A stretch of 64,000 bases of DNA from a virus. Positions 1-64,000 of this stretch are shown here, piece by piece (positions within the stretch are counted from its first letter, which is position 1; every line of letters begins with the position of its first letter). The translations under genes and the position numbers were made by a program. The stretch is taken from the IMG/VR virus record IMGVR_UViG_3300048839_000489, positions 1 to 64,000 of that record. One strand, given 5' to 3'. The notes under the pieces are model-generated. The model was not told where the DNA came from and did not search any database. It saw only the letters and a list, made by a program, of their open reading frames with translations.

Positions 1-71
1 TGGAACGTTTATACGGAGTAGTTACTTTTCTTACGTTATCTTTCCGTGACCGCACTTGTGATCCTGCATAG

Positions 72-145
72 AGAGCCTAATGGGAGTCGAACCCATAGTC
101 ACGGTTTTGCAGACCGTAGCCTTTACCCAATTTGGCCATAGGCTC
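72..145 (-). tRNA. tRNA-Cys (anticodon GCA)
   Basis: Hand-folded cloverleaf on minus strand: acceptor GAGCCTA/TAGGCTC, anticodon arm ACGGT-CTGCAAA-ACCGT, T arm ATGGG-TTCGACT-CCCAT. Confidence 0.85.
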
Positions 146-146
146 A

Positions 147-362
147 TTAAGAGTTTGTGTCGCTATCTTCACAGTAGCCTGAGCAATAAACTTTATCCAG
201 TTCTTTGTTTAAAAACCAACCAGCGTATCTCTGTTTATATATGAAATTGTTTATAATCTCCGCTTTGGATGGATTTAACGTAAAGTAATCAGTAAAGTGT
301 ACAACTTCTCTACAGTTAGGATTGTCACACGACACAACAACGTTCATCTGAATTTTTATCAT
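147..362 (-). CDS. hypothetical small Cys-rich protein (possible zinc ribbon)
   Basis: 71-aa ORF; AAGGAG 5 nt upstream of the ATG; paired Cys motifs (CDNPNC ... CSGYC). Confidence 0.55.
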   Translation of the reverse strand: MIKIQMNVVVSCDNPNCREVVHFTDYFTLNPSKAEIINNFIYKQRYAGWFLNKELDKVYCSGYCEDSDTNS

Positions 363-374
363 GAGTGCTCCTTG

Positions 375-455
375 TGCTTCTTGTAGGAATCGAACCTACA
401 TCTTGGTTGTTACATTAGTCATGAATGTTCCAGTTAGGGTACAATTAAGTTGAGC
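375..455 (-). pseudogene. tRNA remnant (anticodon arm, long variable region, T arm, 3' acceptor strand) with no local 5' acceptor partner
   Basis: Minus strand has ACATT-CATGACT-AATGT, GTAGG-TTCGATT-CCTAC and AAGAAGC. The anticodon loop lacks U33, and the only perfect partner GCTTCTT lies at 1021-1027. Confidence 0.4.
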
Positions 456-527
456 TTCTGGAGGGACTTGAACCCTCATTGTCCAATTATGCACATTTAG
501 TTTAGGAAACTAAGCCAATACAGAAGC
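453..527 (-). pseudogene. degenerate tRNA-like element (perfect acceptor and T arm, weak D and anticodon arms; possible GCA anticodon)
   Basis: Acceptor GCTTCTG/CAGAAGC and T arm GAGGG-TTCAAGT-CCCTC are canonical. The central part folds poorly (best anticodon stem has 3 Watson-Crick pairs plus 1 GU). Confidence 0.4.
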
Positions 528-541
528 AATAGGAGACAACA

Positions 542-1021
542 GTGAATAAATGTAAACAATGTAATGCTGATACTACCAATCCCAAGTTTTGTTCTAGAAG
601 ATGCTCTACTATCTTTAGTAACAAGAATTCACCAAGAAGAAAGAGAACTAATAGATGTTCATGTGGAAACTTAATTCTGTCAAACAGGAAAAAGTGTAGT
701 GAATGTATATCTAAAACTAAAAGCGACTATTTGAACATGACATTAGAGGAATACTATAATAGACCTTTTATGATAAATAAACATCCGTCTTGGAGATTTG
801 ACAGAGTTAGACAATTTGCAAAGCAATGGTTTCCAGAGCTCAAGAAAAGGTCGTGCTCACATTGCGGATACTCTAAACACGTTGAGATTTGTCATATAGT
901 GCCCATAAGTAAGTTCGAGAAAAGCGCAAAACTTTCCGAGGTGAATTCAATAAACAATTTGTTAGTTCTTTGCCCTAATTGTCATTGGGAGTTTGACAAC
1001 GGTTTGTGGTTGTTGAGCTAA
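542..1021 (+). CDS. HNH homing endonuclease
   Basis: GTG start with GGAG 7 nt upstream. N-terminal Cys-rich Zn fingers; C-terminal HNH motif (CHIVPISK ... NNLLVLCPNCHWEFDNG). Confidence 0.85.
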   Translation: MNKCKQCNADTTNPKFCSRRCSTIFSNKNSPRRKRTNRCSCGNLILSNRKKCSECISKTKSDYLNMTLEEYYNRPFMINKHPSWRFDRVRQFAKQWFPELKKRSCSHCGYSKHVEICHIVPISKFEKSAKLSEVNSINNLLVLCPNCHWEFDNGLWLLS

Positions 1022-1027
1022 AGAAGC
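1012..1027 (-). pseudogene. isolated tRNA 5' fragment (acceptor strand + TA + start of D arm)
   Basis: Minus strand reads GCTTCTT-TA-GCTCAAC. GCTTCTT is the exact complement of the orphan 3' acceptor strand at 376-382. Confidence 0.4.
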
Positions 1028-1032
1028 AATTG

Positions 1033-1117
1033 AGGAGTGGGAGGGAATCGAACCCCCAATTCTTTTTAGGGAACTACGCTTTTCAAGAGCGTTACACACG
1101 CCAATGTTAGCCACTCC
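1033..1117 (-). tRNA. tRNA-Ser (anticodon TGA), type II with long variable arm
   Basis: Acceptor GGAGTGG/CCACTCC, anticodon arm ACGCT-CTTGAAA-AGCGT, long variable arm, T loop TTCGATT. Confidence 0.85.
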
Positions 1118-1126
1118 AAACTTACT

Positions 1127-1363
1127 CTAAAGAGAGTAAGTAGTTACTACTGGGTTCTGAACAGGGGCACGTACTTGTGATACAGCTGACACAGCCAAAA
1201 CCAAAAATCTATATCCGACGTTCAAAGAAGCCAATCTCTGAGACTCGTGTAAAGCCTCTGCATAACTTCCGTGAATTCTAGGTCTTTTAGACAAGCTAAA
1301 ATTCCCTGACGGATCTACACTAACTACGATAAATTGATGTGAATGAATCTGAGTTCTAAACAT
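1127..1363 (-). CDS. hypothetical protein
   Basis: 78-aa ORF filling the gap between two tRNA genes, co-directional with the array. Confidence 0.5.
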   Translation of the reverse strand: MFRTQIHSHQFIVVSVDPSGNFSLSKRPRIHGSYAEALHESQRLASLNVGYRFLVLAVSAVSQVRAPVQNPVVTTYSL

Positions 1364-1398
1364 TTTTTTTTATCCTTTCTTTTTTTAATTTACTTAGG

Positions 1399-1471
1399 CG
1401 CACCTGGTAGGGCTCGAACCTACGACCACCCGCTTAGAAGGCGGACGCTCTATCCACTGAGCTACAAGTGC
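1399..1471 (-). tRNA. tRNA-Arg (anticodon TCT)
   Basis: Acceptor GCACTTG/CAGGTGC, D arm GCTCAGTGGATAGAGC, anticodon loop CTTCTAA, T arm GTAGG-TTCGAGC-CCTAC. Confidence 0.9.
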
Positions 1472-1480
1472 TCGATTAGT

Positions 1481-1612
1481 TTAGTAAGGAACTCTCATTA
1501 GCAACGATGCTAGAAAAGCTAATGCACCGACAACTACACTTATAAGAAACAGTAAAACAGTTGTAGTAAGCCCCTCATTGCTAAATCCTTGAGATTTGCA
1601 CTTCTTTGTCAT
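1481..1612 (-). CDS. small membrane protein (43 aa)
   Basis: ATG preceded by GGAG; one hydrophobic helix (TTVLLFLISVVVGALAFLASLL). Below the 60-aa cutoff of the ORF track. Confidence 0.4.
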   Translation of the reverse strand: MTKKCKSQGFSNEGLTTTVLLFLISVVVGALAFLASLLMRVPY

Positions 1613-1733
1613 ATTTACGCAACTCCTTTGCTCCATTGAAGTCAGTGCCTTCAGAGATTACTTTAATAACTCTTTTGTACAGACCTGGTTTTTCTTTTAC
1701 CTCTTCATATTCAAATTTCCAAACTTTGTACAT
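1581..1733 (-). CDS. small hypothetical protein (50 aa)
   Basis: ATG preceded by AAAGGAG; overlaps the start of the next small ORF. Confidence 0.4.
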   Translation of the reverse strand: MYKVWKFEYEEVKEKPGLYKRVIKVISEGTDFNGAKELRKYDKEVQISRI

Positions 1734-1774
1734 AGAAACTCCTTTCATTAATCAAAAAGTGTTTATTATTTGTA

Positions 1775-2032
1775 TTAAAAAAACTCGCCATGTTCTAGGA
1801 AGAAATCGTTATTTCGCATACCTTCCATTTCTTTATCCATATACTTAATGAGCTCTTCGTACACAGCTTCCGTCACTTGAAACCACTCAAGATTATCTAA
1901 GCACCAGACTATGTATTTGAAATCATCGTATATGACATCTTCTAGAGAACTACCTTTGTACTTTCCAAAGGTAAATATGTCTTGCATGTCGTATTTCTTT
2001 TTGACTGCATCATCGAAACTAAATTGATTCAT
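1775..2032 (-). CDS. DUF3820-like small protein (FGKYKG motif)
   Basis: The motif FTFGKYKGSSLEDV...YIVWCL resembles the exodeoxyribonuclease X C-terminal / DUF3820 family common in phages. Confidence 0.6.
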   Translation of the reverse strand: MNQFSFDDAVKKKYDMQDIFTFGKYKGSSLEDVIYDDFKYIVWCLDNLEWFQVTEAVYEELIKYMDKEMEGMRNNDFFLEHGEFF

Positions 2033-2049
2033 TATTTAACCTTTCATAG

Positions 2050-2136
2050 CGGAAGATAGAGGAGTCGAACCTCTGCTACCTTTTATAGTAGGCTAGGATT
2101 TAGCAAATCCGCACATTGCCTCTCTGTCAATCTTCC
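2050..2136 (-). tRNA. tRNA-Ser (anticodon GCT), type II
   Basis: Acceptor GGAAGAT/ATCTTCC, anticodon arm GGAT-TTGCTAA-ATCC, long variable arm, T arm AGAGG-TTCGACT-CCTCT. Confidence 0.85.
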
Positions 2137-2369
2137 ATATTTACTTTGTAAGACAGGTTGAGTATAATCCAATCGTCTATACAGTTATGCTCTGTAACCA
2201 TAGGAAGCTTTCCAAGCTCGAACATCTTCTCACTCCAGAACGGATAATACAAACACAATATCTCATTCTCAGTTTGTTCTACATGATGATTTCCATAGTC
2301 TACCCCATCTATCCACAATGGCTCATCATAAGCCCATACTTGATTTGGATTTCCTGTGCATATTTGCAT
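2127..2369 (-). CDS. hypothetical protein
   Basis: The track ORF is 2127-2411. The internal ATG at 2369 has AAGGAG 5 nt upstream and avoids the tRNA remnant. Confidence 0.55.
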   Translation of the reverse strand: MQICTGNPNQVWAYDEPLWIDGVDYGNHHVEQTENEILCLYYPFWSEKMFELGKLPMVTEHNCIDDWIILNLSYKVNMED

Positions 2370-2385
2370 GATACTCCTTACATAG

Positions 2386-2419
2386 CTACCCTCTGAGGAC
2401 TCGAACCTCAAACCTCGAG
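2386..2419 (-). pseudogene. tRNA 3' fragment (T arm + 3' acceptor strand only)
   Basis: Minus strand has TGAGG-TTCGAGT-CCTCA followed by GAGGGTA-G. No D or anticodon arm; it abuts tRNA-Gln. Confidence 0.45.
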
Positions 2420-2492
2420 CTGGTGACGTAGGAATCGAACCTACAGTCTATCGGGTCAGAGCCGATTGCATTTCCTGTTATGCTAGTCACCA
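2420..2492 (-). tRNA. tRNA-Gln (anticodon CTG)
   Basis: Acceptor TGGTGAC/GTCACCA (U1-A72 as in bacterial tRNA-Gln), anticodon arm ATCGG-CTCTGAC-CCGAT, T arm GTAGG-TTCGATT-CCTAC. Confidence 0.85.
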
Positions 2493-2869
2493 ATGATTCT
2501 TGTGCTTCTTGAGCACTTTCTACATAGTTTAACTTCTTTGTGACTCTTGATAGATATTTCATTTCCACAGTTGCTACAGTACTTATGCTTAACTTCTCTT
2601 TTAACATTTCTTCCAGAGAATGTTGCTGTCTGGGAGTTGCAGTTTGGACATAAAAATCTTAGATTCTGTATACTATGGTCATTATTAATTCCATTTATGT
2701 GATCTAAAACAAGCGTCAAGTCGTGCCCGTTCCATAGACCTCCGATACCGCATATACTACACTTATACTCCAGTAAGCCGTTATCTATTATAGCCCTCTT
2801 AGCAGTAATCCTTGGGTATCGTGAGTTCTTCACCAGCACTTCTTTTACGTCTACTGTCTTTTTGAACAA
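2483..2869 (-). CDS. HNH homing endonuclease
   Basis: TTG start with AAAGGA upstream; CSICG Zn motif; HNH core (VLDHINGINNDHSIQNLRFLCPNCN). Confidence 0.85.
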   Translation of the reverse strand: MFKKTVDVKEVLVKNSRYPRITAKRAIIDNGLLEYKCSICGIGGLWNGHDLTLVLDHINGINNDHSIQNLRFLCPNCNSQTATFSGRNVKREVKHKYCSNCGNEISIKSHKEVKLCRKCSRSTRIIGD

Positions 2870-2880
2870 TTTTAATCCTT

Positions 2881-2899
2881 TCGATTGAGCTAGGGGGTA
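2881..2899 (-). pseudogene. isolated tRNA 5' fragment
   Basis: Minus strand reads TACCCCC-TA-GCTCAATCGA. Six of 7 positions pair with the orphan 3' acceptor strand GAGGGTA at 2387-2393. Confidence 0.4.
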
Positions 2900-2904
2900 A
2901 TAGG

Positions 2905-2978
2905 CTCACGAGGAAGGATTTGAACCTTCTGCCTTCCGGTTAACAGCCGGATGCCCATGCCATATGTGCTTCTCGTGA
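2905..2978 (-). tRNA. tRNA-Asn (anticodon GTT)
   Basis: Acceptor TCACGAG/CTCGTGA, anticodon arm TCCGG-CTGTTAA-CCGGA, T arm GAAGG-TTCAAAT-CCTTC. Confidence 0.9.
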
Positions 2979-2987
2979 ATATTAAAA

Positions 2988-3149
2988 TTAAATGTCCCCT
3001 TCCAAAGTCCCCAAATAGTAGCAGGCCAACATCAAATGCTCTGGATTATCTAAATCCAATTTCATACCAAAATAAGTAGAACCTTCTATCCTCTTCCTAA
3101 TTTCTTTTACTACTCTCTTGATTATTTTTTCAGCTTCTTCTTTCTGCAT
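2988..3149 (-). CDS. small hypothetical protein (53 aa)
   Basis: ATG preceded by AAGGAG; sits between tRNA-Asn and the next ORF. Confidence 0.4.
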   Translation of the reverse strand: MQKEEAEKIIKRVVKEIRKRIEGSTYFGMKLDLDNPEHLMLACYYLGTLEGDI

Positions 3150-3188
3150 AGGAACTCCTTTCTACAAACTATCGCTACTTTAGTCATA

Positions 3189-3458
3189 CTAAATAATTAC
3201 ATCGAGATTATATGGCACTGACTTTGTGTAATCTCCTTTATTGTTTATAACAGGATAAATAGAAAAGTCAAGCCCGTCATCGTAAAGAATATGAAAGTCA
3301 TACATTCTATTTTGAAAGGAGTATGAAAACCATTCATCTATATCTTCATACGTGTAAACGTAAGAATCCTTAGATTCAAGGTTTACAATTATGATTTTTC
3401 TTGTGAATGGATTTATGGCCACGTCGAACTCTGCATTTGCGTTATTAAAAAATCTCAT
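3189..3458 (-). CDS. hypothetical protein
   Basis: 89-aa ORF with GAGGAG upstream of the ATG. Confidence 0.6.
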   Translation of the reverse strand: MRFFNNANAEFDVAINPFTRKIIIVNLESKDSYVYTYEDIDEWFSYSFQNRMYDFHILYDDGLDFSIYPVINNKGDYTKSVPYNLDVII

Positions 3459-3472
3459 TTTTTTCTCCTCTT

Positions 3473-3589
3473 CTATGGAAGTTTATAAAGAATGTCCATT
3501 ATAGAAATGACTATAGCTATTAAGCTAACTAAGAGAGCAGAATTTATAACAGCTACAATAAAGCGTCTTGGACGATTTGATTTTGACAT
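3473..3589 (-). CDS. small membrane protein (38 aa)
   Basis: AAAGGAG upstream of the ATG; single TM helix (FIVAVINSALLVSLIAIVISI). Confidence 0.4.
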   Translation of the reverse strand: MSKSNRPRRFIVAVINSALLVSLIAIVISIMDILYKLP

Positions 3590-3607
3590 AGAACTCCTTT
3601 TGTTTTA

Positions 3608-3681
3608 GGTTGGATAACGAGAGTCGAACTCATGTTTTCTGGTTCACAGCCAAACGTAATAACCGCTATACTATACCCAAC
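3608..3681 (-). tRNA. tRNA-His (anticodon GTG)
   Basis: Acceptor GTTGGGT/ATCCAAC with C73 discriminator, anticodon arm TTTGG-CTGTGAA-CCAGA, T loop TTCGACT. Confidence 0.85.
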
Positions 3682-3748
3682 ATGTTAGAAGTGTGCTTAA
3701 TATGTACTAGCTATCTACATAACTCTTCTCGATTTCACACACTTCTAG

Positions 3749-3823
3749 TCCTCTCTAAGGGATTTGAACCCTTGCTCTTCTCCTTGAAAGGGAGACGTGT
3801 TAGACCAGCTGCACTAAGAGAGG
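3749..3823 (-). tRNA. tRNA-Glu (anticodon TTC)
   Basis: Acceptor CCTCTCT/AGAGAGG, anticodon arm TCTCC-CTTTCAA-GGAGA, T arm AAGGG-TTCAAAT-CCCTT. Ends are +/-1 nt. Confidence 0.8.
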
Positions 3824-3921
3824 ATAAGGTAGCGTCATTAAACAACCTCTTCACATCACCATCTTTGAATGCCGTTGCTGTAATGACTATTATAGTTATG
3901 GTGAACTACTACACTACCTAG

Positions 3922-3993
3922 TGCTTCCAAAGGGACTCGAACCCTTGTTCATAGGTTGAGAACCTATTTTCCTAACCTCTAGAAGATGGAAGC
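3922..3993 (-). tRNA. tRNA-Glu (anticodon CTC)
   Basis: Acceptor GCTTCCA/TGGAAGC, Glu-type D loop TCTAGAGGTTAGGA, anticodon arm ATAGG-TTCTCAA-CCTAT, T arm AAGGG-TTCGAGT-CCCTT. Confidence 0.8.
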
Positions 3994-4086
3994 GCATGTT
4001 GGAGAAGCCTCTTAGATGTCTTTCACATACATAACTATAAGGACATGCATATCCAGATAGTGCGGGACGGCAAAGTCTCCAACTAG

Positions 4087-4158
4087 CAGGGACTAAAAGA
4101 ATCGAACTTATATTTCATGGGTCAAAGCCATGCGTAATAGCCATTATACCAAATCCCT
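4087..4158 (-). tRNA. tRNA-Gln (anticodon TTG)
   Basis: Acceptor AGGGATT/AGTCCCT, anticodon arm CATGG-CTTTGAC-CCATG, T loop TTCGATT. Confidence 0.85.
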
Positions 4159-4527
4159 ATTTTCCAAGTACTCATTGTAGTGCAAAATTGAGTGACAGTT
4201 TGCGCACAGTACCTCACATTTTTCCAACTCAAGTTTTATCCTTGTTTCAGATGCCTCTGCCACTACAGCCGTAGCGACATTGAATTTTTTAGAGGTAGTA
4301 TCTTTATGGTGAAGAATCAAACATCTAAAATCATTTACTCCACACATATAGCACCCGCGACTGGACTTGTAGTTATTTATAAAATCCTGCATCGCATGTC
4401 TTTTATTCTTTCTATCCGCTTTTCTACAGTGAAGACACTTTTTTCTTCTGTACGCCTTTCCATTAACTACACCGGCGGTTTGGAATTCAGTATCGAGCCT
4501 ATCTTTTTTGCAATACTTACAGATCAT
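4144..4527 (-). CDS. HNH homing endonuclease
   Basis: N-terminal CxxC pairs (CKYC, CLHC, CYMC) and an HNH core (LILHHKD ... VLCANCHSILH). Confidence 0.8.
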   Translation of the reverse strand: MICKYCKKDRLDTEFQTAGVVNGKAYRRKKCLHCRKADRKNKRHAMQDFINNYKSSRGCYMCGVNDFRCLILHHKDTTSKKFNVATAVVAEASETRIKLELEKCEVLCANCHSILHYNEYLENRDLV

Positions 4528-4536
4528 AAAGCCTTT

Positions 4537-4555
4537 CCATTTGAGCTAGAGGATA
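4537..4555 (-). pseudogene. isolated tRNA 5' fragment
   Basis: Minus strand reads TATCCTC-TA-GCTCAAATGG immediately upstream of the HNH start. No matching 3' half was found. Confidence 0.35.
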
Positions 4556-4565
4556 TTATTTCTAT

Positions 4566-4682
4566 TTATTGATCGGATTCTTCTTGTTCATCGTCGCTAC
4601 TGATTTCTTCGTTAATAGCGTCGATTAGTTCCTGTTCTTCTTCAGGAGTGCCTACGATAATTTCTTCATCATCTGGTTGCAT
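4566..4682 (-). CDS. small highly acidic protein (38 aa)
   Basis: AAGGAG upstream of the ATG; sequence MQPDDEEIIVGTPEEEQELIDAINEEISSDDEQEESDQ. Confidence 0.4.
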   Translation of the reverse strand: MQPDDEEIIVGTPEEEQELIDAINEEISSDDEQEESDQ

Positions 4683-4810
4683 AAAAGTCTCCTTTCTTTG
4701 ATTATAAACTCATCGCTGTAACCGATATTACTAAGGGCATTACAATTAACCCAACGGAATTGAGTAGCCTCGGTAGGTAATTTAACCGCCACCTCATGGT
4801 TGATGAGTAT

Positions 4811-4883
4811 GAGCTCCGTCTGAGAATCGAACTCAGTTCTGATGCTTACAAGGCAACTGCATCGCCAGCAATGCTTACAGAGC
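4811..4883 (-). tRNA. tRNA-Thr (anticodon TGT)
   Basis: Acceptor GCTCTGT/ACGGAGC, D stem GCAT/ATGC, anticodon loop CTTGTAA (one U-U mismatch in the stem), T arm CTGAG-TTCGATT-CTCAG. Confidence 0.8.
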
Positions 4884-4890
4884 TAGCACA

Positions 4891-5188
4891 CTAGAATTTC
4901 TTAGTAGTGCTGAGATAAAGGCTCCAGATGCGATCTCTGTCCTCTTTTGGAAAGTTTACAAGAGCTTTTGAAAGAGCTACTTTTCTTCCAACAGACTTCT
5001 CAAATCTGTCTTGTTTTGAGCAGAAGGCTACCGCCTCTACTAAGACTTCTTCACCCTTTTCTACGATACATCGAGTTACCCCTTTGTACGGGTTTGTAAC
5101 CTCTCTGCCGTTTACAAGTGTAACTGCAAAGCCTTCCTCTTCTCTATCGTGCTTGAAGAAAATATTCAGACCATTAATTTTTTAACAT
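4891..5188 (-). pseudogene. protein-like reading frame lacking an in-frame start; frameshifted gene or recoding site
   Basis: An ATG at 5188 with an AGGTGA RBS opens a 4-codon ORF (ATG TTA AAA AAT TAA). The +1 frame then runs about 96 codons (…VTRCIVEKGEEVLVEAVAFCSKQDRFEKSVGRKVALSKAL…) with no ATG, GTG or TTG. Confidence 0.4.
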
Positions 5189-5213
5189 AGTTATTATATC
5201 ACCTTTCTAGTAA

Positions 5214-5510
5214 TTAAGTTGAAACCGTCTTTCTTTCGTCTATTCCAGAGCCGATTGGAAATCCTTCTACCAAGTCCTTTACTGCCTTAACTATGTCATC
5301 CGATGTAGCTAACTCAGGATTTAAGTTAAGTAGTGGGCAAATGTCTGCTTGAAAGTTCTTCAAGCCCATAAACATAAAATCAGAAAGTTTTTCCATGAAA
5401 TTGAGATATTCTATTACCTCAATATTTGTGAGCACTTTTTCTGTAGAAGTGCCGTCTAAAGTAGTTGACACTACGATAGATCCCTCGCTATTTGTTCTCC
5501 AATTATTCAT
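5214..5510 (-). CDS. hypothetical protein
   Basis: The internal ATG at 5510 has AAGGAG upstream and lies downstream of the predicted leftward transcription start. Confidence 0.55.
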   Translation of the reverse strand: MNNWRTNSEGSIVVSTTLDGTSTEKVLTNIEVIEYLNFMEKLSDFMFMGLKNFQADICPLLNLNPELATSDDIVKAVKDLVEGFPIGSGIDERKTVST

Positions 5511-5530
5511 AAACTCCTTTCCGATTACCC

Positions 5531-5559
5531 TTGACAAAAAGCACAAAATGTGCTATAAT
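5531..5559 (+). promoter_or_regulatory. sigma70-type promoter (rightward), consensus hexamers
   Basis: TTGACA-17 nt-TATAAT. The spacer contains the palindrome GCACA-AAA-TGTGC. It lies about 100 nt upstream of the methyltransferase operon. Confidence 0.7.
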
Positions 5560-5600
5560 AGGGCTAATCAAGTTTATTGCTTCATCAAACTTATACCCCT

Positions 5601-5629
5601 ATTATACACCGTAAAGCTGATGGTGTCAA
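5601..5629 (-). promoter_or_regulatory. sigma70-type promoter (leftward), consensus hexamers
   Basis: Minus strand reads GCCC-TTGACA-17 nt-TATAAT-AGGGG and faces the rightward promoter. Confidence 0.7.
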
Positions 5630-5664
5630 GGGCAGTACATTAGAATAACATTAGAAAAGGAAAA

Positions 5665-6474
5665 ATGTTGATGTCAGATACAAAAGAAGTAGGTTATAAA
5701 CTAAGAACCAAAAAGATAACAACCCCTAAAAAACTACCCACAGAACAACAGGTTAGGGACACATTCCACACACCGAGATACGCAACAAATCTATTATTAC
5801 CTTATATACCAACAGAATATATTTGGGAATGTGCGGCAGGTGCTGGAGATATAACGAGGGCTTTACAGTCTGCAGGTAAAACAGTGTATTCTACCGACCT
5901 ATTGCCTGACGAAAAACGCGGGGTTTTCAAGTCAAATTTCCTAACAGATGAGATTCCTGATGCTATAAATTCATGGGCAAAAGAAGGTAGAAATTTTTCA
6001 ATAATTACAAATCCGCCATTTAGCATTAAAGAGCTCTTCGTTGAACAATGCAGGGAATTGGGAGTTCCTTTTGCCCTGCTAATAAACGCAGACTACTCTC
6101 AGTGGAGTATTGATTTAGTTAGAGACGGATGTGAAAAGATAATTCCAACAAGACGGATTTCATTTATCACTCCTAACATCTTAAGTCGTATACATGAAGG
6201 TCAGGTATGGAAACAGTATTCAAAAGATATGGGGAAAAACCTACAGTATGAATCAGTAGCCGATATCAAAGAGAGAGCTCTTCCTTACTGGGACGAGATT
6301 ATGTCACATTATCATCATGTAGATAATTACAGTTCAGTTAGTGACGTTCCAGGAAAAATACTGAAGAGTTACTCCTCTAGTCAGTTTCACAGCATGTGGC
6401 TAACCTTCGGATTCGGACTTGGAAGATCTGAGACTTTTGTGGAACTTCCTTTATCAGAAATGGAGAACTTTTAG
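5665..6474 (+). CDS. N6-adenine DNA methyltransferase
   Basis: AdoMet motif I (ECAAGAGDI) followed about 60 aa later by catalytic motif IV (NPPF). Confidence 0.8.
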   Translation: MLMSDTKEVGYKLRTKKITTPKKLPTEQQVRDTFHTPRYATNLLLPYIPTEYIWECAAGAGDITRALQSAGKTVYSTDLLPDEKRGVFKSNFLTDEIPDAINSWAKEGRNFSIITNPPFSIKELFVEQCRELGVPFALLINADYSQWSIDLVRDGCEKIIPTRRISFITPNILSRIHEGQVWKQYSKDMGKNLQYESVADIKERALPYWDEIMSHYHHVDNYSSVSDVPGKILKSYSSSQFHSMWLTFGFGLGRSETFVELPLSEMENF

Positions 6475-6475
6475 A

Positions 6476-6703
6476 ATGACAGACGAAGAAGTAGTAAGTA
6501 AAATTACTGACAAAGTAAAAGAATTGCAAGAATTAATTAAGATTGCAGAGAAGCAAAACATAGATGTTGGAATAAGAACTGTGTACTTTCCAGGCACTCT
6601 GGGAAGCAGAGGTTTCAGCAAACTCTATATAACTGCCAATAAGCGTCTTACACCGACAGAAGAAGAGCCGAGCTACTCAATAACGTATACGGGAGCAAAC
6701 TAA
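6476..6703 (+). CDS. hypothetical protein
   Basis: ATG at 6476 just after the upstream stop, with GGAGAA upstream; the track ORF starts earlier, inside the MTase gene. Confidence 0.55.
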   Translation: MTDEEVVSKITDKVKELQELIKIAEKQNIDVGIRTVYFPGTLGSRGFSKLYITANKRLTPTEEEPSYSITYTGAN

Positions 6704-6930
6704 TGGCTTTAAAAGTTAGACCTGGTGTTTGGTCTTGTGCAGAGTGTGGTAAACTTTATCCAGACTCAGCGAAGGCAGACGCCTGCAGAAGCAGTCACTC
6801 ATTAATTTATGTAGGCTTTACAAAGGAAGATTTGAACAGATTGCTTAATTTTATTTATCTGAAAGAGGAAGCCCTTATTACGGAGGACTTAGTGAAGAAA
6901 ATATCTTCAGCTCTTAGGAGGCAGATATGA
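6703..6930 (+). CDS. hypothetical Cys-containing protein
   Basis: 75-aa ORF whose start overlaps the upstream stop (TAATG); CAECG ... C motif. Confidence 0.55.
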   Translation: MALKVRPGVWSCAECGKLYPDSAKADACRSSHSLIYVGFTKEDLNRLLNFIYLKEEALITEDLVKKISSALRRQI

Positions 6931-7133
6931 AGTCAGGCATAAAGTGTCCAGAGTGTAATAGTTGTTTGGATGTTATATGGATAATGCCAAACAGATTTTA
7001 TCATTGCTGGCTGTGTAAAGATTTTTATAATAACATAGACAAGAAAATAACTAAGATAAATATAGAGGAGACCTTGGGTGTGCCAAAGGAAAGTTTGGAA
7101 TCCCTGCTAGAGAGTTACTATGAAAACTATTAA
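6927..7133 (+). CDS. zinc-ribbon protein
   Basis: CPECNSC ... CWLCKD; ATGA overlap with the upstream gene. Confidence 0.55.
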   Translation: MKSGIKCPECNSCLDVIWIMPNRFYHCWLCKDFYNNIDKKITKINIEETLGVPKESLESLLESYYENY

Positions 7134-7228
7134 AAACTCTGAGAACTACGAAAAGATTAGAAAGAAGAAACTTGACAAAAAGAAAACCAATGACATAAGA
7201 AAAAGTCGAAGGGATAAGGAGGTTAGGC

Positions 7229-7930
7229 GTGAGCAAAATAACTCTCCTAAACGAAAATAATTTAGAAGTTATTCCTTCTATCAGAGAATCTGAGGAAAAG
7301 TTTAAATTTATTTATGCAGATATGATTTATGAAAACACTGACTTTTTTTGGATAAAGTCGAGTTTGCCATTATTGGATTCTGGGGGAGTGTTCATAGTAC
7401 AAACCGATTACCACACAGTCTCAGAAGTAAAGCAGTACATGGACTCTTTAGGTCTTAGTCTCATAAATTGGTGCATATACGTAAACGAATGGGGAGGAAT
7501 TCCTAAGAAGGCTTTTCCTAAAAAACATGACGACATTCTTATATACTCTAAAGATATGGATTACAAGTGGTATCCAGAGAGAATACAAATACCTAAAGTA
7601 ACTGCGGGAACTGTTTTTGATAAAAAGGGAACAGGAATGAAGACCCCTCCCGATGTATTCTATGATAAGCCCTCATTCAGTACAATGTCTAATGAGAGGG
7701 TTAGGTTTGGAGATACAAACATTAGGTGGCAAAAACCAATTTGGTTGATGGAAAGATTGCTCTTACCGTTTACAGATGAGAATGACAATGTGCTTGATTT
7801 GTTTATGGGGAGTGGTACTTTGGGGGTTACATGTAAGAAACACAACAGAGTTTACGTTGGAATAGAGAAAGATACTGATATTTTTAATTTAGCCGTTAGG
7901 AGAATAAATGATGGCAAGTTATACGTTTAG
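7229..7930 (+). CDS. beta-class (N4/N6) DNA methyltransferase with atypical motif IV
   Basis: GTG start with AAGGAGG upstream. C-terminal motif I (DLFMGSGTLGV). The N-terminal position of DPPY/SPPY reads ADMIY. Confidence 0.7.
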   Translation: MSKITLLNENNLEVIPSIRESEEKFKFIYADMIYENTDFFWIKSSLPLLDSGGVFIVQTDYHTVSEVKQYMDSLGLSLINWCIYVNEWGGIPKKAFPKKHDDILIYSKDMDYKWYPERIQIPKVTAGTVFDKKGTGMKTPPDVFYDKPSFSTMSNERVRFGDTNIRWQKPIWLMERLLLPFTDENDNVLDLFMGSGTLGVTCKKHNRVYVGIEKDTDIFNLAVRRINDGKLYV

Positions 7931-8141
7931 ATGCTCTAAATGTGGGCATGTGTTTGATGAGTCAATTCCAATGCATAAGTATGCCGAGATTGATAGGAAT
8001 CACAAAATGAAGTTCAAATGCCCAAAGTGTGAACAACTAATGAATCCAGCCAGAGTTCTTTCAACAGTACCTATAGTTTTCAAGGGCAAAGGGTTTTACT
8101 CAACTGATAATAGGAAAAAAGAAGATGTCGATGTTGGTTGA
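7908..8141 (+). CDS. FmdB-like zinc-ribbon protein
   Basis: YTFRCSKCGH ... KCPKCEQ; overlaps both neighbouring genes. Confidence 0.65.
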   Translation: MMASYTFRCSKCGHVFDESIPMHKYAEIDRNHKMKFKCPKCEQLMNPARVLSTVPIVFKGKGFYSTDNRKKEDVDVG

Positions 8142-8997
8142 TTTAGTTAGAGAAGACTTTGGAATAAGTGGGCACGGTAAGTGGTGGAGATCGGATACGC
8201 ACTCCTCCCTGGTTGTAGATGCAGAGTCGGACGTATTCTACTTCAACTCCAGGGGTCTCAGAGGAGGCCCTGTAGACTACCTCCATTTAGTTAGAGGTGT
8301 CAAGAAAAGTGTAGCTCATGAGCTAGTTAACAGAAACCTGGCTATGGGTATTCCTCTAGACAAAGAAACCTCTCTGCAAACTAAGTTCGAGAAGTTGGTA
8401 CAAATATTTCACAACAATGGTAAATCTAAGAGAGATTACTGGAGGGAAAAGGGCATTGAAGACTCCACAGTTGATAGATACAGATTGGGTTTCTACGAGG
8501 GGTGGTATCTAATCCCTATTTACAGAGATTCCGTATTCGTAAATTTCCAGTGCAGAAGATCTGAGCCAAAAAAGTTTGTGAAGTTTTGGTATAAAGACCC
8601 CGATTTCAGACCCGTATTATTTAATTCAGGAGTACTGCCATTCGTAAGAAGTGTTTACATAGTAGAGGGTATGGTAGACTGTTTGATGCTCAACCAAAAA
8701 GGATTACCTTGTGTATGCTCTACTAATGGTAATATGTCGTGGGACTCTAACTGGGTTAGATACTTTTCTAACATCAATGAGATAGTGTATGTGACGGATA
8801 ATGACTCTGCTGGAATCAACGGAGCCATAAGAACTGCCAAAATGCTTGGAGAGGGTAGAGTCAAGATACTTAGATACAAAGATAGAGCTGAGGGGTTTGG
8901 GGCACTCGACTTCTTTTTAGAGGGTAATAGCGTAGATGACTTTAAAGATGTCGTTGCTAGAGAATCTGTTTATGCTTTTGAAAAGGAGGCAGTATGA
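8125..8997 (+). CDS. DnaG-like DNA primase (Toprim domain)
   Basis: Toprim signature YIVEGMVDCL ... YVTDNDSAG. The N-terminal region resembles the primase Zn-binding domain but lacks the Cys ligands. Confidence 0.75.
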   Translation: MSMLVDLVREDFGISGHGKWWRSDTHSSLVVDAESDVFYFNSRGLRGGPVDYLHLVRGVKKSVAHELVNRNLAMGIPLDKETSLQTKFEKLVQIFHNNGKSKRDYWREKGIEDSTVDRYRLGFYEGWYLIPIYRDSVFVNFQCRRSEPKKFVKFWYKDPDFRPVLFNSGVLPFVRSVYIVEGMVDCLMLNQKGLPCVCSTNGNMSWDSNWVRYFSNINEIVYVTDNDSAGINGAIRTAKMLGEGRVKILRYKDRAEGFGALDFFLEGNSVDDFKDVVARESVYAFEKEAV

Positions 8998-9521
8998 GAA
9001 CTATAGGAATTGATATGGACGGAGTTCTTTATAATTGGCACGAATCTTTATACGAACATTGCAGACTGTTTGAGGGTTACGAAGGTAGTTATTGGGAGTT
9101 CTGGAATAACTACAGAAATGTAATGACTGAGGAGCATCTAGAGTATCTTATTCAGTTGGATACTCTATACTCCAACATACTACCTACAAAACAATGCAAA
9201 GAGTTGTTGAACAATCTAGCTAGCAGGTATGAAATATTTTATGTTACGGCGAGACCTAAAACTGTCCAGACTACAACAGAGTCTTATTTGAAAAGACATA
9301 AGTTTCCATTTAGAGAGAATCTAGTTTTTTCTGAAGATAAGGTAAGTGTAGCGAGGCGATATCAGTTCTCGTTTGCGATTGACGACCATCCAAAACACTT
9401 GAAGGGATTGTCCGAGGTCACTAGTGTTGTAATGGTTTTACAGCCGTGGAATAAGGAATATAGAGATGTATTTCCCACCGCCGTAAACTTATTGGATATT
9501 CTAAACTATATAAAGGAGTAA
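8994..9521 (+). CDS. HAD-family 5'(3')-deoxyribonucleotidase
   Basis: N-terminal HAD motif I (IGIDMDGVLYNW); size and layout match NT5C-type nucleotidases. Confidence 0.75.
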   Translation: MRTIGIDMDGVLYNWHESLYEHCRLFEGYEGSYWEFWNNYRNVMTEEHLEYLIQLDTLYSNILPTKQCKELLNNLASRYEIFYVTARPKTVQTTTESYLKRHKFPFRENLVFSEDKVSVARRYQFSFAIDDHPKHLKGLSEVTSVVMVLQPWNKEYRDVFPTAVNLLDILNYIKE

Positions 9522-9523
9522 TT

Positions 9524-9880
9524 ATGGACTTAAATACTTATGTTGAGGAAGTTTCAAGAACAAGACCTGACCTTGGTTCAGCTCAGACTAATCAGATTCA
9601 TATGGCGATGGGTATTGCTACTGAAGCCGGAGAGATTCTCGATGCTTATAAAAAGAACCTTGCTTATGGAAGAGAGTTGGATTTAGTTAATGTAAGAGAA
9701 GAGATTGGAGATCTTATGTGGTACATAGCTAATTTATGTACACTTACTGGAATCGATCTTGAGACCGCTCTAGATATCAATATAGCAAAGTTGAGATTAA
9801 GATATCCAAGTGGATTTACTCAGTCTAATGCTATAACCAGAAATCTAGAATTAGAGCGTGCACTTCTTGAGCAACAATAA
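9524..9880 (+). CDS. mazG: MazG-like nucleoside triphosphate pyrophosphohydrolase
   Basis: EAGEILDAYKK ... EEIGDLMWYIANL metal-binding helices typical of the MazG family. Confidence 0.85.
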   Translation: MDLNTYVEEVSRTRPDLGSAQTNQIHMAMGIATEAGEILDAYKKNLAYGRELDLVNVREEIGDLMWYIANLCTLTGIDLETALDINIAKLRLRYPSGFTQSNAITRNLELERALLEQQ

Positions 9881-9958
9881 TCACTGTATTGTAAATTGCA
9901 GTATAATGGAGTACTACCTGATGAATGGTAGTATTTCATTTTAATTAGGAGACGCTCT

Positions 9959-11650
9959 ATGGACGTATTTATAGAAAAAACTAAGTTAACATCCACGGCA
10001 GAAAACATATTGAGAAAGAGGTACTACAGAGGCGAAGAGAACTCTTGGGAACAAGTAGCCAAGAGAGTTACTGATTGGGTCTGTGTCGATGAGGATGCAG
10101 GAAGAAAGGAACTGATTGAGCAAATGATTGCCAATAGGTATTTCATACCTAACAGCCCATGCCTCGTGAATTCTGGAACCCCAGGTGGTGGCTTAAGTGC
10201 TTGTTTTGTAGTTGACTTCGAGGATTCAATTATTGATATTTACAAGACCAAGTTGAACTTCGCTCTAATAGCTAAAAAGGGCGGAGGATGTGGAACCACT
10301 CTCACAAAAATAAGACCTGAAAGTGATAAGGTCGCTGGCTCAACTCATGGATTTTCTGGAGGCCCAGTAAAATTCTTTGATACTATTTGCCATGATATGA
10401 AAGCAATGACACAAGCTGGATTCAGAGAGATGGCTATGATGGGAACAATGAGTGTGTACCATCCAGACATTCTTAAATTCATACATGCAAAAGAAGAAGA
10501 AGGGAGAATGCACACAACGAATATTTCAGTTGTAGTAGACTCCGCATTTATGGAAAAAGTTATCAACAACGAGAAATACACAACCTACTTTGACTATCCT
10601 GAAGGGAGAAGATACTACGAACAGCTCAGTGCTTCTGATGTATTTAGTCAGATTATAGAAGGGGCTTGGAGAAATGGTGAGCCTGGAATTCTTTTCTACG
10701 ACCAACTCAACAACTCCCCATATAAATACTCTGGTCAGGAAATTCTAGCTACTAATCCTTGTGGAGAACAACCTCTACCTCCAAACGGAGTTTGTAATCT
10801 AGGATCTCTAGATATCTCTAAGTTTCTGGATGAGAATAAGCAAATTGATTTGTGGATGCTAGAGCTCGCCACAAGACTTTCTATCAGGTTCTTGGATGAT
10901 GTGTGCTCCGTATCTTCATATCCTACAGAAGAAATCACGGAGTGGGTTTCAAAAAATAGACCTGTAGGTCTCGGTATTATGGGACTAGCAGATTACTATA
11001 TGGAGAGAGGCGTAGCCTACGGCTCACCAAAGGCTCTCGAAGAGCTGGAATTCATAATGTCATTTATCAAGAATATAGCCGAGGATGAATCAGCTATTCT
11101 AGGTGAGGAAAGAGGTGTTCCGGAGTCTTGTAAAGTTCTTCCAACTCCCAGAAGAAATATAACTCTTATTTCCATAGCTCCAACGGGTACAATATCTTTG
11201 ATAGCTAATTGTAATTCTGGAATTGAGCCATTCTTCTCAGAAGTAACATTGAGAGAAGATAAGACCGGAAATTATGAGATGGACTCCAATCACCATTTAG
11301 CAGATTATTTCAGATGTGCTGTGTCCTCTGGAAACTCAAAAGAAGTTACCTGGGAGGAGCACGTTCTAACTCAGGCATCTGCACAAAAGTTTGTAGATTC
11401 TGGAGTGTCAAAAACAATCAACTTCCCAAGCCACACTCATAGAGATACTATAGGGAAAGCTTTCATGCTGGCATGGGAGTTAGGTTGTAAAGGTATAACT
11501 GTATACAGAAATGGGAGTAGAGAGATAGAGGTGCTTAAACCAAAACTGGTTAAAAAAGACCTCTGCCCTGTTTGTGAATCCCCCATAGTAAAAGAGTCCA
11601 ACTGTAAACACTGTACTCAGTGTGATTGGACAATGTGTGAAATAGGTTAA
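9959..11650 (+). CDS. nrdJ: class II (adenosylcobalamin-dependent) ribonucleotide reductase
   Basis: Catalytic-site block TNPCGEQPLPPNGVCNLGSL, ISIAPTGT, and a C-terminal Cys cluster (CPVC ... CKHCTQC). Confidence 0.9.
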   Translation: MDVFIEKTKLTSTAENILRKRYYRGEENSWEQVAKRVTDWVCVDEDAGRKELIEQMIANRYFIPNSPCLVNSGTPGGGLSACFVVDFEDSIIDIYKTKLNFALIAKKGGGCGTTLTKIRPESDKVAGSTHGFSGGPVKFFDTICHDMKAMTQAGFREMAMMGTMSVYHPDILKFIHAKEEEGRMHTTNISVVVDSAFMEKVINNEKYTTYFDYPEGRRYYEQLSASDVFSQIIEGAWRNGEPGILFYDQLNNSPYKYSGQEILATNPCGEQPLPPNGVCNLGSLDISKFLDENKQIDLWMLELATRLSIRFLDDVCSVSSYPTEEITEWVSKNRPVGLGIMGLADYYMERGVAYGSPKALEELEFIMSFIKNIAEDESAILGEERGVPESCKVLPTPRRNITLISIAPTGTISLIANCNSGIEPFFSEVTLREDKTGNYEMDSNHHLADYFRCAVSSGNSKEVTWEEHVLTQASAQKFVDSGVSKTINFPSHTHRDTIGKAFMLAWELGCKGITVYRNGSREIEVLKPKLVKKDLCPVCESPIVKESNCKHCTQCDWTMCEIG

Positions 11651-11656
11651 AAGTAA

Positions 11657-11689
11657 AAAGCCCCGCAAAGAGCGGGGCTTTTTTTTTAC
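11657..11689. terminator. bidirectional rho-independent terminator between convergent units
   Basis: AGCCCCGC-AAAG-AGCGGGGCT hairpin flanked by an A-run and a T-run. Confidence 0.8.
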
Positions 11690-11712
11690 TTCACACACTC
11701 ATTTTTTTTTCG

Positions 11713-12039
11713 TTAGTAGCCGAGTGCCTCCAAGTAATCATCTCCCTCTATGGAGCCGTCATCGAGATTCACTTTAACGATAGAACTCTTGGAGAAAACT
11801 TTTTGTCCGCCAACGATAACACGATCTCCAGAAATCTCCTCAACGCTGCACTCTTCCAATGAGTAAGAACCGAATCTAGCGTACTGACTCGATAGAGGAT
11901 TGTCAACCCCACGTCGAAATCTATCCATTCTTGCAACCGCCTCTTCTTTTGTTAAGTAGAGACCGCGTATATGGTTTTCGTACGCACAGCAAGTGCATCC
12001 TGTTCTACATTGAATAGCATAAATGAGTTTGTCTTTCAT
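11713..12039 (-). CDS. hypothetical protein
   Basis: The ATG at 12039 has AAGGAGG upstream; the track ORF starts 13 codons earlier without an RBS. Confidence 0.6.
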   Translation of the reverse strand: MKDKLIYAIQCRTGCTCCAYENHIRGLYLTKEEAVARMDRFRRGVDNPLSSQYARFGSYSLEECSVEEISGDRVIVGGQKVFSKSSIVKVNLDDGSIEGDDYLEALGY

Positions 12040-12178
12040 TGCACCTCCTTTCACATCTCTATGTGGACTGTAACACATTCTGACAGTCTGTTTGCTCGTT
12101 GTTTTGAACGTGTTGCTCCGTACTAATCACATTATGTTCCTCGGCAACCGTGCTCAGCAATCAAGATGTAATTTACTT

Positions 12179-12316
12179 CTAGGCTCTTTCTTTTAAAAAA
12201 ATATCTACCTCCTCGTTCCACTTAACAAATTGAGTTCTCATATTGTAACCAATCAGGATCATCAATATAAGATAGAGAGCTCTAAGCACAAGACGCTCAA
12301 ATGTAGTCTCTGACAT
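12179..12316 (-). CDS. small membrane protein (45 aa)
   Basis: GAGGAGG upstream of the ATG; hydrophobic core LRALYLILMILIGY. Confidence 0.4.
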   Translation of the reverse strand: MSETTFERLVLRALYLILMILIGYNMRTQFVKWNEEVDIFLKERA

Positions 12317-12328
12317 GCACAGCCTCCT

Positions 12329-12559
12329 CTAGTCTATCTTAATCTCCCAAGAGTTCATGATGGAGTTGATCATAATAAGGATATTGATTACAACGGAAAA
12401 TACGCACGATAGGGCGTACAGAATCAGAGGTAGTGCCGCTACGGGCTCACCCAGATTCACTCTCATAGCTACGAGCCAATCGCTATCAGTAGCAATCATT
12501 ACCCTCATAAGCCCCATTCCAAAGACGACACCAATGAGCCAAATTAACCAATATTTCAT
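12329..12559 (-). CDS. membrane protein (2 TM)
   Basis: 76-aa ORF with two hydrophobic helices. Confidence 0.55.
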   Translation of the reverse strand: MKYWLIWLIGVVFGMGLMRVMIATDSDWLVAMRVNLGEPVAALPLILYALSCVFSVVINILIMINSIMNSWEIKID

Positions 12560-12592
12560 TTTACAATCTCCTTTCTTACTATATACATATTC

Positions 12593-13198
12593 TTACCTCT
12601 TTCCCAAGAACTTGAGGATTTTATATTTTATGCCTATCCAAAAAGACCAGTTCTTGTATGACAGCTCTTTTTTGTAGATATCCAGAGCTTTGTAAAAAAG
12701 CATACGAAGGGAGATCAGATGACCGGTGATCATCTCTTTAATCTCCTCGGAGTCTGGATACTGTCTTCCGAGCAACTCATATCCGAACAGCTCAGTTCTC
12801 GTCAACGAGGCAACCAAGGCTACGCAGTAAGCAACGCTCTCGCGTAGACCGTTGCGTTGTGCTTCTGTCAGATGAGACCACTCCCGCTTTATCATCGAGT
12901 CTCCATATTTGTGCAAGGATCGAGCTACTGATTCATGAATCATTATGATGGTACGACTCTCATCGTCTTCCAGTTCCTCTACTCCCCCGTAACCATCATA
13001 CTTTCCAAATCCAGAGAGCACAGATGGAGACAGATCTCTTCCAAACTCTGAATTAGCTCTTTCAATGTCGTACCTTATGTACGTTTTTAAATCATAGACA
13101 TTCTTGTCTCGATTTTCTGGATAGGAGATATAAAATACTGGATCTCCTTCCTCAATGGCAACTCGAGAAAAGGCACACGTTCTTGAAAATTCACCCAT
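12593..13198 (-). CDS. hypothetical protein
   Basis: 201-aa ORF with AAAGGAG upstream. Confidence 0.65.
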   Translation of the reverse strand: MGEFSRTCAFSRVAIEEGDPVFYISYPENRDKNVYDLKTYIRYDIERANSEFGRDLSPSVLSGFGKYDGYGGVEELEDDESRTIIMIHESVARSLHKYGDSMIKREWSHLTEAQRNGLRESVAYCVALVASLTRTELFGYELLGRQYPDSEEIKEMITGHLISLRMLFYKALDIYKKELSYKNWSFWIGIKYKILKFLGKR

Positions 13199-13200
13199 AG

Positions 13201-13488
13201 CTAATCTCCTTTCATGAGCTCAAGCTTAACAAACTTGAATCGAGCAGTTCTCATCTCGTAGCAGTCGTTACCACACAGAGGACATACGGGATAATGTTGC
13301 TCCGTGAACCAGATATTACCTCCGTGAGGCTTATCGCTCCATCCACATTGAGTACAAAAAGCTCTTCTGTGCCATTTCTGAGGAAAAACCTCCTCGAAAA
13401 TTTGCAAGGCTATACTCAGAAAACAAAGTCCAAGAATGATTAGCAAAGCCACATTCTCTTTTGCAGTAAACAAAACATTCTCAGTCAT
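13201..13488 (-). CDS. membrane-anchored zinc-ribbon protein
   Basis: N-terminal TM helix, then CTQCG ... CPLCG. Confidence 0.6.
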   Translation of the reverse strand: MTENVLFTAKENVALLIILGLCFLSIALQIFEEVFPQKWHRRAFCTQCGWSDKPHGGNIWFTEQHYPVCPLCGNDCYEMRTARFKFVKLELMKGD

Positions 13489-13490
13489 TG

Positions 13491-13727
13491 TTAGTCCAGT
13501 GAGAGTACAGCTTCGTTTGGCTTTGTGATCTTCAGAGGCGTGACCATGTAATCGGGCACGGAGATTACCAAGAGCCTTTTTGAAACCAGTTTCTCATCAT
13601 ACCCACAGCCCTTAATAAACTCACTGTAGTGGTGCTTGATGAATTCAATAGCCTGAACTCGTCCATTCAGTCTGTTCCACTCAATTTCACCGGAATCTTT
13701 TGAGAATATAACTAAAATTGGGGACAA
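13491..13727 (-). CDS. hypothetical protein
   Basis: 78-aa ORF tightly packed in the operon. Confidence 0.55.
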   Translation of the reverse strand: MSPILVIFSKDSGEIEWNRLNGRVQAIEFIKHHYSEFIKGCGYDEKLVSKRLLVISVPDYMVTPLKITKPNEAVLSLD

Positions 13728-13728
13728 C

Positions 13729-14046
13729 TTATACTCCTTTCACGTTTTCTGATAGAAAAGCTTCCGCTCTGGAGCAGATACCCGCAAAGTACTCGTCGAT
13801 GTAATTCTGACTCGGTGAGAACTTTTTCATAAAATCGCGGTCGCCGTGCTCCCACATCTCAAATTCGACATCGGAGGTGGAGTAAAACTTCAGATTTCCA
13901 ATCCAATTGTTTATGGTGTTGAGATGGCCTCTGAGATCGTGAATCTTACCAGACCCGCAGTATTTCTCAAAGTGAGACAGCTTTTCGGATAGGTTCTTGA
14001 GTCTGTGCAGATGGTGGTCAAACTTGAGGTCTTTTCCCTTAGCCAT
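13729..14046 (-). CDS. hypothetical protein (start uncertain)
   Basis: The track ORF extends to 14163. The ATG at 14046 (MAKGKD...) sits 4 nt before the stop of an alternative upstream ORF. Confidence 0.5.
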   Translation of the reverse strand: MAKGKDLKFDHHLHRLKNLSEKLSHFEKYCGSGKIHDLRGHLNTINNWIGNLKFYSTSDVEFEMWEHGDRDFMKKFSPSQNYIDEYFAGICSRAEAFLSENVKGV

Positions 14047-14251
14047 CACGTAGTCTCTTTGAAACCCTTCTCCAATGTTTAAAGTCAAAGAGGATGGAGT
14101 ACATAATCGCCCCAGAGATTTTCTCTCCATTAACATTCCAGTAGCCTGGAAACATCTTCGCACTTATACGAAAGAGCCGAGTATTCAGCCTTCGAGCTAC
14201 TTGCACAGCACCAACTAGAGCTAGAAATACCGTTATGCTAAACGTCAACAT
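14039..14251 (-). CDS. possible small membrane protein (alternative frame)
   Basis: MLTFSITVFLALVGAV... with GAGG 9 nt upstream. Competes with the N-terminal extension of 13729-14163. Confidence 0.35.
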   Translation of the reverse strand: MLTFSITVFLALVGAVQVARRLNTRLFRISAKMFPGYWNVNGEKISGAIMYSILFDFKHWRRVSKRLRDG

Positions 14252-14762
14252 CGCTTTCATCCTCACTTTCTAATGGAGTGTTTATGGTCTTCCAGGAGGA
14301 AAACTCCATTTTATACTCTCGAGTCGGGAAGCTACTTCCAGCCACTCCGGTCATCCATCCATATCGAGATAGTGGAAAGAATACCGTTCTGTGAACAACG
14401 GAGCAGTAGTGGCACGAGATCACAGAATCCTGAGTTAAGTTCCACATGGAATCCATTACCTCAAAAATTGTGATTTCAGGAGAGAAAAGCTTACAGTGTC
14501 TCCAGATGTCCAGCGAGGAGCGGTACTTTCCTGGAGGGGTTTCTGGCTCCACGGAGACAACTCCATCCACGATCTCTACAGAACAGTAATTTATGGAGGT
14601 GAGCAGACATTTGTACACAAGGAGATCAACCCCCCGCAGATTTTGACCCTTACTGTCGTTGAGAAGTGCCTCCTCAGTCAATGGGTTAGACTCTCGACTT
14701 AAGTAAGAACGAAATGCGAGATCTGAGGTTTTGTTTCTCGAAAGGTAATCGAGAACCTTCAA
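14238..14762 (-). CDS. hypothetical protein
   Basis: 174-aa ORF; TTG start with no RBS, overlapping the TGA of a 13-codon mini-ORF. Confidence 0.55.
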   Translation of the reverse strand: MKVLDYLSRNKTSDLAFRSYLSRESNPLTEEALLNDSKGQNLRGVDLLVYKCLLTSINYCSVEIVDGVVSVEPETPPGKYRSSLDIWRHCKLFSPEITIFEVMDSMWNLTQDSVISCHYCSVVHRTVFFPLSRYGWMTGVAGSSFPTREYKMEFSSWKTINTPLESEDESDVDV

Positions 14763-14796
14763 TCGCCGAGCTTGAACAGAGGAAGAAAATCTTTTC

Positions 14797-15219
14797 TCAT
14801 CTATTGTTGCTCTCCTCTTCGTAATACTGAATGGTCTTGACGAAGAACTTATTCATGTTACCTCCGTGATAGTTGATAACGGAGGAGAACATGTGATAGC
14901 CAAGCTGAGCGATCATCTCTTCACGATCTTCTGGAACGTTGGCAAGAGAGAACATAAGCTGAGCGTGCCCAGAGTGGGCGCAGAATTTCTCTGCGTAATT
15001 GATGGCGGCGAGAAATTGTATGGTTCCGAGATCCTGAATTCCTGTCAGGACGAGTGTGGAGCAGTTCCCTGGGAACTGAGATATCTCCGATCCATGAGCC
15101 CCGTGGAGATAGGTTGAACCTCCAGAGTCCGACCCATGAAAATCAAGCCCGCTGTACTCCTCGAAGTCTCCTATGAAATCCTCGGCATCAAAAATGTAGT
15201 AGCCTTGAAAGTCTCCCAT
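14797..15219 (-). CDS. hypothetical protein
   Basis: The ATG at 15219 overlaps the upstream stop (TAATG); the track N-terminal extension is Arg-rich and looks like junk. Confidence 0.6.
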   Translation of the reverse strand: MGDFQGYYIFDAEDFIGDFEEYSGLDFHGSDSGGSTYLHGAHGSEISQFPGNCSTLVLTGIQDLGTIQFLAAINYAEKFCAHSGHAQLMFSLANVPEDREEMIAQLGYHMFSSVINYHGGNMNKFFVKTIQYYEEESNNR

Positions 15220-15533
15220 TAGTCGTCCTCTCCCCAAAACGAACCAACGAGGTCGTCTTCTTCTGGATCGATATTGTCCACATCGTCTTGGAGCCACTCG
15301 AGATCTCGAGGCTCTACATTACGAATAACTCTGCGGTTGGAGTTTTCGATATCTACAATCCGCACATTCAGAGTTCCATCGTCATTGTAGGACTCGACTA
15401 CAACCTCCTCTCCGGTCGATTTGAGAGTGAAGGACGGGTTAACATCCTCGTCAACAACGAGAAGGTCTACATCATGATCGATGAAAACCACCTCCGGAAT
15501 ACCTCCAACAATTCTGATAACAACCTTAGCCAT
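15219..15533 (-). CDS. hypothetical acidic protein
   Basis: 104-aa ORF. Confidence 0.6.
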   Translation of the reverse strand: MAKVVIRIVGGIPEVVFIDHDVDLLVVDEDVNPSFTLKSTGEEVVVESYNDDGTLNVRIVDIENSNRRVIRNVEPRDLEWLQDDVDNIDPEEDDLVGSFWGEDD

Positions 15534-15542
15534 AGTGCCTCC

Positions 15543-16190
15543 TTAATCCAAAAAGTCGTGACTGAATGCGTCAAGCATGTCGAGATTATAATACAAGACT
15601 CGAGCCAACGACTCTCGAATCTGTTCCGCAGACGGAACCATAAGTTCCGAGGGATCATCTGTCATAGTGTTGCCGAATGCTCCATTTCTCGGATTACACA
15701 GACGAGCCGCTGGCAAGAATGGAGCTCGAATAACAGCCACTCCAATACGATAGTCGTGACTGTTGCTGTTGCCGATGGGAATAATGGAGAACCATCTCGG
15801 AGCACCTCTGAAGATGTTAGACCCGTCTTTCTTCGCGGCTGATACGGGAATAAACTTGTGAGGTGTTACATTGAAAGTTGTTCCGAACTGAATCCCAATA
15901 ACCCCAAGAATGAGGTCAATGAAATCGGCTCGGTCTCGGTACTCCTCGATGCGCAAGGAACGACTCGAGAAATACTCAGCCACCAACTTCTCAATGTCGG
16001 AAAGACCCGCCAACAATTTTGGATCAGGCTTCTTCTTACCGAGCCCGACAGACTCAGCCCAGATGCGTGTGTCTTCGGAGATGATGTCAACAGCCCGTAC
16101 AAAGAGAGCTTCGTCACGAATCGCACTCACGAAGTCGTCAACACTCAACTCACCTCGAAGGTGTTGTAATTGCTTTCTGTTAAGAGGCAT
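15543..16190 (-). CDS. hypothetical protein
   Basis: 215-aa ORF, co-directional and tightly packed. Confidence 0.65.
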   Translation of the reverse strand: MPLNRKQLQHLRGELSVDDFVSAIRDEALFVRAVDIISEDTRIWAESVGLGKKKPDPKLLAGLSDIEKLVAEYFSSRSLRIEEYRDRADFIDLILGVIGIQFGTTFNVTPHKFIPVSAAKKDGSNIFRGAPRWFSIIPIGNSNSHDYRIGVAVIRAPFLPAARLCNPRNGAFGNTMTDDPSELMVPSAEQIRESLARVLYYNLDMLDAFSHDFLD

Positions 16191-16208
16191 TTAATAAACT
16201 CCTTTCTT

Positions 16209-17036
16209 TTATATCTCACCGGCTTCGACAGTTCTCATGGCATCGAGGAAACTTTTTTCAATGCCGAGAATGGTCTGATACTCAGAATAGAATCTGAGTT
16301 TGTATCTCGTGAACGAGGACACGGAGCTTCCGAGTGTTGTTTTGTAATCTACTGGAGGAGCGCCGCCCTGAGTTGTTGAGTACCAGAGGTACATGAGCTG
16401 ATCAATAATGGACTCATAATCGAGTCCGAAGTAGTTGGGAGACGCCTGATAGTTTTCAGTAGCCTCGTGATTGATCAACTCTTCCTGAGTTTTCGCAAAC
16501 TCAATGTAGTCTCTTACATGGAAGAATCTCTTTGGATAGCCGATCATCTTTGCTATAGAGACTAGTCGGAGAAGGAGAATGGCTAGGCTTACATTAAGAC
16601 CCTCCAATCCGAGTACTCGACCGAAAATAGAGAACCTCTTGTCTCCGTCTGGGAGAATGTACACTCCGAAAGAGTTCATTACGGTAGATACCTCTGCCGC
16701 AACCCAAGCGAGATCTTCTTTCGAGGCTGGAAATAATCCGGAGTGGACATTGACTACATATCGGAGAGTTACCGACATGGCGGAGCTAATTTGCACCAGC
16801 CCGAGCACCTTGGCAAATTTGGAGGTGAAAGTCTCTCGGCAAGTTGTGGAGTCTCTGTATACCAGAAAGTCCTCTACCCTTTTGTTGCGAGCTTCGAGAA
16901 TCTTTGTTGTAAACTCCATGTAGCCGAGAGCGCGGTCTGCGTGTGGCTCAGCAAATCCAAACTCCGTAGCGGCTTTAGCCAGGTCTAACCCCGGACTCTG
17001 ACTCGCCACTATTTGAAAGTGAATCGAATCTTTCAT
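16209..17036 (-). CDS. hypothetical protein
   Basis: 275-aa ORF immediately upstream of the amidohydrolase gene. Confidence 0.65.
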   Translation of the reverse strand: MKDSIHFQIVASQSPGLDLAKAATEFGFAEPHADRALGYMEFTTKILEARNKRVEDFLVYRDSTTCRETFTSKFAKVLGLVQISSAMSVTLRYVVNVHSGLFPASKEDLAWVAAEVSTVMNSFGVYILPDGDKRFSIFGRVLGLEGLNVSLAILLLRLVSIAKMIGYPKRFFHVRDYIEFAKTQEELINHEATENYQASPNYFGLDYESIIDQLMYLWYSTTQGGAPPVDYKTTLGSSVSSFTRYKLRFYSEYQTILGIEKSFLDAMRTVEAGEI

Positions 17037-17039
17037 GAT

Positions 17040-17888
17040 TTATTCTTCCTCCTCTTCATTATCCTCTTCGCCATCGTCCTCATCGAAGTCGGTTTCGTCC
17101 TCAACCTCCTCCTCCTGAAACACGTCTTGAGATGGTCGCTGTCTAATCAAAATGTCCGCCAATCGGAGAGCTGCAGAGCTCGCCTCATCGGCGCTGTGTG
17201 CTGTGGTCTTGAATGTCCACCCAGATGAGAGATCACTCTCCGGCTCGTAGATGGGCACTCCTTTTTCAACCCAGTCTTTAACTTTGTTAAAGAACCAGTG
17301 ATATTTATCATCCTCAAAAAACTCAGGATGAAATTGAGTAGCTAAGATTCTTTTTCCCCACATAGCCATCTCAACGAGATCATCTCCTGGATGCACAGCC
17401 AGTGGAACAAAATCGAGTCGTTCCATCTGTTGTTTGCCGGTGAATATTACCTGACCACCGCTCCGTAGGATTCCTTGATGGTGAAGCGAGTTGACTTTGA
17501 CCAAATCGGAGAACACATTCTTGGTTCTGTGTCTGAGGTCGTGAATGTGATCGTGAATCATGTCGAACTGAGGAAGATCCTGAATCAATGTGCCACCGAG
17601 AGCAACGTTGATGAGCTGGAGACCACGACAAACACCTAGAATCTTGGTGCGTGAGTTTCTCACTGCCACATCGAAGATTCCAAACTCAGCCTCGTCCCGT
17701 CGGTCATTGATACCATAAGCCCCACTCACGGTTTCACCGTAACGAGAAGGACTTACATCCTCGCCACCAGTAAAGATGAGCAGATCGATATCAGGTGTAA
17801 AGTTCTCATGCGATCCGAGAACCTTAGCATCGGGAAAAGCTCCGAGGAAGGAATACGATAGAGCGTGCGTTGCAAAAGCTACCTTCAT
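17040..17888 (-). CDS. class I glutamine amidotransferase-like / peptidase C26 gamma-glutamyl hydrolase (PuuD-like) with polyacidic tail
   Basis: Catalytic signature GVCRGLQLINVALGG (Cys), LHHQG, QFHPE (His-x-Glu). The C-terminus is EEEVEDETDFDEDDGEEDNEEEEE. Confidence 0.8.
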   Translation of the reverse strand: MKVAFATHALSYSFLGAFPDAKVLGSHENFTPDIDLLIFTGGEDVSPSRYGETVSGAYGINDRRDEAEFGIFDVAVRNSRTKILGVCRGLQLINVALGGTLIQDLPQFDMIHDHIHDLRHRTKNVFSDLVKVNSLHHQGILRSGGQVIFTGKQQMERLDFVPLAVHPGDDLVEMAMWGKRILATQFHPEFFEDDKYHWFFNKVKDWVEKGVPIYEPESDLSSGWTFKTTAHSADEASSAALRLADILIRQRPSQDVFQEEEVEDETDFDEDDGEEDNEEEEE

Positions 17889-17904
17889 TTACACTCCTTT
17901 CCAA

Positions 17905-18819
17905 TTAAACAAGGGATTCGACAGTTTTCAGGACTTCGAGCGCCTGTTCTTGATCGACCTTGATGATGGATTCGATACCGGCACGGACGAGTTCTTCGCT
18001 GAGGTTGTCATACAAACCTCCAATGAGAAGACTCTGAATCCCAACCTCAGCCCATCCAAAGACTTTGGAGGCGATGTCTCGGCTCGATGTCCAGCGAACT
18101 GACGGAGTTCGATATTCAACTCCGGACTCGGAAAATTCGATGTCGTTGAATTTTCCATTATACTTCTGGACTCGGAACTTTCCTGGGAGTCCGTAACGGA
18201 AAACACGCTCACGTTCAAGGTCTGCCACATCTGAGTAGGCAGTAGCCGCAAGACCGGCAGTGAGAGCCAACGAACGAATCGCGATCAGAGGACTCTCTTG
18301 GATTTCCTTCACGCCGGAGATGTGAATGTGCCCTCCAGCATAGCGCCACGGGTGGAGGGAGGCATCAAAGTCTTTCGATCTGCGTGGTGTTTTGAGCATA
18401 TGGGAGAATGCGTCGAGATCTGGATCACATCCAAAGCGAGTTGCAAACTTGAAATCACCGCCCTCGCCGATCCAGCGACCAACTTCCCACTGAATGGAGG
18501 GCAGAGCAAGGAGCTCGGGATTCACTTCGTAGCGAGAGAGGAAGGTCTCTGCGAAGACCTTACGAGCGTGATTGATGCGGTCAAACAAGTCCATCCAGCT
18601 CGAGCTTGGGGGAAGACTCATTTCAAATGCCGCACCATCCTCATGAATTTTCACACCTTCAACTTCCATGAAGATGGGATGGGAGCCGTTTTCCTTGACC
18701 TCGGCTCCAAAGTTGCGCCGGAAAACAACGGGAGGCATAGCGTACAGGACTCCTTCCTTGTCATAGCCAGCGAAGAATTCGGGATCAGCCCCCCAGAGAA
18801 GATTTGCTTTTTTCGACAT
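17905..18819 (-). CDS. glutamine-synthetase/GCS2-like carboxylate-amine ligase (phage amidoligase), paralog 1
   Basis: Ordered motifs GADPEF, GGHIHISG and VEYRT match the G-x-[ED]-x-E / H-x-H / E-x-R triad of this fold. Confidence 0.6.
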   Translation of the reverse strand: MSKKANLLWGADPEFFAGYDKEGVLYAMPPVVFRRNFGAEVKENGSHPIFMEVEGVKIHEDGAAFEMSLPPSSSWMDLFDRINHARKVFAETFLSRYEVNPELLALPSIQWEVGRWIGEGGDFKFATRFGCDPDLDAFSHMLKTPRRSKDFDASLHPWRYAGGHIHISGVKEIQESPLIAIRSLALTAGLAATAYSDVADLERERVFRYGLPGKFRVQKYNGKFNDIEFSESGVEYRTPSVRWTSSRDIASKVFGWAEVGIQSLLIGGLYDNLSEELVRAGIESIIKVDQEQALEVLKTVESLV

Positions 18820-18837
18820 TTTATACTCCTTTCTTTT

Positions 18838-19302
18838 CTACACTTTGAACGGTTTTGAGATGACTTCGGTCATCGGAATAAAAAGCTGCTCATTCTTCGA
18901 GAGACCGAGCATAGATTGATAGTCCCTGAGAAGTTCCGGTCGAGGATGTGAAGCTACGGAAGCTCTTTTGAAGATTGTGTCAACACACACTTTGCACACA
19001 CAGACAACGCGCTCGTGGGTAAAGAGATCTGAGATCGGGTGAACTTGCCCACAAATCATGCATGGAGCTTGAAGATGCCCATGCGCACTTCCGCTCGTAA
19101 TCTGAGCTCCACACTTGGTGCACTCCCACACAGGAGTCACTTGAGCCCGACTGTCGAGGCGAAGATCGGCAACGACTCTCGAAATGCCCCCTCCATCAAT
19201 GGAGAACGATGGGGCAACCATCTTAAGTGCTTGTGAGAGATCAAGCACGAGGGATCCACCACATCTTTGGTGGGAGAAAAGGGTAGAGCTGTTAACAGAC
19301 AT
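18838..19302 (-). CDS. Cys-rich (multi zinc-ribbon) protein
   Basis: CTKCG ... CMICG ... CVCKVC. Confidence 0.55.
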   Translation of the reverse strand: MSVNSSTLFSHQRCGGSLVLDLSQALKMVAPSFSIDGGGISRVVADLRLDSRAQVTPVWECTKCGAQITSGSAHGHLQAPCMICGQVHPISDLFTHERVVCVCKVCVDTIFKRASVASHPRPELLRDYQSMLGLSKNEQLFIPMTEVISKPFKV

Positions 19303-19316
19303 GAAACTCCTTTCGT

Positions 19317-20336
19317 TTATTTGTCAACTTTTCCAAATACCACATCTTCAGGATCGAGACCGAGTTCCTCGGCTACCTCTTCTCTCGTCCTCACAGTCCC
19401 AGGCTGTAATCCTACCAGCATGAGTTCAGCAACCCTGTCCCAGACGAGATTCTTATAGACGTTACCGAGAATGTCAATGACAAACTCTACAAGATCTGTC
19501 TCGCCACTAAAGGTGATGTCACCTCCATGACCCACAAATTCGGACAGCATAACTGCGCCTCCAGAGTCGATTGTTTTCGGAGCATCGGTATACAGAGGGG
19601 TAGTGTCCAAGCTAAGTTGTTTGATCTTGGAGAACCCACCGAGAGCGTCGATGTCCTTGTAGCCATCCAATCTCAATTCCAGAGGGCGCAATCCATCCTC
19701 CATCTCGACCTTGAATCCATTCCACGGGCCGACTGTTGAGGTGGTGAAATCTTGGTAGATCCCAAATTTCTTCGATGCGAGAAACGACAGAGCAGCCTTT
19801 CCAAGCTCACTCCATTCTGAACCTGGACGAATGAGCTCATTCTTGCCCATCCATAGAAGCAGAGCTCGCATCACAGTCCACGCAGAGGCATCCGTCAAGC
19901 AGTAAGCAGGAGTCGTGGTAATCTCTCCGGTCTTGGGGTCTACATGCTCGAAAACAAAAAGGGTAGAACCCAATCTGAAGTGAGGAGTGAACTCGTAGAA
20001 ACTTTCTTCCGTTAGGACGACCTTTGAGCGAGTGTCCCATAGAAACCACTCGTCAATCTTGATGGCGTTGGCGAGTCTCGCACCTTCAATTTCTTCCCAC
20101 TGCTCTTCCATAAGATTGGAGGCACTTTTCGCACCCGTGATGGGAATATCTGCTCCGCTCGGGAGATAAAAGCTCGCGCTTTCAACGCCCTCACATTTCA
20201 GAGCCATGACGGTGAGCGTTCCACGGTGGTAACATCTCACCGCTCGGCTTGTTGTGAACAACTTCGCATCAGACTCTCTCGATGGTGAGAAACTCCTCAG
20301 CACGTTTGGTTCTGTATGAACTCTTGTAATTCTCAA
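19317..20336 (-). CDS. hypothetical protein translationally coupled to the RuvB-like gene
   Basis: The TTG start overlaps the upstream TGA (TTGA), with AAGGAG 5 nt upstream; 339 aa. Confidence 0.6.
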   Translation of the reverse strand: MRITRVHTEPNVLRSFSPSRESDAKLFTTSRAVRCYHRGTLTVMALKCEGVESASFYLPSGADIPITGAKSASNLMEEQWEEIEGARLANAIKIDEWFLWDTRSKVVLTEESFYEFTPHFRLGSTLFVFEHVDPKTGEITTTPAYCLTDASAWTVMRALLLWMGKNELIRPGSEWSELGKAALSFLASKKFGIYQDFTTSTVGPWNGFKVEMEDGLRPLELRLDGYKDIDALGGFSKIKQLSLDTTPLYTDAPKTIDSGGAVMLSEFVGHGGDITFSGETDLVEFVIDILGNVYKNLVWDRVAELMLVGLQPGTVRTREEVAEELGLDPEDVVFGKVDK

Positions 20337-21100
20337 ACTAAACTCCTTCCTTTGCTGGAAATAGTAATCATCTTTTTATACAGCAACACCGGCTCTACGT
20401 AGAACCGAATGGATGACTCATCTAAGTGCATCATTGTCGAGATTGTCTTTAGTGACGCAGTACCTCCAAGCTCCTTGAGAGCGGCTATATAGCGTCTAGC
20501 CAGAGAATCCATTCCGTCATCTATACCGAACATGTAGCTCATAAACTTTTTGAACCCGTCTCCTGAAAGAGAGGCGACCTGATCTGGATTCATCATGTTT
20601 ATCTTCGAGCATATTGATCGAATAGTTCTAGGATTGCCAGCAGAGCTCTCAATAATATAATCGAGGATGTGGTCTCCAAAAGCAGCTCCAAGATTTGTTC
20701 TGCAAATCTCCCTAAGCTCCTCTTTAGAATAGTCTTCAAAGATGAGCTGCGTGCATCTATTGGACAGAGCTTCTGGTATAACTGACACCTCGTTACTAGC
20801 AAGCACGAGGATGTGCTTGCCTCCGTCAATTATAGGATACAACCACTCCGGATTCTTCATGACATGAATTTCATCAATGAAGACAACTCTCTTTTGGAAC
20901 CTCGCAGTTACGTTGTCAGCGATACAGTACTCAAAATCACCGCTTGTGAGGTAATTGCACAACATAAAAGCCATCCTCGTTTTCCCCCAACCACTTGGAG
21001 CCCTTAGTAGGAACGACATGTTCAACTCAGGATTCTCACGTAGCTTTGGAAGATAGTTAGAGAGTTGCCTCATTATTGTGGATTGACCGATGAAGTACAC
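20333..21100 (-). CDS. RuvB-like AAA+ ATPase
   Basis: FIGQ, Walker A APSGWGKT, Walker B VVFIDEIH, sensor block AGNPRTIRS, and a RuvB-type C-terminal winged helix (ELGGTASLKTIS...YVEPVLL...SSKGR). GTG start with GAGGAG upstream. Confidence 0.75.
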   Translation of the reverse strand: MYFIGQSTIMRQLSNYLPKLRENPELNMSFLLRAPSGWGKTRMAFMLCNYLTSGDFEYCIADNVTARFQKRVVFIDEIHVMKNPEWLYPIIDGGKHILVLASNEVSVIPEALSNRCTQLIFEDYSKEELREICRTNLGAAFGDHILDYIIESSAGNPRTIRSICSKINMMNPDQVASLSGDGFKKFMSYMFGIDDGMDSLARRYIAALKELGGTASLKTISTMMHLDESSIRFYVEPVLLYKKMITISSKGRSLV

Positions 21101-21870
21101 TATTTTATCTCCTCGATGTGATTAAGAATGCGATTACCATACATCTCCAGAGTGTCCTCATTTTCAGAAACTCCAGGAGCGGTATTAAATTCGATGACTC
21201 GATAAATTTTATTCATAGAATCCCATCCCACATCGAGTCTACCGTACTTAGCTCCAGAGCTATCATAGAAGGACTTGACCACCGGCTCCAATTTAGGATA
21301 TTTCCCAGGGTCTACCCTTGAGAATCTATAACCTCTATGGGAGTTTCTTATTGGAAACTTCTCCTCAGTCTCGCCATCTCTGAGCTTCTTCATGACCTTG
21401 TGAATAACTCCATCAATGACATGAACACCGAGCTCAATAGAAAAGTTGTACCACGGACTCCACCAAGCGCCAGAAAACCTGGAGAACTGTTCAGCGTCCT
21501 CGCACACAACAGCACCTACACCACCCATACCGGTGAGAGTGGTTCTAACGAGGACTGGAAACTCTTTCGGCTCTTCCTTGTGAAACTCAACAGTTGGGAC
21601 ACCATCTTCCACGAGTTTGCGAGATAACCTCAGCTTATTCGAGCAGGTATATATTACTTCTCGTGAGTTCAAGCTAAAGTCCATCTTAGGAGAGTGCACA
21701 AAGTTGGACTCACTATTACCCCATCTAAAGAAGGCATAGTCCCTGATGCGCTCAGGAGAGCTGGTAAATCGCACAGACCAGAAACTCGAGCTATCATTGA
21801 GGTATTCCGAAAGAGCTCTCGCAGACGGACTGAGAAAAGTTCTTGTGAGAATGTAAAACCTCTTTTTCAT
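21100..21870 (-). CDS. ATP-grasp family ligase
   Basis: NKLRLSRKLVEDGVPTVEF, PVLVRTTLTGMGGVG, and the Mg-binding block VIEFNTAPG. Confidence 0.7.
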   Translation of the reverse strand: MKKRFYILTRTFLSPSARALSEYLNDSSSFWSVRFTSSPERIRDYAFFRWGNSESNFVHSPKMDFSLNSREVIYTCSNKLRLSRKLVEDGVPTVEFHKEEPKEFPVLVRTTLTGMGGVGAVVCEDAEQFSRFSGAWWSPWYNFSIELGVHVIDGVIHKVMKKLRDGETEEKFPIRNSHRGYRFSRVDPGKYPKLEPVVKSFYDSSGAKYGRLDVGWDSMNKIYRVIEFNTAPGVSENEDTLEMYGNRILNHIEEIK

Positions 21871-23096
21871 TACTTCCTCAAGGCTACGGTCTCTGATACA
21901 AGCTGCTCGATCTTGGCCTTCTCATTCAAAGTCCAGGGGAACTGAGCTCCAAACTTCTTGTAGATGAACAGAGGAATCCCAGACGTTCCGAGAGCCTTCT
22001 TTACGGATTTCCTGAGTTTCTTCGGTACGGACAGCTTAGGAATCTTGTTCTTTACGAAGTCCTCAAGATCGTCGATGCAGAGTCTCGAAAAGCCTACTCC
22101 ATACAGCTGGTAGAAGATTACATCGAGATCCGTTATTGATAAGAGGTACTGGTCGGAGAACACATTGAGCTTGTCCAGGAGTAGCCATTCTCTTTTGGAC
22201 ACATCCACACGTGGAGTTCGAGAAGCTCCTACATTACCACCGCCCCATACAAATGGCTTTTCAGTCTCTTCGATAGCTCCAATTTTCTTGATGTCAAGCT
22301 GTTCGAGAAGATAGACGGAATCTCTTGGGATCTCCTCCACTTCAGTGAAAATATGCAAGCCTTCGTACAGAGATTGTGCAACCTGAGTAATTATGGAGGA
22401 TGCCATCTCCAGAGTTGCCTTCTCCGTAGCAATAAGGTAGCCGAGCTGCTCATCACATTCAAGAAATGTCTCTTGCTTCTCGTTGGTTGCCCACGAGTAT
22501 TTTTTGTACACCTTTGCTATGTGGAGCTTGGCAATGGTTCCCCTCGCGGCGTAGAACTCACCTGTCTGCTTGTCGAGGATGAGGAAGGCGAATTTTCCCG
22601 AGAACTTTTCCATCGCCTTTCTCAGCAAAGAGTCCACAGGTTCTTCTGGATGAGCTGCCGCCTTGGCTTCAAGCTCTTCGAGGAACCTCAAAGAGTCTGA
22701 TTTGACATTACCTTCGGCAGAGGTATATGATTCGCCTTCTTCCCAGAGTCTTCCGTTGTGAGCCAAAGCGAATCTGACACCCTCGAATGGATGAGCGTTA
22801 CCATCGGAAACCTCCATATTCTTGGAGGCATCTCGTACATGACTGAGAATGGGCAATGGAGCTTTGTAGCCACGCTTGTCAGTCGTGGCACTACGTATGA
22901 GCGTTCCAAGGTTTATTAACGCGTCACCGGCTACTCCGGTTTTCCACACGTTTGACACACTCTGCTTGTTTTGATTAAGAGTGAAACTCCCTGTACCGTG
23001 CCGATGTCCGGCAGAGGCGGCGACTTGAATGAGAATGGTCGTCGCAATTCGATTGAGTTCTTTATCGTTGAGATTAGAAACTAGTAATTGACACAT
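21870..23096 (-). CDS. Ntn-hydrolase / class II glutamine amidotransferase-like protein with C-terminal extension
   Basis: Starts Met-Cys (MCQLL), as required for an N-terminal Cys nucleophile; HNGRL block. Confidence 0.65.
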   Translation of the reverse strand: MCQLLVSNLNDKELNRIATTILIQVAASAGHRHGTGSFTLNQNKQSVSNVWKTGVAGDALINLGTLIRSATTDKRGYKAPLPILSHVRDASKNMEVSDGNAHPFEGVRFALAHNGRLWEEGESYTSAEGNVKSDSLRFLEELEAKAAAHPEEPVDSLLRKAMEKFSGKFAFLILDKQTGEFYAARGTIAKLHIAKVYKKYSWATNEKQETFLECDEQLGYLIATEKATLEMASSIITQVAQSLYEGLHIFTEVEEIPRDSVYLLEQLDIKKIGAIEETEKPFVWGGGNVGASRTPRVDVSKREWLLLDKLNVFSDQYLLSITDLDVIFYQLYGVGFSRLCIDDLEDFVKNKIPKLSVPKKLRKSVKKALGTSGIPLFIYKKFGAQFPWTLNEKAKIEQLVSETVALRK

Positions 23097-24212
23097 CTAT
23101 ATGAGGCTCCTGTCTTGTGATGCAAAGTTATGAATGTTTGTCACTCCGGATGAGGGAGCCTCATCTAGAGTGTCCATGCCCACGGATCGAGATAAAGCAC
23201 AGCTCATGGTAAATCTTTCGAGGTGTGTGAGTGTTATCGTCTTGGTGAGGCTGGGTTGGGGTGTTTTTTCAATGAGTTTCCGAATCCCATTCTCGAATCG
23301 ATCCGTCATTGGATATTCCATCCCAAGCCTCGAAGACACCTCCATGAACTTATCCAGGAACTCGTGATAGACTCCATCTGGATTCTTTTGAAAGATGTCA
23401 ATCTGAGGAAGGGAATCCACAAATCTCCGAGGGGCTTTCAACATGAACTCAGCCGTATGTCTACTCAAACTGGCAACACTCAGAATGTCCTCAACGTCGC
23501 TGGTGAAGTTGCAATGTCTGAACTCAACAGTTCCCCTCAAAAGCTGAGACAACAGATTCACTCCAAAATATCGAGCCGGATGGTATCTCTGAACATCTCC
23601 AAGATAGACTCCAAAGCATTTCCAGAAATCCTCAAATCCCTCAGACTCGAGCGCCTTTTCTGGAGCAATAACGGCATACCCGCCTGAATCCAATCGCACA
23701 GCTGGGGGGTTGCGGAGTGATCTCGCATACGCTGAGTTGTTTATGGAGCCCCTATATTCTCTACCCATGCCCGCTATTTTGTAAAATAGCGCCTCGATTT
23801 TCATGCCAGTGGCGAGTGCTGACTTGGTGAATATGAAGTCTTTAGGGAATCCAACGTGAAAGTGGATCGAGGATCTTGGCGAGAAGATTTCACCACCACC
23901 CACTAAAGCGTTCATAGCAAGTATAGACATTTTGGAGATGTCTTCGAGACTCAGAGGTCTTGATACGAGCTCAAACCCGACTACTTCCCTCTCACTTCTT
24001 CTCGCTGGAGGGGAGTTTCTTACGTATCGCGACCCGAGAAAGACTTTCGCCGACTCTCCTAAACTGAACACTTCACTTTCCACGCTCGCATCGTGAGTTA
24101 TGGAGGAGAGCATTTCAGTTAGAGCTCTTGGCAAGCTTCTTTCTAGAGCCGTGATTGAGGCAGTAACGCCCTCAATCTCAACTCCGATTGTCTTTATGAT
24201 GGAGCCTGTCAC
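23097..24212 (-). CDS. glutamine-synthetase/GCS2-like carboxylate-amine ligase (amidoligase), paralog 2
   Basis: Motif triad GVEIEG, SIHFHVGF, VEFRH. Confidence 0.65.
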   Translation of the reverse strand: MTGSIIKTIGVEIEGVTASITALERSLPRALTEMLSSITHDASVESEVFSLGESAKVFLGSRYVRNSPPARRSEREVVGFELVSRPLSLEDISKMSILAMNALVGGGEIFSPRSSIHFHVGFPKDFIFTKSALATGMKIEALFYKIAGMGREYRGSINNSAYARSLRNPPAVRLDSGGYAVIAPEKALESEGFEDFWKCFGVYLGDVQRYHPARYFGVNLLSQLLRGTVEFRHCNFTSDVEDILSVASLSRHTAEFMLKAPRRFVDSLPQIDIFQKNPDGVYHEFLDKFMEVSSRLGMEYPMTDRFENGIRKLIEKTPQPSLTKTITLTHLERFTMSCALSRSVGMDTLDEAPSSGVTNIHNFASQDRSLI

Positions 24213-24652
24213 TTGTAGAACCTCCTTATAAATTCTCTTACCGTCAGCTTGACCGAGCCGCCCGCTCTCGTATATACAACAACGGACTCGACGATAGGAG
24301 TGGGTATTGAGTGTTTTACTCCGGAAATTAGAACGGTCAGAAACTCTTCGGGCGTCTTATCGAGGGCTACACGTTCTGCCACAAATACACGACCCTCAGA
24401 AACATGGATCTCAAAGTGATTGTTACGAGGATACCGGATGATTTCCTCGACAAGCTCATTTACAGCTCTGAAAGAGCTTTTAAAGCTGAGCCCTATGTAG
24501 TTGATAGACAGAACAATCACTGAGGCTGAAAGAACGGGATTGTTTAGCCGTAAAGCAACCACTCCTGCGTATGTAAAGAACAAGAGAAGCGAGGTCGCCA
24601 CTATAGCTCTTGACACCAGCTTGGCAATTCTCAGATTCATTTCATTTGCCAT
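24209..24652 (-). CDS. membrane protein (2 TM + soluble domain)
   Basis: 147-aa ORF overlapping the upstream and downstream genes. Confidence 0.6.
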   Translation of the reverse strand: MANEMNLRIAKLVSRAIVATSLLLFFTYAGVVALRLNNPVLSASVIVLSINYIGLSFKSSFRAVNELVEEIIRYPRNNHFEIHVSEGRVFVAERVALDKTPEEFLTVLISGVKHSIPTPIVESVVVYTRAGGSVKLTVREFIRRFYK

Positions 24653-25122
24653 TCTGGAAACTTGAGGCCAAACTCGTCCATGTATTCGCGGTCGTAGTTA
24701 TCTCCATCACCAATCCAAAAAACTCTTTTATGAACTGTGCCGCAGAATTGAGTGGATATATCGCCAGCCTCCTCGTTCAGATGGTAGAGAGCGTTGAGAA
24801 TCTCTCTGAATTTAATGTCTCCGAAATAGAATCGGTACAGCCTCCATAGATCCAAAGCACTTCTTGATGCTCCAGCTCTGCATTGGCGAGAGCCATTCTT
24901 TGCGTATGCGGTGGGGACGCTCGAGCTAACTTTCATCAGATCGAAAACTTTCTGAGCTACAGTTCGATCATCCTTCTTCAAGAGCTCGGCGAAATCGGAT
25001 AGTTTTCTGATCACGGCTTTTTGCTCATAGCGACCACCACTATATTCAAAATTGTACTCAGTCCACCTCGTTTGAAATCTTATAGGGCTGACGCTCTTGT
25101 TTTTCAAATTAGGCTTTTTCAA
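24637..25122 (-). CDS. hypothetical protein
   Basis: TTG start with GGAGGT 5 nt upstream. Confidence 0.6.
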   Translation of the reverse strand: MKKPNLKNKSVSPIRFQTRWTEYNFEYSGGRYEQKAVIRKLSDFAELLKKDDRTVAQKVFDLMKVSSSVPTAYAKNGSRQCRAGASRSALDLWRLYRFYFGDIKFREILNALYHLNEEAGDISTQFCGTVHKRVFWIGDGDNYDREYMDEFGLKFPEWQMK

Positions 25123-25297
25123 CTGCTACCTCCTTTACTTCAATTATTTCACTTACAGAGTGAGTGTTTTGAAGAGACAAAATCGCCGTTTCTGGAGACC
25201 ACGCTCTTCTTCGTATTGTTTTTTTAATCCCCACAGAGTCTTTATATGTAATCTCGAAGGTTTTGATGTTAACCTCGGAGAGTATAAAGCAATGCAA
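25109..25297 (-). CDS. hypothetical small protein
   Basis: 62-aa ORF; overlaps both neighbours, start uncertain. Confidence 0.4.
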   Translation of the reverse strand: MHCFILSEVNIKTFEITYKDSVGIKKTIRRRAWSPETAILSLQNTHSVSEIIEVKEVAVEKA

Positions 25298-25715
25298 TCA
25301 GCAGGATGGACAGAACGGTGAGCCCAACAATCACAAACCGTCTATACGAGATTTTAGGCACTTTGATCAGAGGCTTCTCGATCCCGTACCCGCTGAATAC
25401 GTTGATCGCCCCAGTTTCCTCATTGAGATAGCCGCAGAATCTCGCAGTCACGTTGTAAGCCTCAGAAACTCCACTCATACGGCTCACCGAGTGAATCTCA
25501 TAAACACCGACCCTCCCGCTTTCCATGTTGCGAGAAATGAAGTCACCTCTATAGAGAGGTATCCAATGGAACACAGTCCAGTCAACCTCCTGAGTAACGA
25601 GATCGTCATACTCGTATGGACTATAACCATTGCCCTCGATGTTGTGCCCCCAATACATTTTGTGAGCAAAATCGTGAATTACGGGCGTTCCAGATCGAAT
25701 GAGTTTGAATGACAT
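25269..25715 (-). CDS. hypothetical protein with C-terminal TM anchor
   Basis: The ATG at 25715 has AGGAGA upstream; C-terminal FVIVGLTVLSILLIALL. Confidence 0.6.
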   Translation of the reverse strand: MSFKLIRSGTPVIHDFAHKMYWGHNIEGNGYSPYEYDDLVTQEVDWTVFHWIPLYRGDFISRNMESGRVGVYEIHSVSRMSGVSEAYNVTARFCGYLNEETGAINVFSGYGIEKPLIKVPKISYRRFVIVGLTVLSILLIALLYTLRG

Positions 25716-25719
25716 TTTT

Positions 25720-25908
25720 CTATTTCTCCTTCTCAGATGTGGTGCTATTGAGAGACTCAACTATGGACTCTGCAACCAATTTGGCTGGATAATCAATAAC
25801 ATGCTGCTCAACAATTACTACTACGATACCCTGAGCATCGTAGATGATGAATCCATTCACCTCTTCATCTTCGACAACACTCACAGGGAGCACAATCTTT
25901 GTTGTCAT
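25720..25908 (-). CDS. small acidic protein
   Basis: The ATG at 25908 has GGAG upstream; the track N-terminal extension is implausible. Confidence 0.5.
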   Translation of the reverse strand: MTTKIVLPVSVVEDEEVNGFIIYDAQGIVVVIVEQHVIDYPAKLVAESIVESLNSTTSEKEK

Positions 25909-25909
25909 A

Positions 25910-26071
25910 CTACTTGATCTCCATAAAAAACTTCTCCATCGTCTTAACATCAATGGGATGAACAAATAACATCCCAAGAGTTACAATGGTGACAGCCGCT
26001 CCAATCAAGTTGACGATGGAGAACAGCACGATTACGACATTGTTATGGACTTTCATCGAGTTTCGTTTCAT
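25910..26071 (-). CDS. small membrane protein (53 aa)
   Basis: ATGA overlap with the upstream gene; GGAGGT RBS; TM helix VVIVLFSIVNLIGAAVTIVTLGMLF. Confidence 0.45.
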   Translation of the reverse strand: MKRNSMKVHNNVVIVLFSIVNLIGAAVTIVTLGMLFVHPIDVKTMEKFFMEIK

Positions 26072-26304
26072 GATTTTGTTACCTCCGAGACTTTATAATA
26101 TTCCGCTTTGAATTCTACTAAAACAATTTCAGTGAATAAATCTCTCTGAAATGAGGACAAGCTGACATCGGCTGCATATTGAGCATTCTCCTTTGATAAG
26201 TACGGAGTTGCGTTGAATACGGAGGTTACAAAAAACTCGCCAGATTTATAAAACTTGGTTAAGTCTTTGTTGGCGAGGACAAAACGTACAGTTCCTGTGT
26301 TCAT
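26068..26304 (-). CDS. hypothetical protein
   Basis: 78-aa ORF. Confidence 0.55.
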   Translation of the reverse strand: MNTGTVRFVLANKDLTKFYKSGEFFVTSVFNATPYLSKENAQYAADVSLSSFQRDLFTEIVLVEFKAEYYKVSEVTKS

Positions 26305-26323
26305 AAGTTACTCCTGCTCTCTT

Positions 26324-26761
26324 TCAGCCCGCATATACAGGCTCCATTACGAGTATTCCATTGTCAGACAGGAATTTATAAAAACCCTCATCTTTATACA
26401 CCGACTCTGTAGTGAAGGCTGAGTCCGGAATATCTTGAGGATCCATAAGTACGGATTCGTTTTCAGTTCTCAATAAGTGCCCATTGGATGACACTTCTTC
26501 TTTAGAGAAAAACCAGTAATAAGTGGCGACCTTATGATGTGCACCGTACTCATGTCGAGTTCGATAACACACCCTTCTGGTTAAAAGATACTCTTTCAGC
26601 AACTCAGGAAAAGTCTTTGCTACTGACTTTGGAATGATGAGCACCTTAACTACCTCGAAGTCTCCGTACGACTCGTGATTATGCATAAGCAAGCACTCAA
26701 CTTCCAACTTCGACCCTTCCTTCACCACGGCGTCTGGAGTGTAGATTTTGATTGATTTCAT
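26324..26761 (-). CDS. hypothetical protein
   Basis: 145-aa ORF. Confidence 0.6.
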   Translation of the reverse strand: MKSIKIYTPDAVVKEGSKLEVECLLMHNHESYGDFEVVKVLIIPKSVAKTFPELLKEYLLTRRVCYRTRHEYGAHHKVATYYWFFSKEEVSSNGHLLRTENESVLMDPQDIPDSAFTTESVYKDEGFYKFLSDNGILVMEPVYAG

Positions 26762-26772
26762 TTTATTTTCTC

Positions 26773-27129
26773 CTAATTCAACTCAATACCGAATACGTTC
26801 TTAACAAAAGAGCTCACATCGTTCATGAACTTTTGAGCGGACTCAACGCTGGGGAAATCTTGAGAAATCTCAAGTCCAGGATTCGTGAGTTTCGGAGTGA
26901 ATGTGTTAAAGTGCTCTGGATGTGACAAAGCCCACATACCCTGAATCTCCATCAACGATAGTGTTCTACCTCCTAAAACCACCTGAACGGAGTGAATATC
27001 TTTCCTCTTGTAGTATGCACTTACAAGAGGCTCACCGTCAGCTCCGAAGATGTCCTTTGCATGTACCAGAACCTCCCTCGTTTCCGTAAAAACATTCAAA
27101 GCCTCTACAAATATTTTGATGCTTATCAT
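26773..27129 (-). CDS. hypothetical protein
   Basis: 118-aa ORF. Confidence 0.6.
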   Translation of the reverse strand: MISIKIFVEALNVFTETREVLVHAKDIFGADGEPLVSAYYKRKDIHSVQVVLGGRTLSLMEIQGMWALSHPEHFNTFTPKLTNPGLEISQDFPSVESAQKFMNDVSSFVKNVFGIELN

Positions 27130-27142
27130 TGACCAATTCTCC

Positions 27143-27919
27143 TTATAATGATTTCAAAAATTCTTCTACAACTCTTATTGAGTTAGGGCTGGACGCAAGA
27201 CCTCGATACTCGAACCGGTCTCTGTGAAATCTGAGCTTCTCAATAAAAATGCGCTCGAGTCTGAACGGCACTCTTTTGTGCAGGTTTCCCAGAATCCCAT
27301 TTTGGAGCCAGTATTCATTTGAAAACCTGGCTGAGGGTAAAAAATTACCTCCAAAGGAGATGTGAATGCCAAGCGGAAGTACGTACAGCCCCTTGACTAC
27401 GAATGGAACGAGTTTTCCACCGAAACGCTCAATCTGATTCAGGGCTACTCGTAAATCCTGTAGTACGAGCTCAGCAACTTCTTTATGAGTTTCTCCTACA
27501 AACACCGGACTTCTGTACTCCTTAATGAACCCGCCGATACCGTCGAATCCGTAGTGAGTATAAAGAGGATCTCCCTGCATCTGTTTGACGAAAGCACTGT
27601 CGTGAGCTCCGTCTTTTATACAGAACTCGATCTCGTACCCCAATGAGTACTGGTCTACGTATTTAACGGAGACTTTGTTCTTGGAAGATCTCTCTAGAGG
27701 AGCTTCGTAGTTCTCCGGTATGCCGTACCCACAGGAGATGCAGGTGTAAATTTCCAGATAAATCTCAGTTTCTGAGCGCTCTCTTTCCAGTCGATTGTTG
27801 TGAGTTCCGCACGCTGGGCATTTCTCACTAAAATAGCCAAAAGACCGGTTGTTCTTTCGGAAGTTTTGACGAGGATTTCGATTGCCTCTGGTTCGCCTTA
27901 CTTTTCTCGCTACTGACAT
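27143..27919 (-). CDS. zinc-ribbon-fused GS/GCS2-like amidoligase, paralog 3
   Basis: Basic N-terminus (RKVRRTRGNRNPRQNFRKNNR), CPACG ... CISCG, then the triad GYEIEF, GIHISFGG, FEYRG. Confidence 0.55.
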   Translation of the reverse strand: MSVARKVRRTRGNRNPRQNFRKNNRSFGYFSEKCPACGTHNNRLERERSETEIYLEIYTCISCGYGIPENYEAPLERSSKNKVSVKYVDQYSLGYEIEFCIKDGAHDSAFVKQMQGDPLYTHYGFDGIGGFIKEYRSPVFVGETHKEVAELVLQDLRVALNQIERFGGKLVPFVVKGLYVLPLGIHISFGGNFLPSARFSNEYWLQNGILGNLHKRVPFRLERIFIEKLRFHRDRFEYRGLASSPNSIRVVEEFLKSL

Positions 27920-27956
27920 GTCTGACTCCTGTTCAGAATTTTGTGATTACAACTAG

Positions 27957-28029
27957 CGCCCTCGGAGAGACTCGAACTCCCAACAATCTGCTTAGAAGGC
28001 AGGTGCTCTGTCCATTGAGCTACGAGGGC
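27957..28029 (-). tRNA. tRNA-Arg (anticodon TCT), solitary second copy
   Basis: Acceptor GCCCTCG/CGAGGGC, D arm GCTCAATGGACAGAGC, anticodon arm CTGC-CTTCTAA-GCAG, T arm GGGAG-TTCGAGT-CTCTC. Confidence 0.9.
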
Positions 28030-28041
28030 TAATAAACTAAC

Positions 28042-28191
28042 TTACCTCAAGTACCCAAATACATACATCACCAAAATTACTATAATTGGAGATAGCATAA
28101 TAGCCATAAATCCGTAATACACAATACTGTGCCAGATGCCAAATTGCACCTCTCCGCCAGCCTCATCGTAGACTTTATTTTCATTTCTCAT
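28042..28191 (-). CDS. small membrane protein (49 aa)
   Basis: The ATG at 28191 overlaps the upstream TGA (ATGA); TM helix YYGFMAIMLSPIIVILVMYVFGY. Confidence 0.5.
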   Translation of the reverse strand: MRNENKVYDEAGGEVQFGIWHSIVYYGFMAIMLSPIIVILVMYVFGYLR

Positions 28192-28451
28192 GCTGATAAA
28201 TCCTTTCTCCAGACTCGAATCATCTCCTCGTACTCTTTTATTGCTTCCTGCAAACACTCTTTGTGAGCGTGCAGATCGCCGGACTTGCCGTACTCCTCCA
28301 AAATAGGGGAGGGCATGGACACTTTTATGAGAGTACCCTCTTTACTTATTGTAGAGAGTTTTCCACAAAAATCACACAGCTCTCCTGGCGCATCTACGGT
28401 ATGTTCCTGCCCACGCTCGTCAACAATGTAATAATAGTTTACCGATGTCAT
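28188..28451 (-). CDS. hypothetical protein
   Basis: 87-aa ORF. Confidence 0.55.
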   Translation of the reverse strand: MTSVNYYYIVDERGQEHTVDAPGELCDFCGKLSTISKEGTLIKVSMPSPILEEYGKSGDLHAHKECLQEAIKEYEEMIRVWRKDLSA

Positions 28452-28595
28452 AGCAGTCTCCTTTTATCGCAAAATATCGAACTTAATATGGGAAAAAGCC
28501 CAAGAGCCATTTAAGGAATCTTCCCCTCGCACTTCCTCTGCGAGAATTGTTGTACCACTTGGTGAGTATATACTCTATTCGATTATTTCCTCTCA

Positions 28596-29189
28596 TTAGT
28601 CCTCGCCTTCCGTAGGGCTGACAGCACGCGGTTTTAACACCTCAACTGAAAACAATTCTGCAAACTTGTGTTTGAGTTTAAGGGAGAATTCTCCAGTATC
28701 CTTATGTCCATAGTAGTAGCCTATGCGGCTGTTCTCTGAGTTGAAACAAACTATACCCTGTGTGAGCTCCTTCGGACACTGCCCAACTTCGACCTTCTTC
28801 TCGATTATCTTCATAGCTACACTCAAGGTTTCTTTCCTGCCCCTGTACACACCTTCAAAGCTCCTGAGATTGCCGTCGCCATCTTCACTGAGAAGAATGT
28901 ACATCTCTTTGGGGTTGTCAATTTCAGATTCTTCGTGTAAAGGTATGGATGGAGTAATGAGCCACCGAGTTACGAAAGAGTCTCTTTTACCCATTAAGGG
29001 TACAACTTCAATATCCACTTGAGCTAAACTCAGTAGCCAGGTGATGTGGTTACGAATGCCGAGCGCCCCTTCACGAGTGACTTTATCGAAGGTTTTGATA
29101 TCACCATCAGGAGTGAAAATACGATCTCCATCACAGATATTCACACACTCTTGCAAAATCCCTATTGCGACATTTACTACGTTTGTCAT
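28596..29189 (-). CDS. hypothetical protein
   Basis: 197-aa ORF. Confidence 0.6.
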   Translation of the reverse strand: MTNVVNVAIGILQECVNICDGDRIFTPDGDIKTFDKVTREGALGIRNHITWLLSLAQVDIEVVPLMGKRDSFVTRWLITPSIPLHEESEIDNPKEMYILLSEDGDGNLRSFEGVYRGRKETLSVAMKIIEKKVEVGQCPKELTQGIVCFNSENSRIGYYYGHKDTGEFSLKLKHKFAELFSVEVLKPRAVSPTEGED

Positions 29190-29206
29190 GTTACCTCTTT
29201 ATAACT

Positions 29207-29599
29207 TTATTTTGCGAGTCCGAGCGGGATTTCAATTGCTCGATATTCCGGATTCATGAGAATCTGGACGACATCCAGAAGTTGTGAGGTGGCGGCTAGG
29301 GAGGTTACTATCACCATAGCGAGGCTAATGACATAATAGACTTCGAGATCCTCATTGTAAATGTCGGTGAACTCAATTTCTGAGACCGGCTTATCGAGGC
29401 TCCTGGATGCCATCTTCTTCACTTCATGTGAGTACCTCCATGCCAAACCTGCCACGATGAACAGGATAATGGAGAACACGATCTGAGACGGAATCTCTGC
29501 ATACACCTGCTTTAGGCTGATTCTCCAGAGGTTGGTAGCCATGAGCTCACCGGTCTTGAGTAGGGCATCTAACACTTGTTGAATTTGCTCTTCGTTCAT
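29207..29599 (-). CDS. membrane protein
   Basis: 130-aa ORF with two or three hydrophobic helices. Confidence 0.6.
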   Translation of the reverse strand: MNEEQIQQVLDALLKTGELMATNLWRISLKQVYAEIPSQIVFSIILFIVAGLAWRYSHEVKKMASRSLDKPVSEIEFTDIYNEDLEVYYVISLAMVIVTSLAATSQLLDVVQILMNPEYRAIEIPLGLAK

Positions 29600-29610
29600 A
29601 GTTTCTCCTT

Positions 29611-30048
29611 TTACTCATCTTCCTCGATATAATTTTCTGAGCCGTAATCCTGCACCAGCATTTTGATGTAGGAGGCTTTTCCAGGGTTGTGCTCCACGAG
29701 GTCATTGTATTCCTCGAGAGTGATTCTACTTGCGTGTAGTAGGCAGAACCTCGCATCGGCTTGATTGTTTTCCATGTTTCTCAGGAGCAGATCAGTAGGT
29801 CGCTCACTGATAACAAAAGTAGATGAAAAAGTCTGACACATGGACGGAGTTACGGACAGGGAGACGAGGTAGTACTCATCTGGGTCGGAGGGCATATCGA
29901 AGAACCTCTCTCTACTCACAAAGCTTACGCTCCGTATATCATCAACATCTTTGCCACGCAAGATGTCGCTGATAATGTCAAACTGAGAAGCGTTCCTGCT
30001 AATCAGCTCACGTACTCCGTTCACCTTCTCAATAATTACATATTTCAT
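29611..30048 (-). CDS. hypothetical protein
   Basis: 145-aa ORF. Confidence 0.6.
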   Translation of the reverse strand: MKYVIIEKVNGVRELISRNASQFDIISDILRGKDVDDIRSVSFVSRERFFDMPSDPDEYYLVSLSVTPSMCQTFSSTFVISERPTDLLLRNMENNQADARFCLLHASRITLEEYNDLVEHNPGKASYIKMLVQDYGSENYIEEDE

Positions 30049-30221
30049 GATGTCACTATCTCAACTTTCAGTACGTCAGAGTCGTCGATAATCTCGGAAT
30101 CGATTCCTCCCAAAATACCCTGCTTCTGGATAATAATTTCTCCAGCTACCCACATACAAGAGAAGGCTGGATAGATGTTTATTACTGAGCCACCTTTTTT
30201 AGTTACAATCACTGTATTCAT
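30045..30221 (-). CDS. small hypothetical protein (58 aa)
   Basis: GGAG upstream of the ATG at 30221; its stop overlaps the next start (ATGA). Confidence 0.45.
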   Translation of the reverse strand: MNTVIVTKKGGSVINIYPAFSCMWVAGEIIIQKQGILGGIDSEIIDDSDVLKVEIVTS

Positions 30222-30504
30222 GTGTTACTCCGTTTCTTAGTTTACAAATTGATTTTCATGTGAGAGTTAGCAGATAAGCCTCAAGAAGTATTTCAAGGTA
30301 ATATATTACTATGAAAACTGGAGGCACATTCTCACATTTATACGATAACCAGGAGGTGTATATTAAAGTAATCAAAGCGTTCCTTATTATCTTGAGAAAA
30401 AGAGCTTGATTTTTTCAATGAAGCTCAGTTTTCTATTCATGAAATTAGCGAGTATTTTATCGCTCGTGTAGACTACTTTCCCTTTTACAAGCATTTTGTA
30501 CATC

Positions 30505-30708
30505 TCACTCCTTGCCTTTTCTCGATAGGATAGCTTCGACTATTGCTGAGGTTGACCAAGTAACCAAGGTAATAACTGCAATAAGAGCAAACAGAATAAT
30601 CCGATTGACTGGAGTAGCGTCAATGGACTCGTATTGATAAAGCTGGTAAAACTCTATCAAAAAAAGAACGAGGGGAAGTATGTAGCTATTACGAGCTGGA
30701 TTTTTCAT
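30505..30708 (-). CDS. small membrane protein (2 TM)
   Basis: 67-aa hydrophobic ORF. Confidence 0.55.
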   Translation of the reverse strand: MKNPARNSYILPLVLFLIEFYQLYQYESIDATPVNRIILFALIAVITLVTWSTSAIVEAILSRKGKE

Positions 30709-30709
30709 G

Positions 30710-30931
30710 TTATTGATCCTTTAGTCTCCAAAAAGACCTTGGTTTCTGAGGTTTGGGTGCTTCCTTCTTCTCGACAGGAGCATATTTCTTGGCTATCTTA
30801 GCTATCTCTTTGAGATCATTTTCGAGAGAGCTGATTCTAGCCACAAGTCTTACTATGAACAGAGCCAAAATGATGTTAATAAGAACAGATAGAGCAAAAA
30901 AGATTTGTGGAAGCATTAGAACCTCAATCAT
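30710..30931 (-). CDS. small membrane protein (N-terminal TM + charged tail)
   Basis: 73-aa ORF. Confidence 0.55.
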   Translation of the reverse strand: MIEVLMLPQIFFALSVLINIILALFIVRLVARISSLENDLKEIAKIAKKYAPVEKKEAPKPQKPRSFWRLKDQ

Positions 30932-30975
30932 AACTTAGATGGAGACCCTCGAACATAATCGAGGGTCTATTCAGA

Positions 30976-31095
30976 CTACTTCACCGGAGACGAGAAGAAA
31001 TCTCCGAACAGAACGAATCCGTAAGCAACACCGAGCGCAATCGCAGTACCGTAGATAATCACTGCGAAGAGAAACTTATAGAATTTGTATTTCAT
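30976..31095 (-). CDS. small membrane protein (39 aa)
   Basis: AGGAGA upstream of the ATG; FLFAVIIYGTAIALGVAYGFVLF. Confidence 0.4.
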   Translation of the reverse strand: MKYKFYKFLFAVIIYGTAIALGVAYGFVLFGDFFSSPVK

Positions 31096-31173
31096 GCCAT
31101 TCTCCTAATAACTGAAATTTTTTGATATTAGGAGCCCGTAACGAGCGGGCTCCTTTTAGATCCAGATCAGATG

Positions 31174-31416
31174 TTATTGTGAGTCAGATGGGCAGACCGT
31201 GCTCCCTGGCCAGCACATGAGCCAGACGAAAAAGTCCATGACGGGGTTGCCGGAAAGAGGCTTGAGGATCGGAGAGTCGGTCGGCGCTTCAACTTGAGTT
31301 GGGGCTGTGGCTGTGGAGGTTGGAGCCTCGCCAGTAGCCGGAGTGGTACACGCCATCACGAGCACAACCACGAGCACAACAAGAAGCATTTCGGTAGCAC
31401 GTTGTTTGAGTTTCAT
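31174..31416 (-). CDS. putative lipoprotein
   Basis: Signal peptide ending in a lipobox-like LVMAC, followed by a Thr/Pro/Ala-rich linker. Confidence 0.55.
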   Translation of the reverse strand: MKLKQRATEMLLVVLVVVLVMACTTPATGEAPTSTATAPTQVEAPTDSPILKPLSGNPVMDFFVWLMCWPGSTVCPSDSQ

Positions 31417-31451
31417 TTCTTTTTCATTCTCCTTTTCAGATGGATTTTTTG

Positions 31452-31751
31452 TTACTTGAGTTGATACACGATCTCGAGAATCGCGTAATACTGCGGATTC
31501 AAGAGCCTAAGCATGCCGCCGATGAACCAAGCGAGGGCGATTCCTCCAGTCACGTAGGAGGCGATGCGGGAGAAAACAACAAAGCCCTCATCCCACTCAT
31601 CCTCATACTTCTTGACAGCAACGCGGATGCTCCATGTCAGGAACACAAATCCAGCTCCCCAAATGATCGCTTGCTTGACGAGCGTGCTCCACAGCAGGGG
31701 ACTCAGCGCTTCAATTGTTGAGATCAGTTTTTGTAATACTTCATCTACCAT
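31452..31751 (-). CDS. membrane protein
   Basis: 99-aa ORF with AAAGGAG upstream and hydrophobic helices. Confidence 0.6.
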   Translation of the reverse strand: MVDEVLQKLISTIEALSPLLWSTLVKQAIIWGAGFVFLTWSIRVAVKKYEDEWDEGFVVFSRIASYVTGGIALAWFIGGMLRLLNPQYYAILEIVYQLK

Positions 31752-31853
31752 AACAACTCCTTTCTACAGTTACACGAGATTAAATGAATCCTAGGCACGA
31801 GCAAATTGCCATGAGGAAGAGTGTCAGAACTGTGAGCTTCACTGCTAGTGTCA

Positions 31854-31943
31854 TTAGAGCACACCAGTAGCAGCAGCACAGATGAGCACTGCCGATGCAA
31901 TAGCAACAAACGCCATGAGCATCTTAGCAAACTTTGTGTACAT
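31854..31943 (-). CDS. tiny hydrophobic peptide (29 aa)
   Basis: AAGGAG upstream of the ATG; MYTKFAKMLMAFVAIASAVLICAAATGVL. Confidence 0.35.
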   Translation of the reverse strand: MYTKFAKMLMAFVAIASAVLICAAATGVL

Positions 31944-31998
31944 GCTAACTCCTTTCTTGAAATTTTTCAATGAATGCTTCTGAGCAATTCAGCTAATA

Positions 31999-32130
31999 TT
32001 AGATAATACCTTTTCTCCTTAGAGCTATGTAAACTCCAAGAAACAACATGAGAGCTCCGTGAACAGAACCTGAAGCAAAAACCAAAACGAGGATGATTAT
32101 CAAATCATCAAGTTTAATTATGATTTCCAT
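31999..32130 (-). CDS. small membrane protein (43 aa)
   Basis: AAAGGAG upstream of the ATG; LIIILVLVFASGSVHGALMLFLGVYIAL. Confidence 0.4.
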   Translation of the reverse strand: MEIIIKLDDLIIILVLVFASGSVHGALMLFLGVYIALRRKGII

Positions 32131-32187
32131 ATAAGCTCCTTTAAGCTCAAATAACCCCGCTAGGGGTTATTTTAGTTGACTCAATTA

Positions 32188-32721
32188 TTATCCCAATTCC
32201 AAGAAGGAAATGAGTTTCTCTGTGGACAGGTCTCGAGCTGCAACTGTAACACCAGCTCGCCGATACAGCAAATAGCCTTCTATTTCGAGTTGGTCAACTG
32301 CGCCGATTCCTGAGATGGACGTGATGGTAGGCTCATGATGAGCATCGGTGAAAGCGGTCTCAATGGCATACTGAGTGTCGAGACCATCTCGTAAATTTTT
32401 CAATTCGTCAAGCCTCACTTTCTCACTCTTGACAGGTTTCTTAGGAGTCTTACCAAAACCCTGCCACGAGGGAAATGCTGAGCTCGGACTGGAGACAACC
32501 CATGAGCCCTTTGTATTCGAGAACCCGACTGTTCTGATAAGTGAGTTCTTAACGGGAACATTCACTCGTCTACCGTTCACCTCTTTTCGATGAACGAATT
32601 CGAGCTTTTCTCCGTTTTTCACCATGATGAGGGAGTCACCGTTCGCCATATGCTTGAGATAGTCTCTCAAGGTGTGGGCGGTGATTTCGTCAATTGCGAG
32701 TACTGCTTGTGTGTTGCTCAT
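32188..32721 (-). CDS. hypothetical protein
   Basis: 177-aa ORF. Confidence 0.6.
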   Translation of the reverse strand: MSNTQAVLAIDEITAHTLRDYLKHMANGDSLIMVKNGEKLEFVHRKEVNGRRVNVPVKNSLIRTVGFSNTKGSWVVSSPSSAFPSWQGFGKTPKKPVKSEKVRLDELKNLRDGLDTQYAIETAFTDAHHEPTITSISGIGAVDQLEIEGYLLYRRAGVTVAARDLSTEKLISFLELG

Positions 32722-32942
32722 CGTACACCGCCCGAGCGGCGAATCTGATATTGCTTGTTGTGAGATTTACGGCGAGCCCAGCGTTTAATTCGCTGCTCTT
32801 TATCGGTAAGCTCCGTGAAGGTAGACTCGAGAACAAACTTACCATTCACTTCTCGGTAAATTGATACAGTACCAGTACCTACCGAGAATTCTTTGAGTCC
32901 TACAATCTGACTCGCTTTTGGGTATTCGTCAAAATGTTTCAT
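32718..32942 (-). CDS. hypothetical basic protein
   Basis: 74-aa ORF; ATGA-type overlap with the downstream gene. Confidence 0.55.
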   Translation of the reverse strand: MKHFDEYPKASQIVGLKEFSVGTGTVSIYREVNGKFVLESTFTELTDKEQRIKRWARRKSHNKQYQIRRSGGVR

Positions 32943-32955
32943 GGTTTCACCTCAA

Positions 32956-33192
32956 TTACTTTTCGTGATGAGCTACGCATTTAATCAGATTTGCGAGCTC
33001 AAAATTATCGAGTTTCTCAATCTTACCTTTCAGCCATGAGTCCCACATAGTGAGAACCTCAATCATACGGTCACGAGCATTGCCAGTGGAGTCCAACTGT
33101 GTAGGATACTTAGCGAGAAGCTCGTCTACACGTATATTAGGTTGGACATTAACGAGCGATTGATCGGAGCGTCGTCGGTGTTGATTGCTCAT
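32956..33192 (-). CDS. hypothetical protein
   Basis: 78-aa ORF. Confidence 0.55.
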   Translation of the reverse strand: MSNQHRRRSDQSLVNVQPNIRVDELLAKYPTQLDSTGNARDRMIEVLTMWDSWLKGKIEKLDNFELANLIKCVAHHEK

Positions 33193-33401
33193 TTTAGTAC
33201 CTCATTCCAAGTATCAATCTCTTTCGTTTCGATGGCGTAGAGCCGCTCGTCTGTTACGAGGAAGTCCACATGAACTCCGTCATACTCAGTAATGCGAGCC
33301 TCTGCAACGGACGACGTATAACGAGCCACCTCTAAGATTTCATCACCTTCGAGCACTTTGATAACTTTCTCACTATTCCAGATAACATATTTAGTACTCA
33401 T
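33189..33401 (-). CDS. hypothetical protein
   Basis: 70-aa ORF, overlapping its neighbours. Confidence 0.55.
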   Translation of the reverse strand: MSTKYVIWNSEKVIKVLEGDEILEVARYTSSVAEARITEYDGVHVDFLVTDERLYAIETKEIDTWNEVLK

Positions 33402-33619
33402 TTCAACCTCGATTCAATGTTTCTCTTCATTTCTTCAAGCACAAGGATGCAATAATGAGCAATTTCGCTCCAAGCCTCAGCCTTTTGAGCTCGTTCTATC
33501 AGTATATCTAGTCTGGATTTCATAGCAACCTCATTATTAGAATATCGGCATCGTTTCGGATACCGAGAAAAAACCAATTCACCGAAAATTAGAGAATTTT
33601 CATTGTAAATACTCAACAA
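33398..33619 (-). CDS. hypothetical protein (start uncertain)
   Basis: TTG start in the track; an internal ATG (MKSRLDIL...) with GAGG upstream is an alternative. Confidence 0.45.
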   Translation of the reverse strand: MLSIYNENSLIFGELVFSRYPKRCRYSNNEVAMKSRLDILIERAQKAEAWSEIAHYCILVLEEMKRNIESRLK

Positions 33620-33696
33620 TTTTTCGGATAAATCACTCTTGCCATTCTATGATTGTATCTGTAAAAGTGAGGCTCAAAAATTTTTTAGCCTGACAT

Positions 33697-33734
33697 CTCG
33701 GCTATACGAACAAGGGAGATGCCTCGGCTATACG
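33697..33734. repeat. two direct copies of CTCGGCTATACG (33697-33708, 33723-33734)
   Basis: Exact 12-mers 26 bp apart; an inverted 9-mer copy CGTATAGCC lies at 33931-33939. Confidence 0.7.
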
Positions 33735-33811
33735 CAATTTTGAGGGATATAAAGCGAGCGGACTCTTGCAATTACCTATAAAACCGCTTGTACTTCATAT
33801 ATACCGCAAGG

Positions 33812-33840
33812 ATTGTACCATAGCACCTGATGCAATGCAA
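33812..33840 (-). promoter_or_regulatory. candidate leftward sigma70-type promoter
   Basis: Minus strand reads CCC-TTGCAT-17 nt-TACAAT, directed toward the 22-kb minus-strand block. Confidence 0.5.
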
Positions 33841-33947
33841 GGGTTAAGGGTAGGTCAATTAAGATCGAACTTGTATACTACACGCATTAACCCACTATCA
33901 TAGAATCGACAAAGAGTCAAGGGTTAATTTCGTATAGCCTGCAAGAG

Positions 33948-33961
33948 GTGACATTTGTCAC
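33948..33961. promoter_or_regulatory. perfect 14-bp palindrome GTGACATTTGTCAC (operator-like)
   Basis: Lies between the divergent candidate promoters, directly followed by the repeat TATCTGGTAAAAGTGAG (a copy is at 33656-33671). Confidence 0.45.
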
Positions 33962-33998
33962 TATCTGGTAAAAGTGAGTAAATTGCCCCTGAATCCGC

Positions 33999-34027
33999 TT
34001 GACTCTGAACTCGGTATGCTGTATTAT
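33999..34027 (+). promoter_or_regulatory. candidate rightward sigma70-type promoter
   Basis: TTGACT-17 nt-TATTAT, about 250 nt upstream of the ATG at 34278. Confidence 0.6.
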
Positions 34028-34277
34028 TCGGGTTGTAAGCAGTAACTAGCACTTTCACAACCGAGTCAATCACGCGATACATGCGGATTAATCCTGAACT
34101 TGTACTTATACGGTGGCGATGGATTACTCAAGGGGGATAGCGTATAGAATACGGGCGTACTGTCCATAGATTGACTCGGTATAACATCCATCAAAACCCA
34201 TAGAATGGATGATAATAAAGGTAGGTTGTGAAAGTCAGGTTATTAGGTATATATCCGACTGAATCAAGGAGTTTAAA

Positions 34278-34787
34278 ATGCACTTTACTTTTGTTAACAA
34301 AGCGGGCGAAGTTGTCAAGTCATGGGATGCGGGTTACTGCAAGATTGAATCCGGCTCCAAAGTTTTGACTCTTCGTGAAGCGGGCGTGAATGGTGACACG
34401 CTGACACAATCCACCGAGGGCAATACTGGACTCGGTTACTTTGTGGATGCCTCCGCATTTGGTTGTAACCCTGCAAGCAAGAAGGAGCGCGAGTATGCTC
34501 CGATGGTACTCAAGCGCTTTGCAAAAGTTCCCGCCGATGCTGTCGTATCCTACGGGATGCCCTCACTGGACTCGAATGGTCAACTCACGGGCGAGGTGAC
34601 TTACATCATCCGAACCACGATGCAAGCAATCCGTGATACCGCGCAAGCCGTACTCGACTGGAATCCGACTGGTGAAGTAATCGCCCCGATGCCCACCATC
34701 CCAGCCGGACTCGTACCCGCCAAAAAGCGCGGAAAGACTCGCGCATCCGCCGAAGTTCTGGAATGGGATGAAGAATCCGAAGGCTAG
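34278..34787 (+). CDS. hypothetical protein
   Basis: 169-aa ORF; RBS and leader AAGGAGTTTAAAATG, identical to that of 35388. Confidence 0.65.
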   Translation: MHFTFVNKAGEVVKSWDAGYCKIESGSKVLTLREAGVNGDTLTQSTEGNTGLGYFVDASAFGCNPASKKEREYAPMVLKRFAKVPADAVVSYGMPSLDSNGQLTGEVTYIIRTTMQAIRDTAQAVLDWNPTGEVIAPMPTIPAGLVPAKKRGKTRASAEVLEWDEESEG

Positions 34788-34808
34788 AACGTAGTAAGTG
34801 AGTAAACA

Positions 34809-34844
34809 AAAAGAGTCTACTTGAAAGAGTAGACTCTTTTTTTG
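34809..34844 (+). terminator. rho-independent terminator
   Basis: 11-bp stem AAGAGTCTACT / AGTAGACTCTT with a 6-nt loop and a T7 run. Confidence 0.8.
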
Positions 34845-34879
34845 TCAAAATTGCAATTAATCTATGCGAAACAAAACCC

Positions 34880-34908
34880 TTGACTCTATAGGTGGACTCG
34901 CTTATACT
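34880..34908 (+). promoter_or_regulatory. sigma70-type promoter for a probably leaderless mRNA
   Basis: CCC-TTGACT-17 nt-TATACT; the ATG at 34916 is 8 nt downstream of the -10 hexamer. Confidence 0.6.
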
Positions 34909-34915
34909 TCCAAAC

Positions 34916-35311
34916 ATGAAAACATTAACCGCCTCACTCATTAAATCAGTTGTAATCTTTGCAATAACTTCTACCTTATATAAATGGTTGTCAGGTCAAG
35001 GTATAGACCGAGTTATTATAATCGGTCTAGTTGCTCCAGTGGTGGAAGAGTTATTAAAGCGTATGCTTACTACTAAAGAGTCCGTGATATTTGGACTAGT
35101 TGAAAACCCGTTCTTTTATAACTGGACTCTATTAAGATTAATTCCTGTAGGTATGCATTACACAGCCCGCAAGAATAGACTCGGCATGGCTATCTTGTGC
35201 CACATGATTTATAATCTTGCAAACATAACTCAAGCCTACTTGATACTAATTATCTTGTTTGTTGTACTGGTCAATATATACGCTATGCTTGACTCATATC
35301 GCACTAGATAA
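34916..35311 (+). CDS. CPBP/Abi-like (CAAX protease family) small membrane protein
   Basis: Motif 1 EExxxR (PVVEELLKR), a central His (VGMHY), motif 3 HxxxN (HMIYN), and four or more TM helices. The track GTG start at 34892 lies inside the promoter spacer. Confidence 0.5.
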   Translation: MKTLTASLIKSVVIFAITSTLYKWLSGQGIDRVIIIGLVAPVVEELLKRMLTTKESVIFGLVENPFFYNWTLLRLIPVGMHYTARKNRLGMAILCHMIYNLANITQAYLILIILFVVLVNIYAMLDSYRTR

Positions 35312-35330
35312 AATTGCCTTGCCTGAACCA

Positions 35331-35359
35331 TTGACAAAACAAAACAACTCGGTTAAGAT
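35331..35359 (+). promoter_or_regulatory. sigma70-type promoter
   Basis: TTGACA-17 nt-TAAGAT, 29 nt upstream of the ATG at 35388. Confidence 0.55.
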
Positions 35360-35387
35360 TGTACTATCACAAACAAAGGAGTTTAAA

Positions 35388-35483
35388 ATGTCTAGCTTTG
35401 AAATTGCAGTATTAACTTTTGTAGTAGGACTCGGACTCGCCCTATTCGGACTCGCTTATGTCGCATATAAAAATAAATTATAG
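35388..35483 (+). CDS. tiny membrane peptide (31 aa)
   Basis: AAGGAGTTTAAAATG leader; MSSFEIAVLTFVVGLGLALFGLAYVAYKNKL; own promoter and terminator. Confidence 0.5.
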   Translation: MSSFEIAVLTFVVGLGLALFGLAYVAYKNKL

Positions 35484-35493
35484 CATCCCCCCT

Positions 35494-35528
35494 AGTGAGC
35501 TTCAAAAATCGAGGCTCACTTTTTTTTC
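35494..35528 (+). terminator. rho-independent terminator
   Basis: AGTGAGC ... GCTCACT hairpin followed by a T8 run. Confidence 0.75.
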
Positions 35529-35730
35529 TCGAAGCCCCTGTATACCCCACAAACTCTGTAATTAATTTTTCAAAAACAAGCCAAAACTCTATCACCCTAT
35601 ATATGCAGGAATATAGGCAATATAAATGGGTACGGTAGAATACTCGTAATTATTAATTACGTTTATCCTGGGGCTTCCTGTGGTCATCTAGGGGTATGTT
35701 TTTATGCGTTAGTTATCCCGTTAAATAAAT

Positions 35731-35755
35731 AAAGAGAAGCGATTAACTTCTCTTT
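35731..35755 (-). terminator. hairpin terminator at the end of the lysis/structural transcription unit
   Basis: AAAGAGAAG-CGATTAA-CTTCTCTTT, followed on the minus strand by a T-rich tract. Confidence 0.5.
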
Positions 35756-35774
35756 ATTCAAACTTATCTATTTA

Positions 35775-36095
35775 TTACTTCTTTTTACTTACAGCTTGAA
35801 ACGGTTTTCCACGTTTTAGAAGCTTTTCGTAAGCATAAGCACCTGCATCCCATAGCAATCCAGCCATAATCATGGTCATTGGGACGATTACTCCGTTCTC
35901 TTGTGATGGTGTTATACCAGTTAAGAGCACAGAAAGCACGGCATTTGCAGCACGAGCCCATTTTGAATCAGGTACTAGTTTTACTAGTCTTAGTCCCAAT
36001 ACAGATACCAATACAATTACTGATTGGACAACTGCTACTGGAGTTGCTTCCTTTAGAACTTCAACCCACTGTAATACTAAGTTAATTAATTCCAT
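35775..36095 (-). CDS. membrane protein of the lysis cassette (holin/antiholin-like)
   Basis: 106-aa ORF with multiple TM helices and a basic C-terminus. Confidence 0.5.
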   Translation of the reverse strand: MELINLVLQWVEVLKEATPVAVVQSVIVLVSVLGLRLVKLVPDSKWARAANAVLSVLLTGITPSQENGVIVPMTMIMAGLLWDAGAYAYEKLLKRGKPFQAVSKKK

Positions 36096-36393
36096 TTTCT
36101 TCCTCCGAATTTTCTACTTCAAATTCTGATAACGACATAGGGACATCTACCTTTATTTCTGGATTCAGTTCTCGTAAGTTCTGTATCCATTCTACTAAGT
36201 AGTGTACATATCTTTCCAATACAAATACTTTCTTCTGTAAGAACTCGATGTCCTTCTCTCTCAGCTCGACAGACTTCATGGCACTTTCAATAGCCTGAGC
36301 CTGGGCATTAGAGTGACTTGAGGTTCTATTAGCAATAGCTAAATAAAAACCTGTTAGCACCGTCACTATTGCGGCAATGTCTTGCAGAGCCAT
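36082..36393 (-). CDS. N-terminal TM + coiled-coil protein (lysis cassette)
   Basis: 103-aa ORF adjacent to the holin-like genes. Confidence 0.5.
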   Translation of the reverse strand: MALQDIAAIVTVLTGFYLAIANRTSSHSNAQAQAIESAMKSVELREKDIEFLQKKVFVLERYVHYLVEWIQNLRELNPEIKVDVPMSLSEFEVENSEEENGIN

Positions 36394-36696
36394 TTAAGAC
36401 TTCTCCCTACCCAACTTTTTTTGCTGAGTCTTTTGTTTCCAATCTACTATTAAATCCCATACCGGTATTAGAAACAGAACCGATAGCCAATCTCTCACTA
36501 GACTGTGCCCAGAATAACCTGTGGGAACTCCCGTACCAAGCATGAACAAAATAACTGAAAAGTAAAGCATCACCACAGACGTAAGAAGTCTGATATACTT
36601 TTTCCCATTACTGTGAACTACCCAGTATGAAAGGTTAACTAAAAACGATAGAAATGCTATTGCTGAGGATAGCAATAGACCTGTTGATTCTTGCAT
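36394..36696 (-). CDS. holin-like protein (3 TM, basic C-terminal tail)
   Basis: 100 aa with three hydrophobic helices and a KQKTQQKKLGREKS tail, in the gene string downstream of the muramidase. Confidence 0.55.
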   Translation of the reverse strand: MQESTGLLLSSAIAFLSFLVNLSYWVVHSNGKKYIRLLTSVVMLYFSVILFMLGTGVPTGYSGHSLVRDWLSVLFLIPVWDLIVDWKQKTQQKKLGREKS

Positions 36697-36707
36697 GTAA
36701 AATCTCC

Positions 36708-37550
36708 TTATCCGAACTTATCCAAACTCTCTCCAGATAGAAGAGGTCTAGTAAGTGTCTCCAGTACAAATCCTTTGTCTGTATTAGGGAGCCACATTGG
36801 AAATATCAGAGACTTTGAAAAATCATCGTATGGATAATGTAAATCATCTCTGTAGATATAAGGAGATCCTTTTGAATCAAACCTCACATCCCTCCCAGTA
36901 ATACACGGTCTATCAAACAGTTCTGGATTGTCCCACCAATTGAACTTCCACACATCACCAGAAGCGTTTAGAGCGTGAAAGGCTATACAAGCACCAACTC
37001 CTGGAATGTTCTTTATTTCCCTTTTTCCATTGTAAAGTTTGAGCCTAGCCCTTCCGGTGACAATCTTTGAAAACTTAGGAAGCCCCTCCCTGTCCAAATC
37101 GCCCGTAAGATAGTTCTTGCTATTGTTTATTCCTAGAAAGTTAGTGTGGCTCCTGTCGTGAGTAAGAGCGCTGGACATTTGTTTTGCAGCCCACTTTACA
37201 AGAGCACTCTTTGTATTGAACCAAGAGTAATATTCTTGTTTAGTCCATCTAACGTCTAGATACTTTGTTATATTTATGTAAAGAAGGTAATGTTGTCTGT
37301 CCTGGGTTAACTCTATGTATTCAGGCTCTTTGTTTCCATTGATGCCCCTATACCTGTAAACATCAGGAAGACCGCCTAGAATCTTGTCTTTACCTGGGCG
37401 CATAAGTGGAGCACCATCACGGGTGGGTCTAGACTTGCCCTTACCGTTCTTAGCTGACTCCTCATCCCAAGTGGAAAAGTGGACTACATACGGTTCTATC
37501 CCTGTCTTTAGTTTGTATTCTACGTATGTATCTCCAAACTTAGCCAGCAT
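36708..37550 (-). CDS. hypothetical protein
   Basis: 280-aa ORF between the SH3b gene and the holin-like genes. Confidence 0.6.
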   Translation of the reverse strand: MLAKFGDTYVEYKLKTGIEPYVVHFSTWDEESAKNGKGKSRPTRDGAPLMRPGKDKILGGLPDVYRYRGINGNKEPEYIELTQDRQHYLLYINITKYLDVRWTKQEYYSWFNTKSALVKWAAKQMSSALTHDRSHTNFLGINNSKNYLTGDLDREGLPKFSKIVTGRARLKLYNGKREIKNIPGVGACIAFHALNASGDVWKFNWWDNPELFDRPCITGRDVRFDSKGSPYIYRDDLHYPYDDFSKSLIFPMWLPNTDKGFVLETLTRPLLSGESLDKFG

Positions 37551-37915
37551 TATAGCACCTTTACCAGTACATACTCTGCTTTTGATCCGGTCTTTGGATC
37601 TGTAAGAACAAAAGAATCTGGGAATTGAGAAACAGGTGGGTCAACTTCATCTTCAATTTCTTTTAGATTGGTGCACACCGCTGTTCCTTTGTGAACAATG
37701 GCCATCCAACCGCTAACCTCTACGTCATCTACCTTCGACACCTTTAGCCATCTATCACCCTTTCTAACCTCTGCCCCATCAGCTGGAGCTGTCCAGATTT
37801 CTGTTCCTACTACATTAGAGGTCTTGTTGTAAGCTCCTAGAGTAGTTGACAGGGTGTTTGGTTCGGATCTAAGTCTAGTCCCATTGTTTATGGGATTCAT
37901 TGTGTAATTAGTCAT
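37550..37915 (-). CDS. stand-alone bacterial SH3 (SH3b) cell-wall-binding-like protein
   Basis: LRSEPNTLSTTLGAY ... GDRWLKVSKV ... SGWMAIV pattern typical of SH3_3 domains. Confidence 0.55.
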   Translation of the reverse strand: MTNYTMNPINNGTRLRSEPNTLSTTLGAYNKTSNVVGTEIWTAPADGAEVRKGDRWLKVSKVDDVEVSGWMAIVHKGTAVCTNLKEIEDEVDPPVSQFPDSFVLTDPKTGSKAEYVLVKVL

Positions 37916-37920
37916 TTTAA

Positions 37921-38628
37921 TTAACTCTCCTTTTTGTAAGTAACTTCAATACCTTTGAATTTGGCCGTCATGTAGCTGTCCTCAATCGGCGTTGGGACTT
38001 CCCCATATCTTTTTAGGAAGTCCTCTTCTGTTCCGTTAAAATAGTTCATATCTATTTCATTGGACTCAGCTCCCCAACCATCGGATGGATAATCGTCAGT
38101 ATATTGCCAATAAGTCCATGTTTTCCATATGGGCGGAATAAGAGGTTCCGCTTGATTGTACCAAGCAATCCACAAAGGGTATTGAGAAAAATACTTCACT
38201 CCTGCAGCGAATTCTTGCCAGTAATAATATCCAGTGTAAACCCCCAATTGTTTGCCTGGAAGAAGAACTTTCAGTCTTTCCATAAAATCGTGCCAGTTTC
38301 TCCACCCACCATACTCGCCACCATACCTATCCTCAAAGTCACACCACAATTCCATCTCTCCTGGATCATCGCCAAGCACTTCTGCGTACTTCTCAGCCTG
38401 TCTCTTAGGATTAGCGGTGCTATCGTAGAACCAATAAGACCCCCTAAGTAGTCCAACCTTTTTAGCGTTTTTCCATGAGATTGAGAACTCGTTGTCAGGC
38501 CATAGATTTTGACCTGCTCTTATTATAACACCTTTAGTATTATTTCTGACTAAACTAAAGTTTATGCCATTAGGTGTATCAGGATTGTCTTGCCAAAAGC
38601 TAAAGTCGGGTAGTTTATAATAATTCAC
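37921..38628 (-). CDS. GH25 muramidase (endolysin catalytic module)
   Basis: N-terminal PDFSFWQD ... GVIIRAGQ, and a layout typical of glycoside hydrolase family 25 lysozymes. Confidence 0.75.
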   Translation of the reverse strand: MNYYKLPDFSFWQDNPDTPNGINFSLVRNNTKGVIIRAGQNLWPDNEFSISWKNAKKVGLLRGSYWFYDSTANPKRQAEKYAEVLGDDPGEMELWCDFEDRYGGEYGGWRNWHDFMERLKVLLPGKQLGVYTGYYYWQEFAAGVKYFSQYPLWIAWYNQAEPLIPPIWKTWTYWQYTDDYPSDGWGAESNEIDMNYFNGTEEDFLKRYGEVPTPIEDSYMTAKFKGIEVTYKKES

Positions 38629-38638
38629 ATTAACCTCG

Positions 38639-39178
38639 CTATACGAACATGTTGTCTATAACCCTCTGGGCTATTTCCGAATAACCATCATATGTCCAGT
38701 GAGGGCCTTCTACAGGTTCGTACGGAACTATATCATCTGTCACAATTAGTTTCCACTGAGGGAAGTCCCTTGATATCCCATACTGAGCATTCTTTACTGT
38801 GTTCCAATAAGGACGAGGCGTGTCACTCGGCTGAGGGCCTAATTGTCCGTGCAATAATGGAATGTCCTCGAGTCCGGCGTGTAAGCCGAACTTCCTAAAG
38901 AATGCTACTGTCAGGCTCCGATACTCCGCAGCCCTTGTTTCATTAGCAGTCTCTCGCTCTCCCTGCATATGCCACCATCCGGTGAATACATGTCCGTCTT
39001 CTCTTGCAGACGCGACTGCCTGAAGAGCTGCGAGATAAAACTCCTCACCTTTCTGCCAATCACGTATAGAGGATCCCCCCACTGCTGTGTTCACTATTAG
39101 CATGTCAGGAAGCTTTACTCTCAAATGAGCTCCTGAGTTTCTTGCGTTTGATTGCCCAGTAACTAAAATAGCGTTCAT
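38639..39178 (-). CDS. SASA-family (sialate O-acetylesterase-like) carbohydrate esterase
   Basis: GQSN nucleophile block (ILVTGQSNARN) and WWHMQGERE block. The ATG at 39178 has AGGAGA upstream. Confidence 0.65.
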   Translation of the reverse strand: MNAILVTGQSNARNSGAHLRVKLPDMLIVNTAVGGSSIRDWQKGEEFYLAALQAVASAREDGHVFTGWWHMQGERETANETRAAEYRSLTVAFFRKFGLHAGLEDIPLLHGQLGPQPSDTPRPYWNTVKNAQYGISRDFPQWKLIVTDDIVPYEPVEGPHWTYDGYSEIAQRVIDNMFV

Positions 39179-39189
39179 TTGTCTCCTTA

Positions 39190-40587
39190 TTACCAGCACT
39201 TGATAACTACGTTTCTAGTGCTTCCAGTACGATTACGAATATATATTACACCGCCAGACGTGTCAACAGAAACGCAAAACTTTGTATCGGTTCCTGCAGT
39301 GGGTGATGGCATCACTCCAGTTAGAAGCTCTGTATTAGATCCAAGAACGTATGATTGGATCGAGCCACCAGCTGTAGTAACGTAGAACCCGAGCACGTAG
39401 TTTGTGCTAGCCGCGGATCTTGATTGAACTAATATCATTCCGGCTGTTGTTGGCGGTGTGAACGAGTAGGTTGCGTCGTCGGCTATGGATACTTGCTCAC
39501 CTATAACAGTTTGGAAGTTATCATCTCTTTCAAGAGCAAAATCATACACGGCTGAGGTTGATGGATATTTTGCTGTGTCAGCCTCATTTCCATCTATAGT
39601 AGTAGCTTTATTGGACACGTCCTCCTTTTCGGTGTGTGTGTGCTGAGATCCGTTTACTAAATATTGCTTTCCGCTACCTATGTTTACATTACCATCACTA
39701 CGTAAAGTCATTACTAATGACATAGTTGCAGAGCCGTCAGGGACTGTATAAATCTCAATTCTAGTGGGCGTGTCTCCTGTAGACCAATCACCGTCAGCTA
39801 CAAACCTTATCTCCATACGAGTATCAGTCCAGTTTGAGCCCTCGTAACCACGTCCGCGTATACGACCAATAACCATATTATTTTTTATGTTGGTAGGAGA
39901 CGCTCCGCTTCCGTCCGCCTTCATGAAGGTCATGTAAGGAGCTATACCAGACCCATATCCTGACATAAACTGAGATGGACTTACACCATCACCGGTAATC
40001 CAAAAAGCATGGTCTGGAGTAATATTGGGGAGTATGGATGGGTCTCCTATTCCGAGAACCTTATCAACCTTATCCCAAACAAACTCTGAATCCCCACCAA
40101 AAGATCCGCCGTCATTAAACTGAATCTCAGTATCAGAACCACCAGGAGTCCCTCCCCCACCTACCGACGGTATAAACTCTAGCCCGTCTTCAGTTCCTTT
40201 TACAGCTACTATGTAACCTGAAAAGGTTGAGTAGTCATTTGGGGTGTCAGTTAAATCTAAAAAGGTCGAAGCTCCGCCACCACCACCACTACCAAGTTCC
40301 AACTCTTGAATTCTCCAACGTATGTGATTTAGATTATCAAGCAGGGAACCGCTGACAAGATCCCCATCCTCGTCAAAAGCTCCAGGCTGTACAAAGCCTG
40401 ACATAGCGAACTCATCTGTATCATAAGCTACTCTGTACTGAGGTAGTAATCCTATAATTCCTCCTGGAGGCCCACCAGCTCCCCCACCAGAGCTGGATAC
40501 CCCACCTAGAATTAATGGTGATGCTTTTATTGTCTTGAACGCATTATTTATAGCGTCCAGAATTGCGTAATCAAACGTATTTCTCAT
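39190..40587 (-). CDS. tail fibre protein with Gly-rich segments
   Basis: 465 aa with GGGAGGPPGG and GGGGGAS tracts, positioned after the tail-tip genes. Confidence 0.65.
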   Translation of the reverse strand: MRNTFDYAILDAINNAFKTIKASPLILGGVSSSGGGAGGPPGGIIGLLPQYRVAYDTDEFAMSGFVQPGAFDEDGDLVSGSLLDNLNHIRWRIQELELGSGGGGGASTFLDLTDTPNDYSTFSGYIVAVKGTEDGLEFIPSVGGGGTPGGSDTEIQFNDGGSFGGDSEFVWDKVDKVLGIGDPSILPNITPDHAFWITGDGVSPSQFMSGYGSGIAPYMTFMKADGSGASPTNIKNNMVIGRIRGRGYEGSNWTDTRMEIRFVADGDWSTGDTPTRIEIYTVPDGSATMSLVMTLRSDGNVNIGSGKQYLVNGSQHTHTEKEDVSNKATTIDGNEADTAKYPSTSAVYDFALERDDNFQTVIGEQVSIADDATYSFTPPTTAGMILVQSRSAASTNYVLGFYVTTAGGSIQSYVLGSNTELLTGVMPSPTAGTDTKFCVSVDTSGGVIYIRNRTGSTRNVVIKCW

Positions 40588-40600
40588 TTACTCTCCTAAA

Positions 40601-43600
40601 TTAAATAGAGTCGTCTAGCCTAATAATTGTGGTACGTGCTTGCGGATACCCAGATGAGTAATCAACCCACATGCCCGACACCGGCTCTCTTTGAAAGAAC
40701 CCAAATGCATTGTCACCATAATCAAATATCTCCCCTGGCAACTCCTCCTCACCATCCTCGAAGGGTATCTCTATGACACCAGATGGGCCCACATAACCGC
40801 TCACGGATACAAACATATATTGATATGGATATGAGTAGTTAGAGGTTTCTATTCTTGTTATGTACCCACTAGGGGTAGAGAAGAAGCCTGAAACTGTGGA
40901 CAGCTCAGACATATTTATAGAGCTGATTCCTCCTGTCATTGTTACATAGAGATTTGAGTAAATCCCAGACTCTACCATCTCACCCGAGGCGTTTATTCCA
41001 TCTGAAGATGCATACCTGAAATCCTCGGCTAAAAAGCCTAGATTGAATATGTTTCCAGAAGAAATTGCTCCTGATCCAGACATACTTGGATTGCTGATTT
41101 GCAGGATGTTGTTATCAGTGCTTATGTAATATAGCTCTGTTGAGCTTATTCTTCTGTCCATTGTTACCAAAGGAGCGAAGTTTGATATGTCGAGCCTATC
41201 TCTATACAAGCCTGATTTAACCACCCTATAATCGTAATTATCCCTCTGCAGAACCAGGTAGATTGGAAATACTATCGGTATTAGTTCTGGCATTTCCCAA
41301 TAGATACCCTGGGTTGTTATTCTAAAGTTACCCCTCACAGAGCCTATAGTACCTATGTATGTAGGTATTTTTCTTATTCTTGTGGCCTCGTATCCATCAT
41401 CTCTTAGTGAGACAAGGAATCTGTTTGCCGGTATATTTGTACCGGAGTATGCCACAAAGAAATTCTCTTTGTTGATGCTGTCATTTCCGACATGCTCGAT
41501 TAAGTTTATACCTGACTGCGGTATGATTTCTGTTAGAGATGCTTCAAGAAAATCCTTCTCTAGGTTAAAGAACCTATTTACCTGAACGCCTGATACAGTC
41601 GTAGACGTTTTCACTATGCCCTTATCTCTTTTGCTGACTCTGTGAGTTGGGAAAGCTATATCGTCTGAATAGTCATTGTAATCCAAGTAAGGAACAATAT
41701 CTGATCTAGATAAAGCCCCATCTACGTAGTAGTCAATAAATCTGTAGCTCCAAGAAGCTCTTGTTACCTCTATAAAGTTACTGACTGCAAAGTATGTTCC
41801 TTCTGAGTGATAACTCACAGAAACAGATTCTGGATTACCTATAGTAACGCCAGTACCTCCACTCAGAGGCCCGTGTATAGAATAGTGATCCAGCACCTCT
41901 ACCATGCTTAAATTTGAATTTCTGGTTTTAGTCAGCCTGTAAATTTTATAAGTAAACAAGGTATCAGATAGAGCTATACGCTTACTTACGTACACAAGAA
42001 AGTTGTATTCTTTTTCTGCAATAGGAACTATTAGTGTAGTGTTCTGACTTTCCCACTGTATTTGACCACCTATATCACCTCTAAGCTTCATCAGCTTTTT
42101 AAGTGATGAGGAGCCACTTAGTAGATCAACAGTAAGTTCAAGGAACTCTATGCCGTACTCTCCTGGAGTAGGGATCTCGCGTACAATTATGCTAGTAAAT
42201 AGCTCACCTTGAACTAATATTCCATTAGCTTTTACATCATCAAACACGTCAGGTATTAAATTAACCTTGACTGTGTTTAGAATGAAGTTATAGTCCACAG
42301 AGAGGTAGTCCTTCTTACCACCTGGCCCAGCCGATCCATATCTGAATACGAATCTAAACATATCAGCATTAACTCTATAGATAGATAGAAGATCGGCATT
42401 TTGATATGCATAATCGTTAAGCTGATACTGATAAACTGTCTGAGTAACTGTTCCAGTTGTTATATTCGGTTTTATTCTTGTTACTTGTAGGAAAATGTCC
42501 GATGGGCCATCTCCACGAACTATAGCTATGTGTGAGGAATTAGCTGGATAGTAGTCGTCTATATAGAATATATCCTTGTTCATAAGGGTCATACTTAGAA
42601 GACCGCCACCACCGTAGTGAGTATTGAAATCTTGAGTTAGCGGTGTAAAGTATCCAGAATAAGGTAGATGGTTGTATATAGTTCCGTTGAAGTGTTCTCT
42701 TGCTGTGCTACTAACATCTGTTGTTGATGCGAATGTCAGAAGATTGTAACTCTCTGTGTATTTTCCTGCAAACACAGATTCTGGATAAGTACCAGACCCT
42801 AAAGTCATAGCCTCTACATAATCGTGTACACCATCATTCTCTATGTCGTATACCCAGAAATCGTAATTTCCAGACACACCTACAGGATAACTGCCGAGAA
42901 TCTCACCGCTATAAGGACTCACGTCCAGTACCCAGGATCTAAATATATATCCGCTTGGAAATCCACTCGGACTTGTAAAGTTGCTTCCATTAGTGTAAGC
43001 AAACAAGCTGAGACCGCTAAACGGGTCAGTTTCCATTAGGAAGTCACCTAGATTTTCTCCGGATCTAGTATCTACAGCTATTCTTATGTTATTAGTCATC
43101 CTATCTATGATGCACGCTCTAGCCATCACTCCAGAGTATACTGTGGCATCTACGGGGGTCATAGTACCGCTCTTCATAATAAGAGCTCCGCTCATGCTTA
43201 CAGTCAACCCAGATACAGGAATTCCAGACCAGGGGTGCTCATCCTCTAGAGAGTAGAAAGAACCTCCGGAGGCAGTAACACACACTAGAACCCCAGCGCT
43301 GACATGAAGATCGGTGACTTTCAAGTCATCATTATACAGCCCAGAGGAGTAGTCAAACCACCCGCTGGCATTGTAGATACCGCTAGCAAACCCTATAAGA
43401 CCGCTTCCGGTAGGAGAGCCGCTCCACGCTGGCATGATGTGTTTTCTCCAAACACCACTACCAAAAGTACCAACATACACGAATCCACCAAGATCCCAAA
43501 AGGCAAACAGTCTTGGGCAACGCTCATCAAGCTTTATTTGGGTTGTATGTCCAGATGCGTCCAGAGATGTCCCAAAAGACGTTACTTTACCTTTTCCAGT

Positions 43601-44467
43601 AAATAACTTGTTCTTTATTGTGACAACATCTCCTACAAGGATATTTCTTCCACCCTCCAACTCCACATGCTTCTCAAATGTGATTACTGAAAACTCTAAC
43701 AACATTTTATTTGCTAAAGCAAAAGCATCCGTAGTTTTTCTTATATTGCTATTTGAAATTACTACCGTTCTTCTATCTTTCTTATCGTAGTCCCACTTAG
43801 TAGCCTTATATACATCAGCAAACACCCATCTTCGAGTCTTCGGATCTCCCTTTCCCCAGACTACGGCTCTGTTTCTAAGCATGTTGTCGTGCTTAACAGT
43901 CTTAATATCTAAGATATCTCTGTTGTCAAAAGATCCCGCTGTTGCTCCATAAGAGCCGGTCAGCTTACCAATTATAGCTGTGTCATTATAATCAAAGGTT
44001 ATGTACCACCCATTAAGTTGAAGAAGGTACATTATCTGCTCGTACCCACTCATAAGACCGAGAGCTGTATTATTAGATAGTAATGTTCCAGGATCTGGAC
44101 TGACTATCTTATATTTTATTTTCATCTCGTCAAGAAAGTAACCTATCCAGAAACTTGCATAAGAAGGGTAGTCTACGTTGTAAGCTACGGATATAAAGTA
44201 ATCTGACAGCTTTTTTGAACCATCCTGTGCGTTAATTACAGTCACTGAATTAGGTTGTTCTTGTGATGCGGAAGAAACATAGTATTGACCATTTTTCTTC
44301 CCGTTCTCGAATATAGTTATCTTATCCCATGGATCGAAGGATGCCGAGTACGTATAGTCTACGGTAATCTCCAACATTCCGATTCCGCTACATATCTTAT
44401 GTTCTCTTGTCCAACTAATAACATGCGAAGTAATATCTGTACTTCCATGCATAACCTTTACGTCCAT
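40601..44467 (-). CDS. large tail-tip / central fibre protein (lambda J-like position)
   Basis: 1288-aa ORF, third gene downstream of the tape measure gene. Confidence 0.65.
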   Translation of the reverse strand: MDVKVMHGSTDITSHVISWTREHKICSGIGMLEITVDYTYSASFDPWDKITIFENGKKNGQYYVSSASQEQPNSVTVINAQDGSKKLSDYFISVAYNVDYPSYASFWIGYFLDEMKIKYKIVSPDPGTLLSNNTALGLMSGYEQIMYLLQLNGWYITFDYNDTAIIGKLTGSYGATAGSFDNRDILDIKTVKHDNMLRNRAVVWGKGDPKTRRWVFADVYKATKWDYDKKDRRTVVISNSNIRKTTDAFALANKMLLEFSVITFEKHVELEGGRNILVGDVVTIKNKLFTGKGKVTSFGTSLDASGHTTQIKLDERCPRLFAFWDLGGFVYVGTFGSGVWRKHIMPAWSGSPTGSGLIGFASGIYNASGWFDYSSGLYNDDLKVTDLHVSAGVLVCVTASGGSFYSLEDEHPWSGIPVSGLTVSMSGALIMKSGTMTPVDATVYSGVMARACIIDRMTNNIRIAVDTRSGENLGDFLMETDPFSGLSLFAYTNGSNFTSPSGFPSGYIFRSWVLDVSPYSGEILGSYPVGVSGNYDFWVYDIENDGVHDYVEAMTLGSGTYPESVFAGKYTESYNLLTFASTTDVSSTAREHFNGTIYNHLPYSGYFTPLTQDFNTHYGGGGLLSMTLMNKDIFYIDDYYPANSSHIAIVRGDGPSDIFLQVTRIKPNITTGTVTQTVYQYQLNDYAYQNADLLSIYRVNADMFRFVFRYGSAGPGGKKDYLSVDYNFILNTVKVNLIPDVFDDVKANGILVQGELFTSIIVREIPTPGEYGIEFLELTVDLLSGSSSLKKLMKLRGDIGGQIQWESQNTTLIVPIAEKEYNFLVYVSKRIALSDTLFTYKIYRLTKTRNSNLSMVEVLDHYSIHGPLSGGTGVTIGNPESVSVSYHSEGTYFAVSNFIEVTRASWSYRFIDYYVDGALSRSDIVPYLDYNDYSDDIAFPTHRVSKRDKGIVKTSTTVSGVQVNRFFNLEKDFLEASLTEIIPQSGINLIEHVGNDSINKENFFVAYSGTNIPANRFLVSLRDDGYEATRIRKIPTYIGTIGSVRGNFRITTQGIYWEMPELIPIVFPIYLVLQRDNYDYRVVKSGLYRDRLDISNFAPLVTMDRRISSTELYYISTDNNILQISNPSMSGSGAISSGNIFNLGFLAEDFRYASSDGINASGEMVESGIYSNLYVTMTGGISSINMSELSTVSGFFSTPSGYITRIETSNYSYPYQYMFVSVSGYVGPSGVIEIPFEDGEEELPGEIFDYGDNAFGFFQREPVSGMWVDYSSGYPQARTTIIRLDDSI

Positions 44468-44468
44468 A

Positions 44469-45428
44469 TTATTGCCTCAATTCCATTATTGTAGTGTATC
44501 CTGCTTGTCCCCAATCATGCTCACAGCTGTAAACATAAAAGGTTCCAGACATTCCTATAGCCGACCTATCTACAGTTACGTTACTTCTTGCATTTATTGA
44601 TGGATTTCCAACTGCAGTAACCATACCACCAATAGTGAGTCTATTTAGTTTATTTAGGTTATAGCTAGCGATTGAGCTTGCTAAAGCGTTTGTACTAATT
44701 AGCTGAGGTGCAGCTATAACAACCGTCTTATAGAATCCCGATGGAAGATATGGGGACGATGCTTTAGCCTCCGCATACACATCTGTTTTTCCGTAAACTA
44801 CAACTCTATTTCTTAAATCTCTATCTGACCTATAGAAGGATGCAGATAGCATATTTGTTCCATCAAGAGATGCTACAGAACCTCCGCCGTCTGGATATGG
44901 AGGTCTATCTTCAAATCTTACAGTCCCACCTACATCAGCATACAAGTGCCAAGCTAACGTGTCCGCTATGAACTTTGAGAAGTCGTATACGCTAGTTAAG
45001 TTAACCTCTACGGGTTCGCCCTTAGTAGCGAAAGTAAATCCGGTGCTCTGTCCAGAATAATTTGTTATTCCCGCCATAGCCATTAATTCACCAATCAAAG
45101 CCTCTGCGGATATTTTAGACCTTGAGAATGGTTGGTCTGGGTTAGTAGACGCGATAAAATAATCTACAGCCCTTACTAGCACATTGGCAGCTGTGATTTC
45201 ATACACAGTAGGTTGCTGACTTCTTGTGACCATCTTTACATAGCCAGTAAAAACTTCCTCTGTGTTTCCAGAATAGCCGAGTGATACTGAAATAGAATCA
45301 CCAACATCAAGCCCACAAGATAAACATCTTATTGTAGCTGTAGATGTGGCTGCTCCGTGGCTATCAGAAACATTTACAGATAGAAGCTCTGAGCAGCCTG
45401 TAACAGTAGCTGCCAACATATTAGACAT
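44469..45428 (-). CDS. tail-tip/hub protein
   Basis: 319 aa, position between the minor tail protein and the large tip protein. Confidence 0.55.
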   Translation of the reverse strand: MSNMLAATVTGCSELLSVNVSDSHGAATSTATIRCLSCGLDVGDSISVSLGYSGNTEEVFTGYVKMVTRSQQPTVYEITAANVLVRAVDYFIASTNPDQPFSRSKISAEALIGELMAMAGITNYSGQSTGFTFATKGEPVEVNLTSVYDFSKFIADTLAWHLYADVGGTVRFEDRPPYPDGGGSVASLDGTNMLSASFYRSDRDLRNRVVVYGKTDVYAEAKASSPYLPSGFYKTVVIAAPQLISTNALASSIASYNLNKLNRLTIGGMVTAVGNPSINARSNVTVDRSAIGMSGTFYVYSCEHDWGQAGYTTIMELRQ

Positions 45429-45771
45429 AAAGCTCTATCTCCACGTTATATACAGGTGAGTTTTCAGGAAGATCTGGTCTTAGTGTTTGACATATTACCA
45501 TCAATCTATTAACCTTTACGCTCTTCACTTCAAAATCACCCTCACTTCCCTCTGGGGAAACTAATTCGACGCTACCCCCAGTGGTCATGCCTTTTAAAGC
45601 GTCTTTATCCGACTGACCGACCACTATACCTAAAAGAGTTCTAATGTCATCTTCATGACCGAAATTCTGCAAAACCGTTCCCCCTGATAACGGTTGCAGT
45701 CTCGGTATAATTTGAGAAACATCTTCCTTAAGGTCTTGTGCAAAAACTCTGATTCCTCCAAGAGTCCACAT
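45421..45771 (-). CDS. minor tail protein (lambda M-like position)
   Basis: 116 aa, immediately downstream of the tape measure gene. Confidence 0.5.
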   Translation of the reverse strand: MWTLGGIRVFAQDLKEDVSQIIPRLQPLSGGTVLQNFGHEDDIRTLLGIVVGQSDKDALKGMTTGGSVELVSPEGSEGDFEVKSVKVNRLMVICQTLRPDLPENSPVYNVEIELYV

Positions 45772-45784
45772 AAAATTATACTCC

Positions 45785-48700
45785 TTAAATTACATACGAT
45801 CTTGTAATAGTTCCACCAGACTCGTTTGTCTTCAGTAGATCTGCTGCAAGATATGGTTTTATTATGGTGGCCAAAACTCTGCCATCTACCATTAATTGTG
45901 TTGTAGAGCTGAATTTGATATCCAGCTTGGTGTTAATCGACTGAGCATTGTCTCCACCAACTTTAGCCCCCATACCGGCTGGGGTTTTTACACTTTCGCC
46001 TAATGGGTCGTATCTGGTTGGGTATCTCGCTCCACCACCTATTGCTCCACCTACAAGATTGTCGAAATCAAGTTTAGGCTCTTTCTTTGGTACATAGGTT
46101 TCGATTATATTACTTTTTTCACTTTCTCTGAGTAAATCCATAGCTGATTTTGCTAAGACCTCTGTTGAAAGAGGTTTCAGATCAGCTATATTCATATTAT
46201 CATAATTTTGCTTATCTGGAGATAGCTCCCCACCGGTCTGTATTCCAGTACCTTTAGGAGTTTCTGTGGTTGTGGGTAAGTCATTTAGACTATCAGACCC
46301 GCTACCATCTCCTTGAAGAAGTGCCGCTTCCAGTGGAACCCAAGCTGTAGCTCCATCTGGCAGGTTATAAACACCCTGAAGCTGCTTCTTTTCTGTGTCA
46401 AGAATTTGCTGGAGCAAGTATTGAATTACTTTTTGATCTCCCTTTGCCGCAACTATTTGATCATCAGAAGAAGTATAGATAGCCTCTGTAATATCTGGGG
46501 TATATCCAGCTTCTTCCAATCTTCTGGTGTAGGCAGGAGCCATAGCCTCAGCTCTTCTAATTTCAGCTGCAGTAGCGTTAGAGGTGTTCCATGGAGTACC
46601 TGAACCAGCTGCTCCGGAAATTTCACCCTCTTTTCTTAATCTATCTACAGTTTCATCGAAGAACTTTCTGTCAACCCCGTCTGTAATTTTCTTATAGAAA
46701 CTGTCACCAGCTTCGCCTATTACAGTCGCAAAATCATCCAGGGAGTTTACAAATGCCTCATAATCTTCATTAGACATTCCACCACCCTCTGGGGACTTAT
46801 AGAACGCCTCCTGAGCCTTTAAGGACTCAGAGATAGCCTTTGACAACTCCTGCTCGTTCTTAAACGATGGTGTCGTATATGACCCATAGATTGGGGTTTC
46901 TTTATAAGCTTGCAGTCTTACCTGCTCAGCCCCGTAATCCCTACTCTTAGCTGCAAGATCTCTGGAGGTGTCTAATAGGGCTCCTAAATCTGCCCTAGTG
47001 CCAGACTGTTTTTGTCCTGTGTATGGGTTTGTGAACTCCATCTCTTTTATAGAAGGATCCCAGTTGTCCCAAAGGTTCTGAAGATACGCTACCGCATCAA
47101 CCTGCTGGTTCATTTGATTAATGAGTTCTTCATTTCCAGAGGAGAATATATCAAGAAAATCTTGATAATTTTCTGCCATAGTCCCGTACTCTTCTGGCAA
47201 GTTTCCAAGATCGTCTACCAATGCGGATGTAGCCTTAGTAGCACTTGTCGAGAATGCAGAAAGGCTCCCAGTTCTTCTTCCATAATCAGCAGATGTTAAG
47301 TCTCCCTCTATAAGCATCTTTGTAAGTTCAAGCTGCCTTTCCTGCTGAAGACCTTTCAACATATACTGCTGAGAGTCTGTTGAGAGCATCTTCTGCCTCT
47401 TACTTAATGCAGTCTCTGTTCCAGGTATTTCTCCGCCATCAGCCGCGTTTCTAGCCATGAACTCTTTGTAGAGCTCTGGATCGGTTCTTTGAAGAATACT
47501 TAATGCTGCAGCCTCTGTGGTTTTGAATTCTCCAGTGGTTCCAGCTTGTTCTCTAGCATTTATAAATTTACCTACAGGTGTATAATTGGTGACAAAGTCG
47601 CTCGTCATCAATCTCTCTATTTGAGCGGTAAGCTTACCAAGCCCCTCATATCCACCGCCCAACGATTTAAAAGCCTCCGATTGCAGTTCTTCTGGAGTCT
47701 TATCGAATCTTACTTCAGCTCCCTTTGAGCTAGCGCCTTCCATAGCTCCAGCAAAGAAGTTAGCAAATGTGGTCTCATATGTTATGGTTGATCTTACAAA
47801 TGCCTCAGCTATTGCAGAACCTACTAAGGCTCCCACTGGGCCTCCAACAAGTGCACCACCTATACCACCAACCAGGTTGGCAACGCCCTCTTCAGTGTCT
47901 CCAGAAGCGAAGTTCTGAACAGCCGGAGCTGCTATAGCCGCTACAGATGGTAGTGTTGTAAGTCTGGCTAGAGGGCTATTTACAGCCCCTCCAAACATAG
48001 TGGTTCTTCCTGTTAACATGCTAGCCATTCCGCCAGACATGTTAGTGTTGTTCATAAGAGCGGCGGTCATGTCGGTCTTTCTGAACACCGCGTAAGCAGC
48101 AGCCAGTCCTAGAAGTAGTGGCCCAACCTTACCAACTCTGGAAGCTATCTCATCAAACACATTGACTGTGCCAGTTCCAACTCCAAGTAAAGCTGAGAAC
48201 AGGTCTAATAGACCACCCTCATTACCAAGACTCTCTGCCAAACTCTGGAAAGAGTTGGTTAATTGTGTTGCAGAAGTTTCTACGGTATCAAGCTTCTTGG
48301 TAAGAGCGTCGCTAGCTGCGCCAGATGAATCTTCCTGTGCTGCAGCAATTTGCTGCATTCTTCCGAAGTTCTCAATGAATGCGGATACATCCTTCTGTCT
48401 CCTGATACCACCTCCACCAAGAGCAAGTGTCAGTCTGTTGAAGTCTTCGTTAGCAATAAGTCCACCCTCTCTCATTGCAGCTACTTCAGTCATAACATCC
48501 AAGAACTGTCTGGTTTTACCAGAAACATCGGTTACAGAGATACCAAGTCTAGCCAACTCCCTAACTGCAGAGTCGGTTTGATAGTTTCCTATAAGAGCCT
48601 TAGCTACGTTAGCTGCTTCCTTTCCGCTAACAAGAGATGTTTCGGACAGGGTAGCTACGAGTGCGTTAAGCATCTCTACAGAAAGCCCAGCGGTCTCAGC

Positions 48701-50050
48701 TGAATCGCCAAGAACAGCTACTCCCGTTGCCAAAGTCTCTACATCAACAGAAGCTATTCTACTTACTGTAACCCACTTGTCCAGCAAATCCTGACCTCTA
48801 GATAAGGCCTCAGCTGCTGTATCTGTAGAGTTGGCAGTCTGATATAGTGCGGCTGTCATAACGTCAATCGCACTAACTTGATCCAATGTAGAAAGTTTCG
48901 ACAGTGTAAGTGAGTCGTTAAGCAATGTAACCGCGGTATTATATCTCTGAGTCTCGTTTGAAACTCTACCTGCAGCTCTATAAGCCTGTCCAAAAGATTC
49001 AATAACGCCCTGGACAGATTCTCCGGCTTGCTGGGAAGATTGATATACCTGCTCAAACACAGCAGAGGTGTTTGTAACCTCCTCATTAAGAGCAACGGAA
49101 ACATCCGCTAACGCAGCTTCATTGGCTATGAGTTGAACCATAGCCTCACTGATAGCATTTATAGGCCCGTAGATAGCAGAGATAGCTATAGACCATTTTA
49201 GAAGGTCGCCAAGGTCTCTCTGAATGTCTTGAGTAAAGCTTCTATGCTCTTTCTTTGGAGGAAGAGTGCTGCTTATATTACCTTGCTGGTCAAACCTTAC
49301 GGACTCTCTGTGCTGAACTCCGCCGATATTCTTTCTGAAATCTGCTGTAGAGTATGGGCCTGTATCCCACTTAGTTACCTGTTTGAGATCCTTCATGCTG
49401 TACCCCTTCTGTCGCATGTAGTCCTCTACGATCTTACCTTGCGGTGAGTTTGAAAAGGCTTTCCTATTCAGTTCACCGAGGTTTCTACCGAAGTTGCCTA
49501 GCTCATCAATAACGGCGGAGATTTTTTGTGGCTTTATTTTATTTCCATCGCTATCGTAAGGAGTGGCTGGAAGATAGTTTCCTGTAACTGTTCTGTTACC
49601 ACCGGAATCTCTTCCTATTTTCAGCCCTTGAATTCTGGACTCTTCTAGCTTGAGAGCTCTGATTAAACCATCAATAGCCTTTCGGAACTTTTCTTCTTCA
49701 GGCTTTAGATTTATTTTATTAGATGCTTGAGCGCTTTTTGCTGGTGGGTTTGCGCTAGCGGCCTTGTTCTTATCACCAAAACCACTGTAAACGGACGCAG
49801 ATCCCTCAGCATCTCTTATCGCCTTCTCGAGACTTTTGTATTTAGATATAAGTCTATCAACCTCAGCCATCCTCTTTCCAATGCCTTCTGTGGCTTTTAG
49901 AGAGGAACCTGCTGCGCCGTGAGATTCTGTGCTAAGAGTTTGAAGTCTCCTAACTTCTTTATACAAGGACTGAGCTAAAGCTTTTGTCTCTTGAAGATTT
50001 TGTTTTAATTGTTGTAAAGAATCTGCCATTGTTTTTCTAGTATCCCTCAA
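45785..50050 (-). CDS. tail tape measure protein
   Basis: 1421 aa, Ala/Gly/Leu-rich with coiled-coil and hydrophobic central segments; directly follows the G/GT chaperone pair. Confidence 0.85.
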   Translation of the reverse strand: MRDTRKTMADSLQQLKQNLQETKALAQSLYKEVRRLQTLSTESHGAAGSSLKATEGIGKRMAEVDRLISKYKSLEKAIRDAEGSASVYSGFGDKNKAASANPPAKSAQASNKINLKPEEEKFRKAIDGLIRALKLEESRIQGLKIGRDSGGNRTVTGNYLPATPYDSDGNKIKPQKISAVIDELGNFGRNLGELNRKAFSNSPQGKIVEDYMRQKGYSMKDLKQVTKWDTGPYSTADFRKNIGGVQHRESVRFDQQGNISSTLPPKKEHRSFTQDIQRDLGDLLKWSIAISAIYGPINAISEAMVQLIANEAALADVSVALNEEVTNTSAVFEQVYQSSQQAGESVQGVIESFGQAYRAAGRVSNETQRYNTAVTLLNDSLTLSKLSTLDQVSAIDVMTAALYQTANSTDTAAEALSRGQDLLDKWVTVSRIASVDVETLATGVAVLGDSAETAGLSVEMLNALVATLSETSLVSGKEAANVAKALIGNYQTDSAVRELARLGISVTDVSGKTRQFLDVMTEVAAMREGGLIANEDFNRLTLALGGGGIRRQKDVSAFIENFGRMQQIAAAQEDSSGAASDALTKKLDTVETSATQLTNSFQSLAESLGNEGGLLDLFSALLGVGTGTVNVFDEIASRVGKVGPLLLGLAAAYAVFRKTDMTAALMNNTNMSGGMASMLTGRTTMFGGAVNSPLARLTTLPSVAAIAAPAVQNFASGDTEEGVANLVGGIGGALVGGPVGALVGSAIAEAFVRSTITYETTFANFFAGAMEGASSKGAEVRFDKTPEELQSEAFKSLGGGYEGLGKLTAQIERLMTSDFVTNYTPVGKFINAREQAGTTGEFKTTEAAALSILQRTDPELYKEFMARNAADGGEIPGTETALSKRQKMLSTDSQQYMLKGLQQERQLELTKMLIEGDLTSADYGRRTGSLSAFSTSATKATSALVDDLGNLPEEYGTMAENYQDFLDIFSSGNEELINQMNQQVDAVAYLQNLWDNWDPSIKEMEFTNPYTGQKQSGTRADLGALLDTSRDLAAKSRDYGAEQVRLQAYKETPIYGSYTTPSFKNEQELSKAISESLKAQEAFYKSPEGGGMSNEDYEAFVNSLDDFATVIGEAGDSFYKKITDGVDRKFFDETVDRLRKEGEISGAAGSGTPWNTSNATAAEIRRAEAMAPAYTRRLEEAGYTPDITEAIYTSSDDQIVAAKGDQKVIQYLLQQILDTEKKQLQGVYNLPDGATAWVPLEAALLQGDGSGSDSLNDLPTTTETPKGTGIQTGGELSPDKQNYDNMNIADLKPLSTEVLAKSAMDLLRESEKSNIIETYVPKKEPKLDFDNLVGGAIGGGARYPTRYDPLGESVKTPAGMGAKVGGDNAQSINTKLDIKFSSTTQLMVDGRVLATIIKPYLAADLLKTNESGGTITRSYVI

Positions 50051-51034
50051 CGTCAGCGATAACTATCTCTGCGTTGGTTTGTTTTTTATTGTCAAACACT
50101 TTTGATAACCAGTCATCTATGTCTTCTGGTGTTCCATCCCATATCGTAACTTCTGGTGGCTGCTTGTCTTTTGGCAGCTCACTTAGGCTGTCCAATTGCT
50201 GCCTTTTCCTTATTACATATCCTATCGTATGGGGAGTGTCTGGAAGTGTTTTTATTTTTGCATCCAGCGGTATTTGCAACGCTTTAGCGACACTCCAGAT
50301 GGAGGCTATTGCGTTACTGGCTGCAATTTTTTTAGGTCGTCCATAGAGAGTTCTAATAGAGTGTACTCTCTGATAAACTGGTCTTTAATTTCTGATGGGA
50401 GGTTAGCAAACTCATCGAAAGAACTGAAGAATCTTACTCTCAAATCTTCGTCTTTGTATACCGATAGGTAGCTAGTCCACTCCCTAAATGCTTCCATAAG
50501 CTCTCTTTCGCAAAGTTCATCTATCATGGAAGCTTCGTATTTCTTATACAAAAAGCTCTTGTCCTTTGAGCTGAGCTCATTCTTTAGAGCTTCAATCTTA
50601 CCCTCAAGAATTTTTCTGACCTCTTGTTGAACTTTTCCTGGGAAAGCGTCTACCTCTAGCTGATATTTCTCATGAAGCTCTGTTTTAGCGTCAGATCTTG
50701 GTGCTTTTGGAACCTTGACCTTGACTTCTGATTTAGCTTTCTCTGCAAGTTCCTTCATTGAAAATACAGTTATTACCGAAATCATAGCTTCCGGCTCAAT
50801 ATCGTCAATGTCTTTAATGTATACAATCCTTTCGTCGCTATTCAGATCCCTTAATTTACGTCTAAGTTCTCCGCTTCTTCTAAGAGCAGAAACTCTTGCC
50901 TTGTTAATATCTGCGTCGCCCACGACTCTCATGTAAACCTTTACCGGTTCACCACCCCCTACAATCTCGAATTCCTTGCTCCAAGAAAAAAGAGGGCTTA
51001 CGTTCACATCATTTTTTTCTATTACTGATGACAT
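50037..51034 (-). CDS. tail assembly chaperone G-T fusion via predicted -1 programmed frameshift
   Basis: The -1 frame is open from 50384 to 50037. The slippery CTA AAA AAA TTG (plus-strand T7 at 50327-50333) lies in the overlap. Confidence 0.6.
50306..51034 (-). CDS. tail assembly chaperone (G-like)
   Basis: 242-aa acidic protein between the major tail gene and the tape measure gene; contains a slippery A7 run 6 codons before its stop. Confidence 0.7.
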   Translation of the reverse strand: MSSVIEKNDVNVSPLFSWSKEFEIVGGGEPVKVYMRVVGDADINKARVSALRRSGELRRKLRDLNSDERIVYIKDIDDIEPEAMISVITVFSMKELAEKAKSEVKVKVPKAPRSDAKTELHEKYQLEVDAFPGKVQQEVRKILEGKIEALKNELSSKDKSFLYKKYEASMIDELCERELMEAFREWTSYLSVYKDEDLRVRFFSSFDEFANLPSEIKDQFIREYTLLELSMDDLKKLQPVTQ

Positions 51035-51065
51035 CCTGTACCTAATCCTTTCAAACTATGTTAAA

Positions 51066-51117
51066 TTAAAAAGGGCTACATTAAATGCACTAAACGTACA
51101 ATATAAGTAGCCCTTTT
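51066..51117 (-). terminator. hairpin terminator/attenuator after the major tail gene
   Basis: 10-bp stem AAAGGGCTAC/GTAGCCCTTT (27-nt loop) followed by T5 on the minus strand. Confidence 0.45.
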
Positions 51118-51168
51118 ATTTACCTTTTACCGCTACAAGCGATTAATTTATTTGGTTATTTGTTACAA

Positions 51169-52365
51169 TTACGGCATTGATCCGCTGTAGATAATGCACT
51201 GTGAGTCCAAGCTCTTGAAGTTGAATGTCTGTGAAGCATTGCTGTTGACATTGCTTGTGTAGCTATCACCAACGATAGTGATTGTTGGGATGTACACAGT
51301 CTTAAGAACTGCGTATGGTGTCTCGACGTCGCAAGGATCTGTTAACTCAATCTTCAATGAAAGAGCCAAATCTTCACAGCCTTCACCAGGGCTCCACTCT
51401 ACGCCAGCTCCTGAACCGATAACACCAGTTGTAAGAAGCTGAATAAGCTCTGTATCGGTGTCAAGTACAGTGATTGTACCTTCTACGGTAGGAACTTGTC
51501 TCTGGTAGCCAACAACGTTTCTTGAACCAAGCTCTTTTACAGCCTGAACGTTCATGCTTCCGTTGATGCTTACAGACTGAACTCTCATCAAGTTGTTAGC
51601 ACCGATAGCTACTGAAACATCTCTGCCTCTAATAGCCACTGGAAGTGCGTCGTCACTGATGTCAGACCAGTTATCACCTGATGGGTTAGCGTGGTAAACT
51701 ACCAATACTTGTGCAGTTCTGCTGTCACCAGTAGTCAAGGTAGTTCCAACGATTCTGTACTCACCGGTTGAAGGTGCTCCAGTAACCTCTGTTAGATAAC
51801 CTCCATCGAGGATAACAGAAATACCGTAGTTACCATTCTTCAGCTGAATAGGAGTCTGTGATAGAGTAAATGAAGTTGTGCCGGTCGTGAATTTATCAAC
51901 AATAACGTCATACTTCAAATAACGTCTTTCAGATCCGATAGCGGTGTAGTCTTCTGTAGAATCGCCGTCAACCGAGTAGTTGAAGGTGAAGTCTCTAACT
52001 TGAAGTCTTCTACCGCTGATTGATTTAGCGTAATCAGCTGCTTCCGCGTCTTTGATATACAACACTGCATCGATCTCTCCAAGCTCAGAGATATCAACAC
52101 CCTGAGAAGGATAGCTCGCTGGGTTTGTTCCAGTAAGAGCAGCGAAGATTTTTATGCCTACATCAAAAGCACTGAATGTAAGTGTGATTTCAGAAATATC
52201 TTTGGTCTCACCTACATGCTGAGGATTACCCAACTCGTCTTTAGTCTCAGATGGCTGAGTTGACGATAAGGTTAAACTCTGCACTCTTGAGGCAGCAAAC
52301 CCATCTCTTGGGCCTACTATCTTAAGTTGCAAGTCCTTGGAAGGGACTGCTAAACGTTTAGTCAT
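51169..52365 (-). CDS. major tail protein
   Basis: 398 aa, the last gene before the chaperone pair. No separate tube/sheath pair is present, which suggests a non-contractile tail. Confidence 0.6.
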   Translation of the reverse strand: MTKRLAVPSKDLQLKIVGPRDGFAASRVQSLTLSSTQPSETKDELGNPQHVGETKDISEITLTFSAFDVGIKIFAALTGTNPASYPSQGVDISELGEIDAVLYIKDAEAADYAKSISGRRLQVRDFTFNYSVDGDSTEDYTAIGSERRYLKYDVIVDKFTTGTTSFTLSQTPIQLKNGNYGISVILDGGYLTEVTGAPSTGEYRIVGTTLTTGDSRTAQVLVVYHANPSGDNWSDISDDALPVAIRGRDVSVAIGANNLMRVQSVSINGSMNVQAVKELGSRNVVGYQRQVPTVEGTITVLDTDTELIQLLTTGVIGSGAGVEWSPGEGCEDLALSLKIELTDPCDVETPYAVLKTVYIPTITIVGDSYTSNVNSNASQTFNFKSLDSQCIIYSGSMP

Positions 52366-52368
52366 TAT

Positions 52369-52827
52369 TTAGACCTCCATTAATACGTCGTTTTGAGCTG
52401 CAAATTCTATTGAAGCTCTGTAATAAAGTAATCCATGCGAATCAGAGGCCGGTGCTACTGGATCGTAAGATTTGGATAGCACCTGTAGAACCCCTATTTT
52501 TGTAGGAGTCACCGATGGTGGAAAACCTTCATTATAATTATACACCGAAATGCCGTTCTTGAGTTCATTTAGTAGTCTGTAGCCGAACTCGTCTCTCTGA
52601 GATTTGTTCTTGGCATATATATCTATATACCAACGTCTAACTCTTAGACCGCTTCTGTTTCCGAGTTCATACTCTTTTACTCTTATCTTACCGGCTTCAA
52701 CGGCTATTGTCGGGAGTGTCATATCTTCCAAAGGAAACCCATCGACTACCTTTATAAAGGGAGCGTCTGAAAATTTGTCCTCAACAAAATATAAAACACT
52801 TAAATCTTCAAGTCTTTCTAAATACAT
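52369..52827 (-). CDS. tail terminator / head-tail joining protein (by position)
   Basis: 152 aa, immediately upstream of the major tail gene. Confidence 0.45.
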   Translation of the reverse strand: MYLERLEDLSVLYFVEDKFSDAPFIKVVDGFPLEDMTLPTIAVEAGKIRVKEYELGNRSGLRVRRWYIDIYAKNKSQRDEFGYRLLNELKNGISVYNYNEGFPPSVTPTKIGVLQVLSKSYDPVAPASDSHGLLYYRASIEFAAQNDVLMEV

Positions 52828-52837
52828 TTACACTCCT

Positions 52838-53833
52838 CTAAAAGTCCATAGATGCTAGCTTGCTTACAGTAACTCTCTTACCGCCGACTGAAACTCTCGA
52901 GCTTCCGAGTCTGTCTTGATTTCTGTATTGCTCTATAGCAGCTACTATTCTTTCTACATCTCTAGTTGTAACTGAAACCCCTAGTCTGGAAGATAATGAC
53001 TTAGCACGCTGAATATTACCATACTCTCTATTAAGAGAGTCTACAATCGATTCAGCGTCTTTTATCTTTTGAGTAAGATCTCTTGTGCGGTTAAGTAGAG
53101 TATCTCTAAGATTCTTATTTCTTGTTCTTTTTTCGAGGAACTCGGATCTAAATCTTTGATAAAGAGCTCTTTCAGCTTTTTCTACAAACTTGGTTCCTCT
53201 AGTTCTAGGAAATGGAGTACCACCTATGTCAGATGACATGGAGGTTCTAGCTGTCCCATAGTTCAGAAGAGACCAAAACGGAGCCGCCGTATCCATATTT
53301 TTAACCCTAAGATTAATCGTTTTTGAATACAACTCCGTACCGTATACCTTTGTTTTCCAGTATTTAGATGCCGCTGCTGGATCTCTAGTATCTTTAACTT
53401 TGAGAGCTTCTCTAGCTGCTTCGACAGCCTCGGCATAGTCATTAATATTTCCAGCTATCGAGTCCATATCGATCTTCACCGATATATTACTAGACCAGCC
53501 AACCCCATTATAGATGATCTCTATAGCGTCGGCAATGTCGTCAGAAATGCTCATTAATGCTGTTCTAAAAGCCGGATGAGAGTATTCGCTCTCTGAAGTC
53601 GCTATTTGAATGCTCTCTTTAAGAATATCATCTGCCTCCGCTAGCATAATATTTACGCTGCTTGAGATGGCAGTTAGAGCGTGCTGAGAGTTTCTAGCCT
53701 CCGATAGTTCTTTCTTGGACTCTTCCAAGGCTTTTCTACCTGAAGAAAGAGCCTTCTCCAACTTATTTATGTTGGAGATTGTGGCATCTGTGACTTGCGA
53801 TAACTCAAAAAGCGCGTCTAATGGATCTTTCAT
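52838..53833 (-). CDS. structural protein, unknown role
   Basis: 331 aa with a coiled-coil N-terminus. Confidence 0.5.
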   Translation of the reverse strand: MKDPLDALFELSQVTDATISNINKLEKALSSGRKALEESKKELSEARNSQHALTAISSSVNIMLAEADDILKESIQIATSESEYSHPAFRTALMSISDDIADAIEIIYNGVGWSSNISVKIDMDSIAGNINDYAEAVEAAREALKVKDTRDPAAASKYWKTKVYGTELYSKTINLRVKNMDTAAPFWSLLNYGTARTSMSSDIGGTPFPRTRGTKFVEKAERALYQRFRSEFLEKRTRNKNLRDTLLNRTRDLTQKIKDAESIVDSLNREYGNIQRAKSLSSRLGVSVTTRDVERIVAAIEQYRNQDRLGSSRVSVGGKRVTVSKLASMDF

Positions 53834-54066
53834 TATGACCTTATCATGAACTCAACGTCACCAAAAATGTCTCTCATTATAGACCTGGTATAACCACTGA
53901 TTTCATCTAAAATAAACTTTCTAAGGAGCTTATACTCCTCCGTGTCTTTAGGCACATGATTTTCTAGTTCTTGAAGAAGCTTTGCCTGGAGCTTCTTATT
54001 TTTTCTTCCGACGTTTCTTATAACGTCAATAAGATCTACTTCCTGAATTGCCTTAACCTGTGTCAT
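53833..54066 (-). CDS. hypothetical protein
   Basis: 77-aa ORF overlapping its neighbours. Confidence 0.5.
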   Translation of the reverse strand: MTQVKAIQEVDLIDVIRNVGRKNKKLQAKLLQELENHVPKDTEEYKLLRKFILDEISGYTRSIMRDIFGDVEFMIRS

Positions 54067-54505
54067 CCTTTTTATACCTTTCCTTAAAGTCTAGGACTAT
54101 CCTGTTAGGACTTGGTACTCCTAAAATAGTTACTTTCTCTATATCGGAGACTCTTCCATCGACTATAATATGATCAGAGGCCTCTATCCACTCTAAGTAC
54201 GGCCCTGAATACATTACCTTTACTTTTCCATCACCAACAAAAGTCATTCCACCTGTAACCCAGTTCTCTTGTTCGGAGAACTTCCAAGTCACGTGTCCGA
54301 CGATTCCGCTTGGGACTTCAGTAAGTATCCAATACTCGCCTGAGCAAGTTGGACAGAAAGAGTCGGTAGAGGTGTCTGTTTTAGGATCAAGCCCACAAGT
54401 TGGGCAGCCTGACTTAGTTACATTAACAAATGTAACTTCTCTTCCTATGGTATTTATGATGTTCTCTATGGTTTGTCTTGTATTGGATGGAAAAGTTATA
54501 TGCAT
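54053..54505 (-). CDS. zinc-ribbon structural-module protein
   Basis: ATG at 54505, 1 nt after the upstream stop; CPTCG ... CPTCSG. Confidence 0.55.
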   Translation of the reverse strand: MHITFPSNTRQTIENIINTIGREVTFVNVTKSGCPTCGLDPKTDTSTDSFCPTCSGEYWILTEVPSGIVGHVTWKFSEQENWVTGGMTFVGDGKVKVMYSGPYLEWIEASDHIIVDGRVSDIEKVTILGVPSPNRIVLDFKERYKKDDTG

Positions 54506-54506
54506 T

Positions 54507-55697
54507 TTATTGTAAAACTTCCTCGAAAAGTTTAGACCATTTCTTTGATATCTCGTCCCAAGAATAAAACTGGTCTGAAAACTTCTTGATACTCTCATCT
54601 GACAACTTAGAAACTAATTCCTTGTTATCGTATAGAGCTTGCATTTTGTCTGCTAGTGATACTGGGGAAACCAGTTTTCCTACAGTCATTGAGTTATCGA
54701 AAGTGAAATTCAATGTGGTAGGAACTAGAACACCGCAGTCGTAGAAGATTTCTGAACAGGCGCTGTGATCTGGAACTATTTGTGGAGCTCCAGTCATGGC
54801 ATGCTCAATAGATGTGAGCCCCCACCCCTCGCCCATGGAAGTATTTAGTCCAACATCAGATGCGTTATAGATATCATTGAGCATATCATCAGATACCCTC
54901 TGAACACCTGTTGACATATTAGTTAAAACTAGTTTGCTTTCGATATCAAATCTTTTAGCCATTCTAGCTATGTCAATGTGGGAATCTACAATTCCACAGT
55001 GCATATGGATAAGAACATCGTCCTTACCCTCTGCAAATAATTTAAAGCCCTCTAAAGTAACATCCAGTCTCTTTCTGGGCTGATTTCTGTTTGCATTTAA
55101 GAACATGAAGCTGTCTGGATTTCTACTGTTTCCGAACAAATGTACCTTAGCGTCTCTCCTGCTGGAGAACTTCTTATAGAACATTTTCTGGTTAACACCG
55201 TGCGGAATAATATCCAAATCAAGATCCGGAGCACAATCGGCGTGATTGACTACAGCCTTTCCGAATTTTGTGTAAGTAACCGCTTTAGATACGATGTCGA
55301 AGTTTGAATACCAACTGCTATCATGATACTCTGAGTCTACAGGGAAGTACACCACTATTTTAGGAAGTGGTTTCTTTACTTCTTTCTTAATAAATTTTAG
55401 ATATTCATTGATAATCCAAGCATCATTAAGTAAATAAAGAATATCAAACTCCGCATTATTCAATAACTCAACTAAACGATTTTCTCCAAAAATTCTGCCA
55501 CCAGACGCTGCTGGGAAAATTGGGAATGTATAGTTATGCGGATCTCCTCTGTAGTTTATTCCAAGACCCACTACGTCATACTTATTGAGAAACTCTTCAT
55601 TAAGAATGCTGTGTGAAACTCTTGCAAATCCTGTTGGGGTAACTAAATCTGAAACCCACAACACCTTTTTCTTTCCTGAATCCTTTTTTACTGCCAT
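54507..55697 (-). CDS. GT-B (GT4-like) glycosyltransferase
   Basis: GEGWGLTSIEHAMTGAPQIVPDHSACSEIF matches the E-x7-E region of group 1 glycosyltransferases. Confidence 0.75.
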   Translation of the reverse strand: MAVKKDSGKKKVLWVSDLVTPTGFARVSHSILNEEFLNKYDVVGLGINYRGDPHNYTFPIFPAASGGRIFGENRLVELLNNAEFDILYLLNDAWIINEYLKFIKKEVKKPLPKIVVYFPVDSEYHDSSWYSNFDIVSKAVTYTKFGKAVVNHADCAPDLDLDIIPHGVNQKMFYKKFSSRRDAKVHLFGNSRNPDSFMFLNANRNQPRKRLDVTLEGFKLFAEGKDDVLIHMHCGIVDSHIDIARMAKRFDIESKLVLTNMSTGVQRVSDDMLNDIYNASDVGLNTSMGEGWGLTSIEHAMTGAPQIVPDHSACSEIFYDCGVLVPTTLNFTFDNSMTVGKLVSPVSLADKMQALYDNKELVSKLSDESIKKFSDQFYSWDEISKKWSKLFEEVLQ

Positions 55698-55713
55698 TGT
55701 GTAAAATCCTTTC

Positions 55714-56202
55714 TTATTCCTCTGTAGATGGATGCGCTATTCTAAGTGGAGTAGCCAATCTCTTTGTTGGGGGAAGTACATACATTTGCAGTTCTTCCCA
55801 GTCCATCTTATATCCAAACTCTTTAGCTCTACTTCCTTCTATGGTAGATACTGCAATTTCAGCATCTTTCCAGCTACCTACATTCCATGAGTTAGCTTCC
55901 AATTGACCTGACTTTACTAAAATCGAACACATAAGTATAAGAGGTCTTTCGTCTGCGTCCTGAATAACAGGAGGCTCAGCTGTAGTGAAGGTATAAGCTT
56001 CTGTGTTTCTGGATACATTCTTTGTAGTGTCATCTACTATGTATCTTGAACCCCACCACCTCTGCATAGCCTTTACGCCCGTAACTAAAGTAGTTCTTAG
56101 CCAGCTATCCATATATCTATAGGACGCAGAATCGGTATCACCGAGTTGCATTCTTAAAACCGGAAGTAGGTAATCTAAATTTATGGATGTTTCTATTGAC
56201 AT
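55714..56202 (-). CDS. head-tail connector/adaptor (by position)
   Basis: 162 aa, downstream of the capsid genes. Confidence 0.4.
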   Translation of the reverse strand: MSIETSINLDYLLPVLRMQLGDTDSASYRYMDSWLRTTLVTGVKAMQRWWGSRYIVDDTTKNVSRNTEAYTFTTAEPPVIQDADERPLILMCSILVKSGQLEANSWNVGSWKDAEIAVSTIEGSRAKEFGYKMDWEELQMYVLPPTKRLATPLRIAHPSTEE

Positions 56203-56203
56203 T

Positions 56204-56725
56204 TTAAATCTCTGTTTCTAGCTTTGATGGGAATCCCGCAAACTCAGCCGCCTGTACTTCTGACAGTCTAGCTTCGATAGTTGAGATTACCTTCTCTGAC
56301 TTTTCCATTTCCTGCGCTAGATTCTTGATTCTGAATAGTAGTGCTACTGAAACAGTATCATTTACAAGCTTCTGAATGGAAAAGAATGGTTTTGACAAAA
56401 CTTCTTTCAGCTCTTCGTCGCTGAATTCCTCTGGTGTTCTTTCCTTCTCTTCTTCCTTGCGCACAAAAGCAATCACATCACCTGTTTGAAGATGAAGCTT
56501 GTTCTTGGTTCTGAAGAAATAATCCTCTTGCTCATTGAACACGTCTACGATACAGGACTCTTCCTGTTTACGCGGATCTCCATAAAGAATTACACCTTCT
56601 GGGATGTCCTCAAATGGATTCCATACTGTAACATATACTCTACCTAAGATGGTCTTGATATATGATTTAAACGGAGCTCCACCAGCAGACCCCGCCTTGA
56701 AAATTGATTTATCCTTAATGTCCAT
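56204..56725 (-). CDS. hypothetical head-module protein
   Basis: 173 aa. Confidence 0.45.
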   Translation of the reverse strand: MDIKDKSIFKAGSAGGAPFKSYIKTILGRVYVTVWNPFEDIPEGVILYGDPRKQEESCIVDVFNEQEDYFFRTKNKLHLQTGDVIAFVRKEEEKERTPEEFSDEELKEVLSKPFFSIQKLVNDTVSVALLFRIKNLAQEMEKSEKVISTIEARLSEVQAAEFAGFPSKLETEI

Positions 56726-56761
56726 TGTTAACCTTTCATTCCTTTTCTATATTAAATTGAG

Positions 56762-56797
56762 GTGGCGGATAAGAATGTTATCACGCCTATCCGCCAC
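56762..56797 (-). other. stable hairpin just after the capsid gene
   Basis: 10-bp stem GTGGCGGATA/TATCCGCCAC. The T-run is on the plus-strand side only, so terminator function on the minus strand is uncertain. Confidence 0.35.
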
Positions 56798-56825
56798 AAT
56801 AATTTTTTACTACTTTACCTAGCTA

Positions 56826-57737
56826 TTAGGCAACCTTGATAACGTAAATGCCCTGAGCATTGTCTACGATCAAACCGAATTGCTGATACAGTTCCAAGTA
56901 CCACTGAGGTGGTGTTGGCTGCATATCGCTCCACTGTTTGGTCTTTACGTCACCGTAAGTAATAAACTCACCTACGTTGTTACCAACCACGATAACCTTG
57001 TCTGAAGGGATCATTGCGGTGTAATCTTCAGGGTTATTGTACTGTTGTTCAATAGCCATGATAGGAGCACCGTAGTATCTTCCCAACCAACCGGTCTGCA
57101 TGATTTCCTTGATATTCTCAGGAACAGCCTGGGATACTGGGGTTGAGTGCCCGTCAGCCCAACCAGCACCAAAGGTGGTGATAGGGGTAAGAGCAGCTCT
57201 GGTTCCAATAACAGCCTTCACGCCACCAGTGGTTTGATTGATACGGTCAATAGCATTCTTCAATGCGGTTGAGGTCAATGCACCACCTACGTTGGTGAAG
57301 TTGTCTGGAGTGTTGGATGCAGTCCACACGGTGGAAAGTGCAGTAAACACCTTGCCCATGTAGAAGTCACGCAACTTAGCTAGCATCTCTCCACGAATGT
57401 CGTCAAGAGTTCCCAGCTCACCTGATTCAAGTTCCCACTCGTTAGCAGTTACCTTAACGTCAGCGCCGTCGAGAACATAGTTCACACGGTCACTTACGGT
57501 AAGTTCGCTTGCCAAGTGAATGGCTCCTGGAACCAAGGTTCTTACTTGAATGCCCTTGCGAACTTTCTTTACGAGAGCATCGCCTGGCTTCAAGTTTCTA
57601 CTATTCATTAGCAACCCAATGAAATCGGTAGCGATATGTGTTGGTTGTACATACTCTACCAAAAGCTGGGCTACAGCCTCGCGTTTCCCTTCCTTAACTA
57701 GGGACGCGAAAGCTTCCTTTAACTTGTTGTCTTCCAT
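56826..57737 (-). CDS. major capsid protein (HK97-fold type, by position and size)
   Basis: 303 aa, follows the protease/scaffold and a 189-aa gene; strong RBS (GGAGG) and a downstream hairpin. Confidence 0.65.
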   Translation of the reverse strand: MEDNKLKEAFASLVKEGKREAVAQLLVEYVQPTHIATDFIGLLMNSRNLKPGDALVKKVRKGIQVRTLVPGAIHLASELTVSDRVNYVLDGADVKVTANEWELESGELGTLDDIRGEMLAKLRDFYMGKVFTALSTVWTASNTPDNFTNVGGALTSTALKNAIDRINQTTGGVKAVIGTRAALTPITTFGAGWADGHSTPVSQAVPENIKEIMQTGWLGRYYGAPIMAIEQQYNNPEDYTAMIPSDKVIVVGNNVGEFITYGDVKTKQWSDMQPTPPQWYLELYQQFGLIVDNAQGIYVIKVA

Positions 57738-57755
57738 GTTAAATTAAACCTCCGA

Positions 57756-58325
57756 TTACTTAATTCTTACAGTTAGCTTGCCGGTTGCGCTATCATAACG
57801 CTCGGTTACACCTACAACACCAGCGGCCATTGAAGCAGTGTACTTCAATTTACCAGCGTCGGTGGTATCATCAGAAGTGTTAGCCACGATCAAAGCGGCT
57901 CCAGGTACGATGATATTTGAGCTGTAGATATAAGAACCGGAAGGCAGGGTGAAAGTACCATCAGTGTAGGCAAGAGCCGAAGCACCCGATGGGATTGTTA
58001 AACCTTCCTGATTTCCAGGGTGGGTTAGGTACATAGTTGCAGTGAAGGGAGCGTTAGCATTCTCGCTGAAACCACCTCTTTCTGCAAAAGCAAAAGAAGG
58101 ATATGAATCAACAATAGGAGTAGGACGATTGTCCACCTTCCAAGTGATGCAGTAGATAGCTCTCTTAGCCTCTTCAGCAGTAGCAGGAACCTTAGCTCCT
58201 GGAAGATCTGCTAGGCTTCCGAAATCTTCGGAAAAGCTGTGTGATGTTAGTACAACGAAACGTCCTTCAACAGTGTCCGCAGTAAGCACTACACCAAGTA
58301 CGTCGTTAAAACGATTGATTTCCAT
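57756..58325 (-). CDS. head decoration or accessory capsid protein (by position)
   Basis: 189 aa, between the scaffold/protease and the capsid genes. Confidence 0.4.
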   Translation of the reverse strand: MEINRFNDVLGVVLTADTVEGRFVVLTSHSFSEDFGSLADLPGAKVPATAEEAKRAIYCITWKVDNRPTPIVDSYPSFAFAERGGFSENANAPFTATMYLTHPGNQEGLTIPSGASALAYTDGTFTLPSGSYIYSSNIIVPGAALIVANTSDDTTDAGKLKYTASMAAGVVGVTERYDSATGKLTVRIK

Positions 58326-58342
58326 TTAGAAAAACCTCCAAC

Positions 58343-59647
58343 TTATTTAGTTCTTTTTGCTCTTAAAGCCTGAGCAAGTTCGCTGATAGTCAATTTACCG
58401 GACTCTCCGGTGAAGTTAGGAAGACTTCCTCTACTTGATGCAGAAGATGTGTTTCCTTCAGTGCTGGAGAAAGCTACAAGTTCTTGCAACATAAACTCCA
58501 ACCCAGCTCCGTCTAGAGAAAGAAGTTTCTCAGAATTCTCTTCAAAGAAGCTTTCTGGTTTTTCCAACCCAGCTTCCTGGAACTTAGTCTTAATTTCTGA
58601 TAACTTTGATTCCTTCTCTACTTTAGCGTCGATGTCGCTTTTGAACGCTCTTAGACCTTCAACTTCTTCAGTTAGAGAAGCTAGTGATGTCTTAAGAGTA
58701 TTAATCTCTTCGTCCTTAGCGGCAAGATTGCTCTCCGACTCAGATGCGAAAGATGAGTTACTAGATTCAAGCTCAGCAATTCTGCCGTTAGCTGCATCTA
58801 GGCTAGCACTCAATTCCACTACCTTATCTTCAAGTTCTTTAATTTTATCCAATTCAACCTCCAAATTTCTTTCTTCACTAGAAGCAAGCGCCGACTTAAC
58901 CTTATCAATTCTTTGCATAGCTGTTGATTTAAGATCGTCACTTAAGTCTGATGCAGAAATTTCTTGTTCTAAATTATTAAAACGATATGGTGAAATTTTG
59001 CCTTCAGCATCCATGAAGGGAAATAGTCTCTTTCCATCTTCAGTTACCAAAATGAAATTGGCATCTGGAAGATTGGAGACATATTCGTCGCTCCATTTAT
59101 TTGCTGCAATTGCTAATACTGGGGTTCTCCCTGCATAAGCTGGGATACCTACGATAGTAACCGCTCTAAGAGTAGTGTCCAATAGGTCAACAACTCCGCC
59201 GTTAGTGGTTCTATCTCCGTAGAAAATTTCCCACGAAACGTTAACAGGTTTTCCACTTTCAACTCTATCCTTAAGAAGCTGAACATCTTCCGCTCTTTCT
59301 GTAGGCCATAGAGCTGCTAGAGCTACTATTTGATTTCCGTTTCTGGCTAGATTGGTTATCACACCAATAGGTTCGGCATCATCATGCCCGTCATTGATAT
59401 CTCCGACCATCATCTTTATAGGCTTATAAAAGCCGGTCTTGATGAGGTTATCAAATTCACTTTCGGGAATTCTTTCTCCGTTCTTATTGGGCATATCGTC
59501 AGTCAAGATAAACTTCATCCAGCTAACCATAGCATCCTTACTAATAAAGGACGCAACTGACTCGCCAAACTCGCTTATAGCTGACTCTCTACTAACTAAT
59601 TGTACTACATTTTCTAAGTTTGTGTTAAGTTTTTTACCTTTCGCCAT
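58343..59647 (-). CDS. prohead protease / scaffold fusion-like protein
   Basis: 434 aa; globular N-terminal half, then a long coiled-coil (LEVELDKIKELEDKVVELSASLDAANGRIAELE); follows the portal gene. Confidence 0.55.
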   Translation of the reverse strand: MAKGKKLNTNLENVVQLVSRESAISEFGESVASFISKDAMVSWMKFILTDDMPNKNGERIPESEFDNLIKTGFYKPIKMMVGDINDGHDDAEPIGVITNLARNGNQIVALAALWPTERAEDVQLLKDRVESGKPVNVSWEIFYGDRTTNGGVVDLLDTTLRAVTIVGIPAYAGRTPVLAIAANKWSDEYVSNLPDANFILVTEDGKRLFPFMDAEGKISPYRFNNLEQEISASDLSDDLKSTAMQRIDKVKSALASSEERNLEVELDKIKELEDKVVELSASLDAANGRIAELESSNSSFASESESNLAAKDEEINTLKTSLASLTEEVEGLRAFKSDIDAKVEKESKLSEIKTKFQEAGLEKPESFFEENSEKLLSLDGAGLEFMLQELVAFSSTEGNTSSASSRGSLPNFTGESGKLTISELAQALRAKRTK

Positions 59648-59650
59648 TTT

Positions 59651-61237
59651 TTACTCCTCGGCAACCTTGCTTTTTGGCTTAGTTACCTTCGCTTTAGGCT
59701 GATTATTCTGGGTTTCGTCGCCTGTTTCGCCTTCAGAATTGTCTGAACCAGGATCTCCAGATGTATTGTTTGAGTTTCTACTGAATGGCTGAGGGCCAAA
59801 TTCAGGTAGCTTTCTCTTCTTAAGTTCGTTATTTTCAAGTTCAAGCTTATCAAGCTCTTCCAAGAAATCATAACCCATGAACTCTGAAACAGAGGCTCTA
59901 CTTACACCAGAGATGTTGTACAGTTTTTCCAGGCTTCCTACGAACTCTGTGAAGGAGTGTAGATTCAACGGCTTGAATTTTACTGATGGTGCTTTGAAAT
60001 TATTTCTTTCTGCCACAGTTCTGAATATGTCTCTAATGACCTTTATCAGCTTTCTTCTCAAAGACTCGATTGTCTTTATAGGAGAAAGAATAGCAATCTC
60101 TGGGCTTGATGTTCCAGACCTAGAAGATTCGCCTGTAATGAGGATTCTAGGAAAACCTAGAGCAAACAGAATCTCTTCGTTTATATTTGCATACCTATTG
60201 TTATCAGATAGCAGTGAGGAATCTGGGAATACCCAATCAATTTCAACAGTGTGGTTTGTAATAAGCTGGAAGATTCTTTCCAAGTTCTGGTCTGATTGAA
60301 ATCTAAACATCAATTGATTCTTGATGTCAGAAAAGACTTTTGCGTCTTCTTCAGAGTCAGTGATTGGGAATTCGTCCGAACCTACTTTGATATGCATGAT
60401 AGCACTGATGACTTTATCCATAATGGAGTAGTCCATTCTTCTCATTCTTCTTTTGTGTTGAAGTGCTTCCAATGCTGGTTCGATGTAAGAAATCGGGTAT
60501 GGGTTGTTTGTTAGATACTTTCTTCTGAGAATAAGCTTGTTGTCGATCAAGAACTCTTTTTCTCCAGCGTTTATTCTTTTAACAAATTCTGGATAGTAGG
60601 TCTTGAAGTTATCATACAAATCCTTGTCTGTATTTCCGCTAGGATATTTACCCTTACTCTTTATGAAGTAGATAACTTCATCAGGTACTACAACGAAGAA
60701 TGAGGGTGAGTCTGACATCATTGAAGAATAGATTTTGATAGAGTTTGGATCTCTTACCCACATGCTTACTGGTAGAATCAGTCTGTTGTACTTCTTGATT
60801 CCCAGCTCAAAGATTTCGTCCTTATCCATTGGCCCGTATCCAATTTCTGGAACTACCAATCCAGATATAAGAAGCTCTTGTGCCATAGTCTCGGCAAACT
60901 CCATAATCCTTGGTTTTAAGGATGTAAAGACTCTATGCTCGTTATCAGACAATCCAGTCTTAGAAACTATCAAATCATTCATAGCAATCTCTACTAACTT
61001 GTTGATTACGGTAGCCACGACAGGCTCTGTCTTGTAGAAGAATCTGCACAGGTCTACAGTTTTATTGAAAGACTCTTTATCAACAGATAGCTCAAGACTT
61101 ACCTTTGGATCTTTCCATACGTTAGTGCTTGCAGCCAGAGACATGCCAGCTTCTGCCTTATTAAGAAGTCTGCCTATTGGCATTTCTGGGTCTGAGGTTA
61201 TTTCTTTTGTATTTTTTGCCATAATTAGTGTATCCAT
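59651..61237 (-). CDS. portal protein
   Basis: 528 aa; its start overlaps the end of TerL; charged C-terminal tail. Confidence 0.7.
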   Translation of the reverse strand: MDTLIMAKNTKEITSDPEMPIGRLLNKAEAGMSLAASTNVWKDPKVSLELSVDKESFNKTVDLCRFFYKTEPVVATVINKLVEIAMNDLIVSKTGLSDNEHRVFTSLKPRIMEFAETMAQELLISGLVVPEIGYGPMDKDEIFELGIKKYNRLILPVSMWVRDPNSIKIYSSMMSDSPSFFVVVPDEVIYFIKSKGKYPSGNTDKDLYDNFKTYYPEFVKRINAGEKEFLIDNKLILRRKYLTNNPYPISYIEPALEALQHKRRMRRMDYSIMDKVISAIMHIKVGSDEFPITDSEEDAKVFSDIKNQLMFRFQSDQNLERIFQLITNHTVEIDWVFPDSSLLSDNNRYANINEEILFALGFPRILITGESSRSGTSSPEIAILSPIKTIESLRRKLIKVIRDIFRTVAERNNFKAPSVKFKPLNLHSFTEFVGSLEKLYNISGVSRASVSEFMGYDFLEELDKLELENNELKKRKLPEFGPQPFSRNSNNTSGDPGSDNSEGETGDETQNNQPKAKVTKPKSKVAEE

Positions 61238-62769
61238 GATGGGCTAAAAAGGCGCTTCCGATCTCTTGAAACGTTTAGCCCGTTTGTGATATGATATGCA
61301 CCTACCGCACATAGAAGAGCCGAAGTAAAGTGGTCTTCACCTCTCTTACCTCCTTTATCAGTAAGTGTTTTATATGATATGTCCCCAGCTGTGCTTTTGC
61401 TGTAGGTCATTCTTTCTAGCTCCGCTACCATATCGAGATCAGTGGTAGAGTAAACTAGTTTTCCGTTATTTGAAAAGTCCTGGAGAATTGACACTGTAAG
61501 TGGTTTGGTCTTAGTCTTAATCTCACTACCGTCACTGTTTGTGCCGATAACTGTCCAGGAGGAAAAGTCTATTTGGATGATTCTTTTATCGTAACGTTTA
61601 CTTGAATACTGTTTGTCTTGAACCATATGCTGTCTAACAGACTTACCAGCATTACCTTCGTCCATACCTATTATTGAAGGCTCAAACTTACTATCTAGGA
61701 GATCAATGACTTTTTCCTGTAATGGATATGAAACCTTGGATAGCTTGATTCTTCCATGAAACTTTATTCTATCCTTAGAGTCAATGTAGTGAATTGTTAT
61801 AGCCGTAGGCTCTGTGTACCCCAAGTCTATTCCCATGATAACCCCGTAGTTATTTTCCTTTATGTGCGGGAATGAAGAAATTTTGCTGTAAAGCTCATCT
61901 TCTTCATGCTTTAGACCGTCTATCTCCAATTTGTAAACAGGATAACTTTCTATGGTCATCATGTTTCTATCAAACAAAGAGAATACGGGTTTTCCATGCT
62001 GACCTAAAACGTAGTGGATAAAATCATCTGTTTCCTTACCGCCATACTGCTGAATAGCTCTTTCAATGTCAGCCTCTGTAACTCTAGGGTTATCATAAGA
62101 TGAAACCCTGTGCTTAGTATAGTTAGGATTCTCTTGATCCGCCATATACAAAACGTTATTCTCTCTCAATCCCGTTGGAACCCCAGTTACAAGCATTCTA
62201 TGTCCAGGAGTCCAAACGTTCTCCGATGGTTGCATTTCTTGGAAAGCAGTCATAGGAAAGTATCCACATTCATCCGCAGCTATGAATGGAGTGTGAAGAC
62301 CGATAAGATTAGCTCCGGTTCCTGATTGTCCGGCTATACGACACATTAGTGTAGTATTGTTTAGTGTGGTTATCTTATAGTCTGAGCTGTTAATACCAGA
62401 TGATTTCTCTATGAAGTTCTTTAGAAAAGAGTTCGATCTGAACATTCTAACTAGTTCTGTAAACACCGGTTCAAGATGAACTTTGCTAGGAACTGTGTAA
62501 AGAACATAGTCTCCAGGAAACACATTGAACACTAGAATCCATATTAAAATAGAAGCCAAGCTCACGGTCTTACCTGTAGCCCTTGCTGTGCAGATTGATA
62601 CTTTAGGATTGAAGTCACACAGGATTTCTTTCTGATAGTCTGTAAATTCAAACTCATCGTAAAGGTCTGGGTCAATGTCTGCGTTGCGTATGAATTCTGG
62701 GGCTAAAACTGGATGTCTTAGTACCTCATAAAGAATTAAATCTTCTTGGCTTATTTTTTCTACAATCAT
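61225..62769 (-). CDS. terL: terminase large subunit
   Basis: Walker A (CTARATGKT), Walker B (FIAADECGYF), a C-terminal nuclease-like half, and position upstream of the portal gene. Confidence 0.85.
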   Translation of the reverse strand: MIVEKISQEDLILYEVLRHPVLAPEFIRNADIDPDLYDEFEFTDYQKEILCDFNPKVSICTARATGKTVSLASILIWILVFNVFPGDYVLYTVPSKVHLEPVFTELVRMFRSNSFLKNFIEKSSGINSSDYKITTLNNTTLMCRIAGQSGTGANLIGLHTPFIAADECGYFPMTAFQEMQPSENVWTPGHRMLVTGVPTGLRENNVLYMADQENPNYTKHRVSSYDNPRVTEADIERAIQQYGGKETDDFIHYVLGQHGKPVFSLFDRNMMTIESYPVYKLEIDGLKHEEDELYSKISSFPHIKENNYGVIMGIDLGYTEPTAITIHYIDSKDRIKFHGRIKLSKVSYPLQEKVIDLLDSKFEPSIIGMDEGNAGKSVRQHMVQDKQYSSKRYDKRIIQIDFSSWTVIGTNSDGSEIKTKTKPLTVSILQDFSNNGKLVYSTTDLDMVAELERMTYSKSTAGDISYKTLTDKGGKRGEDHFTSALLCAVGAYHITNGLNVSRDRKRLFSPSWIH

Positions 62770-63614
62770 TTATCTATTTCCGAAAATATTCTACTAATAA
62801 TTTTTTCCCAACTAAACTCGTGTCTAATGTAATCTACGGTTTCGTTGCTAAGAGTTTTATAAGGTGAATTTAGTATTTCTACTAACTGCGAAACCACATC
62901 TCCATCTAGGTCAATCACCTTAGCGAAGTCAGAATAAAAATCGTAGGAAGGCAGATTTGGTACTATTGGAACAGAGCCTGTCATTGCGGATTCTATACAA
63001 TGCATCTCAAATCCCTCTATCTCCCTAAGTCCAGCTACGTATTTAGCCCTTGATAGAAATGAACCATAGAGATTTTCATCTATGTAATTCACATATTTAT
63101 ACCAGTTAGGGCTGTATCTAAAGTTCTCTCCGGTATGATTTAGTACCTTACCAGCTTGCTTACAGGCTTCATAAATCTTGTCTATTGACTCTGTTTTAGC
63201 GACGTGACCTGTTGTGAAGATATCAATGTTCTTATTTATTTCAGGTACTTTTGCGTACACAAGTGGGTCTGCTCCCAAAGGAATTCTAAGAAAATTTGTT
63301 CCTTCTAGCAGATAGCTGCCTAGGTTGTTCCAGGAAACCAGTAGAGCTGAATCTTTCCATAGCGGTTTCCATAGATTCTCTTCTACACCTGAAGTTAGAA
63401 AACAGTGTTGATATATAATGGTTTTGTTTAAATCCATAGTCAAAAGCTTTTCATACTCTTGACCGCCTACCACATGCACTATAGAATAGTCCGCACTTTC
63501 TATGCTGTCAACCCACTCTACACCATCTGGGGAATGTGTTCTTAAGGCTGAGCTTATTTTTTTAAATGCTTTACCAAAATCTGGATTACTTACTTCAAAT
63601 AACTTCATTGCCAA
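62766..63614 (-). CDS. GT-B-like glycosyltransferase
   Basis: EGFEMHCIESAMTGSVPIV E-x7-E-like block; overlaps TerL and the upstream GT gene. Confidence 0.6.
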   Translation of the reverse strand: MAMKLFEVSNPDFGKAFKKISSALRTHSPDGVEWVDSIESADYSIVHVVGGQEYEKLLTMDLNKTIIYQHCFLTSGVEENLWKPLWKDSALLVSWNNLGSYLLEGTNFLRIPLGADPLVYAKVPEINKNIDIFTTGHVAKTESIDKIYEACKQAGKVLNHTGENFRYSPNWYKYVNYIDENLYGSFLSRAKYVAGLREIEGFEMHCIESAMTGSVPIVPNLPSYDFYSDFAKVIDLDGDVVSQLVEILNSPYKTLSNETVDYIRHEFSWEKIISRIFSEIDK

Positions 63615-64000
63615 TTATTCCTTCCAACTAGAATGGTGTCGAACTTATGTCTCCACTTGTTATACATATACTCATACTTACTAGAATACGTACCGTCATC
63701 ACCACTTCCAGAACCTTCGTGATGTACTCCGACATAGCCGGAGGTCTTTACGCCGAATCCTGCATCCTTAGCCCTTAAAGCATACTCCGATTCTTCATGC
63801 CAGAATCTTCCAAAGAATGGGTCTAAAGTACCTATCTTGTTTACAACGTCACGACTAAACATAAAGCAGTAACCCTGTCCCACATCACAGTATGAACCCC
63901 TTGTTTTAGCTTCAAAGAAAATACCTTTTCTTCTAGGGTCTATATAGTAACCAGTTTGAGCTACAACACCAACGCCTTCTGTAAAGTTCTTCTTCATTCT
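63605..64000 (-). CDS. GT2-family glycosyltransferase (partial; N-terminus beyond the window)
   Basis: FMFSRDVVNKIG ... WHEESEYALRAKDAGFGV resembles the C-terminal half of GT-A family 2 enzymes. The ORF is still open at 64000. Confidence 0.6.
   Translation of the reverse strand, partial: RMKKNFTEGVGVVAQTGYYIDPRRKGIFFEAKTRGSYCDVGQGYCFMFSRDVVNKIGTLDPFFGRFWHEESEYALRAKDAGFGVKTSGYVGVHHEGSGSGDDGTYSSKYEYMYNKWRHKFDTILVGRNNWQ

Follow-up and report, generated by a model that had tools for sequence, protein, structure and literature searches.

A phage amidoligase cassette known from comparative genomics, in an expanded form

The cassette of cultured phages and its counterpart

The phage amidoligase cassette was reportedly first defined, by comparative genomics, by Iyer, Abhiman, Burroughs and Aravind in 2009. 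Five cultured phages that belong to different taxa, LUZ24, SU7 (phiEco32-like), Alcaligenes QDWS535, CVT22 and J3S, carry its four-enzyme core (a COOH-NH2 ligase, an amidoligase, a class II glutamine amidotransferase (GAT-II) and an ATP-grasp ligase) on one strand and within ~7 kb. In every lineage the core is accompanied by an enzyme that cleaves gamma-glutamyl bonds, this being a gamma-glutamyl cyclotransferase (GGCT) in LUZ24, SU7, J3S and the Alcaligenes phage and/or a Peptidase C26 homologue in CVT22, the Alcaligenes phage and the clade described here. Literature searches found no demonstrated product, substrate or phenotype for any cassette member, in agreement with an earlier sequence-only reading of the present locus.

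The locus in the window (the whole 64,000-nucleotide stretch of DNA, from an uncultured phage, that was analysed) is an expanded variant of this cassette. Six enzyme ORFs are present, all on the minus strand and with every motif quoted in the sequence-only reading; profile searches support five of the assignments (Peptidase_C26, COOH-NH2_lig, Amidoligase_2, GAT-II with an N-terminal Cys, and RimK/Ddl-like ATP-grasp) and predicted structure supports the sixth, a third glutamine synthetase (GS)-like ligase. That reading was right to place the genes among the amidoligase/ATP-grasp/GAT-II neighbourhoods of Iyer et al. 2009, but the novelty that it implied was overstated, as many cultured phages have the four-enzyme core, with a GGCT and/or a C26 homologue, among their annotated genes. 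Its single operon of six genes is at most a putative one. The genes are co-directional, and those between 17040 and 24212 are tightly packed (neighbours are 0-18 nt apart or overlap by 1-4 nt, with three further genes inside the span). The sixth enzyme gene, however, lies ~2.9 kb upstream of the others, beyond about seven small ORFs, and promoter and terminator scans of the region gave signal at chance level.

Synteny of the eight-gene core (17040-24212) extends to three independent genomes of ~86-89 kb, at 25-53% identity, and the five core enzymes occur together in every relative examined. Unrelated neighbouring genes are also syntenic among close relatives, where synteny may merely mirror whole-genome collinearity. 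The more distant viral contigs L015 and L016 (28-44% and 27-34% identity, respectively) carry all five core enzymes and a RuvB-like gene in different gene orders. In the five cultured phages, the COOH-NH2 ligase (1.5e-11 to 5e-5), the ATP-grasp ligase (2e-13 to 9e-4) and GAT-II are detectably homologous to their counterparts in the window, the amidoligases having been matched by annotation only. The chance-level scans, the syntenic unrelated neighbours and the restriction of both the third ligase and the RuvB-like trio to certain lineages would suit a collection of independent auxiliary genes, lying together by chance in the early/middle region and forming no single pathway. We consider this extremely unlikely, given that the core recurs in phages otherwise without detectable similarity, that the cassette withstands gene-order shuffling in L010, L015 and L016, and that its start and stop codons overlap or abut. 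The analysis thereby shows the folds and families of the enzymes and their intact catalytic residues, detailed below, and also that the genes are conserved together across unrelated phage lineages.

Enzymes of the core

The gene at 17040-17888 encodes a Peptidase C26/class I amidotransferase-fold enzyme (PF07722, E 2.7e-25) in which the Cys-His-Glu triad is intact and which ends in an acidic tail of 25 residues (...NEEEEE); the GxCRG, HHQ and HPE motifs are kept among its homologues. Among solved structures it is closest to Lin1909, PuuD and a Pseudomonas 'probable glutamine amidotransferase', which we take to be the gamma-glutamyl-polyamine hydrolase SpuA, while NCBIfam gives weak matches to gamma-glutamyl-GABA hydrolase and gamma-glutamyl-CDP-amidate hydrolase. 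Gamma-glutamyl-amine hydrolases are its nearest characterised relatives. Unlike LUZ24, SU7, J3S and the Alcaligenes phage, the ~77-89 kb clade showed no GGCT gene in the vicinity of the cassette, and the C26 protein is the only likely gamma-glutamyl-cleaving enzyme found there.

Adjacent to it, the 17905-18819 product is a phiEco32-like COOH-NH2 ligase type 2 of the GS/GCS2 fold (PF14395, E 4.3e-6, 26.6 bits against a cut-off of 25; phrog_3815 'COOH.NH2 ligase', 1.2e-18). A tblastn search with this protein returned 131 phage records, 114 of them from Pseudomonas phages (mostly LUZ24-like), and the residues D12, P13, E14, H164, H166, E235 and R237 are invariant in its family, as are the motifs G.DPE, FGC.PD, GGHxH and G.EYR. 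The second ligase (23097-24212), the gene for which abuts that of GAT-II, is a GS-like carboxylate-amine ligase of the Amidoligase_2 family (PF12224, E 1.7e-5, 25.3 bits against a cut-off of 22) with 26 homologues, among which E12, E14, H117, H119, E230 and R232 (ExE, HxH, ExR) are invariant; the gene is syntenic in L001, L003 and L005 at 39-41% identity.

A polyamine-directed function, in which amines would be gamma-glutamylated and de-glutamylated by PuuA/PuuD or PauA/SpuA logic and the host polyamine pool altered during DNA replication and packaging, is suggested by the C26 relatives and by the fact that amine gamma-glutamylation is common for GS-fold ligases, 1-naphthylamine GS being among the best Foldseek matches of the third ligase. 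Yet all three ligases fail to match Gln-synt_C or models of the PuuA type, the neighbours scanned include neither an amine oxidase nor an aldehyde dehydrogenase as partner, and such a pathway needs neither ATP-grasp nor GAT-II. The PuuA/PuuD parallel drawn earlier therefore survives for its C26 half only, and the polyamine function itself seems unlikely.

The GAT-II protein (21870-23096; GATase_6, E 3.2e-6) is a class II (Ntn) glutamine amidotransferase with Cys2 as predicted nucleophile, its amidotransferase domain spanning residues 1-~200 and being followed by a ~200-residue C-terminal region without a recognised fold. In a family profile, its residues 1-180 align to the GlmS glutaminase domain from Cys1 (7.8e-13) and also to PurF (1e-9). 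Every glutamine-binding residue is retained, and Cys2 (MC...), R, NAHPF, HNG and DS are kept, also in LUZ24 gp19. The 21100-21870 product is an ATP-grasp amino-acid ligase of the RimK/Ddl type (phrog_2599, RimK-like, 3.5e-20) that matches Pfam only marginally; in the PDB its family profile finds alpha-L-glutamate ligase (8.5e-6), Ddl, RimK and cyanophycin synthase, and the motifs R..L.G..G.G and E.N.APG are kept.

In the amidation of iso-glutamate by MurT/GatD, a ligase and a glutaminase act as a pair. The ligase and glutaminase pairing here parallels that system, and the ATP-grasp profile matches not only RimK-type ligases but also D-Ala-D-Ala ligases (1.3e-4), both being consistent with a remodelling of peptidoglycan precursors in which cytoplasmic murein precursors would have their stem peptide (gamma-D-Glu, D-Ala-D-Ala-type bonds) rebuilt or amidated, whether as a superinfection block or to ready the wall for lysis. 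This is the hypothesis current in the literature, where genome papers call the cassette a putative peptidoglycan modification module and credit Iyer et al. 2009 (PMC10580990, PMC11945000). Against it, Mur-ligase, transpeptidase and lipid II-binding domains are absent in and near the cassette, the enzymes read as having neither signal peptides nor membrane anchors, and the genes lie among replication genes, ~14 kb from the GH25 endolysin (37921-38628), rather than with lysis genes. We regard peptidoglycan remodelling as doubtful.

The third ligase and the RuvB-like ATPase

The third ligase (27143-27919) belongs to a family outside Pfam, with 18 members among 1.84 billion representatives, and has no amidoligase match in Pfam, NCBIfam or PHROG. 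Its N-terminal tail is basic and is followed by a zinc ribbon (CxxC...CxxC, residues ~34-63) and by a catalytic core of minimal GS-like type (~90-258). The AlphaFold (AF2) model (pLDDT 76.7) retrieves glutamine synthetases as nearly all of its top 50 PDB Foldseek matches (best E 4.6e-4, prob 1.0, TMq 0.34-0.42) and, in BFVD, phage 'Amidoligase enzyme', from which the protein is predicted to be a zinc-ribbon-fused minimal GS-like enzyme. Invariant in the family are E96, E98, H186, S188, E237 and R239, together with the motifs GxExEF, DG, KExRS, GxHxSxG and RxExR; the motif residues quoted in the sequence-only reading are thus invariant in each of the three ligase families, and those of C26, GAT-II and ATP-grasp are also conserved. 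Co-occurrence extends to all six genes in only two of six other related genomes (L010 and L015, with the third ligase 6-8 kb from the cassette), and in L001, L003, L005 and L016 the +/-10 kb around the cassette does not contain the gene. A tRNA gene adjoins the third ligase.

The most clade-specific feature, missed in the earlier reading, is a short RuvB-like AAA+ ATPase with two conserved companions, all on the minus strand. The ATPase (20333-21100; RuvB_C, 5.4e-11) carries Walker A and B motifs, ends in a winged helix of the RuvB type, matches RuvB in the PDB at 1.8e-8 and in NCBIfam at 8.5e-17 (far under the equivalog cut-off), and its gene overlaps both cassette neighbours by 1-4 nt. Six divergent genomes (the window, L001, L003, L005, L015 and L016) keep it within the cassette despite altered gene order, in contrast to the LUZ24, SU7, CVT22, J3S and Alcaligenes phage loci, from which it is absent. 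The 339-residue companion (19317-20336) has homologues of 24-26% identity in the corresponding place of L001, L003/L004 and L005 and a possible L015 counterpart (hhalign E 6.5e-4, prob 27%); it has no match in Pfam, PHROG, NCBIfam or the PDB, and its AF2 model (pLDDT 38) is too poor for fold reading. The Cys-rich 154-residue companion (18838-19302), in which C14, C61, C64, C81, C84, H96, C103 and C106 are invariant in four genomes, is probably a double zinc ribbon, and its CxxC pattern recurs in an L015 counterpart (hhalign E 8.8e-5, prob 60%). The two companions are traceable in only some of the six genomes. The trio is linked to the cassette within the ~77-89 kb clade, to which the embedded ATPase, the zinc-ribbon third ligase and the lack of a visible GGCT nearby are particular.

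Among GS-fold ligases, PafA and Dop act together with an AAA+ ATPase. This precedent, the ATPase retained in six genomes, the glutamylation of a protein C-terminus by RimK-type enzymes and the poly-acidic tail of the C26 protein would be in keeping with peptide or amino-acid tagging of protein (Pup/PafA-like or RimK-like), the AAA+ protein engaging a tagged or to-be-tagged macromolecule. However, there is no Pup_ligase or Pup-like match, the ATPase, with its DNA-type winged helix, resembles RuvB and clamp loaders rather than an Mpa/ARC unfoldase, a search across lineages for a conserved small tag gene found none, and the LUZ24, SU7, CVT22 and J3S cassettes lack any AAA+, making tagging distinctly improbable.

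The same DNA-type ATPase and zinc-ribbon proteins added in the window clade, the basic tail and neighbouring tRNA gene of the third ligase, and the replication or nucleotide-metabolism genes always beside the cassette could instead point to amide-linked hypermodification of phage DNA, or of tRNA; viral metagenomic contigs do pair amidoligase and amidotransferase genes with thymidine-hypermodification genes (Lee et al. 2021; PMC8989533). But the basic tail is not kept across its family, and no dUMP/dCMP hydroxymethylase, 5-HMUDK, aGPT-Pplase, TET/JBP or TGT/DpdA was present in the ~76 kb annotated of this genome type. Furthermore, the LUZ24-like phage tf carries the cassette, yet RsaI, HpaI, EcoRV, SmaI and HaeIII cut its DNA, which was also directly cloned and Sanger-sequenced (PMC3517423). 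Nucleic-acid modification is accordingly held to be very unlikely.

A proposed build, amidate and trim pathway

Our preferred reading, to which we give about even chances, is that the cassette encodes an ATP-driven pathway that builds, amidates and trims a gamma-glutamyl-type amide or peptide on an acceptor. Its most likely place of action would be the host cytoplasm during infection, where a short product would be assembled and edited on some acceptor, and its genes would be expressed together with those for replication and nucleotide metabolism. We infer each chemical step and the order of the pathway, as well as the gamma-glutamyl logic, for which the distant relatives PuuD, GGCT, GCL and EgtC are the analogues; no specificity determinants for gamma-glutamyl substrates were identified in the cassette enzymes.

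First, each GS-fold ligase (COOH-NH2_lig, Amidoligase_2 and the zinc-ribbon enzyme) would use ATP to turn a carboxylate, most plausibly the glutamate gamma-carboxyl or a carboxyl of the acceptor, into an acyl-phosphate and couple it to an amine, after which the RimK/Ddl-like ATP-grasp enzyme would append one or more alpha-linked amino acids. GAT-II would then either supply ammonia with which Amidoligase_2 amidates a carboxylate (asparagine-synthetase or MurT/GatD logic) or cleave a gamma-glutamyl amide (EgtC logic). Finally, the C26 enzyme would take off the gamma-glutamyl group, as PuuD does, a step that GGCT could perform in other phages; C26 and GAT-II could also both be plain ammonia donors.

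When the phage FJK.R9 was put through experimental evolution on P. aeruginosa, its amidoligase and GAT genes acquired parallel missense mutations, an indication that these genes affect fitness (PMC11450229). The module itself is already known and annotated in cultured phages such as LUZ24; what the present locus adds to it is an extra ligase and a DNA-type motor protein.

An eight-gene string and a ligase upstream of it

ORF calling in the window resolves 17040-27919 into a series of minus-strand genes which, from 24212 down to 17040, are separated by intergenic gaps of 0-18 nt or overlap by 1-4 nt. In the direction of transcription, this string begins with an Amidoligase_2 protein (23097-24212) and continues through a class II glutamine amidotransferase (GAT-II; 21870-23096), an ATP-grasp ligase (21100-21870), a RuvB-like AAA+ ATPase (20333-21100), a 339-residue protein of unassigned fold (19317-20336), a 154-residue Cys-rich protein (18838-19302) and a COOH-NH2 ligase (17905-18819) to a Peptidase C26 (17040-17888). 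A third ligase, of the glutamine synthetase (GS) type (27143-27919), is located approximately 2.9 kb upstream of the eight genes, with about seven small ORFs between, and has a tRNA-Arg gene, the second tRNA-Arg(TCT) gene (27956-28029), immediately upstream of it. The start of the amidoligase gene is overlapped by a 147-residue ORF (24209-24652), the hydrophobic N-terminal half of which resembles two transmembrane helices and for which no homologue was detectable in related genomes. A scan for operon boundaries gave about as many promoters and terminators as expected by chance, and the direct-repeat families had no promoter motif in common.

The window is clearly of phage origin (terminase, portal, 12 tRNAs, Toprim primase, GH25 endolysin) and also encodes ribonucleotide reductase, MazG, NT5C and two DNA methyltransferases. 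The genes for the latter (5665-6474, Dam-like but under the Pfam cut-off; 7229-7930, N6_N4_Mtase, 1.4e-25) adjoin those for Toprim, the NT5C 5'-deoxynucleotidase, MazG and ribonucleotide reductase, and an array of 11 tRNAs (Cys, Ser x2, Arg, Gln x2, Asn, His, Glu x2, Thr) occupies the minus strand at 71-4883. The G+C content is 0.45-0.50 across 14000-24000, the region of the cassette, and 0.37-0.42 in the regions of the tRNA and nucleotide-metabolism genes and in much of the structural region. A glycosyltransferase gene (54507-55697; phrog_2170, 5.5e-40) is found within the structural/packaging module, and a contig of the same genome type that reaches beyond the window (L006) carries a Glycos_transf_2 gene and a Methyltransf_11 gene just past the window end (2834-4032); the position of the glycosyltransferase genes may reflect glycosylation of a virion protein. 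Upstream of the window, a second such contig (L007) carries an HNH gene, a DUF2828/DUF7788 gene, an RlaP nucleotidyltransferase and a DNA polymerase A. A PADLOC search for defence and anti-defence systems gave no match except one to a zinc ribbon.

Four of the enzymes exceed curated Pfam cut-offs, namely the C26 protein (PF07722, 2.7e-25), the COOH-NH2 ligase (PF14395, 4.3e-6; also phrog_3815 of PHROGs, 1.2e-18), the GAT-II (GATase_6, 3.2e-6) and the amidoligase (PF12224, 1.7e-5), several homologues of which have a precomputed PF12224 assignment. The COOH-NH2 ligase is homologous to gp16 of phage LUZ24 (4.8e-13). The ATP-grasp protein is assigned by PHROGs (phrog_2599, RimK-like, 3.5e-20), is homologous to the ATP-grasp genes of phages SU7 and CVT22 and, as a homologue profile searched against the PDB, matches alpha-L-glutamate ligase, Ddl, RimK and cyanophycin synthase. 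In a profile of GAT-II homologues, the N-terminal 180 residues align from Cys1 with the glutaminase domains of GlmS (7.8e-13) and PurF (1e-9), and EgtC is reached weakly (E 0.08). An alignment of catalytic residues, which took in the relatives of the window phage together with the LUZ24 and SU7 homologues, revealed conservation in the GAT-II of the Met-Cys start, R, NAHPF, HNG and DS (LUZ24 gp19 included), in the C26 protein of GxCRG, HHQ and HPE, in the COOH-NH2 ligase of G.DPE, GGHxH and G.EYR, and in the ATP-grasp protein of E.N.APG. The enzymes and motifs described by the sequence-only reading are borne out, four of the enzymes through Pfam, the ATP-grasp ligase through PHROGs and the sixth, the third ligase, through its predicted structure.

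The C26 protein matches PuuD at 1e-3 (PDB) and PRK11366 at 6.5e-5, far under the equivalog cut-off of the latter, and this sequence-level match to gamma-glutamyl hydrolases shows membership at the level of the family only. The protein terminates in a 25-residue acidic tail (17040-17114; QEEEVEDETDFDEDDGEEDNEEEEE), and its homologues in two related viral contigs (L001 and L003) also have acidic stretches after the catalytic domain; the tail might mimic a poly-Glu substrate of the RimK-like ligase or might serve as an interaction tail. Some relatives encode a second, shorter C26/GATase-I paralogue of 205-219 residues, which is approximately 30% identical to the window C26 protein (L003 6248-6907; L005 11345-11962) and the gene for which, in L005, separates the amidoligase gene from that for GAT-II.

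The zinc-ribbon ligase and the RuvB-like ATPase

In the third ligase, the Pfam, PHROG, NCBIfam and PADLOC libraries recognise the zinc ribbon only. An exhaustive HMMER search of 1.84 billion representatives yielded 18 relatives, and among the 12 family members compared none has a Pfam match. The three motifs that had been read from the window sequence hold throughout this family, with E96, E98, H186, S188, E237 and R239 invariant in 12/12 sequences, as are DG and KExRS, and they follow the order ExE strand, HxH/S strand, ExR strand of the metal/ATP motifs. When the AlphaFold (AF2) model of the protein (pLDDT 76.7) was compared with the PDB by Foldseek, the top 50 matches listed were almost exclusively glutamine synthetases (best E 4.6e-4, prob 1.0), with TMq values of 0.34-0.42 that are low because the targets are much larger and the query carries the zinc ribbon. 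The same model retrieves a phage 'Amidoligase enzyme' from BFVD, the viral structure library. Profile-profile comparison (hhalign) with both ligase families of the cassette was insignificant; the control pair, Amidoligase_2 versus COOH-NH2_lig, both of which have Pfam support, was equally insignificant, and the negative result therefore carries no weight. We accept the third ligase as a predicted minimal ligase of the GS fold with a fused zinc ribbon, belonging to a previously unrecognised family of GS-like ligases that is not yet described in Pfam.

The N-terminus of this protein (27830-27919) is strongly basic, its first 30 residues including 10 K/R but no D/E, and is followed by the CxxC...CxxC zinc ribbon; the basic tail is kept in the closest relatives only. 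The gene is near the cassette in all three places where its context is visible (the window, L010 and L015) and is missing from the 10 kb on either side of the cassette in L001, L003, L005 and L016. A metagenome scan for further contexts returned an already known contig only, and scans of bacterial genomes with A6 and A2 (the latter being Amidoligase_2) gave no match.

In the RuvB-like ATPase, Walker A and B motifs are combined with a winged helix of the RuvB type, and the protein matches RuvB at 8.5e-17. Its assignment as a full-length RuvB equivalog was rejected, since it scores 61 bits against a cut-off of 282 (NF000868) and is too short (255 versus approximately 330 residues). Together with the genes for the 339-residue and 154-residue proteins, the ATPase gene is wedged between the ATP-grasp and COOH-NH2 ligase genes with overlapping stop and start codons, and it is kept inside the cassette in six divergent genomes, rearrangements notwithstanding. 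The 339-residue protein and the 154-residue protein, probably a double zinc-ribbon protein, are conserved in close relatives, with weak possible counterparts only in L015. No Pfam, PHROG, NCBIfam or PDB match was found for the 339-residue protein, sequence databases yielded two entries only, and an AF2 model built from two sequences (pLDDT 38) was discarded. Comparison by hhalign with its positional analogues in LUZ24, SU7 and J3S (the gp14-, gp15- and gp17-like proteins) was negative.

The cassette in metagenomic relatives and cultured phages

Searches of 50,697 phage records with the region, the amidoligase and the terminase (megablast and tblastn) found no near relative of the window phage, and single-protein scans of IMG/VR gave no match. 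For the amidoligase, 26 homologues were found in metagenomes, several of them located on contigs of approximately 86-89 kb, and the entire eight-gene core occurs in identical order in three of the related genomes (L001, L003/L004 and L005) at 25-53% identity. The more distant L015 (87 kb) has the six enzymes and the RuvB-like gene (RuvB-like region 12255-14390), with the ATP-grasp gene shifted ahead of the amidoligase, as well as possible counterparts of the 339- and 154-residue proteins. L016 (77 kb) has the COOH-NH2 ligase, amidoligase, GAT-II, ATP-grasp (identified by hhalign, prob 98.8%), RuvB-like (13716-14474) and C26 genes in yet another order, and L010 (50 kb) contains the third ligase, COOH-NH2 ligase, amidoligase and GAT-II up to the contig end.

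Among cultured phages, tblastn with the COOH-NH2 ligase retrieved 131 phage records, mostly LUZ24-like Pseudomonas phages, and the ATP-grasp protein retrieved 99 isolate records, mostly phiEco32-like. The carriers comprise phiEco32-like and LUZ24-like (Bruynoghevirus) phages, CVT22 (Zobellviridae), J3S (Grimontviridae) and related phages. In the annotated regions of five isolates (LUZ24, SU7, Alcaligenes phage QDWS535, CVT22 and Proteus phage J3S), the four core enzymes (COOH-NH2 ligase, amidoligase, GAT-II and RimK/Ddl-like ATP-grasp ligase) are on one strand in every case; the primase/helicase lies directly downstream of them in four isolates, and in J3S the genes downstream are those for ribonucleotide reductase. 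LUZ24, SU7, J3S and the Alcaligenes phage also encode a GGCT, and CVT22 and the Alcaligenes phage a C26 homologue. In CVT22, eight small ORFs interspersed in the cassette (3768-8152) all end in the peptide LENE. At the DNA level, TGGAGAATGAATRA is conserved and in most of the ORFs precedes an ATG positioned at the stop codon or overlapping it. The conserved DNA is a signal (Shine-Dalgarno and translational coupling) for the gene that follows rather than a shared functional peptide, and as it explains the LENE ends, their reading as a ribosomal tag or substrate peptide was rejected.

The four-gene grouping recurs across phage lineages, and in the window, as in the isolates, the four families lie co-directionally and close together in an early/middle, replication-side region, accompanied by a gamma-glutamyl-cleaving enzyme. 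Unlike the isolate cassettes, however, the window has the gene order amidoligase, GAT-II, ATP-grasp ... COOH-NH2 ligase, C26; it has the RuvB-like ATPase and two clade-specific proteins inserted mid-cassette, the ATPase being absent from the cassettes of LUZ24, SU7, CVT22, J3S and the Alcaligenes phage; it has the additional zinc-ribbon GS-like ligase; and no GGCT was seen in it, C26 being the sole likely gamma-glutamyl-cleaving enzyme found. No counterpart of the approximately 190-residue gp17-like protein conserved in LUZ24, SU7, J3S and the Alcaligenes phage was detectable in the window. The module is an expanded variant of an already known phage cassette, and the interpretation in the sequence-only reading, that of a six-enzyme amide-bond pathway, is supported in part.

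Iyer et al. are said to have predicted this phage amidoligase cassette in 2009. Its genes have been listed in phage genome papers (PMC3890496, PMC10580990), and no experimental product or target was found in the literature searched. The sole functional hint comes from the experimentally evolved P. aeruginosa phage FJK.R9, which acquired parallel missense changes in its amidoligase and GAT genes (PMC11450229). Following Iyer et al. 2009, the cassette has also been termed a putative module for peptidoglycan modification (PMC11945000), a proposal that would make a peptidoglycan precursor the target; against it, neither Mur-type nor envelope domains occur, and a large distance separates the cassette from the lysis genes.

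Probable chemistry and candidate targets

The module combines four predicted ATP-dependent amide-bond ligases, with active sites that appear intact, one abutted by a glutamine-type Ntn amidotransferase and another adjoined by a Cys-His-Glu enzyme of the C26 family, and its core is co-inherited across unrelated phages. GAT-II enzymes hydrolyse glutamine, itself a gamma-glutamyl amide, and characterised relatives of the GGCT and C26 partners cleave gamma-glutamyl amides; the recurrence of these partners, together with glutamine hydrolysis by GAT-II, points to a cassette chemistry that is probably of the gamma-glutamyl type. The reading that we favour, and to which we give about an even chance, is a cytoplasmic pathway that would assemble, amidate and trim a small amide or peptide of the gamma-glutamyl type.

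Biochemically, the nearest parallels are the glutathione or gamma-glutamyl cycle, PuuA/PuuD, EgtA/EgtC and MurT/GatD. In the first of these, a GCL/GCS2-fold ligase, an ATP-grasp glutathione synthetase and GGCT act on one molecule, and the phage cassette similarly has a GS/GCS2-fold ligase, an ATP-grasp ligase and a gamma-glutamyl-cleaving enzyme; it differs in having two or three ligases plus GAT-II, and no GCS2, GshA or GSH-synthetase match was obtained for its proteins in Pfam or NCBIfam. EgtA/EgtC and MurT/GatD, like the cassette, pair a carboxylate-amine ligase with a partner of amidotransferase fold, EgtC (a GAT-II enzyme) removing a gamma-glutamyl group and GatD donating ammonia to amidate a carboxylate. 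The window GAT-II is nearer to the GlmS/PurF glutaminase domains than to EgtC, and it has an unrelated C-terminal region of approximately 200 residues.

The parallel with PuuA/PuuD drawn in the earlier reading holds for one half only. As in PuuA/PuuD and PauA/SpuA, a C26 hydrolase related to PuuD adjoins a GS-fold ligase, and this resemblance would favour polyamines as the target; however, none of the three ligases has a PF00120 (Gln-synt_C) or PuuA match, and the oxidase and dehydrogenase partners are absent around the phage cassette. A role in protein tagging can be considered by comparison with the Pup system (PafA/Dop with the AAA+ ATPase Mpa), in which, as here, the genes for GS-fold amide ligases are associated with one for an AAA+ ATPase. 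The phage ATPase, however, is RuvB-like rather than Mpa-like, no PafA/Dop-family (Pup_ligase) match, Pup or proteasome was found, and a search for a conserved small tag gene was likewise negative.

Modification of DNA or tRNA is the remaining rival. Amidoligase and amidotransferase genes have been described adjacent to thymidine-hypermodification genes (Lee et al., 2021; PMC8989533), a neighbourhood that speaks for DNA as the target. Against this, thymidine-hypermodification genes are absent from the approximately 76 kb annotated of the approximately 86 kb genome type, with no pyrimidine hydroxymethylase, 5-HMUDK or aGPT-Pplase in the scanned window ORFs or in the precomputed Pfam calls of L006 and L007, and several restriction enzymes cut the DNA of phage tf, a carrier of the cassette (PMC3517423). 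For the clade of approximately 77-89 kb phages, we also envisage, as an improbable variant, that the cassette has been rebuilt around a macromolecule: the RuvB-like ATPase with its DNA-type winged helix, the double zinc-ribbon protein, the 339-residue protein and the zinc-ribbon-fused ligase would then act jointly with the four core enzymes to install a gamma-glutamyl or peptidyl adduct, amide-linked to phage DNA, tRNA or a nucleic-acid-bound protein. If true, this would be an ATP-dependent modification of macromolecules that belongs to a new class.

Carriers of the cassette are numerous and include the LUZ24-like Pseudomonas phages, a genus from which therapeutic candidates are drawn. Since carriers in culture are already available, the function of the cassette is no easier to test from the window, and as an entry point to that function the window phage ranks below them. 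What it adds is a view of how the cassette varies, a family of GS-like ligases not recognised before, and a nucleic-acid-type AAA+ ATPase tied to the cassette, a link that could help in selecting substrates for assays.
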